In this document: piece after piece, positions 1-64,000 of the stretch
Layout: each line of letters begins with the position of its first letter
Numbering within the stretch: position 1 is the stretch's first letter
NCBI RefSeq assembly: GCF_003704095.1
Contig: NW_020844270.1
Span: 248,001-312,000 of the forward strand
Direction: 5' to 3'
From: Pocillopora damicornis
Lineage: Eukaryota
Length of the DNA: 64,000 bases
Made by a program: the position numbers and the translations under genes
The notes under the pieces: generated by a model
Seen by the model: the letters and a program-made list of their open reading frames with translations, nothing else
What the model was told of the DNA's origin: nothing
The model's database searches: none

Positions 1-144
1 TCAACCAAGACAGCTGATTTGTGTCTTGGAAAGATTTCGTCAAATTTATTTTCTTGAGAGGCTACATGATTTTCCTACACTGTGGTGAAAAAAAAAGTTG
101 TTGATATTGAAAATTATTTAAGATTACATATTTCTTCTTCCTAC

Positions 145-1896
145 CAACAATAACCCGTTATCAGTGTCTTCATAGCCATGTCGTGTGAACCGAACAAATC
201 CCGAATGTCTCCCATTCTTTCTTCGTGCTTTACTTCAAACTTGATTTCCTCTCTCGAAATCTGTTTGCCATTCACGTGGGCAATGCTTTTGCAGAGATCC
301 ACAGCCTTTTCAGTCTTTCCTTTCACAATCAGCCACCGAAGAGATTCCGGAGAAATCCTGACAAAAAGACATGAAGCTATAAGTACGATTCTCAGAGGAA
401 GCATCGTTTCAAGGCAACTAAATAGATAATTACTCAGCCATATCTAAGCATATATCACATAACGATTTTCAGCTGGAAATATTAAGTTAACGTTGACTGA
501 ATATTAATTGGATGGTTTGTCGTTGTCTAGTCGGTTAGTTTACAAGTCTTTAGGAGGGACATCTATGGTAAGCTTCTAAAGAACCCTGAAAAGTCGGCAC
601 TTACAAGAAGCCCAAGGCAAGAGGGATTGCTGGTGCCCCTGTGACAATACACAGTAATCTCCAATCTGTTATGAGATACGCAATTCCTGCCAGGCCCATC
701 AACGAAAGGGTCCAAGAATACCAAAGAGACGTCCCCATTATGGCCCTGTGTCGAGCACCCACAAATTCGGAGATAAAGATGAAGATACTGACTCCACCAC
801 CTGATAAAGAGAAAAGCACAGATAATAATAATTAACTATGATTATAATGATTAGAGGGTACTAGTACCCTGGAATAAATACGTAGCTAAAAATATAACAT
901 AGGGCTGGATTAAATTAAGTAAAAAATATTTATAGCGGAGATATAGTATTGCCCGAACATACATTCGATCTACACAGACATCAAACACACAAAAACAAAG
1001 AATTATAACAAGATTTAACAATTTTCGAAGATCAAACTCTAGCTACGGTTACATACATGGACAATAGTACGTTAAGATAAAGCCAGTTGCCGAGAGTGTC
1101 ATCAGTACAATGAAAGATAGTGCTCCCTAAGAACCGAGTGAGAATTCACTTTCAAATAAATGTGTATCGCATAAGCAGCTCTGTGAAATCCCTACGTATT
1201 TTTTCATAGCACACACTTACCTAAACTAAAACCAACAACGAAACGAAAAAGAGTGAATAGCCAATAGGAGTTGGGGAAAGCTGACAGCAAGCTGAATAGT
1301 GCAACAACAAATCCAGATGTGAATATGATGATTCTCCTGCCGAATTTGTCCGATAAAGTACTTATTATGGCGTTACCCATCAAAGAGCCAAGGAAGAGCA
1401 AAGAGGAAGACACAGTTCCATAGATCGCTTTGTCACACACCAGGTCAAACTGTGAAGGAAAAAGGAGACTAAATAGATTTAAGTAATTTTCTAATTCTAG
1501 TCGGATTAAGGTTGCAAAGTGCATTTAAACTGAATGTCGTAATACCAAACCTAAAATCAAACGAATAGTATGAATTCCAATCAGAGCCTATTCACTCACT
1601 AATGTCTGTACCTGTGTGACAACTGAAGTATATTCGCCAACAAATTCCCAGGCTCCTCTTGACATGTTACACCTCAGATCGTAGTTGTTGTCCCCTGGGT
1701 ACACAATTGCACCTATCTGACACTCAGTGCTGTTTGCAACGCAACGCCACCCGGGCTCAGCGGCAATGAACGTTGACAGAAGCAGCGGCCATGCGAACCA
1801 GAACCACCCGAGGATGCTGGCGAAGATTAGCAGACGCAATTGATAACGGCCGAAGCTACCGATTTTTGTTAGCACCTGGTCAGCGGTTAATGCCAT
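145..1896 (-). CDS. SLC22-family organic cation transporter (MFS), 5' four coding exons; gene continues past the window start
   Basis: Exons 1896-1612, 1449-1221, 800-605 and 357-145 have GT-AG ends and join in frame. Protein MALTADQVLTKIGSFGRYQ...CVANSTEC...WEFVGEYTSVVTQFDLVC...LSDKFGRR...ISEFVGARHR...SPESLRWLIVKG carries the typical SLC22 motifs. Confidence 0.93.
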
Positions 1897-1984
1897 TGCT
1901 TGAACAGACAAGAAAGAGAGGGGGTAGTGTATATTTTCTGATTGTTTTTGTTTTGTTTTATTCTTATTTAGTGTAATTGCTCAG

Positions 1985-2230
1985 GCTATTATTGAGATAC
2001 ATATGCTCTGATTGGTCGAGTATTGTGTCATATCTTGCAATAATCACTTTGCACGAGGTGATTCTAGCAAGGGCGCCAAATTTCAAATGACTGCCCTGCG
2101 TTTGGAAAAAGTTTCCGAGGAAGTAATAGACACGATAGAAGAAAATTCAATTGCAAAAAACACAGAAGATGCTAATGAGTTTGGCGTAACATTCCTCAGA
2201 AGTGAACTGTGAAGTTTTTGCTGATTTATT
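1985..2230 (+). mobile_element. Crypton-like (tyrosine recombinase/DUF3504-type) transposon relic
   Basis: MTALRLEKVSEEVIDTIEENSIAKNTEDANEFGVTFLR resembles the N-terminal 'S.EEI...E...KNT..AT..GV..F' motif of Crypton-derived proteins; it follows a ctctgattggtcgag motif and the frame is truncated. Assigned from memory. Confidence 0.45.
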
Positions 2231-5200
2231 AAATAGACCTGTTAAATTATCTTGAAATGAGTAATCAACACAATAGTAACAAAACGCGCGTAATGCTTTC
2301 TTTACTTACAGAATTTACAATGGAATTCAAAAGCGTCTAAGCAATTATATTAAAACAATTATTCGCCTCAGGCTTTGTGGCGATTGTCCCATGATCCCCT
2401 TGAATTTCTAGCCTTTTGATTGGCTGAACGGAGTCAGGTTATGAACTTGTTACTTAGCGTTAAGCTCAAAACCTAGTTCCGACAAATATGGTCGGTGAAT
2501 TTTTGCGAAGTCAAAGAAAAATTTTCACTGAGCGAGCCGTAAAGCAACGGCGGAAAAAATCGTTTTGATCGAGAGCTTACAAGTAAAAAAAGTAACAGAA
2601 CTAATATAGAAAATGCGACGGGCCTACCACCGAAAAAGACAATAAATTCGGTTCAAACATATTTCACCGTATGTAACTAGTATTTCTTGACGTCCACTGA
2701 GACCTGAGCTTAAGCAACACAAAGTCGCCTTGCATACTTTAAATTTGCTTTAACTTAAACAATTATTTTTCTCAGGCTTGCCGAATATGTCATTATTATA
2801 ATCAAGTCGACGCCACTCGCCTCGTTGGTTATTTATCATCTCATATTCGTAGAATAATTGTTGGATATTCACCTTGCTTTTAACGAGTAATTTTTGTGTG
2901 GGATTTCCCTACACTTTGTCAGGGCTTGCAGTATTTATTTATCTATTTGTGTACGAAAGCAAAGTTTCGGTCACGTGGTCTCTGATTTACACTTGAATGA
3001 TTTCATTACTTTCAACTCCCGTTTATTTCTACCAACAACCGAAGTTTTACGGAAAGATGCATCATAATGACAAAGTCCAGTACTATCCTGTGGATTTACG
3101 ATTAGCAATTTGAGGTTCCCTCTTTCAACTATGATTTGTTGGTACGTTGCGTGACGGCACCAGGTTCTGTAGATTCGCAAGTTAAAAAACTAATGCCTTC
3201 AAACTTCCTGCCAAAATTTTTCACATTAACTGTTCATGTTTAAACAGAAAAGCTAATTTGCAAAAGTATAGTTTCCGTAAAGTGTTCTAAGCTGGAAGCA
3301 CGAATACTATTAATTAACATTTGCAGTTGCTTACTGGTTTATCCAGGTTTATCGTAAACAAATTCTACTCTGCTACGAGCGACTGATTCCAATATTTCCG
3401 CTGAGGAATAAAAGTAGACGCTGACTTTGGAATAACTCTTACCACCATTGACCAGTCATCCCAACAGGTTTATTTTGACAAATGGTAAGCACACCTAATT
3501 TCCTCGAAACTAGAAGTCCAAACATGTTTCTCCCGTAACCGTTTTCTCGTCTGTAGCTTGGGATTCTACGGAATCTTTACTCGACATTTATCACTATAAC
3601 ATGACAAAATGTATTACATTTATTGTGAAGGTAATCTCACTGCATCAACGTTTACTTGACTGAAGTCCCGCACAAGTACGCATTGCGAACCCTTTTTTAA
3701 ATTTGTATCTATCAAAGAATTTATTTTTATCTGTAGCCGGTATGAATATCGAAAGTAAGTGCTAGCGCGACACGAAAAGCAATCAGGAGGCATGTTGCCC
3801 CTTATTGATAGATACCAACGGCGGAGGGTAATTAGCAACCGGCTATCTGTCGTTTGTTTAACCCTAAAGATGTTTACAAGGTCACTCTTCTGATCCTCAT
3901 TTCAGATAAGATAAGGTCAGTGATTTGGGTTACACGAATGTTTCTCTTGGTTTTTATTTCAGCAAGTTAGAGCTTGCTCTTTCAATACTGTACAACTCCT
4001 TCACAGCGACCAAGAGATTAAAACACTAAAGAATTGCCGCCTACATTTCTAAAGAATACGGATCTTCTGAGCTTTTTCATCGCACTTGTTGTCACAACTT
4101 TAATTCATAATACTCCTAAGATTGTGTTCCATAGTAAAACATAAAACATTTGATGAACTTTAATCACGAACAAGCGTATTACCAACTTTATCAATAGTTG
4201 CTAAGGAGTTTCGTTTTTTACACTTCAGAGGAAAAGCTTCAAATCAAGGATGAAAAACGAACAAACTTGCTAGACGAAAAACTTCGCCTAGTAGCCCTCT
4301 TGAGTTGTCTGATGTCGCTTGGTAATTCGAAGATCGCTAGTTTTTCCTTGAGTGGCATTCTCGTTCTGATTTAAAATTCTTTACCCCTAGCCATGCACTT
4401 ATGGACATTTTTTGGTTCACCTTGATTTGGAATTGGAGCTCTTGAATTGGAATTTTCCGGTCAAATTATACGTGCGGTAACGAACCTAAGTAAATCTGAT
4501 CGAATCATGCTCGACAAAGTTAAACGCCCTGAGGGAATCAGATATCCATCAACTCTGCCAAGTCAGACGTCTGCGGAACTGAAAGCTATTTTGATTTCGT
4601 TGGAGCTATTCGAGGTATGTAATTAATCCTCGAGTTTGTTCTGTAAGCTGTTACGAGTATAATATCTGAAGGTATTTGCCGCAGCTTTTAATTATGAACC
4701 ATTTCTCCAAATTACGCTCATCCCATCGAAAGAGAAAGTGATTTCATTTCCTCAAGGTAATGATTCATTTTCTTTTGCCCTTCAGCTGGATAACATTTTA
4801 ACAGACTTGAAACGGGCATTTCGTCCAGTTTGATAAGTACTTCTTGATACAAAACAGATTGTTGACTTCAGCTAGACCTGGTATTGGTTCCACTAGGTCT
4901 CTAGTACAGTGATAAGAAACGGCCCGTTTCTTGTATCAATAAACAAACTGAACTCACCTCTTCTACAGAAAAGAAGTGAATCACCTCTCTTGTTCCTTTG
5001 GGCAACACATAAAACAACTGTATTCTGAGGCTTAAGGTTATAGTCGTGTTGATTGCTCAAAGTGAGTATCTGTTACGAGTTGGGTGTCATGTGAACTAGA
5101 TGATATTTCACCATCCCGGGAATGTCTTAGAAGGGTGTCACTTTCTTCTTATATCGTTTTAAGCTCCAAACACATTTTTTAAGGATCAGTTTTGGTCTTA

Positions 5201-6039
5201 AGTAACAAAGATTAAAAAGTTTTCGCCTGCACCAGCATTTTCGTTCATCAGTTTAACTGATCCACGCTAGTCCGTTGACCATAGACGTGACTGCCTACCG
5301 TCATAACCAAAGCGCCAAGGATTGAAATACTGGTCGGGCTGATAATATGTAACGCTTTTTCAAAACTTCCGTTTTTAACCTGACCACACAAGAAACATAA
5401 GATTCTCAAAACGATCTTTACAATAAAATCTCCACTTTTGAAATAATTTTCCAACTTTCAAACGAAGATAAGATAGTGCAGATTGCGGGTGAATAGTGTC
5501 ACGCAAATTCGTCAAAATGTGATGTTTGCTTTGAAATACAACTGTTTGCCTTACGATTTAATTATTTCTGATGTCAATCGCTACCTTTCGACAAGCCTGC
5601 GGGCGTTTGAAGCGTTGTGGCGTTTTCCGACCCAGGAAGATTTGAGACGAGTCGGGGAGAGGTTTGCTGGGGGTCTGGCACTAATATTGAGTGTTAAAGC
5701 CTTGCAGACCTCTCGCCAGCTCATGTTGCTTAAGCTTGGCCTCTTACTTTCCAGTAGACGAAGAAACGCTTGTGCTAATGATGAAGCCTACCCTCAAACT
5801 ATCTTTCGACAGCATAATACTAATCTTCTTCAACGTAAAACCATTGTTCTCAGCTGTGATAGGATGGTTTTTAACTTCTAGCCCATTCATTGAGCTCCCT
5901 CAGTGGTCCGTTACCAGACATAAGTTCTTGCGGGCCGGCTGCAGTGTCAATTGAAACCTCGAGGTTTGGTCAAGATCCTTGCCTATACTTTCATTCGAGC
6001 AAACAAATTTCAAAACAAAATTACCCAGAGAAGCTGTGA

Positions 6040-6250
6040 CGGAACAGTTAGCACATTAGCCTGCGTTGAGAGGTCCGGATTGACCTTGCCGGGTCACCGC
6101 GTTGTCTTCTTATGTTAGTACTGTACAATTATATTTCCTTCTTCCACCTAGGGGTGTAAATGAGCAGGTTAACTTGTGATGCACGGGCATCCCATCCAAG
6201 AGGAGTTTCAGTACTTCCTAGGGACATCATGCGAGTCGGGGATAAGCTTT
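6040..6250 (+). mobile_element. degenerate tRNA-derived SINE
   Basis: Body motifs (gttgtcttctt...ccacctaggggtgtaaatg...gcatcccatccaagaggag...ggataagct) match the reverse-oriented SINE at ~31075-31385. Confidence 0.5.
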
Positions 6251-6918
6251 TCCACCCCCTCCACCCACAATAAAATTTCTGCTTATGACAATATTCCTCT
6301 AGATTTACCTCTCTCCCCTTCTCCTAGCCATTCATCGTGGTTCCCAGGCCGTTTACCTGTGAATATACATCAGTTTTTGCAACATTTGCTCATCCAAACT
6401 AATGCTTCAAAGCAACAGAGCCATGTTCCTTTCGTTTTTAAAAAAATGTGAAACAGTCTTAATGTTTCACCAGATTAGGCTACCATGATGAACTCAGTCT
6501 GCATGCAAGTATCTGATTTATTGGGGAATATACCATAAACTACTTTAGGAAGGAATTATATGAAACACGTTCCACCAAATTCACTTTTAATTATGAATTA
6601 ATAATTTCACCAAATGATTATTCAAAACCTTTTGCACGCTACACGCTGTAAACATAAAAATCAGAAAGATCTCCATTTTCCAAGTTCATTTTTCAAGTTC
6701 AAAAGTATTCACCATGTTCATGTTGTTTGAACATCTGGGTTGGAGTTGGGTTTAATGTTAAAAGAAAAACAGTGACTGAGTGTCCATGCAAGGTCAATGC
6801 ATAACATTACTGAAATTTCTGGGTAACCTGTCGTTTCATACCCAGCTTGGTTGATTTGTACCCACTCAGTTCAGTTGTTTGCACTCATGCTAATGAAGTG
6901 TTTCCATGTTTGGTATTC

Positions 6919-7140
6919 TTAACCTTTTCCACCCTAACATCAGTATGCATATTCTCCATACTGTTTCCTGTATATATCTATACATTCCCTTGGGTGCTGA
7001 TGAGGAGAATTTGTTTCATAATTCAGAGCTTCTCTAGTTGGTGACCATTTCTTTTATTCTCATTACCTGCATGTTTGGTTTGTGGGTGATATTGTAGGGA
7101 GAAATTAGATGCTGGTCACTCTTAAGGGTTGAAGTGTTAA
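6919..7140. mobile_element. non-autonomous DNA transposon with TTAA-bounded ends (piggyBac/Kolobok-like MITE)
   Basis: ttaacctttt...gggttgaagtgttaa ends; related degenerate copies at ~38175-38380, ~61560-61640 and 63553-63778. Confidence 0.5.
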
Positions 7141-7756
7141 AGTAAAGTCAGTTTAATATTTTAAATAGCAACATCAACTGTGTTGAATAACTTTTGAAAT
7201 TTTTCTATTTTTAATATACAACCAGTGAAATTAAGGCCTAGGGCTGAAAAAGCAGGGTCCATGAGTCATAAGAAAGACACAAACAGTATTTCCACCAGAT
7301 GCATACAGGCTGTATATATTTACTTTCCATCCTAAATGAACTTACATTACAAACTAATGTTCATAATATCAAAACCTCAATTTTTAAAAATTGTATTTAG
7401 ACAGTATTGTGAATGAATGTATATGTATATTGGGACAAGTTGACAAGCAGTTCAAGTACAAACCCTCTCAAACTTGATACAATTTGACTACTTTGGATAT
7501 GAGACAACTGAGTATGAAACCACTGAATACCGATTTCTTTAGAACTGTAGCTAATGCCAAGACTGCAGAGAGATACAGTTGAAATCAGTATACACAAATA
7601 AGAACTTAAATGAAGGAAAACCTAACTGAAAGTAAAACCTTTACCAAAAGTTTGACTTTGTTCTTGCCTACCTACATGTAACTATTTTTATGAAACACAA
7701 TGCCTATATGTGCGTGATAAAAAACCACTATGTCACTGTTCCATGAGGAAACAAAC

Positions 7757-10700
7757 TTAAGTTTTCCCTGCCAGTGCCTTCTTTAGTTCAGATGGTTTAA
7801 ACACACCATGCTCAGTGACAATGCCCCCTGTTATCAATTCTGCTGGAGTCACATCAAAAGCTGGATTCCAGCAAGCAATGCCAGGAGCAGCAATGCGAAC
7901 ACCTGCTACAGTAGTAAGTTCTTCTGCAGGTCTCTCCTCAATCACAATGTCACTGCCATGTTCTAAGGACATGTCTATGCTAGTGGAGGGCACAGCAACA
8001 TAGAATGGGATTCCATGATGTTTAGCTGAAAAAGAAAAGAAAGTTTATTGTTAACATTGACTGGCAGTATTTTATATAAAAACTTTAATATCTGTGAGAC
8101 AATGACACTGCCTATTTGTACACAACACTACAGAGATATCAGTCCAGGTGCAAGCTTCTCAATGGGTCATTGAACAATGGGTTTTTTAGGTTAGACAGTT
8201 TACCCTCAAAAATTCCCTCTCCAAAAAACTGTTTGGGAAAGGTAATGAATTGCTTTCTTTGTTTAAATAGAAATCAAAACTCTGTCCTTATAAACCATGC
8301 AGTGGAAATAACAAATTCAGCAGCACACAGAATTAAGTGCAATTTGGTGTTAATAAGTACAAGTAAATTTTTGAAAGATTTACGAGTGTTTATTTAACCA
8401 AATTGCTTGAGAAATCATGTTGTTACTTGTTAATAATTTACATGGAAAAAGCATTGCAGAAAGTCAAGACAGATGAAATTTTGAAAGTGCTTGCATTTGT
8501 AATTTGCACTTGTGTTATAACTTTGCACTTGTTTTCAGCCAATCAGAAGCACATAATTTTTTTCATGTATACTATTAATCAGTATGGGCCTAATGAGCTT
8601 ATGAGTCTGAATATCGAAAAAAAAAAAGTGAAAGAGACAATGCCTGGCATATCACTTCTTTACCAGCTATAGCAATCTGATATGTCCCTATCTTATTGGC
8701 TGTATCTCCATTGGAAACCACTCTGTCAGCACCAACAACAACTGCATGTACTCCTTTTGTCTTCATGAGTAGTGACACCATTGAATCTGCAACTAAAGTT
8801 GAAGGAATATTCTCATAGACCAACTCATATGCTGTAAGCCTTGATCCTTGGTTATAAGGTCTGGTCTCAGTGCAGAACACATGGTCAATATGGTCTTGTT
8901 CAGACAAATGTCTTATCACTCCTAATGCTGTCCCAAATCCTGACGTTGCTAAGGAACCAGTGTTGCAGTGTGTGAGCACCTTTAACTTGTCAGCCCCCAC
9001 CAGTTGTAACATATGCTCTGCACCAAGCCTTCCAAGAGCCTTGTTATCACTTAAATCTTTGTCTAGCATTCCTTCCATTTCTTTGATAAGTTCTATCTTG
9101 ATACTTTCAGTATCGCTGACTTTTGATGACAAGCCTTTGACTAATAATGTCAAATGCTTTGCAGCTTCCATAATATTTACAGCTGTTGGTCGAGCTGTGG
9201 TAAGATACTGAAGCTTCTCTGCAACAAAGTTTTCCACTTCTTCTTTGGAACTAAATGACATTGGTAAAATCTCTACTGCAAGACTCAAGGCACCAACCAA
9301 AGCAATTGCGGGAGCTCCACGAACCTGGAACAATAAAATATACATGTATCTCCGAAAAGTTTTGATTATTTACTAAATCAAATGCTCATTTACTGAATGT
9401 ATAGTTTGAAATGAACAACTCTATAACATACATCACATACACTAGAAAAATTAGCCACAGCACATTTCAACTTGTTCATAAATATGACTATTAGTAATAT
9501 TACAATATCAGTGCTCTGATGCAGGATCATTTTTCAACAACAAAAATAACCAACTAAATTTCATCAGGATTTAGAGTTTTACTAACTACAAAAAAATTGA
9601 CTGCCACCAACCATGTAACAGTTGCAAATCTACCTGTAAGCAAACCAAATTTGAGCCAACCAAATGCCAAAATTATTTCCATGTACTGTTTCGTGACTTT
9701 TGCAGTGTAGGCTACACTGCAAGTTAACCTACAACTTAAGTGAGTACATAGTATTGCTGAATATTCTCCAATTCCTTTCTAAGATCTAGTTTTCGCAGGG
9801 AGTTCTTATGAACATCAATCACATCATCTATCACAGTAGGAACCAAAACATTAAAAACTGCACAAGTTTGGTTTCATTATGCAATGTTTCAAGAAAATTA
9901 ACCAGAAATGGTTGCATGTGTTTCACCATCTTAAATATTTGTACTTCTTCCAAGTAACTAGTGTACCATTTTTTTAAAATTCTTCTTCCTGAAAATTGGC
10001 ACAACACATGTCTATACAACAGTTATTACAAGTTCTCTGTTGTTTCTTTCTGGTATTGTAGTGCAGGCACAACAATGCAAAGAGAAAGAGAAAGGGAAAA
10101 GTGGAGTCAAAGACACTTATGAGTCCACTGCATAAGTTTCAATCCAAATCACTAGAGCTTTGTGTTCAACATAATTCTGTTTAACACAATAAATCTGTAA
10201 TAAACTGTTCTTCATCTGTGCTTAGTTTCCTGTAGTCTTGATCCAAACCTACTTGTAAGCAAATGTGTACCGACTCTCAGTAACATAGAATTTGATTTTC
10301 TCCTTGGAATGTATGGTTCACAAAGAGTTTTACTTCATCTCACTTCACCCCGTAATCCTTTCCCCTGAACTGAATGAACAAGTATACCCAATTTATTTAC
10401 AGTATATATTTCTCGAAATGATCCATTGGAGTTTGTCTTCTTTTTATCTTTATCAGCCAGACCTGTCTTGAATTTTTGTTGCTCTTCAGTATGAAGTTGA
10501 ATTCCTAAAAATATTTTTTCCTTTTTCTTTCCCTCATCGTTTCCTAAACATCCACCTCTCTTGATTAGGAAGGAAGCTGATTCAGCAATTTCTTTAATAG
10601 AAGAAGTTTGTTTTGATCCACTGTTTACAAGAAAGTGGCAAATATTCCCATAAATAAAAGGATGCAAACTATCTTGATTCGTGCAGGGTGAAATTGTCTC

Positions 10701-11347
10701 CTCAAGATTAACATGGAACAAGGCAAGTTTGCTTGTTTTCCTACTCTTTGCACATAAATCACAAACTATTTGAGCACTTTCGGCACAATTTTTCCAAGAA
10801 GCCATGATTAAATTCTATGGTAACTTTCTTTTTCGAATTGAATTAACATTAAAATAAATAAGAAGTATTCCACCTTCACTCTTCGTAAAACCTTTCGAGC
10901 CGCCGAAGTGAAAACGTACTTGTATCAACGTTCCAAAACGTTCCCTGAGTCAGCAACCCTGGATGTCCACGTGGACAATTGAGGTCCTTATTACGATTTC
11001 ACAAAATAGCGCTAGCTTCTAAACGACATCAGTTCATAAAAAAGCTATCCTTGTCTATATCACGGCCTTTGAAAAACATTCGCATGATTTTGCTCCAAAA
11101 AAGCCACCTATCCCAACATAAAGGTTTTAAATTAAAGAAAATTGAATAGGTTCTCATTATTTAAAAATTAGCTCACTTCGCTAACATTATTTGTGAGCTG
11201 GTTTGCCTAACTAACCTTCATTGCTTTTATCGCTTGCCAGCCATCTTCTACGCCTCTAATCTCCTCATATACTGACTTGTGAGGAAGGAGAAGTTGGTTT
11301 AGAATCTCAAGATGTCCACGTTTGTATTTTATCGCTAATAGAGACAT
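7757..11347 (-). CDS. MRI1: methylthioribose-1-phosphate isomerase (methionine salvage; eIF2B-alpha-like fold), 353 aa, 3 exons
   Basis: Exons 11347-11216 ([23 protein letters not shown]...GWQAIKAMK), 9324-8664 and 8025-7757 total 1062 nt, in frame. Diagnostic motifs: [65 protein letters not shown]. Confidence 0.97.
9750..10805 (-). pseudogene. decayed coding relic (probably transposon-derived) inside MRI1 intron 1
   Basis: 156-aa ORF 10805-10335, followed by protein-like frames broken by stops and frameshifts (…[51 protein letters not shown]… and [32 protein letters not shown]). No family recognised. Confidence 0.35.
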
Positions 11348-14300
11348 TTTTGCTTCCGATGCAAAGCTTTAAACTATAAACCTCGTTTTGACAACCATAA
11401 TATTTAACTTCCCCCTCCCCAGAGTAGAAAATGAGCTCTCCCGAGTCCTTCCGCCGAGTAAGTTTCACTGGAATTCTTTCGATTTCATATTAAATGGATC
11501 CTAAAACGGGTAGTCTAACCTGGGTAAATACGTTACGCTTAACTTCGAATTGGAAAATACTTTCTTAAAAATAAAATTCACTGAGATAGCCTTCTATTTT
11601 CCACATTACAGTGTAAATGCTTAACCAAGAGAATAAACAATACATAATCACTTTGCCTTACTCAAGTATATCATATTTGCATCTATGAAGGTTTATTGCT
11701 ATTGAAGGGATATAGGCCCAACGTAACGCAAGGGACAAAAAAGAACCAAATCACGTATGATAGAAAAAATTAATAAGTGGCATAATTACGAAGGTAGCTG
11801 CAAATTAATGTTAACACTGAGTGCCAACATCCTCGCTGGCTGGAAGACAATACGGAAATCTTAAAGGCCGTTATGTTTATAATTGCGTTCATAATTGCGT
11901 AGAGTGACAAGCATCATGGAGACCAAAACTAATAAGAACTCGAACGTTCTCCTTTATTGCTTTTCATTCCATTTGATTCTTACCTTAAAGCTCACTCGCT
12001 TTTACTCGCTATTCGTTGCACCGGCGTCAAACAGCTGTTGAGTAAAACATCCTTCCTACAAGTCCTCGAAATCAGCTTGCTGATAACATTATTGTTGATG
12101 TCGACATCTACGGGTGCGCTTGGAAGTGGATCGAAAACTAAGGAACAAGTCGTCAAGAGAGATTTTTCTTATGTGCCAAGCGTAGAAGTGTCTGCTCCAA
12201 CTCGAATGGGCAACTGCGAAATGTAAGTTGTTTTTGTAACATGTGTAGGTGTTCACATAAGGAACATGGTTCTCACACAAATACCCGGGTGTGTTCTTTA
12301 TTCCTTTTTTTTTTTAACCATCATAGGTGTTTGCTTCAAATGAATTATCCTTAGTCGGTTTTACATCTTCCATTTGCGTGTACATAACAATACAGTGGAC
12401 GTCTTCACAAGTAAAAGTCAAATACAACTGATCAGTTCAGTTTGAACTTGCCTGATTAAATAAATATATAACATCTGGTGCACAATTTATTGCGACATAA
12501 AGGATAACTGTTTTTCTGCTTGAGGCATGCAGTGACTTGAACACTTCTTGGAACAAAAACGAAAAGCAATAAATAAAACTCGAGTCTTAAGTGAATTTTT
12601 TTTCTTCAGGGTTAATTAATTAAGAGAAGGTTTTTGGTTTTCATCTCGTTTTGTCAGAGTGCATTTAGAAACTATAACAGTAGACTATTATATATATATA
12701 TATGAAGGTTTATTAAAAAGTATTCAAAAATAGCACCCAAGTGGTGAAATACATGTGAATTTACAAGTATACTTTAAATATTTAAAAAATACGAAAATCT
12801 TACATTTGACTTTAAAATTAAGAGTCTAAAGGGGACTGGGAATTACAAGAGTCAGTAGTTATATACCAATGAAAAACGCTTAGGTTTGCTTGACTACAAG
12901 GACTGGGCGTTAGACGCCATTGTTGGAAAGAAAGATTTTTTAAATCTTTCGGTCCGGCATTTATTGCAGTGAGTGCATCGTGAGTTTATATTATCTTTGA
13001 AATATATGTTCCTTTTTGTTGCCGGCTGTTTGTAATTTCTTGCTCTTGATCTCTCTCGCCGTAATGATCTACTCGATATAACTTTTGTTCCTTGACCAAG
13101 CTGTTCATCTTTTCACATGAAAATTTTATTTCATCGTAGCAACCTGAAAGTCTCTCTTTTATTGTCACACAAAATTGAAATTTGCTACAAGCTTTGAACA
13201 TTTTTTAATGAGCTTCTTGGCTACAGCTCAAAATCAGAAATATCAAAAAGGACAACAAGAAAAAAATATCAGGTTTGAACTAAAATTGAAACATTCTTAC
13301 AATAACTCCATGGTAAACTTAAAAGTAATGTCAAAGTCGTTCGTGGAAGAGCGGTAAAAACTTCTGCTATTCAAAATCTCTAAAATTTTAAGGTTAAAAC
13401 ATTCTATGCGATTCTCTGAAAATTAAGCGATTGAAAGTAATATTATGTCCTTCTTCCTTTTCTTATAAGCGACATCTGAAAAGCAAAATGTGGGGGTTCT
13501 ATCTTGATTAATCATATTTCATTGTTACTATCGAACAGAGGGCAGAAATTTAAAGAAGGATAAAGGTGAGACAAATAAATCATAACAAATTCAATATTCT
13601 AAAAATAAGTACAAGGTAGACTTTACATTAGATTACAGTCATTTCGTGGAAGGGGGGAACATCTAGCACCCGCCTCCCAGAAAATACGTCTGATTTGCAG
13701 GCTATCACTTGTTAGTTCCATTGTTGAATAAGGTCAGAAGGCAGGAGGGAAAGATTCATTCGGAATAAAGCGACGTAAGTTATTCCATGTACTCTTAGAT
13801 TGGATAGTATTCCATCACAGAGTTCCTTGATGCGTGTAGTTTACTAGCCAGCGACCCTTTAGACTCCCGGCCGGGCACAGAGAGAAAATGTAAGAGTTAA
13901 TGTGGCCTCCTCGAGAACACAACATATGGAGCAAGTCACAGCTAGACCCTGGGGTTCTCAATCAGTCGTTCTGAAGTACAGTGTTCTCAGCATTGGGCCG
14001 GAATGTTTCCCAGCGTTGACGATAGTGAATTCATAATTTGAATACTTTATTTCGAAATTATTGAGCGGCTGTAAATATGTCAAACTTGCCACACGGGGAC
14101 AGGAGAACGGCTTATCTACTCATGCTGACCACGGTGCTCACAGCTTCCTTGTAATAATGATAAGCGTGTGTGAGCTAATTTTAACTCTCTCCAAAAATGT
14201 GGATGAGATCGAGACAGACGGGAAAGGAACAAATAAGATTAATTTTAAGTAATTAGGCTCAGCTCATTCCCCGCCAAAATTAATTTTACGCGCCCGTTTC

Positions 14301-17300
14301 TTCCGCCCAGTGCTTGGTCTACTGACGTACACACACATTGATAAAAAAGTCACTGCTGTACTTTTCATCAGGGATTTCAAGGCAATATTGTTTCGCTATT
14401 TCTTTCGTAAATATGTGGTGAACAGACAAAAAGTAAAATAATATATTAATGTTTGGGTGCACGTTTTACTTTTGTTTCGCGGTTCAACTCCCAGTTGATA
14501 ATTGGCATTTTGTTCACAACGCGATACTAATGACATATTTTCAGAACGTTTCTCCTGTATTTGAAATAACTCGAGCTCGGTCTTATCTTTCAGTTTCTTG
14601 GCTGACTGGCTATTTGACTGTAATCATTACTTTCAGCAAATGTTTGGTTCGCGTGATTGGTTGTTTTATGTTCTTTTCTCTCTCGACCTGTAAACAAGTC
14701 CTGAGGGAAAGATTATTGGAACACATTATTTGCATCAGCAGTTTTGCTTATAGAGGCACGCCAACACAATTTCAAGTCATTCAACTAGTTGCAAGCGGGC
14801 TGGAAACAATTTGACTGGCTGAAAGCTGCGAAATCCGGTCGTTCAGGTAAGGTAACGCTTTTTTGTCCAGATCCAATAAACGTCATTTTCAAGTCATTGC
14901 TGGAGGAAACTACCCCACAGAACCATGAAGTTGTTAGCAAACCTTTTGGCCGTAATTGCTTTTTAAAAATCCTATTAATTGAGTTTCAACTATATCATGG
15001 CTAGACGCCAAAAATTTATATTTCAATCCATCAGCAATTCTAGTCAATAGCGAAGAGAATTCTTTCAAACAGCTTTTCCTTTAGGTTTTAAGGCCTAGGA
15101 AAATAACGTTTTTTTCCTCTTGAAGAAAAAATTTTATTAAGTCGAGTAACCACCAAACGCGCTGAACTAGAAACGATACAACATACGCTTTTCATTCCTT
15201 CAGATCCCCTAGAAGAAGTAATTTCCACTCACTTCTCCTTAAGTCCACTTAAAATCAAATTGCGTTCAATTCCATGCTAACATTAAATTTATATCGATGA
15301 AATTTCTATTGCGGTTTTAATGATGTATAACTAAGAAGGTAAAGAAAGATCGCGCGCAAATTTTTACCGCAACTCAGCCGTGTAAGGTAGAATACGCCTG
15401 GGTGTCCATAAATGCTCCCAAAGCGACTGGCATTGAATCAGTTATACTAACATATTAAAAAAGTTAATGCATGAGATTTCAAAATTGAATTCGCTTACTG
15501 AACCTGGGTCACTTCAAAACACTTTCAAACATCCGAGAGCGAAAAGCACTCCAGGGAGGAGCCCAAATTTGCCGCCGTTGCAGTTCAATTATCAATTGAT
15601 TGTATGATCTATAACAAGCTAAAGTTATGAAGTCCTCAAGAACTTGATTAAAGTGACAGTTAGTAATGTACTTTAAACTCCTTGCAACAGCGGAGAAACA
15701 GGTCGAAAGAATCTTCTCCGGTGATTCTTATTCACCCACGAAGAACTTGTATGTCTAACAAAAGGCATATACAGTTACAAAACTTTGTAAATTGGGCGGC
15801 TGTAATTAGACACCGACTTGACCGCGCGGTAATGACGTCACATATTCCCGCTTAAAAGACTCATCAGAATGGACAACATTTGTCAGAGATACGACTGATT
15901 TATGGTTAACATAACCATAAATCCCTAAAGTTGTTTATTCTAGAATTAAGATCCCAAGCAATACCAAATTGTAAGCTTCCCCCTCCAAAAGTTTACACCT
16001 TAAGGTCAAATAAGGGCGGTAGTGCAATTGCTGCTCTTTTCATCAGCCTTTCGTGCAACGATGAGTCATTTTATGTAGCAGACTCTTTCTAACACTAAAT
16101 TATAGATATAGCGTTGAGAAATATCGTAAAACGGATATGACATTTTAAAATGGCGAGAGCCGAACACTTTGTTTTGAAGTCGAAATATCATTGTGGTTCA
16201 CTTACAGCAGACACGAGAGCGCCCAGAAAAATATTCAAACAGAAAAAACAAATGCTTAATATCAAAAATGTAACATGCTTGGACACAACTTGATGCCTCT
16301 GGATCAGACACAAAGCAATACAAAACGGAAATTTCCTGCTACCCTCGACAATTTATTATAGATTGTTTACGTTTTACCCATTCTGGATTGTTCAGTGTAT
16401 TTTTAAAATACGTTAGGGTTGCAATTGTTACTGTAAAGATGCAATGAATTATCGATTTAATTAAGCTTTTTAAATCTTCGGGTGAAAACTTCGCTGGTTT
16501 GGAGTTTTAAACTTGTAGCATTACGCCAGGGTTTTCGTTTATTTTTTCAACTCTTCTTGAAAGCAATTGACTTGGTTTATCAGCAATTATCTGTTGAACA
16601 GTTTCGACTTTAGACTCCTTGTTCTATATGCAATAAAAATTTTTAGCGTTTTCAGCTCAATTATCTGGCTTTGAATGAACCCCTGATAGAAATAATTGCA
16701 TAATGCAAGGAATGAAGGGAAGTTTCTTGAGTATGGAAACGTTGTTGCTGATATTGAGCGCTGCCTTTTATAGTCATTGTTTTCAACCTTTTGATATACC
16801 TCTGTCTGAGCAAAAGTATCAATAGACAATTGTTGATGATACTAGGCTAAGCACACGGCAAGATTTATCGCCTCGATATCGTAAATAGTTATTATAAATA
16901 AAGAGAATATCTTTTTTTAAATGAAAGGTCCTTTTTGACTAAAAGTAATGGCAAATTGCATGCTCTAAAATCATGATTTTTCCCAGAAAGCGAAGAAACT
17001 TGAGTGACAGTTAAAAATTTGCAATCTTGACCTGTCCTCTAGCTCTACTAAAATTCATAAAGAAATCTATCATCAAAACTAGGGTTTGACACGATGAAGC
17101 AAAAAGACGTATTCGGAAAAGTTATGATGCTCAGTGAGTAATCTTTCACGCGGGATCCATAAAACTTGCATCGAGAAAACCATAAAAAGATTCAGGTTTC
17201 TCCTTCGCCGTTTAACAAAGAACTTTAAGTTTGTTTTTTTTTGTTTTTTTTTTTGCGCAACATTTTTTGTGTTATATTGTTCTTGTGTTGCACAGCTGAA

Positions 17301-19539
17301 TCATGTCCTAATGGCAATAGAAACAACAAAAACAGCCGGTATTCACACGTATATTTAGCATCTTAAACATGTCACAGACGTCCTGATATTAAAACTAATT
17401 GGCCGGTATTTTTTTCTTGAATTTTGTTGTTTTAAATCTGAAAGAATTGCATTCGAAATTTGGTCAGTCATTGGAGCATGAAATGTAGGAATGTCGATCC
17501 TGGTTCAATCTGCAAACTACTGAAATTGTCTATCTCTCGCTAGTAAAGAATAGTTTAGGGAGATATCCTGAAATATATGCACACAAAAATTGTTTTAAGA
17601 GATGAAAACTAAGGTGAGTGGTCTTTGGATCAGGTGGGTGGGACACGAAAACAGGCTTTGGTCAGTCTTGTTATCGAGAGTATAATCTCCACCCTATCTT
17701 GAGGTGTGTTCTGTTTAAGGACAGCCAAGGAAATCGGCGGAAATTTTCTCTGACTATAATATAATCGCTATACCTTTTATGGGATCTTAGTATCAGTTAA
17801 TAAAATCATTGTGAATTGATGAACTAGAGTTAAAATAAAGAATCTTACCATGGCCACCCAGCATTAAAGAAGGTCAGGAGAAAATTAGGGAGAAGTTTAA
17901 TTTGTAGATCGTTGCTGCACAATAACTACATGTAAAGGCTCATATCCTGGGTAAGATTAATGATTTGGCGTCCCGGATTCTTTCACTTTAATCAGAGTGT
18001 TAGCTTTGATTTTGGATATTGCAAATGTCGGCGAGTATTCAAAATTCACGGGGGAGTGGTAGATTGATTGGCGAGCCCACATCGCGTGTCGTATATCAAA
18101 TGCCTTGGATATAATGAATCGTTATCAAAGGTGAGCAAACAAACCTCACCCTTTACCTCAGCTGAGTACAGCGAAGCAACACTCTCCACTCAAGCCGTAA
18201 GTTCCCTTTGAATGTTTTGAGTGTGTAATGCACCGTAGATAATATGAATTGATGACGGACCTAGAGTTCATTATCTGGGGTTTTATTGCCAGGCGCACTG
18301 TGTAAATATTCGTCCATGCAAAGTGTATCTACTTTCTGGTATCTTCTTTTAAAATGAATTTCATAAAGGCGTTCAGTGTTGTTTGCGCTCTTTCCAGTAA
18401 AATAGAGTAAGCCAAAAAATTTTGGGACCACATTTTCTTGTTCGGACTTCTGATCACCCAAAGTGCGATGCGTGCGTTCTCCCATTTCGTCGTAATTTAA
18501 GGGCCGGTCTTAAATCAAAATGTTAATAGATTCTATTTGGAATTACGTTTCTGTAACTGTTCAGGTTACGAACTTTCAGGTTTACGAAACGTTCAGGTTT
18601 CGACTTTTCATACTTCTTTTCTTCAAAAACTAGATGTTGAGTTTGATAACAAAGACACGAAATGTGGCATTTTTTACGACTATTGCAGCTGCAGCTCAAA
18701 CTTACAAGAAACGACATTTCAAGAGGCCTCTTTTTCCCTTTCATCGGTAAAGAACAATTTTAAAGCCTTAAGACCAGATTAAAATTAGATATAATTTACA
18801 ACAAAGAGGTTGAAATTTTCATTTCCTCTCTCCTGCTCTCTTTAAAGATGCTGGGAGAGACGAAAATAATCAGAGCACCTTTGCAAATTCCCGATTTATT
18901 TTTATTGGTGTCTATCATTCCTCGCAAAGAAAGTATGTGTTCATCCTGTTGGACTGTGACCACACTGAGATAATGCAGAAAAAAACCCTTAAAATTGAAT
19001 AAATCGGCATTTGCCCAATCACATGTGAACTCTAGTTTGTCCAATATTAGTTACAGTTTCTTTTGAAAATGGCATAAAATGGCCAAACTTAACTTGATAT
19101 ACATGAAATCATGACAGAGAAAGTGTTTTAACCTGTCTTCGCAGCTTCTATTAGCTGCGATTTTAAAAAGGAAAAATTTAATATGCCAAATATTCCTTGT
19201 TAGCTATTACTAACTGCAATTAAAAAAAACCAAATGTAAACAAGCAATTTCAGAGCAGAAAGCCCATGATAGTACATGCTCTTCGGCTCTGTGTTTGCTT
19301 ACTTTGGAAAACATGATCGAATGAGCAAAATGTACAAGTAAAGTATAAAAAGCTGCTGTTAGTGTGTTCAATGTGCTAAGCAGAAAAGAAGTTCCTTTGT
19401 TTAACTTATCACGCACAGAGCAGGTCAGATCATACATTCTCAATGGGCTGTTGATTGAGTACCTGCCTTATGTTAAAATAACTTTTATACTTAATGCAGT
19501 TTTCATTCTTCATTTTGCAGTTACTTTCAACCACACGAC

Positions 19540-22500
19540 ATGGCTAACATTAGAGTTTTGGCGATTTTTCTGCTGATCGCTTTAAGCACGGCCGAGAGAA
19601 TGGTGAGTTTTATAAAATTTAACTCTGTATAACTTAGCTAACACTACGAATTATTCTACTGCATGATCATTTTAAACTTTCATAAATGCACAGTATTTTT
19701 CCTTCGATTTGAGACTGAAGTTTTTCTGGGTAACACTTCCCCTTTTTCAAGAAAGACAAGGTTAGAGGACATTCACATATTGTGAAATTTCTGAGTGTAA
19801 CAATCTCTCTTTCAATTCCTCTTACAACGACGTTGATTCTTTCGAACAGATCACACCTCATTACGCCTACAGAGCCAGAGAGAGCATAAAATACAGATAA
19901 CAACAATAAGAGCAGCTACATGATACTTCTAGGAAACTCTTTGACATAATTTTGATATTTTTTCTTTTCAGAGTGAAAGAATGATCAGTTTTAAAATGCT
20001 TTAAAAAAATCTCTGACTGAGAAATGAAAGTAGATTAAAAAACTGCATTATAGAAACCATAAACGCGCATTTCCATTTCGCAAAACAAAAGTGTACACAA
20101 ACTGAAAAAACAAATTAAAAGTAAGTAAATGACTCAATAAGCTGAGCAATAAAAGTAACAAGGAAATTGAAAATAGTAACATTATTTAACTGAAAGTATG
20201 AAGCGCAATTTCGATCCTCGTAGCCTGTACAAATCATTTTGTTGCCCCACATTTCTAATTCATGTTTTTTTTTTATTCAATTTTGTCAGGCCCCCAAAGT
20301 AGGCTTTGCAAAATGGAAAGCGCTGAGGGAATTAAAGAGAAACACAGGTAATACAAAACATACTCAGCCCTCCTGTTTGGTTGGGCATATCATGTATCTG
20401 CAGCAGAAATCGTTAAATGCGTTCATTTTGGTTGCTGCTGTAAAGGAGCAGTAGACGGAAAAGTTGTCAGTCGTTTATAAACACGTGAGATTGGAGAGAG
20501 ACGATAAGTTTACGAGTAAAAAGACACGTTTGAAACTTCAAAAATGGGCGGGGAGAAGAGATAAGTAGGAAAGAATAGAGGAAGAAATTCCTAAATAAAA
20601 ATTGACAGTAGGGAAATACGTGTTTCTTCCTACTGATATCCATGTAAGCGAATATACTCGAGGTACTCTGCGAAAGGTATCCTTGTATAGCTAAGGTTAT
20701 GCTAATACAATATCTCTTATAGTTTTTACTGCACTCACCAGTTAGCATATACCTGTTTTATGGTGTCACTTACATTGATAAAGTAGAGATTATGTTAAAC
20801 ATACGTGAGAAATGTGTATAGCTGATGACTTTCAGTTTCTAGACATTTCCAACTTGCCCTTCCTCATTGGAAAGTCGAGTTTGTAGAATCAATCACTATA
20901 AAAAACGAAAAAAAATGAATAATTTTCAAGTTGATATTTAGAGCTACACTGGCTTTTGGACATGCACTCTGTGAATGATCCGATAAAAAAACAAACAATC
21001 AAAAAAACTCACACCTCGCTATGGACCACTTATTATTTTGCGCCTGGAAGGAGGGAAGGGGGAGCGGAGGGTCTGAGGGGGATCACATGGTTTTACAGGG
21101 GGGAGGGAGGATCAGCTTTCCTTAACAGAGCCTAAAGTGGAGACTATAGAAAATTGAATGCCTGTGAGGGGGTCATTGGAATACAACAGAGCTTTAGAGG
21201 GGGAATCCTCCCCACACCACCCCTCCTAGGCGTCCCCCCAACCCTCCTCTTAGGCGATAACTAATGTTCCTAATCAAGTAGTCATTTGCAAATCTAAACG
21301 AGCTGGAGCCTGGTTACAAAGATTAAGAAAGAAAAAATGTTTGGAATCAACAGTTCTCAATGCACCACCCTTATGCAACAAAGCTATTGACATTGGAATC
21401 ACGATGGAGAGAAGGACAGAAGATGAGTGGGGATTGGAAAAGAAGTTTGCAGAGGCACTCATCAATAAGTTCCCTGTCAATCACGATATGACCCACATTG
21501 GTGTCATTGGGTTCGATCAGCGCACTCAGTTACTTTTCGATTTCAACAAACTGTTGTTAAGTGCCACATACAAGGAAGACATGTTAAAACTGATCGAGTC
21601 CTGGGGCCCTGGTAATTCGAATGATACGACTCGTGACAAAGTCATAGATCGAGCGCTGGAACTTGCGGGTGAAAAATTGTTTACTGAAGCTGGTGGAGCC
21701 AGAGGATACGATCAGGTTTGGCTATAAATTTGGGTTGCTTTTGGAAAATCTTTCATTGAGCTCTGTCATAAGGAATTTTTTATAATCGGCGCCGGGGTCA
21801 GTCTAAATCCTCAAGCTCGTATTCAGAGCACTTCACCATTTCAGTGTTAGAAAGCAGCCTGGGAATGAAGCTGGTATGGATTTCATCCATCCTCATTTAT
21901 CACTGATCTTGTTTGGTTACTCTTATACAAAGTGATCAGGGACCAGTCGCTGTTTATTTATCGTCGGGGGGGGGGGGAAAGAAATGGAATGGAAGGGGAA
22001 TCAGTCGTCGCCAAATGATTATAGAGAGAGGCTATAGAAAATTGATTGCAAATTACCTGCTAATGAGAAGGGCTCATAAAATATTACAGAGACTTATGAG
22101 AATCAGATAACCTTTATCGTTACACAACCATAACCCCCCCCCCCCCCCCCCCCTCCTCCGTCAGGCGATAAGTATCGAATAGTCTCTTAATTCATCCATT
22201 TATTCGTCATTCACTAGTTCGTTCATTCATTTACTCATTCATTTATTTAAATACATAGCAGGGCTCATTTCATTTTTATTTTTGCTTCCCAGGTTCTTGT
22301 GCTTTTGACAGACGGCAAGCAAGTGAGTCAAAGTGTTCCATCTCCTGATACTCCCGCAGCCCCAGTCGCCCGTAGACTTGAACTGCAAGGAGTACAAATT
22401 ATTGTGGTTGGTATCGGCTCTCCAGATCCTATAGAGCTTTTGGAAATTGCTGGTGCTGGTGTGGATAATATGGAAAAGTACAACAACATATTTTACCTGA

Positions 22501-22586
22501 GGGATGAAAGCATTCTTCAGTCCGAGGTAGAGAAAGTGGCAAAACGCATATGTGAGATGACCGCATCAGACATACATTCAGTTTAA
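19540..22586 (+). CDS. secreted single von Willebrand factor A (VWA) domain protein, 258 aa, 4 coding exons
   Basis: Exons 19540-19602 (signal peptide MANIRVLAIFLLIALSTAERM), 20290-20347, 21354-21715 and 22293-22586 total 777 nt, in frame. VWA hallmarks: C...IDIG, THIGVIGF, ALELAGEKLFTEAGGAR, VLVLLTDG, IIVVGIG, C-terminal ...RIC. Confidence 0.85.
21020..21275. repeat. G/C-run-rich interspersed repeat (MITE-like); second copy at ~21938-22188
   Basis: Both copies share ggacca...gggg...atcag...ctatagaaaattga...cccc...ggcgataa; both lie in introns of the VWA gene. Confidence 0.5.
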
Positions 22587-24401
22587 ACCATTTACTGTTA
22601 AAAGTCTTGTAGCAGTGACATGTTTTTTGATTTAGTCGCTGAAGAATCAAAACTAATTTTGCAGCTAGTCAGCGATACGTAGAACTGAAGATTTCTTTTA
22701 GTTTTGAAAAGTTTGCTTTGATGTTCTCTTTATTTTTAATCAAATAGCTCTGATATTCTCATCGCGTAAAGGTCGTATCAATCACATTTATGTTGTAAGA
22801 AAAAAAGTTCACTGCAGACAGTTAAACAGACGCCCTATCTTGTATTAACAGTTTAACTTCATAAAATTGGCAAATAAATTGTTTTGTTGCCTGAATAAAC
22901 TTACTAGCGTTTACTAAATTTACCTTCGTAGACTTAAACAGCGCTTCAGGAATGTATGCAAAACTAAACATCACTACATTCAGGGTAGTCAAAAAAATGA
23001 TTAAAAAATGAAACCCTGAGTTATTATAAAGTTTAGGTTTCGGTTTGTAGCTGAGCAAACACATTTAAGATTAATGTCTTTCGGTTCGTGCGTTTTGCCT
23101 GACTGAGCTATAACCCCGAAAAACGTAAAACCACACACTAGCTTTTTCACGTGAGAAATAAAAACAAAGTGATACCCCTGTCAAATCCTGGTCAAATCCT
23201 TCTCGACCTTTCAATGGCCTTCCCCAGTGTATATTTTCTTTAGCCGAAATAAAAGCGTATTTTTTTTCAACTTTCTTCTTTGAAAAATGAGCAGATATAG
23301 TTCATTCGCCTCTCCTAATACTCGAGAACAGGAGAAATAAATTAGACCCAGTGTGCATGTCGGTATCTAGCGCAAAATCGCAACCTTTTTTGTTGGTACT
23401 CAAAAATTTAGAATGTCTTTAACGGCTATTTTCATCAATGTATTCAATTATAAATCTATATATCTTCAAGAAAAGTTGGATTTTTTCTTTTTTTGTGCTG
23501 ATCCTCAACTGAGCGCTATAATATTCGCCGAAAAGCAATCGCAGCAAAGTTATGTCCAACTAAACCTGAGAACTTGAAACCCCGCACGAATCCTAGGTCG
23601 AAGTGGGGATCGAAATATTTTTGTAGTTATTGTGAGAGGCAACCTGTCGAAAAACAATCGAATAACATCAGTCCCGAGACGTCTCCTTCCCTCACCTCAC
23701 TCTCCGACACGAATATACACCGACCCTCAGTGACCTCGAGCATAGACTAATCAAGAATCAGTTCCACCGTATCCTGTCTCGTCCCCTCCCTTTGATATGT
23801 ATATCAAATGAAGAGGCCATACAAACTGTGTAGCAATAAAAAGGAATTTTAGTTTTTGATTGAAAAAGTATCAAAATTGTTGGATGGCTTCTACATCATA
23901 AAACGTGATCAGGCGACAAGGAGTGTTCCCGAAAAATACTTTGGCTTCAGAGATTTACGTAAGAGGGTATTTTTAATAAGGAGAACGAAAAAGTGCCGGA
24001 GTATCGACCAATCGAATAATTCATAGCGAAGTGTTATCAACCGTGTTCTGTTTTATCGTCGAAAACATTAGTATCGGGTCAAAATTAGGGGATTGAAAAA
24101 GCCAGGCTTTAATTCAGTCGTTTTTTAGCTTCGAATCGAAAACAGTTTTTTTTTCTTTAGTTAAACAAAAGCGCGTTTACACAGATGTTTGTCCCTTTTT
24201 CAAAGCATTTTCCATTTCCTTGACGTTTAATGCGAAAGTAATTTACTCTAATGACAGGAACAAACACAGCTGACAGGTGAGTTGGGCAGCTTAGGGGGAA
24301 CCTCACATTACTAAAATGCTCAACTGTGAAGAGTGATTGTGTAACTCAAGATCGGAAGAGCTTCGTTGGCAATTTCTTTATCTTACAAGAGGCACTTCAT
24401 A

Positions 24402-27339
24402 ATGTATTTTGTGCTTTTCTCACGTGCACAGCGCGGGGGTCGATGCTTTAGCAGTGTTATTATTACAGAAATAATCCTTTACATTTGGTTCTTTTCCACT
24501 ACTGAATTTTTAGGCGCAACACTAGCTTTTTATCCAGCAACGTTTTCTAATCGTATATTGGTGCCCCGTGCAGGATCTAGGCATGTGTATCGCTCTTTAA
24601 GTGACACAGACTGGTTGAACTGCATTATAAAATGTCACAACGATCCGATTTGTGTTTCCTACAATTTCGATCGTTCCTCGGACGATCTTGGAGTCTGTGA
24701 AATGCTGAGTTGTGGAATAGAGAGTTTATGCGACCAAAAAAGCTCTCTGATGTACTTGAAAGGAGCGATCTTTCAGCAGTTAACCTCGAAAAAGGTAAGG
24801 TTATTTATTTTCCATCGTATTTGAGGATGTTTTGGAGAACTTGACCGGGAGTGATTTTAGAGCACTTATAAAACTTCAGGCCACAGATGTCAACCAAAGA
24901 TACCTGATATCTGTGAATACATCCAAAACGTCACTTGAGTCGAAAGAAATTGTCAAATTTTTGCTCAAATTTGGCAAGCTTTGAGAACTTGCGGATATTG
25001 TTACAAAATTCAGACAGCAATTCTGAAGCATACTGGGAGTTATAGAAGGATGTTGCCTTCTCATAAGTGAAGGACTGGAGCCAAATCTGAGACCCTTGCG
25101 GCGAGTTGAGCAAAATATACACTTGCTTCGTTCATGAAAAAATTCTCATTGGCAAAAAATCAGTTCTGTATAAAAAGCTCATAGGTCTTTTCAGAGGTGA
25201 CCCGGAAAGCATATCGAATTCAACCACTGTTTCACAATGCTACTGTCTACTTAAAGAAAAAAGGCTTCATTTGATTGAAATAAGTGATACGGATTTACTT
25301 TTCTGTTTGAATGGGTCAAAGTTGTGTACTGACAGATCTGACAGATCTAATCATTGATTCTGGAATTTCTTTTAGGATGCTAATATCTGTGATCCGTCAT
25401 CAAGCACAGACAGTGAGGATGGAAACAGGAGTAGGTTCTTATATGTCAAAGGTAGAATTGAAATTACACCAAAAATTGATAAATGGATAGATCCGTAGTC
25501 AATCAACCAATTAAATAGGTCAAAATTTTGGCTCAAGTTACCCTTTATTCAAGCATGAACCCCAATGGCGTCTCTGAGAGCCGGATTTTTCGCAAGGTTC
25601 TTTCCTGGGGTTGCCGTGGAACATTTATGTCTAGGATTAGCCGCCTTTTCTCTCCACTGAAGAAACTCCTGTCTATCCACGCCCCGAAGCCATTTTTCCA
25701 CTGAGCACGTTGTCTTCGTCTCTCTCTTATCTCTGGGTGGTTAAGCAGATAGACAGACAGACAAGATAATTTGGTTTCATCAACTAAGTTGATGTTGTAA
25801 ATTAGCCACAGTAAAGAGATTCTGAGCTGATGTTTCGAGCATAATCCCTTCGTCAGAACGAATAGCAGACAGACAGACAGACAGACAGACGGACACACGG
25901 GAATGACGGAAGAAAGTCTGTTATGTCTCATTTCCCTATCCGATTCCAGATTTCAGTTTTTCTTTTCCATCTGTTGGTACAACTGATAACTACGTTCAGA
26001 AGCAGGGCCCGATGGTCCATTTGTCACAGATAAGTTTCTGCTTCTGGCTTAACGCGACAAGAGATCGTCTGACCATCTTTAGTTACCTGAGTTCCAAAGG
26101 AATCATAGAGTTAATGTTGCAAGTCGTCGACAGGAACAGTTTGTTGCTTACTGTGGGAGGAAATTCAAGGTAAGAAATTACTCAAACGACCGAGCTGTTG
26201 CGACTTGATGAATTGATGGATGAAGGGACAAAAGGACAGACTGATCACTGAAGCACTAACACACTGTTACAGACCACACCTCTGAGCAAAATACGACGCC
26301 TTCACTTTATAGTTGAAATCACCTTCTGTGGTCGTTATGAAATGTTAAGTAATTACGAAACACACTGTTACAGACCACACCTCTGAGCAAAATACGAAGC
26401 CTTCACTTTATAGTTGAAATCACCTTCTGTGGTCGTTATGAAATTGTAAAGTAATTACATTTTCCGGTGACAAAATGTTATAAATGTTGACATTTGTTTT
26501 ATCAATCTTATACTTAGTCCTTTGCAGTGAAAAAAAGTAAAACAAAGTAAAAACAAAAACTAACAAAAGAAGAGGAGCTGTTTAAACAGTAACAAAAGTA
26601 GATATTTACACCAAGGTCGCCATCATCATGGACAAATTGCAAATGCGAAGGAAAACAAATTCATTATCAAACAAAAACGAAGGATTTGTATTTTCACTGG
26701 AAGTTTATTTTGTTGTTTGCCTTGCAGTGATTGAGTCATTCTCCATGTATTTCACTTGTTATCTTGTCATTATTGTCCATGAAAGAAAATAAGAATGAAA
26801 GGCACTCAATTTCGACTTGAAGTTTCTCCCAATACTGTGCGAATTTATTTTAAAGTGACAGCTTTGTGAAGCCCACTGTGGCCGGCCATTCTTACAAATA
26901 GCATGAGGCTTTTAAGTGTAATTCACTTGTCAATTTCAACCTCTTTTTCCGCAGGAAAATTATGGCGACAATAAACGATGGGAAATGGCATCACACCTGC
27001 ACCATATGGGACAACTCTGATGGGGCGTGGTCGTTTTTCAAGGATGGTGTTGCGGTATCAAATAGAAGCCGTTTTAAAGTCGGTTATGTTATTCCCCCTG
27101 GGGGAACATTCGTGCTCGGTCAAGAACAAAAACCTGACAAAACTTTCAAAAACGTGCCATTTATTGGCGAACTGGCTAATTTTAACATTTGGAGCCGCAC
27201 TTTGCCTGCCATAAAAGTCTTAAAGATTTCCAAGTGGTGCTTTAGAGGACGGGGAGACGTGGTTTCGTGGCCTGATTTTCAATCTGCTCAGATAAACGGC
27301 AACGTGAAAATCTCAAAGCCTTCTTCTTGTGCGAAGTGA
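24402..27339 (+). CDS. PAN/apple-like domain + pentraxin domain protein, ~350 aa, 4 exons
   Basis: Exons 24402-24794 (hydrophobic leader; C-x3-C-x5-CVSYNF...CE PAN-like motif), 25376-25430, 25950-26169 (FSFPSVGTTDNYV...ISFCFWL...TIFSY) and 26955-27339 (NDGKWHHTCTIW = pentraxin HxCxxW; GGTFVLGQEQ; FIGELANFNIWSRTL; GDVVSW) total 1053 nt, in frame. Confidence 0.88.
25770..25865 (-). mobile_element. Penelope-like element terminal-repeat fragment with a degenerate hammerhead core
   Basis: Reverse complement reads ctgacga-agggattatgctc-gaaacatc-agc, followed by the tggctaatttacaacatcaacttagttgatg tail also seen at 34.2 kb and 50.8 kb. Confidence 0.6.
26258..26458. repeat. direct tandem duplication, ~101-bp unit x2, in a pentraxin intron
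   Basis: aacacactgttacagaccacacctctgagcaaaatacg...gtggtcgttatgaaat occurs at ~26258 and ~26359. Confidence 0.9.
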
Positions 27340-27656
27340 GCTTCATGCAGTCTATGCCTGGATTGTATTTTGTAGTTATGCCATAGATAGCTTTGGCGAG
27401 GAAGACACTAAAAAGTAATTGTGACAAAAAGAGCGATCGTTTTTCTAGAAAATTAGAGGATTAAACATGCATTGGGTTAAAAAAAATAAATTCTTGAAGG
27501 AGGGTACATTTGACATTTAAAAATTTCGAAGGCAACAGTCAAAAGATTACATTCAAGCAGATCACCACCATGTTCAATGGCGGATCCAGACCTTGAGCTA
27601 AGAGGGACGGGGGCGGTTTTTGTTGCTAGCCCTTCCGGCTTTTCTTCCTTCTTATC

Positions 27657-27927
27657 TCCTTATTATCATATCCTTATTATTATATCCTTATTATCATATC
27701 CTTATTATCATATCCTTATTATCATATCCTTATTATCATATCCTTATTATCATATCCTTATTATCATATCCTTATTATCATATCCTTATTATCATATCCT
27801 TATTATCATATCCTTATTATCATATCCTTATTATCATGTCCTTATTATCATGTCCTTATTATCATGTCCTTATTATCATATCCTTATTATCATATCCTTA
27901 TCATCATATCCTTATTATCATATCCTT
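27657..27927. repeat. 14-bp minisatellite (TATTATCATATCCT) x ~19
   Basis: Directly visible tandem array with a few variant units (catgtcct); follows a ggcggatccagaccttgagcta repeat end at 27578. Confidence 0.95.
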
Positions 27928-28472
27928 GCTCAAGCGTTGGGCAGGAGGACTTAATTTCTAATTCGGGGTCGGTTAAGTCACAAATCAAAGTTCTCAAAAG
28001 CATGTATCTTAGTAGAAAGCAACAAGAATTGATTTAAAAGCACGTGAAAGGTATGACATTCATCACATGCACCAATAAAGAAGAAATGGGCTCTTGTTCT
28101 CAAATGCTTTCTCCTTGTCTTCCGGTAAGCGCGGAAATCGTTCGCAGAACTTTCCTTGAAAGCTGTAAAGAACCTGCCGATATGATGATGGAAGACGTTC
28201 TTTTGCCAAAATGGCTGCAAATAATGATAAATGAAAGAACCTCTACTAAATAAAAGAAGGCAAGTATTCTGTGTGTTTTAAACACCTTTTGATAAGGAAA
28301 CCGGTATCAGTTTCACCAAGAACGCGGGCTCATCTATGCAATCCCTAAACTCATTTGCATCCACGCTGCTGTTTAGAGTGTGTACTGGAGCGTTAGCAGG
28401 ATTCTGAAAGCGCTGATCGCGGAAAATCTGAATTTAACCAGGTAAAATTTTACCTTAAACTATTTGAGTACT

Positions 28473-39621: not shown

Positions 39622-42600
39622 CTAAATCGCAGTAACAGCGATTCCAGCTGACAAGAGGAACACCAGCAGGTTGATAATCAAGGATACCTCAGAGAATGGT
39701 GCCACGGATTTAGCGGTGGGTTTCGAAAGTACCACGAGGTCTTTGGTGTTGCATTTATCGGTATAGCAGCAACTGACGCCACAAGCATCTACTTTGGAGC
39801 CTGGGACTGCCTTGGTTAAGGACGTCACATTTTTACAGCCGTCTGTGGTTATTTTGGAGCACGCAGACTAAGAAAAAAAAATCAAGCTTTTCGTTAAAAG
39901 CGACTGGGTGATGATTTTTAGAAATGTTGAATAAAAAAACTAATATCTTAGAGAATAAAGGAAAATGGTATTCGCTCTCGGATCTGATGTTATCTGCTTT
40001 AACAAGAAGGCGGACTAAGATGGGAGCACGAATTCCGAAGGCCATTTGATTCTATTCCTCGCCGAAGACCCACATTCTCTCTTCGTTCCATGCTCATTGG
40101 AAAACATATCATATCTGTCTTTATTCGAGGACCCAGCCAAAAATTTACTATCTTTTCAATGTTATTAGGAAGAAAAAGTCACCTCTCAGGAGTGTCTGTT
40201 ATTTATTTTCAGTCTCTCGAGATACCGACAGGCCTTATGGAATCACACTCTTTTCACTGAGGCTTTCATTCTGGTTCTAAGTCCTTGACACAGGGTTTTC
40301 CATTTCGATATTTTGCGTCTTAACTGGGTGGGGACTTGGCGATGCGTGGTTTACATTGGTAGAGTTGAAAAAATTGCTTGAGGGGAAGTTTTCAATTGAA
40401 TATCGAATCCGGGATTGCATTGGTTTTGTTCAACCTTGCCTAGTAATTAGTCCAGAATTATCTTGCTATCCTCTCAACCAATCAGATGCAAACTAAAAAC
40501 TAATTTCTTCTTGGTCGCCTTCTTTGAATTCTCATTGGCTCACGGGGACATTTTCTCTGATTGGTTTTTGCGATTACTCTAGTTTTGTTATCACGACACT
40601 CAATCGAAAAGTGCTCTAAATCTATCTAACTTTGAAAGATGTTTTCTCATTATGGACATTCTTCCCATAATCAACACAATTCGTTGTCTTACACAGGGTA
40701 GTATAACGAACGGTTTGAAAGAATCAGCCACCCCTCCCCCTTCCCACCCTAACTATCCCGGTTAAGTGCACCCCCCTACCCCCGGACCACATAATGAAAA
40801 ATTGCCTTTTGAATCTCAGAACTTGTCTGATTAACAGAGAACGTAAATTGTAAGGGGAAACTCAACACAAGCCAGAAAATATCTAAAAACAATTTTGCTT
40901 AGGTGTTAGGTCTGCTCTCGTTCTTTTTAACTTTTTTCTTTCCGCTTTTTTTGGTAGTATTTTTGCCTTATTAAAATCTTTTTTATGGCTTGTATTAGAC
41001 ATTGACAGACTGGCCAACGTAAACAGATAAATGTTATCCGCCGACCAGGACAAAAAAAAAGTGAAAATAAGATTTCTGTTGATGTTGTTGGTTACTATTT
41101 TATAGCACGCTTACCTTCATGCTGCATGACATCATTCTCATGTCCATTTTTACCTTTGGAAGCTTCAGACTGATTTGCAATCCAGATGTTTGGCATGCGT
41201 CATACATTCCCGTGCAATTAGTTACGGTAATGTTGTTACCAGTGCACATGTTCTGTAACCCTGGGGTGCAATCGTAGCACAGTAGTCCCAGTGCTGTAGA
41301 CACAAAACGGAAAGGCGTTACCAATTTTTTAGGTAATATGATCCATTGGAATCTTTCTCATCATTGAGCAGGCGCTAATTTTAATTCTATTTCGCTTCAG
41401 TTTAAAATGTGTACCGAGAGTCGAAATTACCTATCCTGTTTAAAGGTTAATTTTTTTTTTAATTACACACTGAAAATTTAAGGGTGGCTGATTCGTCAAG
41501 CAGTTCTGACACTAACCATGAGAGGGAGACGAAAAAAAAAACACAACAAAACACAAAACAGGTTGCTACTTGCCTAACCTTCCCTAGTTATCCCTATAAT
41601 TTTTTTCCTTTTCATTGATTTTTCTTTTCTCGAATCTTTGAATCAAGCGATAAAGCAAAGAGAGAGTTACGCGCCACTGCCTGTTTTGAAATACAAGCCT
41701 TTTTTGTACTGAAACGCTTCCAAGCTCGAATGAATGATGCTAGTATATACCATTTGCATAGTATCAGAGCATTTACTGTACATACGTGTGGTTTGGACAA
41801 AGCCCAAGAGCTGACTGTTTCATATAAAAAAAATGTTGTGGAGGGGCAAGAGTTGTAGCTTTTTACTGACAAAGCCTGCCTAACATACTTGCACAAGTTT
41901 ACTCTTAAGTTACTTAGCACTGTCCTATCAAACGAACCAAACAGCAAGACACAGAAAGAAGCAAATACTGTCTTCTGAAAATAGTTGCGTACCTAACACC
42001 AATTATTCCTTTTGATGATCACCAAACCCCAAAACGTTCTTTGTTGACATGTTAATCCCTAGATGCATCAACTTCGGTTAAATCATCATTGTTATGTAAA
42101 TGCTTTTGTTCTGTTTGACACCTTGATCAGGTAAAAAGATTTAGGTGTGGTTTTCATTCGGTAAGCACTTGTAAGAGATACAAGATTTGCATGTCAAACG
42201 AACTAAACATTAAAATTTTACCTAGCACAAAAATTATAGAATGATTTCGTCTAAAGAGAATTTAATTTTAATGCCGAATTCACAGCACAGTTCCTATCTC
42301 TCAAAACAAGAAGAGATAAACGGGGACCATTATTCAGGGAAGTTTATAATCGGCTGGATGTATTATTTTGCTCATATCTTGAGATGGCTTCAAGGCGGTA
42401 GTTGACCATAAACTTAAAAAAGTACTGGACCACAAAATACTTAACGCTGAAACTGTTCCTTTCGTTTAAACAGGTTATAGTTTACATGTAATGATTATTA
42501 TTAATCGTTTTGTATCTCTTTTTTGTAAGCTCAATCATGAAAAATACATTGAACGTCAACAGAGTTAGATTCCCAAACCGACCATGTATGATAATTATAA

Positions 42601-43127
42601 CTGAAGGCGTAGTAATCTTAAGCGAAAATTTGTTATTGCCGCCAAGATTTCTCCCCTGCCCTTCTTTTTAACTTAATAAGCTTTTCATAAATCATGATTC
42701 TTAACATTAGTGACATTCGACAAATAATAGACACTTATAGAAAAAGGATATATTCGAGACATATCTATTCCCTGCTATTAACTTTAAATCGTGCGCAGCC
42801 ATACAAATCATGGTACTAAGCTCATTCCAGTGGTTTTTTTTTTTTTCAAGATTTCCGTAGCACTCATCATGATAGATGGGGTTAGGAACAGCCAAAACGA
42901 TTATCTCCAATAAGATGTAAAATGATAAGAAGATATTTTAAAGTTAGCAATTCTAAGAGCTGGTTCTGCTATCAGGTCGATTTAGCGTAGACGTAACTTA
43001 ACAGAAAACTACAGCAAAATAACTCAAATCAAAATGAATATTGATTAAAACAAAGCACATAAAAAAACTACCTACCACAAGGTAAAGAAGCTGTTACAGA
43101 CAGAACACAAATCAAGAAAAAATTCAT
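39622..43127 (-). CDS. GPI-anchored Ly6/uPAR (three-finger) protein B, 158 aa, 3 exons
   Basis: Exons 43127-43076 (MNFFLICVLSVTASLPC), 41293-41115 (ALGLLCYDC...SCSMK) and 39867-39622 (SACS...CCYTDKCN + hydrophobic tail) total 477 nt, in frame; 12 Cys; same intron phases as A. Confidence 0.9.
40388..40618. mobile_element. degenerate MITE (ttttcaattga...ctcaatcgaaaagtgctct)
   Basis: Imperfect terminal inverted repeats with internal ccaatcag/ctgattgg motifs. Confidence 0.45.
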
Positions 43128-44740
43128 GTTTAGCGCTGTAAATTAGCCGACGGCTGCCTACAGGGAATAGTTGTTTTTCGTTAGGTACTGAATTCATATT
43201 AGCATAGTTCAATAATTCATAACTAATTACTGTCGTGAAATGAGACATTTTTGGCAAAGGTTTGTTTCGGGCCAAGCCAAACTTCATAAATGCGATATTT
43301 GGAAATACCAACCTGCCTCAAATTCCTGCCACATGATAAAATGCATCAAACGTACTACATTCTGATATGCAGCTGCACATCAGCTTTTTATAGAGAACTG
43401 ATCGCAATTACGCTGTCCAAGGTAAATGAAAGCCAGAGAAAAATTAATGAGTCAATAAATTTCCTTCTCGTGATACTTTCAGTCCTGACGTCTGCTTTTA
43501 AAGGTGCAATGAAATCGATTCCTTTACAAATAGGAAAGTTTCTGGAAAATTTGTATACATGTATGACATGAATAGTGGAGTTTTGTTCACATAATTAATT
43601 TCTGAATTTGGGTTTTACCTTTTTAAAGTTTTAATTTCTGCTATTTTCCATGACAAATTTGCGCAATTAGGAGTATGTAGACTTTAATGGACCGAGTAAC
43701 CTGAGTAAATATCATCCTTTGCTGTCCCTTTTTCTACTGATATCATCACCACGGTGATCGCGTAACGTAACAACATGAATATGAAACCAATAAGCGAAAA
43801 CTTCCAACCGCAATGGTACGTTAGAAATGAGCAAATACGATAATTACAAGTCGTCAAAATGCACTTTGTCTCAATAAAAACGTTTGTGTCGCGGACTGGA
43901 AAAGTCGCTGTTTGCTTTTATCATGGCGGCGCCAAACCGGATAATTCATACTCAAAAACCTCTTCAAACTATCACCATAAAACCCGTGGAAAACAGCTTG
44001 CCTGTTTAATTAATTTCGTATCAATATAGCAGTTAGAATGACTCTCTCATGAGACAGGTTACGAACTACTACGCGGGGAGAGTTACTGAAAAGTTTATAA
44101 AAAGGAATCAGAATTCTTAACAGGCCAAAAGAATAGCAGCTAAAATGAACACTGTACGGACATTAGTGGGTAATCAAATCGAAAACTTGTATAAGGAAAA
44201 CAATACGTCCCAAGTCCAACATTTTTATTAGCTTGATCATCTATCAATCTACCATTTTTTTTGGAAAAATGAACTTACACTGACACAAACCTTCCTGAAC
44301 AGACGCTGACATTAGAATTAAGCACCTCATTTACAGAAACCCTTTCTAAGCAAACAACTTGATAAGAAATTTTCGCTTTATCTCTCTCCCATTGCAATTA
44401 AGATTACATTGTTGACTTATTGAAATCTGTGTTTTATTGATTCAAAGGTTCCGTTTGAAAGGCCGCGGATCGCTCACTCTGTTCTATTTAGTGTTTAACA
44501 ATAAAAACAGTTCTATGTAATTTACTGGACTTGTCCAACTTTGATACAGGCGGGAATCTAGCGGGTGGCCGCTTAGTTCACTTATACTGTATGTAGAGTA
44601 GTTACAAAAGATGAGAAATTTGATCGGCTACGAAATTTGAATTATTTGTCTTTAAATAGCAAAAAACAAACAAAAACAAACAGACTCTAGCACCTGGTTA
44701 ACGTTGTTTTCAGCACTCTTACAATTATCACTGCTCAAAG

Positions 44741-47700
44741 TCAGTACATACAAAAAAGCACATAGAGTACGCTTGTAAGGGTGGTGGCAAATGATACAAC
44801 TTTGTTGTATGTTGTGGCACCACTAGAAGGCTTCGGTGGGGTTCCTGTGGCCATAGTTTTTACAGGAACACTGGTTACCGGGCCACTTGGTGAGGCGTTT
44901 ACACTTGGTGAGGTGTTTACACTTGGCGAGGCGTTTGCACTTGGCGAGGCGTTTACACTTGGCGAGGCGTTTACACTTGGCGAGGCGTCTACACTTGGAG
45001 AGGCGTTTACACTTAGCGAGGTGTTTACACTTGGCGAGGCATTTACACTTGGCCAAGCGTTTACACTTGGCGCGGCATTCACACTTGGCGAGGTGCTCTC
45101 TGCAAGCCCGTTGCACTTGTTCTGTTCACAACACGTGGCTTCGCATTTTTTAAAGGTCATTCCAGGTGGCAGTAGCGAGGCATTGCATGACTTTGCCTGG
45201 AAGTCTTGGCACATTGACTGTGTAAAGATTGAAATAAGAAAAAATAAATAAATGATAGTAATTGTCGAAAAGAGTTATTTCTTGAACATTTTTACGGAGT
45301 AAGCTGAGAGAGGTGGGAGAAATTGTCAAAGCTTTCGTGTCAGCATCCATCCTTTCTGAAAAAGTGAAAATGTTTTATTATAAAACAAACTTGTTTGTTT
45401 GCAACCTGTAAGATTTAATTATTATTGTACTCCCCATCCCACCCCAGCCTCTTATATCGAAACACTTATCCACACCTCTGAATTAGTTACTTGCAACGAG
45501 ATTTTGTGAGAGAACTTTGATTGTTTACAAGTGATTCACCTCTCTGCCGAGATTGGTGCACAAGAAATTATTTTAGAACAGTTTTAAACTGTGTCGAAAT
45601 TCTAAACTAAACTGGGACTGTTTTGAAATTGTTCCACGCCACCACAAGGCGTAGTTCCACGCGTCTTACATGAGAGTGGCTTACACTGCTGCTCTTTCAT
45701 GTGCCGTTGAGCGCGAGTTCACCAAGCTCAAGCGGTGAGAAGGACAGATAGATGGGGCATATAGAACCTTATAAGGTCTATACCATTAAGATTCTTCGGA
45801 TTAGCACGTTTTCACGAACCTGAATTACAGAAGGCTTTTATGGAATAGACTGAGAGCCAAACTTATCTATAAAAGAGAAGGGTAAAAGACACCCCCGGAC
45901 CACACCATATCCATGCCTAGGATCACCCCCTATTTATACCCAGCCCCAGGACCACCCCCCCTAACTATGCTCCCTGTACCTCTACACCATCCACTGAAAC
46001 AGTCGCTTCGCTTTTTTTTCCTTTTTTATCTACTCTCAAAGGCGTCGTGATAACGCCGAAATGACGAGACGAGATCTTAGTTTTATGGAATTTTTAAAAC
46101 TTTGACTTGAATAACGTTAATAAACTTAACCAGTTTAGCAGAAAAAGCCATATTTTAACTGCGCAGGATCAAAGCTTACCTTTGTTCCACAGCTAAACAT
46201 ATTCATAGTCTGGTTCATTTGCCCCATTTTCGCTACAGCTAATCTTTTGCTACACACGTCAGCCATGCCTGATGGTACGGTCGGATCCGCGTCACAATCG
46301 GTGACATTCAAATCAGCCAGTGTTGTGCATGACACTGTAGGTGGGTTTGGTGTGCAAGTGTAGCAGGTGATGGCCAGAACTACTGAAATTATAGAGTAAG
46401 TTCACAAATTGATCCCCAAAATTTATCTATGATTATTTTAACGTGAATTATCATTCAAGGATCCAGTACGACTTGAATGTGACATTATTCAACCTCGTTA
46501 TCGAGAGAGGAAAAGAGAGGACCCTGGAAACGAGGCTTTGTGTCTTTTTGTAAAGACCCTCCCACGAAAGATGTGAGAGCGTAGGGATTGAGATTCGCAC
46601 ATTTTCATATTTATTTCGATACTACGTTTTTTTCCAGTGATCATACTGTCAATACTTAGATTGTTAGCTCTCTCTATTTTATTACACGATTCGCTGTTAG
46701 AAGCACTTTCTCTATCAACAATTGTTTGGGGGGGACCAGCTAAGGAAAGCTACTTGTCAGCCGAACATGACATATTTGAATTGAAAGGTACATATTAACA
46801 TGGAATATCCGAGTGTTTTTACGGATGCGCTAGGGAAAAGCCTTCTATAATAACCAACAACAATGATACCACTAGAACGAGTCCTGTGCACTGAGCACGA
46901 TCATGGTTATTGTTACTTCACGACGAGAGTGAGTGGACAAATTTTGAATCAAATATTGCTTGAGGTACTGATGAATTGCACCAAACATTTTGATTTGAGC
47001 TGTTCTTTAACGACAAGCTGTGTAGCATGATTCATGATTTGTTGAGTGAGCCGACAATATTTTTCTGGATTGGTTTGCTCGGTGCTTTCTGTAGATGAAT
47101 GTCTGATTAAAATTATCTTTGGACGAATTTTTGTGGCTTCTAGGAAGCTTTGTCGTGTGACATCGTTTTTGAATGATATGCAATGTTAAGAGGTGTTTTC
47201 ATTGAACAACAATTTTTCTACGAAAGATGGTTGGTGGTTTGGTTGCAGTCAAATTCATGGTAAACATCGTGGTGTGTTACTCTTGGATCGGGTCTTTCGA
47301 TGTTAGAAGTTTGAACAGTTGCAAGTGTGTTGCAAGGTGGATTTTGTGTCATTATTGGCTGTTAAGGGAAATTGTTTGGCTGTTTGAGGGTAATTTTGAG
47401 AACACTGGACGAATGGAAATGTTTTCGATGCCTGGAGAAAGTGATCTTGTGGAGTCGTTTGGCTAAGGACGAATTCGGATACCATCGTTAGTATTTGTAT
47501 TTGATTCTGTTATCTGGAAGGAATGATTTGCGGAGGTATAAATTTAACTTAGTAGGATGTGATTTACTAACGTTGAAAATATATCAAGTCGAAAGAACAG
47601 TTTTGGTCTCGGTCCGCATTTTAGTCAACAAAATAAACACATACCGCTTAAAAAGATGATATTACGGACCAAGAGCAAAGCTGTCAATTTTNNNNNNNNN

Positions 47701-50183
47701 NNNNNNNNNNNNNNNNNNNNNNNNNNNNNNNNNNNNNNNNNNNNNNNNNNNNNNNNNNNNNNNNNNNNNNNNNNNNNNNNNNNNNNNNNNNNNNNNNNNN
47801 NNNNNNNNNNNNNNNNNNNNNNNNNNNNNNNTGTCGCATGCGACAAAGTCGCACCGTGTAAATAGGCCCTTAAATAGTCAATAGTGACATCTCATTTACA
47901 TCTGCATCTATTTTTATTAAGTTGGTAAAATCTGCACAGACATCACACCAACCAACTCGCACGCAAAGTGAGGAGACTGTATGAATGCTTGAAATTGTAT
48001 TAAGTCTGCATTTTGTACCCACTCTGGAGTCTGCAGTCTGCAGTCTACATTTTGTACTTAGTCTACATTTTATATCCGGTCTGCGCTCTGCATTTTGTAC
48101 TAATAGGTATCCGTGGCACCGATACAGTTTACTTTTGGTTATAGTTATTCGCACAACACACACAATCAACCACAAAATACCTGTGAGTGAGTTAATTCGA
48201 CGTTTTCGTTCTTTTCCGCGTTAATACTCTTTTCTTTTGTAAAAATATAGACATCACTTACAATGTTTCAATTAATTAATCCACCCAAAAAAATAACTCT
48301 TGCATGCATAGCATGCTTATGTTTTAACCTAGACACCGGTGATCCACACTTATGGTGAACTGACCGATTTATTCTCCAAGCTTGTGAAGTTTTCCGCAGG
48401 GATTCTCGTTTCGCTAATCACAGAAGTACAGATTCCTGTTTTGCAAATCATAAGCATATTCCCATTTCGCAAATTACAGATTTCTGTTTTGCAAATCATT
48501 AGCATATTTCCATTTCGCAACTGACAGAGTTTCACTTCGTTTCGCTTTGTTTCGCAAATTACAGTAAGCCGAAGTAAGTAGTGAAATAAGCATAGTTGGG
48601 TAAAAAAAACTGAGAAATTACTGCGTGAAACACTACTGGAAACCTTAGAAAATTATATGCAAAATAAATACATTCAAAGATTAGATAATTGAGGCGCTGT
48701 CTGGCATGACTTGAATCCATTGTTCGCACGAAATTCACCTTTAACAAATAAAGAGTAAATATCACTGCCTTTACAAGGTAGAGACGAACAATGAAAGGTC
48801 TGCATCAACTACAAAAATCAAATGCGATCTAACTCAGTCTACAGACGTAAGCTGTTCATAGAAAACATTTCCTTTGTGTCAGTGTCAGAAGAAATTTCCT
48901 AACCGTCGTCGTTCAGTTAACCATTTCTTTTATTCTCTCTTTTATTAAGCAGTTAATACAACGGGGACTAGCTCTAGTCTCTCAAGGAAAGTGTGGGTCA
49001 CCGCTTATAAGAGTGACGCCTACTGAGCTGCCAATCTCTAACCTTCGTCAGGCTTTTACACTTAACTAGCGAATCACACTAAGCTACGCAGAGCAGAGTT
49101 CGTATACTAAATAGGCACCTTCGCGATGTTTACGCTTTACAAATAACTTTCTACTTTAAATTTCTTAGTCTTACGATCAAGGTCGGGCGAAACAAAAAGG
49201 AGATTGGTAATATAAAAATTATAATAAACTTGCTAACAGAATTAAAATCATACTCGAAAAGATATGTTAAGATAAAATAGTCTTCGAAGACTGTTGCATA
49301 ACAGTAGAATAAACAGAAAATTCGGAGAAGAAAGGTCGTACCCAAGGTACCGCCCCTAAAAGAGCCACGTGCTAGCTGTATAAGTTATCTGATTAATAAT
49401 TCAGTGCGGAAGATGAAAAGTACTACATGTTTACACCTTAAGTCACCTCTAAAAAAAAGGAATTGTACGTGCTAAATTAAATTTTAAAAAATATTTTCCA
49501 GATAGCGAATACGACATGGATTTAGCCTAAAAACGAGAGTATTAAAGAGGTGAAAGTATAAGGGAGGGTTATTTCCACGAAATTCCNNNNNNNNNNNNNN
49601 NNNNNNNNNNNNNNNNNNNNNNNNNNNNNNNNNNNNNNNNNNNNNNNNNNNNNNNNNNNNNNNNNNNNNNNNNNNNNNNNNNNNNNCGCCAAAAGGAATA
49701 AGAAATGATCACTGGCTTTTTTCTGGCAATGTTTAATGAATGGCTTACGCTAATATATTACTTCCATTCATTTTCCAACACCAATATAGGAAACCCTTAC
49801 AATGTTTTCGGATTAGATATATTACTATTTTTATCGTTTAACATCAGTTTACACCCGTGAAGTCGGTGAGATTCACAGTTCACACCCATTATCAAAAAAC
49901 CAACGTTGAACAGCGCGACAGCGACAATCGACTCTTGATTATTTTGTTTACAGCCGCTCTTTTGGACAGTGGATTTTCTTTTTAGGGTCCATTGCTACTC
50001 TGAGTCTTAATAACACTCCTAATCGTTTTGTAAACGCTTACATACACTGCCATACTTAAAGCTTTACCATAATTTGCCAGATCGAACTATCTATCGCAAG
50101 AATTCCATGCGAATTCAAGCGACAATTCACTTACCGTTTGGTAAAGCGAACAATGGCAAAATGCACAGAAGATAGCCGTTCAT
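44741..50183 (-). CDS. GPI-anchored Ly6/uPAR protein C with a long Ser/Pro-rich repeat stalk, ~242 aa
   Basis: Leader 50183-50135 (MNGYLLCILPLFALPN; linked across two N-gaps, so the pairing is inferred), exon 46382-46180 (ITCYTC...SCGTK, NAGNAG acceptor) and exon 45217-44741 (SMC...CCEQNKCN-(PSVNAS)11-GPI signal); in frame. Confidence 0.85.
44885..45092 (-). repeat. 18-bp coding minisatellite (ccaagtgtaaacgcctcg) x ~11 encoding the PSVNAS stalk
   Basis: Directly visible; 4 units in paralog E (~57087-57169) and 1 unit in paralog D. Confidence 0.95.
48425..48570. repeat. repeat element with a ~48-bp internal duplication (gttttgcaaatcat...catttcgcaa)
   Basis: Two adjacent near-identical units followed by tttcgc sub-repeats. 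Confidence 0.6.
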
Positions 50184-50299
50184 CTTGAAGAGCATTAAGT
50201 GAAAGCACCTCCGTCGGGATTGAAGTCAACGACAACCGCTAATGCAAGTAACCATATGGACTCGACAGGCGGAATCGGGAATTATCTTATTTTTTTGCG

Positions 50300-50900
50300 G
50301 CTTTCTAACACCTGTTGTAATGGAAAAGTTGATAAAGATCTCACTCCCATCAACCAAAACATTGTCAAAAACACGATTAACGATCTTATTGCTAGACGAG
50401 AATTACCGGCCACTGCAAAAAACTCACCATCACCACTACTAGAACTTCGTGTATTTACTTTTTACCTAAAATCCACAAACCTAACAACCCAGGTCGACCC
50501 ATCGTCCCTGCCCGCAGTTGGCTCACCGAAATTGTTTCCAGCTATTTAGACAAAATTATGGCTCTTATCGTCAAAACTTTACCATCATATATTAAAGAAA
50601 GCCAACACGCACTTTAAATTTTTCACGACTTTAATTTCCTTGGCCAAGACAAAGTTATTTTCGCGATGGACACTACATCTCTTTATACTGTAATTCCCGA
50701 TGGCGAAGGTCTCCTGGCCTTCAAACATTTTGAAGTATTTATTTTTTTATCAACGTACTGTTAAGGACTCTAACTCTAAAACACCACTAAACTGTTAACG
50801 GTGGCCAATTTACATTATCATCTCAGTTGATAATACAAAATTGCCTTGTTACATGTATACTCCACTGATGCAGCACCACAGTTTCTTTAGAAACTTACCG
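50300..50900 (+). mobile_element. Penelope-like retroelement RT fragment (decayed) plus terminal tail
   Basis: Frameshifted DKDLTPINQNIVKNTINDLIARRELPATAKN...RTSCIYFLPKIHKPNNPGRPIV...SSYLDKIMALIVKTLPSYIKES...MDTTSLYTVIP matches the Penelope RT 'LPKIHK..P.RPIV' region; followed by the acggtggccaattt...gcagcaccacagtttctttagaaact tail. Confidence 0.8.
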
Positions 50901-51644
50901 CCTTTTTATTTATCCAGTAACATAATGCCTTGTTCAATGATCTGACCTGATCTCGAAATCGCGCTCATCGTAAAACCACCGCGTTTCCTTCATTGTATTT
51001 TCACATAATTGTCCCAATCGTCCCAGAATACCTTTTTTTGGATGCCTAAAACGACACAGAATATTATATGGAAACCAGCCATAAGTATATAACAATAACT
51101 TTTACGAGAAAAACGCCTCGTGAAGATCGAAATCGTTAAATTCAGTTCAAAATTTGTATCTGACTAATAGGAGGCAAAGTTTTTGATTAATCCTTATCTC
51201 AAGGATATGAGGAATTAAACAAAGGTCTTTTGACAAACGTACATAAATTTTGTTGTTCGGCTTGCGGTGAGAAGTCAAAGCTGTCACAAGATAATGCAAA
51301 GAGAAGATGTCACATGATTACTCTTAGCAGCGTACGAAAGGTTAACTTGAGTATCTATGCCCAAATCCGCTCAGTAAATAACGGGTAAATAATCTTCCCC
51401 CAGAAAGCACGCTGGTAATAATCAAAGTCGCACCAATTGAAGCACAAATTGAACCTCCCTTGTTCGTAGGGGGGATCATTATAATATTACAGAGCCTCAT
51501 AGAAGGATCAGGTTAATTTTACTGTGACGTTGCCAGAATCCTTCGACCCCTGCATTATAACCAGGCATTCTTAAAATCGCTAGCACCTTTTAGCACCTGG
51601 TAAACCTTGTTTTCAGCAACTCTTATAATGATCACTGCTCAAAG

Positions 51645-51866
51645 TCAGTACACAAAAAAAAGCACATAGAGGGCACTTGTAAAGGTGGTGGCGAATGATA
51701 CAACTTTTTTGTATGCTGGTAAGGCGTTTACGCTTGACGAGGTGCTGTCTGCAAGCCCATTGCACTTGTTCTGTTCACAGCACGTGGCCTCGCATTTTTC
51801 ATAGATTATTCCAGGTTGCAGTTGCGAGGCATTGCAAGACTTTGCCTGGAGGTCTTGGCACATTGA
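51645..51866 (-). CDS. Ly6/uPAR paralog D, last exon only (stalkless); upstream exons lost in the assembly gap
   Basis: SMCQDLQAKSCNASQLQPGIIYEKCEATCCEQNKCN-GLADSTSSSVNALPAYKK-GPI signal; 51590-52534 is a direct duplicate of 44690-45870. Confidence 0.75.
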   Translation of the reverse strand, partial: SMCQDLQAKSCNASQLQPGIIYEKCEATCCEQNKCNGLADSTSSSVNALPAYKKVVSFATTFTSALYVLFFVY

Positions 51867-52729
51867 CTGTGTAAAGATTGAAATAAGAAAAAATAAAATA
51901 TATGATAGCAATGGTCGAAAAGAGTTTTTTCTTGAACATTTTTATGGATTAAGCTGAGAGAAGGGTGGGGGGGAAAGAAATTGTCAAAGCTTTCGTGTCA
52001 CTACCCATCATTTCTGGAAAAGAGGAAACAGTTTATCATAAAACAAATTTCGTTTGTTTGCAACCTGTTAGATTAAAATTATTATTGTACTCCCCATCCC
52101 ACCCCTTGCTCTTACATTGAAACACTTATCCAAGCTTCTGAATTAGTTAATTGCAACGAGATTTGTGCGAGAACCTTGATTGTTTACGGGTGATTCATTT
52201 CTTTGCCTAGATTGATGCACAAGAAATTATTTCAGAATAGTTTCAAACTGTGTCGAAATTCTAAATTAAACTGGGACTGTTTTGAAATTGTTCCACACCA
52301 TCACAGAGGCGTAGTTCCACGTGTCTTACATGAGAGTGGCCTACACCGCTCCTCTTTCATGTGTAGCATTGAGCTCGAGTTCATCTGAGATCACGCGGTG
52401 AGAAGGACAGGTAAATGGGGTACCTAGAACCTCATAAGGTCTATGCCATGAAGATTCTTCGGATTAGCACGCTTTCGCGAACCTGAATTACAGAACTGAG
52501 ATTTTTATGAAATAGACTGAAAGCCCAACCTATCNNNNNNNNNNNNNNNNNNNNNNNNNNNNNNNNNNNNNNNNNNNNNNNNNNNNNNNNNNNNNNNNNN
52601 NNNNNNNNNNNNNNNNNNNNNNNNNNNNNNNNNNGCGGAGTATCCTCTTCTTTTTCGAGCGCGAAAATGTTCAGCGTACAGCCAAATCGTAATAAAATTG
52701 CCTTCTTCACGAATATAAAGCTCTATCAG

Positions 52730-53800
52730 CTCAGGATCACTGTATACGTATGCAGACAATACTACGGTCTATTGTATAGGGGAAATTGCAGACACAGATA
52801 TTGCACAGTTAAATGCAGCGCTGCAAGAGTTACATGCATGGTGACTTAACAATCTTTCAACACTTCATCCATGGAATTGGAATATTATAAATTTTAAATT
52901 TTATCGCTTTACTATATAGTAACTTAAACATATGTTTTAATTATACATGTATTTAAATTTGGTATTTCATATCTTGTTTTATATCTAAAACTTTTAATTT
53001 AACTTTGTAGTTATTTTATTTTATGCTCGACCCCACAAGCTACTAGCTTTAACTACTAATAAAAGTTTGTCGTTTCGTATCGTATCATCCAGGCAAGAGT
53101 GAGGTTATGTTACTCAGTAAAGGAACCCCAATGGGACCGATAGCTCTTGAGCTATTAGGAAACTCAATTCTTACGTGGGTTACGAAAGCACGCTTGCTGG
53201 GCTTAACAGTTGACCAGAACTGAACTTGCTAAAACGGTACAGATTTCTCCCAGGAGACATATTGAAAGAATTTTATTTTAAAGTAATTTTGACTTCTGAA
53301 AATTGGGTTTAGTTCTGTGAGGATCTTGTAGTAATTCTGATATATTCGGTTCAACAGAAAGACTACACTGCAGGGCAGTAAGAATTATATTTAATCTACT
53401 TAAGGATAAATCATATGACATCAACCGACGTGCTTGAATACGACCAGTGGCCTACACTTTCTTTGTACTATAAATCAGACATCTTCAAGCTTTTTTACAA
53501 AGGCTATAGTGCCACTATCCCCGACTCACTGTCTGAAAACATCCTTAAATGTCGCTCAAATGGTTACTCTCTGAGGGGACGCGACCTTTTGACAGTATTC
53601 AGGTTCCAAACAAGATACGTAAAAGACTCGCTCAAATATCGCGGCGCTGTGTTATGGAACACTGTTTGCTACTATGAACAAGAAGTTGGACACTCGAGTC
53701 TCAATAATCTGAAAAAAATTAACGCCTACTCACCGGAGACTACTTTAAGGAATTCAAATTTGACATACTTTCCGCTTCTACTGCTCGCTTATACATACCG
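52730..53800 (+). mobile_element. decayed CR1/L2-type LINE RT and 3' end, interrupted by a younger insertion
   Basis: GSLYTYADNTTVY (YADD-like)...LHP, resuming after 53091 as GKSEVMLL...ARLLGLTVD...LERLHCRA-like...YSLRG...SLKYRGAVLWN; contains stops and frameshifts; partial duplicate at 54377-54830. Confidence 0.75.
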
Positions 53801-55802
53801 ATTATTTTATTACTTAGAAGTCATAACATCTATCATTTTCTATTTTCAAATTCAAGTTATATTCACATAACGTGAAATTTTCCTTTTTTTTTCACACGAC
53901 TCCACAAGCTTATAGCTTAAAATATTATCGTGCACAAATAAAGGTCATCATAAAAGTTATCAAAACACAAGGACCAAACTGCATCATCATCGTTGTTGTT
54001 GGTTATTATCGAAGGCTTTTCCCTAGCGCATCCATAAAAACATTGATATGCCATATTAAAATGCATCTTTCAAATTCAAATATGCCAAGTTTGGCTGACA
54101 AGTAGCCTGTCTTAGCTGATCTTCCCAAACAATTGTTGATAGAGAAAGAGCTTCCAGCAGCGAATCGTCTGACAATAAGAAGAAAGCTAACAATCTAAGT
54201 ATTGACAGTATGATCACCGGAAAAAAAATAAAAATGAAGATGAAAATGTGCGAATCTCAATCCCTACGCTCTCACANNNNNNNNNNNNNNNNNNNNNNNN
54301 NNNNNNNNNNNNNNNNNNNNNNNNNNNNNNNNNNNNNNNNNNNNNNNNNNNNNNNNNNNNNNNNNNNNNNNNNNNNCTTGTAGTAATTCTGATATATTCG
54401 GTTCAATAGAAAGACTTCACTGCAGGGCAGCAAGAATTGTATTTAATCTGTCTAAAGACTTATCATATGACATCATCTGACGTGTTTAGATATGACCGGT
54501 GGCCTACACTTTTTTTGTATTATAAATTAGACATCTTCAGGCTTTTCTACAAAGGCTATAGTGCCACTGTCCCGGACTCACTGTCTGAAAACATCCTTCA
54601 ATGTCGCTAAAATGGTTACTCTGGTTACTAGTATTCAGGTTCCAAACAAGATACGTAAAAGACTCGCTCAAATATCGCGGTTCTGTGTTATGGAACACTG
54701 TTTGCTACCATAAACAAGAACTTGGACGCTCAAGTCTCAATAATCTGAAAAAAACGCCTACTCGCCAGAGACTACTTTAAGGAATTCTAATTTGACATAC
54801 TTTCCGCATCTACTGCTCGCCTTATACATGCCGATTTTTTTTATTTAGAAGTCATAATATATATCATTTTCTATTTTCAAATTCAAGTTATATTTACACA
54901 ACGTGTAATTTTCCTCTTTTTGTCACACGACCCCTCAAGCATGTGGCTTAATGTTAATGTTATCGAAGCACAAGGACCAAAATGCATCATTCCGATTCCA
55001 CTCTCCACAGAAAACCGACAAAAAAGGTCATTACGTTCTAGTGATATCGTTGTCGTTGGCTATTATCGAAGGCTTTTCCTCAGCGCATCCGTAAAAGCAT
55101 TGGTATGCCATGTTAATATGCATCTTTCAAATTCAAATATGCCAAGTTTGGCTGACAAGTAGCTTGTCTTGGCTGATCTTCCCAAACAATTGTTGAAAGA
55201 GAAAGTGCCATTAGCAGCGAATCGTCTAATAAGATAGAGAGAGCTAAAAATCTAAGTATCAACGGTTTGATTACCGGAAAAAATAAAAATAAAGATAAAA
55301 ATGTGCGAATCTTAATCCTTACGCTCTCACATCTTTCGCGAGAACGTAATTTACAAAAACAAATGGTGCGATTTTACACCGTTACTGATTCCAGTATAAG
55401 TAAGGAATAGCTTCCCAAATATAGTTTGTACTGTCGTCAATCCAAAATAATCTGAAAAACTACGAAAGCGTCGAATTCTCACTAATGGAGCATTAGTTTT
55501 ACTCACGAATTTAATTAACAGACGAAGTCTGTTGTCATCATCTTTGTGGGTTTATTTTGCCGAAAATGAATTATGATATGAGAGAAAAGAAAAATTCTGA
55601 TTGGACGCTATTACCACCTGTGCCACAAAGCCTCATTTCCAGGGTCCTCTCTTTTCCTCCCTCGATAACGAGGTTGAATTATGTTTAAACCAAGTCGTAC
55701 TGGATCATTGAATGATAAGTCACGATAAAATAATCATAGATAACTTTTGGGGATCAATTTGTCAAATAATTCCGTAATAATCTTCATTTCCCTTCTTTTC
55801 AG

Positions 55803-57312
55803 TAGTTCTGGCCATTACCTGCTACACTTGCATACCAAACCCACCGACTGTGGCATGCACAACACTGGGTGATTTGAATGTCACCGATTGTGACGCGGAT
55901 CCGAATATACCATCTGGTATGGCTGACGTGTGTTTCAAAGTGTTAACTGTGGTGAAAAGGGGACAAATGGGACAAATGACTATGAATATGTTTAGCTGTG
56001 GAATGAAGGTAAGCTTTGATCCTGCGCAGTTAAAATTTGGCTGTTTTCGCTAAACTGGTTAAGTTAACTAACATTATATAAGATAAAGTTTTTAAAATTC
56101 GATAAAACTAAGATTTCGTCTCGTCATTTCGGCGTTATCACAACGCCTTTGAGAGTAGATAAAAAAGGAAGAAAAGCGAAGTGACTGTTTCAGTGGATGG
56201 AGTGGAGGTACAGGGAGCATAGCTAGGGGGGTGGCCCGGGGGTTTAGTATAAATAGGGGGTGGTCCTGTGGTGGCGCTTGGATATGGTGTGGTCCGGGGG
56301 TAATGTGACCCTTGTCTATTTCAGATAGGTTTGGCTTTCGGTCTATTCCATAAAAATCTTCTGTAGTTCAGGTTCGCGAGAACGTGCTTACCCGAAGAAT
56401 CTTTATAGCAAAGACCCTATAAGGTTCTAGGTACCCCATTTGCCTGTCCTTCTTACCGCGTGAGCTCAGATGAACTCGAGCTCAATGATACACATGAAAG
56501 AGCAGCAGTGTAAGCCACTTTCATGTAAGATGCGCAGAACTACGCCTTTGTGATGGTGTGGAACAATTTCAAAACAGTCGTAGCTTAATTAAGAATTTCG
56601 ACACGGTTTGAAACTGTTCTGAAATAATTTATTGTGCATCAATCTGGGCAAAGAGATGAATCACTTGTAAACAATCAAGGTTCTCGCACAAATCTCGTTG
56701 CCATTAAACAATTGAGAAGCGCGGATAAGTGTTTCAATGTAAGAGCAAGGGGTGGGATGGGGAGCACAATAATAATTTTAATCTAACAGGTTGCGAACAA
56801 ACAAGTTTGTTTTATGATAAAATATTTTTACGATGATACGAAAGCTTTGACTGTTTCTTCCCCCTCTCTTAGCTGACTCCTTAAAAATGTTCATAAAAAA
56901 TCACTCTTTTCGACTCTTGTTATCATTTATTTTCTTTTTTCTTATTTCAATCTTTACACAGTCAATGTGCCAAGACCTCCAGGCAAAGTCTTGCAATGCC
57001 TCACAACTGCAACCTGGAATGACCTTTAAAAAATGCGAAGCCACGTGCTGTGAGCAGAGCAAATGCAACGGGCTTGCAAACAGCACCTCGCCAAGTGTAA
57101 ACGCCTCGCCAAGTGTAAACGCCTTGCCAAGTGTCAACGCCTCGCCAAGTGTAAACGCCTCACCAAGTGGCCCGGCAACTAGTATTCCTGTAAAAACTAC
57201 GGCCACAGGAACCCCACCAAAACCTACCAGTGGTGCCACAGCATACAACAAAGTTGTATTATTTGCCACCATCTTTAGAAGCGTACTCTATGTGCTTTTT
57301 TTCGTGTACTGA
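55803..57312 (+). CDS. Ly6/uPAR paralog E, exons 2-3 (4-unit stalk); leader exon not assembled upstream
   Basis: Exons 55803-56008 (VLAITCYTCIPNPPTVAC...SCGMK) and 56962-57312 (SMC...CCEQSKCN-(PSVNAS)4-GPI signal); inverted duplicate of gene C exons and introns. Confidence 0.85.
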
Positions 57313-57912
57313 CTTTGAGCAGTGATCATTGTTAGAGTGCTAAAAACAAGGCTAACCAGGTGCTAGAATGTGTTTGTTTAGGAAGGTCACTTTCAGTGTA
57401 TAAGTATATAATATAAGTTTTTGTTTTTGTATGTTTAACATTATAGTCAATAGTTCTTAAAGTATTTTAGCATAATTTAAACACGATTCTTAGGAAGACC
57501 ATTTAAAATGATATGATTTCGTGTATAAATAAAGATTGATGATGATGATAATGATGTGTGTTCATTTTCAATACATAGATAATCAATAATCAAAATTTGG
57601 GACTTGAGACGTAATGTTTTCCTTATACAGATTTTCGGTTTGATGTGGCACCCACAAATACTTTTACAGTGTTCATTATAGCTGCTATTCCTTTGGCCTG
57701 ATAGGATTTCGTCAATCTATCTTGATCATCAGATTATTTTCTATAAAAGTAAAAGTTTGTGAGAATTAATTTACATCAGTTACCCTGTTTGGCACGGCCA
57801 TGATAAAAAGCAAACATGAACAGTGACTTAGAATTTTCCAGTCGGCGACCCAAACGTTTTTATCAAGACAAAATACATTGTGACGACTTATAATTATCGT
57901 ACTTGCAGATTT

Positions 57913-58400
57913 CTAATGTACAATTTTGGAGTTAGGTTCCTTAACAATACGTTGATAAAAAAAAAAGTATTTGAGGGCCGGGAGACCTTCGCCATTGGGA
58001 ATGACAGTATGGAGAGATGTAATATTCATCACAGAAAGAAATCTGTTTAGGCCAAGGAAATTAAAGTCGTGAAAAATTTCAAGTGCGTTTCGGCTTTCTT
58101 TAATGTATGATGGTAAAGTTTTGACGATAACAGCCATAATTTTGTCTAAATAACTGGAAATAATTTCGGTGAGACAACTGCAGGTAGGGACCATGGGTCG
58201 AGCTGGGTTGTTAGGTTTGTGGATTTTATGTAACAAGTAAATACACGAAGTTCTAGGAGTGGTAATGGTAAGATTTTTTGCAGTGGCCGGCAATTCTTGT
58301 TTAGCGATAAGATCAGTAATCGTGTTTGTAACAATATTTTGGTTGAGGGAGAGAGATCTTTGTCAACTTTTCCACGAAAACAGGTGTCAGAAAATAGTCG
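57913..58400 (-). mobile_element. Penelope-like RT fragment, paralogous to 50300-50780
   Basis: PATAKNLTITTPRTSCIYLLHKIHKPNNPARPMV...SSYLDKIMAVIVKTLPSYIKES; same position relative to a Ly6 leader exon as the 50.3-kb copy. Confidence 0.8.
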
Positions 58401-58600
58401 CAAAGCTTCTTTTTGGTAAAGGTCGGCCCGTCAAAAAATGACTGCCACCAACACCCCTCCCTTCCCCCCAGAATTGGACAATTTCCGATTAACACTTCCG
58501 CCTGTCGAGTCTACAAGGTTAGTTTGCATTAGCGGCTGCCTTCGAACGTAGTTTCAAACTTCAATCCCGACGGAGGTGCTTTCACTTGACGCTCTTCAAG

Positions 58601-58649
58601 ATGAACGGCTATCTTCTGTGCATTTTGCCATTGTTCGCTCTACCAAACG
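58601..58649 (+). CDS. Ly6/uPAR C-subfamily leader (signal peptide) exon, extra copy 1
   Basis: MNGYLLCILPLFALPN + G|gttagt; near-identical to 50183-50135. Confidence 0.7.
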
Positions 58650-59039
58650 GTTAGTGAATTGCCGTTTGAATTTGCATTGAATTCTTGCGATAGTTAGTTA
58701 GTCTAGCAAGTTATGGAAGTACTTAAATTATGACCCAGTTATGGCAATTAATCAACGAAGGAATTTGCTTGGACATTTCTGAGTGTTGTTAAGACTCGCA
58801 ATAGCAATTGAGCCAAAACTGGTTAACTATACTCGAAAGAAAAATATCCTAAAAAGCGATTGAACACAAACTAATCAAAGGTTAATTGTCGCCGTTTGGT
58901 TTAATAATTATTGAGTGTGAATCTAATCTACTGAAATTTATTTACAAACGGCTTGCGTCTGTAAAATAAAAAGTAACATCGCATTGTTTCATAATCTGTG
59001 GCTTTTTCTCTTCTACTATTCAGGCGATCACACTCGTCA

Positions 59040-59262
59040 GAGAAATGCGTCCAAGAGGAAGATAATCGGTGTGCGCGATCGAGCATGGTTGTCGATAAGC
59101 TCCGTTTATAACGATTGCCTACATGGCTTTGATAGTTTAATAGTAGACCTGTGTTAGTTGGTTTTCACATAAAACTTGGTTTCCACTTGGGTGCACAGTT
59201 AAGTAGCTGAGTGCCAAGGAAAGGAAGCATGCCGTTCTTTTTTACCTCCATGGTGAATTTGG
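59040..59262 (-). mobile_element. second Penelope-like fragment (RT thumb region)
   Basis: KFTMEVKKNGMLPFLGTQLLNCAP...KPTNTGLLL...TMLDRAHRL, with frameshifts. Confidence 0.7.
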
Positions 59263-59569
59263 CCTTTGGCGTCATATAGACCCCAAAACGTCGGTTCCTA
59301 TTGCTATTTTTTACGTGTTTATGTGTAACTAAATTATTGAAAAGGAAATGGCAGATATTTTCTAGGTTTAAGGCTCCGAAATTTGTCCAATCCAAAGTCT
59401 CTGGGAATATTTGGTCATGTTGTGTAGGTCTTTCGTTAGTTCCGCTAACATCGGAAAATTTCCGAGTAACACTTCGGCCTTTCGGGTCAACATCATCAGT
59501 TTATATACATTGGGCGTGTTGTCGAAGTTCAATTCCCGACAGCGGTGCTTTCACTTGACGCTCTTCAAG

Positions 59570-59618
59570 ATGAACGGCTATCTTATGTGCATTTTGCCAT
59601 TGTTCGCTTTTCCAAACA
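59570..59618 (+). CDS. Ly6/uPAR C-subfamily leader exon, extra copy 2
   Basis: MNGYLMCILPLFAFPN + A|gtcagt; flanks 59530-59910 are the reverse complement of ~49850-50225. Confidence 0.65.
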
Positions 59619-60198
59619 GTCAGTGAATTGTCGCTTGAATTCGCATTGAATTCTTGCGATAGATATTTTATTCTGACAAATTATGGTAAAGTTTAAAGTA
59701 GGGCAACGTAGGAAAGGGTTTGCTAAACAATTGGGAATGTTGTTTAGACTAGAACTCAGAATAGCTGACTCAAGGTAATCCATAGTCCAAAAAAAGGGAT
59801 TGTAAACAAAGTAATCAAAAGTCGATTTTCGCTGTCGCGCTGTTCAACGTTGGCTTTTTAATAACGAGTGTGAACTTTGAATCGCGCCGACTTCACGGGT
59901 GTAAATTGACACAAAGAAAATANNNNNNNNNNNNNNNNNNNNNNNNNNNNNNNNNNNNNNNNNNNNNNNNNNNNNNNNNNNNNNNNNNNNNNNNNNNNNN
60001 NNNNNNNNNNNNNNNNNNNNNNAATTTTGGCCGACTTCTGGGAGTAAACATTTGTTTTCCTTAAATTTCACGCTTGAGAAGTCATTACCAAATGACGATC
60101 ATATGACACAGGAAAAAAAAAATTCCTTTCCTCGTTTCCAGTCTCTCATTGTCTATCTGAAATCTCGACTAGTAACTTTGACCCTGTCAAACTCAGTC

Positions 60199-63030
60199 AT
60201 GGCGGCCTGGTGGTATGCCTTCGTCGTCCTACTTTTTAGTGGTATTTCTGTCGTTGTTAGCGGAAAATGCCCTTGTGAAGATCCGTCATTATGCGACACA
60301 ATCTCAAGACCGCCAGGAAAAGAATTCCTAATGTTTTCCACTAAGCCGAACGATTGGAGAAAATACGATTGGGGAAAAGTGACGACGATTGCACTGTTTC
60401 GACCATGGGATGATGAACTGATGTGCGAAGCTCACAAGAGAGTAAGTGTTGGAGCGATTTATTTAATTGATTGCTCATGGAGTTTTTTAAACCTCCAAAA
60501 AAAATAGGATAAGAAACTCAAGGAAGCGTTTTATTAGGACAAAGACTTGTCGGGTCATGTTCCGAGGGATATGACAGGCTGTGACTTCATTTGCATGGAA
60601 TTTTCCGAGAATCTAAACATCACCAAGCGTTAGAATGGTTCTCTAACCGTAACAAGGTTGAACACGTTGAGAAAACTTGGATTTCTTCTATTCGATCAAC
60701 TTATTTCCTTTACTTAATTTGATTAATTTCATTTTTCAATTTCATTGTACACATATACATACATATACTTTTGGTGAGGCAGGTCGAGCTGTTTTCCTTG
60801 CCTTTTTATTTGATTTATTGATATAGCAACAATGCATGTGTCCAGCCTAATGGTGTGGTAAACTCGCTAAGCTTTAGTGTGGAATAGCAACTTTTTTTCC
60901 TTGTTTGCTTGTTCACAAGTATTTCGTTGCATGAAGCATTTTAAGTGAAAAATGTGCTAACAGAAATTCCTATACAAGAGCCAAAAACCTGAAGTTGTGT
61001 TTCTAACCAACTGTTTTTGATCCAGAAATCAAATGCACTTGTTGAATTTTGATTGGGTTACCTTGGATATGTGTTTTTTGAAACATTTTAGTTCCCAATA
61101 TTTTTTGTAGAGAATTTATGCCCTCAAGGGTTGAGATACAATGCAGTGCAATAAGATATGGTGGCACAAGCTATTTGGTCAGGAATGTTAACAAGTCATA
61201 TACCTTATGTATTACTGTGGCATTAATTTCCAGGGAGTACGAGTTGTTTTGGCAGCAAATTTTCCGACAGAAAAACTTAGCAGCAAGGAAATAAGGACAA
61301 AGTGGGTGAAGAACCTAACTACTGAAGCCTTGGCCCGGCATGCCGATGGAGTCAATATTGATATTGAATCACCAATACCCAAGAGGTCCAGGGAAGTCAC
61401 ACTGCTCACAAAGCTGGTTAATGAAACTGCAACAGCCTTCCGTGCTGCAGTCAAAAATGCACAGGTAATCACTTGAAATGAATCATCACTATGAATGAAA
61501 CACTTTGGGCCAAGTTTTTTGGGAGCATAATTAGGGCTAGTCCATAGTAATATACTGCTCAATCCTTTGAATCCCATGAATGACCAACATAGAATTTCTC
61601 TGTACAGTATCAGTACAATCTCAAGCAGACAAGTTTTTTGTTACAAGAAGCAAGTTCTCAAGTAGTTGTGGTGACAAAAGAGTCATTGGCAGTCAAATCA
61701 TATAAATCCATCACTTTTATAATAAAGATATTGACAATAATACATAAGATTTTTCACTGTTACCCCATTGTCGGTAAATAAACATAAGAAGTTAGAACTA
61801 CCTTGAAACTGTATATCAGTTTCTAATTGTTCATTTCAGATATCTTTTGATGTAGCATGGTCTCCTGACTGTGTTGATGGACGATGTTATGATGCAGAAG
61901 CTCTTTCTCAAGTGGTGGATTTTCTTGTTGTAATGGCATATGATGAGCAGAGTCAGATCAAAACTGGAGATTGCATAGCAAAGGCAAACTCACCCTTGAA
62001 ACAAACAGAAGCTGGTAAATGCTTAATTTTTACAAATTAAATGTCTTGCCTATTTAATTGGAGAAAATTTTTGTAGCATGCTGTAGAATGAGGAGAATTG
62101 AGATTTAAGTTCTTGTATACATTGTAAATCACTCCCTCAAACCTTTGCAATTGGTTGAATAGTTTTTATTCTGTACATATTTTTTTTGTCTACAGCAACC
62201 GAATTCACCCTTCCTCAATCCCCTTCCATTTGAAAGGGTATATGGAAGGGTGAATGCCCACAATCCAACTTGGAAAATTTTGGCCAAATTTTTTTCAAGC
62301 CATTGGTAAAAAAGTTTGTCATTCAAGTATATTTCACTGGTGATGTGCCAGATATGTAGAGCAAAGAATTTTATGCTAACCATTTAATGCCTGGATGTTT
62401 AAAGCTCAGTTTTTTCAATCTGACATCATCACCTTGGTTGAAGGTAACTTAAAAAGAGTGCAAGCTTTCATTTTGATATGAACAGACCTTTACTAATCAA
62501 AATAAATTTCAAATTTATTTCTTATTGTGCAAAGGAACTGTACTGATATCAGGACCTGTTTTTTCTTGCCTTACTTTCCAGCACTGGAAGAATATTTAAG
62601 TCTTGGAATCAGACGAGAGAAACTGGTGCTTGGCTTACCATGGTATGGGTATGACTACCCATGTTTGGAACTGGTTGACAACAGGATCTGCAAGATTAAG
62701 CATGTTCCATTCCGAGGAGTAAACTGCAGTGATGCTGCTGGCAGACAGATTGAGTATGCAGAAATTATGGACCTGTCTGTCAGCAGAGCATCCTCTGGTC
62801 CCCAGAAGGATGAAGATTCTGAGTCATACTTTTTCAACTATGAGGACAGTGTGGGTGGAAAACACCAGGTTTGGTTTGATAATCCTGACAGTTTGAAAAT
62901 AAAGTATGATTTTGCTGCTAAGGAAAATTTGACTGGCATTGCCATTTGGAATGCAGACTTGTTGGACTACAGTGACATCCCAAGAGCTATGTTGGAAACC
63001 AAGAAAATGTGGGATGCTTTGCATCATTGA
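60199..63030 (+). CDS. CTBS: di-N-acetylchitobiase (lysosomal GH18), 365 aa, 4 exons
   Basis: Exons 60199-60441, 61234-61464, 61840-62014 and 62582-63030 total 1098 nt, in frame. Signal peptide, CPCEDPSLC, YDWGKVTT, GH18 catalytic DGVNIDIE, ISFDVAWSP, VMAYDEQSQI, KLVLGLPWYGYDYPC, HQVWFDNPDSL, WNADLLDYS. Confidence 0.96.
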
Positions 63031-63552
63031 ATTACACATTTGAAGCATTTCAAAGCTTAACCTGTTGAGATCTCTGCTTTTTAAATTATGCATGCCTAGA
63101 TTCGTGACAACCATACTAGAACCAAAGTATTGTGTTGATTGAATTTTGAATCCAGTCATGATTTTGCCTTTTTAACATCAAGCACAAACAACTGTTCTCT
63201 GATCTTACTGTCGACAAATTAACACTTTATAATTATTCACCTTTTTTTTTCTAATTTTCCCTGATTCATTTTATTCTTCAAGCCCAATTATTATGGGTGC
63301 AAGTCTCAATTTTTTCATAAAGGGAGTCTCCTTTTCATGCCCATTTGCCCATAAACAAAGCCCAAAATATCTCATGTTCTACTGCAACCCAAAAAAAGAA
63401 AGTTGATTTTTTTTCTTGTAAATCTGGAATTGATGTACCAGTAGATTGCATCAATTAGGTTTAACTTTGAACATCAGCTCTAACATTTTGAATGAAATTT
63501 TTGTCCTCAAGAGGGAGGCAGAAACAAGTTAAGCAGTGACAGCACTAGCCTC

Positions 63553-63778
63553 TTAACCCTTAAAACTTTCTGAACTGATTTACATGTAACTTCTCTGTAC
63601 AAAATTAACACATTTTCCAGCACACAAGTGATGAGAATCAACAAAATCATCATCTAGACAGGGTTTTTCCTAATGAGACTAAATTCTCAGTACCACTTTC
63701 CAAGGAATTTTACAGCAGATACAACATGTAGTAGGAAAAATTACTGAATGAATCAGAAGGTGAAAGTTGGAAGGTTAA
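63553..63778. mobile_element. TTAA-bounded non-autonomous DNA element (degenerate)
   Basis: ttaaccctta...aaggttaa ends; internal gatgagaat...aaattctc motifs shared with 38175-38380. Confidence 0.5.
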
Positions 63779-64000
63779 CAGTTTTATGCACCATTAGATC
63801 ATGAAGGATTGATCTTGGATTGCATGCAAGAGCCAGTTGTCTGGAGTCCTGATGGCTGATGGTTTCAAGTTTCAAACAGATATTTATGCTATATTAGTAC
63901 AACTTGTTACATAAGAGAAAACGTGTTTTTGTCCATTCAAAAATGAAAAATCAAAGTATATTTTTAAGTATCAAATAGTTGATATGTAATCAGAAAATAG

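Follow-up and report, generated by a model that had tools for sequence, protein, structure and literature searches.

A three-finger protein family of Pocillopora coral with a tandem-repeat stalk of variable length

The window, by which we mean the whole 64,000-nucleotide stretch of the Pocillopora damicornis assembly that was analyzed (contig NW_020844270.1, positions 248,001 to 312,000), carries genes for GPI-type Ly6/uPAR (LU, three-finger) proteins, herein C, D, and E. Their features and those of the intervening sequence, in window coordinates, are as follows.

44741..45217, minus strand: exon 3 of C, with the end of the LU domain (CCxxxxCN), stalk, GPI signal, and stop
44816..44824, minus strand: candidate GPI omega site S-G-A of C, a rule-based assignment (PMC10491789); conserved in E and Stylophora
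44894..45091, minus strand: minisatellite of C, 11 × 18 bp, consensus SPSVNA; 9 to 12 units in related records
46180..46382, minus strand: exon 2 of C, first two-thirds of the LU domain, tandem CAG/TAG acceptor; 67 of 67 residues equal the RefSeq protein
50135..50195, minus strand: exon 1 of C, encoding the signal peptide, with a phase-1 GT donor; all 20 residues agree with P. verrucosa XP_066020578
51645..51866, minus strand: exon 3 of D, with the end of the LU domain, one unit, an in-frame deletion, and a hydrophobic tail
51723..51740, minus strand: single unit of D, SSSVNA
52535..52634, no strand: N gap at the expected position of D exon 2, with ∼1 kb apparently lost, judged against E
53325..54276, plus strand: duplicate of the distal part of intron 1, sharing 83% identity with 54377-55331
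55803..56008, plus strand: exon 2 of E
56962..57312, plus strand: exon 3 of E, with the end of the LU domain, stalk, GPI signal, and stop
57088..57159, plus strand: minisatellite of E, 4 × 18 bp; E-type records have 3 or 4
58601..58649, plus strand: orphan copy 1a of the signal-peptide exon, lying downstream of E
59570..59618, plus strand: orphan copy 1b of the signal-peptide exon; the RefSeq D model begins with the same 16 residues

D is represented in the window by its last exon only, exons 1 and 2 being missing at the N gap, and no exon 1 was found upstream of E in the window. The flanks of the gap terminate at positions corresponding to E 56324 and E 55331. Judged from the sequence, the intron-1 duplicate at 53325..54276 is probably the intron 1 of D in the wrong orientation; orphan copy 1b is probably the exon 1 of D, because of its 16-residue agreement with the RefSeq D model. 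The assembly piece carrying E is probably mis-oriented, a true inverted duplication of E being less likely, and a probable scaffolding error conceals gene D. The RefSeq model of D is complete (158 residues).

All nine heads compared have 12 Cys and the CCxxxxCN signature, in agreement with the LU definition of PMC7053344 (the signature plus conserved Cys for three to six disulfides). By inspection, the hydrophobic exon 1 of C reads as an N-terminal signal peptide. AlphaFold2 models the head confidently, and pLDDT falls below 50 across most of residues 128 through 222, a prediction of disorder in the stalk. When the predicted model was searched with VIA-align, the top 39 rows were LU proteins, three-finger toxins, or TGF-beta receptor ectodomains; the best match was Prod1 (Z 8.7, rmsd 1.9, 71 aligned), and CD59 was also matched (Z 7.8, rmsd 2.8, 74 aligned), both being GPI-type LU proteins. 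Foldseek agrees with a three-finger fold (best E only 1.8e-3). The ESM Atlas yielded nothing beyond leads, all below 0.9 and chiefly from three-finger-fold families. By these models, the head is a three-finger fold. Pfam returned no family for the five exons of C, D, and E that were scanned and none for four of six full-length relatives (best, UPAR_LY6 at E 0.4); of 25 alignment members, two were reached by Pfam LU models, at E ∼0.05, and none above cut-off; and searches of PDB sequences with two profiles gave no match at E 10. Literature searches, largely of non-subscription sources, returned nothing on the family under six gene or protein identifiers, and it is absent among the matches listed for coral/Ly6 and VNTR literature.

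Tandem Repeats Finder detects two 18-bp arrays, one with 11.7 copies at 44884-45093 and one with 4.7 copies at 57086-57169; counted as whole units in codon register, C has 11, E has 4, and D has 1, which bears out the in-frame counts of the initial annotation. Over 198 nt the period-18 identity is 0.86, whereas none of 20 shuffles exceeded 0.40, placing the array well beyond chance. Unit counts were taken from 18 antisense-frame matches, including nine C-type and two E-type, and describe variation across records rather than among colonies of one verified species: C-type records have 9 (two records), 10 (four), 11 (two), or 12 (one) units and the two E-type records 3 or 4. The C-type last exons surfaced under the opposite frame only; a sense-frame search, likewise with 8,000 candidates scored, yielded none of them. 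C in the window has 11 units, vs. 10 in a RefSeq protein that is identical elsewhere, and the 11-unit type was found independently (P0108, 11 contigs). Repeat number thus varies in frame at one locus, between head and membrane, as had been anticipated when the array was proposed to be a VNTR.

As the unit is 18 bp long, frame is kept automatically, and its preservation is hence no evidence of tuning. Substitutions among units include S to W, S to L, P to L, and N to D, which we count as loose constraint; 8 of 17 unit changes lie at CpG positions (p 0.035). Unit changes also tend to be synonymous (pN/pS 0.39, p 0.055); hence some constraint acts on the repeat. All nine C-type representatives stay within 9 to 12 units, which may point to maintenance of long stalks; long arrays were also favored by the search itself. 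Across the family, stalks span 12 to 97 residues. Stalk repeats arose independently in other coral Ly6 proteins (2 vs. 3 copies in Montipora, and an Oculina protein), a recurrence that could reflect selection for reach.

D does not belong to this length series as a setting reached by slippage, the role first proposed for it: its exon 3 carries a deletion of at least 75 bp, in frame, that takes the rest of the stalk together with the S-G-A site and leaves D 25 residues shorter than a one-unit relative. The described loss of the Thr/Pro segment with frame kept is therefore correct. The junction recurs in 24 database records, including RefSeq XP_058941360, which together with the window give 16 distinct last exons; D is a real, recurrent deletion. 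Further in-frame linker deletions occur in P0011, P0014/P0124, and P0123. The statement that D keeps its GPI tail holds for the hydrophobic tail but not for the SSGA lost with the stalk; in C, E, and Stylophora, this SSGA is the best candidate for the omega site. The omega rule calls for a small omega residue, a non-Pro omega+1, a small omega+2, a spacer, and 15 to 20 hydrophobic residues (PMC10491789). In a pattern scan, C and E show this arrangement at the candidate site S-G-A, and D, lacking S-G-A, offers S-S-S right at the start of its unit as an alternative candidate, 8 residues past the last Cys and 31 residues from the C-terminal end.

Nor are the heads the same receptor, as the initial annotation had it. 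Of 102 LU-domain columns, 17 separate C from E, and the RefSeq D model, used here as the D head is unreadable within the window, shows 24 differences from C and 21 from E; identity among the three is only 76 to 83%. Two pairs point to constraint (C vs. E, dN/dS 0.33, Fisher p 0.002, 105 codons; D vs. E exon-3 head, dN/dS 0.22, p 0.027, 38 codons), and the pairwise C vs. E test gives no sign of positive selection in the heads. The long hairpin, a region picked after the differences had been viewed, has more than its share of variable columns (12 of 26 vs. 18 of 76, p 0.045). All four combinations of head marker (IIY or MTY) and stalk (deleted or intact) are seen, the class of IIY plus stalk in one record, and the E tail accompanies two stalk types; these mosaic haplotypes come from short contigs, among which assembly chimeras are possible. 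Scanning intron 2 and exon 3 of C, D, and E by eye for the odd one out revealed no clear conversion tract.

The Stylophora orthologue has no repeat units, and in a Stylophora cluster of 17, all 15 members listed have 0 units and a 36-residue linker. Our preferred explanation, which we hold to be somewhat better than even, is that C, D, and E are young tandem copies of a single-domain, putatively GPI-anchored surface binder that are diverging from one another, each with a tolerant, disordered Ser/Pro spacer that slips and recombines. A single pocilloporid ancestral gene would have given rise to the family, with Stylophora retaining the fixed 36-residue Ser/Thr/Pro linker; the 18-bp unit would have been born within this linker in the Pocillopora line. 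Slippage would then shift unit number per locus (9 to 12 in C, 3 to 4 in E), unequal exchange or conversion among neighbors would mix heads, stalks, and tails, and separate deletions would remove the linker wholly, in D and others. The product would be a membrane-tethered binder, its folded head holding an extracellular partner, with a disordered, probably O-glycosylated spacer that is loosely constrained in sequence and length. Reach would differ chiefly among paralogues (∼8, 55, and 97 residues), whose heads differ too, and the variation of one to three units inside a locus is most likely tolerated, not tuned.

An adaptive alternative, in which repeat number is selected, sets the height of the head over the glycocalyx or a cell-cell gap (∼2 to 24 nm), and lets alleles and paralogues meet different partners, appears unlikely to us. 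It gains from the reality of the VNTR, from the range of stalks in a single family, from the stalk repeats of other corals, and from two precedents, namely the one to four repeats in the mucin-like region of GPIb-alpha (PMC6322330) and a prawn lectin family whose function increased with repeat number (PMC7536079). Length is confounded with head, because the heads differ by 17 to 24%. In a rod model with 0.25 nm per residue, one unit adds merely ∼1.5 nm and the longest stalk reaches at most ∼24 nm. The mucus is 0.5 to 0.8 mm thick (PMC3123308), four orders of magnitude more, so the stalk cannot clear it and the projection of the head above the mucus, suggested initially, does not stand. Adaptive tuning is a possibility, and the repeat-free outgroup Stylophora and the natural length series make the stalk-length question directly testable. 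We give still less credence to a combinatorial surface-recognition locus with recombined three-finger heads, 0- to 12-unit stalks, and repeat number selected for nanometer-scale reach at an interface that may be a cell junction or a symbiont or microbe contact. If true, it would provide a heritable, PCR-typable polymorphism in coral self/non-self recognition or stress outcome.

Comparably improbable is that glycan load matters over height, units adding Ser/Thr acceptors and alleles varying in usable N-sequons, with the stalk serving to shield, to guard against proteases, or to be shed as a mucin-like piece. Ser and Thr make up 34 to 35% of the stalk, and the Ser/Thr/Pro (STP) region of C4.4A is described as heavily O-glycosylated (PMC7053344). 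As initially noted, a Pro comes after most stalk sequons, 7 of the 8 of C and 3 of the 4 of E, which disfavors N-glycosylation (PMC8342417); 3 of 5 sequons in a five-unit RefSeq paralogue are without a following Pro, vs. 1 of 8 in C. Against this reading, the stalk is gone from D and other members, which nonetheless recur widely. Least probable of all, in our estimate, is that C alone is functional, D and/or E being copies in decay or artefacts of the assembly. Their incompleteness in the window amid N gaps, the loss of the ancestral omega site from D, the lack of a spliced D-type transcript contig among the records listed, and frame-disrupted relatives (P0012, P0050, P0117, and P0125) would fit, but the D junction is shared across records, RefSeq has a full D model, the dN/dS values are low, and the 11-unit C type has been recovered independently, the longest exact repeat inside its array (33 bp) being short vs. 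typical read lengths.

At a minimum, the family offers a coding VNTR that is specific to the lineage and easy to type, in a group of coral surface proteins that lacks annotation. Links have been reported between coral Ly6 genes, which may not be those of the window, and both pre-bleaching stress (PMC2728513) and resistance to Vibrio (PMC8059587). One of them, Pdcyst-rich of P. damicornis, is an LU-family protein of 147 residues with a predicted signal peptide and GPI signal, is calicoblastic, and is down-regulated before bleaching (PMC2728513); its identity with a window gene was rejected, three short antibody-peptide motifs being absent in all six window frames.

With Prod1, CD59, LYPD6B, and GPIHBP1 the coral proteins share the predicted fold, CCxxxxCN, a signal peptide, and a C-terminal GPI-type signal; they differ in having 12 Cys, a longer domain with a helix, and, in C and E, the repeat stalk. 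D resembles ordinary stalkless LU proteins, its candidate anchor lying 8 residues beyond the last Cys. C4.4A/LYPD3 likewise combines an LU head, a mucin-type Ser/Thr/Pro region, and a GPI anchor but has two LU domains, and the passages of PMC7053344 on it describe neither a tandem repeat nor a VNTR. In yeast Als/Flo proteins (PMC6308950), a signal, a binding head, variable tandem repeats, a Ser/Thr stalk, and GPI recur in a paralogous family. The yeast proteins are much longer, Als repeats fold as domains, and adhesion is demonstrated for the yeast proteins. Platelet GPIb-alpha has an unrelated head, is transmembrane, and is encoded by a single gene, in contrast to the coral multi-gene array with its 6-residue units and whole-stalk deletions. 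A binding head on a mucin-like stalk with one to four allelic copies of 13 residues is nevertheless common ground (PMC6322330). The prawn Rlec genes are an invertebrate multigene family with 1 to 9 coding units, for which slip mispairing is invoked; their head is a C-type lectin, and an effect of repeat number on function is reported (PMC7536079). The variable-repeat stalk is thus an already known design, and what is new here is the animal group in which it is found.

C, D and E are predicted to encode single-domain Ly6/uPAR (LU) proteins with a signal peptide, a three-finger head and a stalk that precedes a GPI-type tail. Their last exons lie where the initial annotation placed them, and an AG acceptor common to all three sits directly 5' of each:

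44741-45217, minus strand, last exon of C
51645-51866, minus strand, last exon of D
56962-57312, plus strand, last exon of E

An AlphaFold2 model (25 sequences) is confident for the head and falls below a pLDDT of 50 across most of residues 128-222. Structural alignment of the predicted head places Prod1 (Z 8.7, rmsd 1.9, 71 aligned), LYPD6B, CD59 and GPIHBP1 among its best matches; Foldseek returns the same families, weakly. All nine heads compared carry 12 Cys and the CCxxxxCN signature of the LU definition (PMC7053344). Fold, Cys count and signature together point to the LU class; Pfam gave no match above cut-off for the family, and membership appears to rest on predicted fold and signature rather than a Pfam score. 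Among named proteins C is closest to an uncharacterised one of Pocillopora verrucosa (XP_066020578, LOC131769637), which matches it fully over exons 1 and 2 and has one repeat unit fewer in exon 3. Further members occur in P. meandrina and Stylophora, and more distant ones in Oculina, Montipora and Acropora. Logan contigs of 1-1.7 kb encode spliced full-length family proteins (a 1-unit form, and the Stylophora type), which shows that the family is transcribed; none of those found is of C, D or E type.

Tandem Repeats Finder detects 18-bp arrays in C and E. Period-18 identity is 0.86 over 198 nt (maximum in 20 shuffles, 0.40). Counted in codon register, units of consensus SPSVNA number 11 in C, 1 in D and 4 in E, as first described. 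Pro directly follows most stalk sequons, as also described (7/8 in C, 3/4 in E); Pro at this position is disfavoured for N-glycosylation, yet its exclusion is looser than at the middle position (PMC8342417). The C array has two more open frames (44766-45251, plus; 44823-45125, minus), since the 18-bp unit contains no stops in them; they are probably a by-product, and gene callers often choose the opposite strand at this array.

The surmise that the array is a VNTR gained support from ENA entries called in the opposite frame, which gave 18 matches. Nine are C-type by their flanks, with 9 (two records), 10 (four), 11 (two) and 12 (one) units after subtraction of one lead-in block from each pattern count; the E type accounts for two more, one with 4 units and one with 3. 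These counts cover cluster representatives and pool variation within and between species, the two being inseparable because the records carry no species assignment. The cleanest allelic comparison is that of the window with the RefSeq protein, 11 versus 10 units and otherwise identical. A further paralogue class has 3, 4, 5, 7 and 8 units, and 1-unit classes are also present; the count for record P0002 was taken from its 79-residue stalk, the pattern having missed one unit. A Stylophora cluster (17 members, 3 named) has no unit and a 36-residue linker in all 15 members listed, so within this sample the repeat belongs to the Pocillopora line. Ly6 proteins of two Montipora species have an 8-residue stalk unit in 2 versus 3 copies, and an Oculina Ly6 protein has a unit of roughly 10 residues (P0102, P0144 and P0101 for the three proteins together); both are unrelated to the Pocillopora unit.

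D does hold one unit, but as the product of a deletion of at least 75 bp rather than the slippage setting proposed for it. At the junction, which shows 2 bp of microhomology, the first two codons of a second unit run straight into the GPI spacer. This junction recurs in 24 database records and 16 distinct last exons including the window's; one cluster alone draws on 40 contigs among the 15 listed of its 23 members. The deleted stretch includes S-G-A, which is the best candidate omega site in C, E and Stylophora. D retains a candidate site, S-S-S, 8 residues past the last Cys, which fits a published omega pattern (PMC10491789), and so may be an ordinary stalkless Ly6. Further in-frame linker deletions occur in P0011, P0014 (with ENA support in P0124) and P0123; P0012, P0050, P0117 and P0125 are frame-disrupted, perhaps as pseudogenes or through homopolymer errors.

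Contrary to the claim of one shared head, the heads vary: C and E differ at 17/102 columns, and the D model in RefSeq departs from C at 24/102 and from E at 21/102. The D last exon of the window differs from RefSeq at 4/73 residues. Head dN/dS is 0.33 for C versus E (105 codons, Fisher p 0.002), 0.22 for D versus E (38 codons, p 0.027) and 0.43 for C versus D (p 0.24), values that speak for proteins which are maintained and diverge. Among four paralogues, the variable columns tend to fall in the long hairpin, a region picked post hoc (12/26 versus 18/76, p 0.045).

Among the three genes only C is complete in the window. Five N gaps cross the region, which holds three copies of exon 1, two of exon 2 and three of exon 3; D is without exons 1 and 2, and E without an upstream exon 1. 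The exon-1 copies are:

50135-50195, minus strand, exon-1 copy
starts at 58601 and 59570, plus strand, exon-1 copies

The 16 residues encoded by exon 1 at 59570 are the start of the RefSeq D model, XP_058941360. Gap-flanking pieces stop at matches to E 55331 and E 56324, omitting ~1 kb that holds exon 2 in E. Most simply, 52635-54276 and 54377-59922 would be mis-oriented pieces, and the genes would in fact run head-to-tail as E, D and C, with the stalkless paralogues B and A after them; a real inversion is less likely.

A and B are complete three-exon short-linker Ly6 genes (35017-37862 and 39622-43127, on the minus strand like C and D). In Oculina, relatives of the A/B type and of the C type carry locus tags next to one another on a single 64-Mb contig, which suggests an old Ly6 cluster. 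The signal-peptide exon is tandemly duplicated (58473-58730 and 59450-59700, plus, 79% identical), and at a related locus the isoforms in RefSeq draw on two alternative first exons of this kind; a tandem CAG/TAG acceptor at exon 2 yields isoforms differing by one residue. Decayed fragments at 50199-50781, 57916-58393 and 53382-53870, duplicated together with gene units, resemble LINE-type reverse-transcriptase sequence; the two of the three scanned gave no Pfam match. Exons matching VWA, PAN-like and pentraxin domains (21254-27339, plus) possibly form one extracellular matrix or lectin gene, and a 14-bp minisatellite (27657-27927, 19.4 copies, 97% matches) lies close to the pentraxin-domain exon (26902-27339). 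An uninterrupted 315-residue ORF (31409-32356, plus) has a LicD-family match (E 4e-10), and exons at 60200-63030 (plus) look similar to di-N-acetylchitobiase. Imperfect palindromes of 158 bp (34051-34208) and 123 bp (38616-38738) are possibly MITE-like elements.

One-unit gains and losses at differing array positions suggest that slippage changes unit number. Mosaic records suggest exchange between paralogues: IIY heads occur with deleted (8) and intact (1) stalks, MTY heads likewise (16 and 27), and the E tail is found with two stalk types; chimeric assembly could contribute to some of these. Units tolerate non-conservative changes, with 8/17 unit changes on CpG positions and synonymous changes slightly in excess (pN/pS 0.39, p 0.055). 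A glycosylated rod extends 0.25 nm per residue; with this scaling and a disordered-chain formula, stalks would span ~7-24 nm in C, 5-14 nm in E and ~2 nm in D. Coral surface mucus is 0.5-0.8 mm thick (PMC3123308), so, contrary to the proposal, heads on even the C stalk would not project above it, and reach can be relevant only at the glycocalyx or cell-contact scale.

Slippage, exchange, tolerant units and nanometre-scale reach together favour, as the probable account, a tethered binder carried on a spacer that tolerates change, with reach fixed mostly per paralogue. An adaptive dial, in which repeat number is selected for reach, would draw on the same unit-number variation and faces the differing heads and the short span; we consider it unlikely. 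Glycan load as what matters in the stalk seems more doubtful still. Decay or artefact, with frame-disrupted records on one side and the head dN/dS values and recurrent D junction on the other, is the most improbable. The VNTR is better supported than when first noted, and the account of one head at tuned heights is weaker.

Published coral Ly6 genes include Pdcyst-rich (PMC2728513), which is absent from the window and was ruled out as one of its genes, and a Ly6-like transcript linked to Vibrio resistance (PMC8059587). The C/D/E family was not found among the literature matches listed; the coding VNTR in the Pocillopora Ly6 array is real and without earlier annotation. A head on a variable repeat stalk with a membrane anchor is a known design, shared by GPIb-alpha (PMC6322330) and the yeast Als and Flo adhesins (PMC6308950). 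Exonic VNTRs are treated in general in PMC12776774, and in one invertebrate multigene repeat family an effect has been measured (PMC7536079). C4.4A is known to combine an LU head, a mucin-type region and GPI (PMC7053344), and by analogy the C and E stalks may work like the VNTR stalks of GPIb-alpha or Als-type adhesins.
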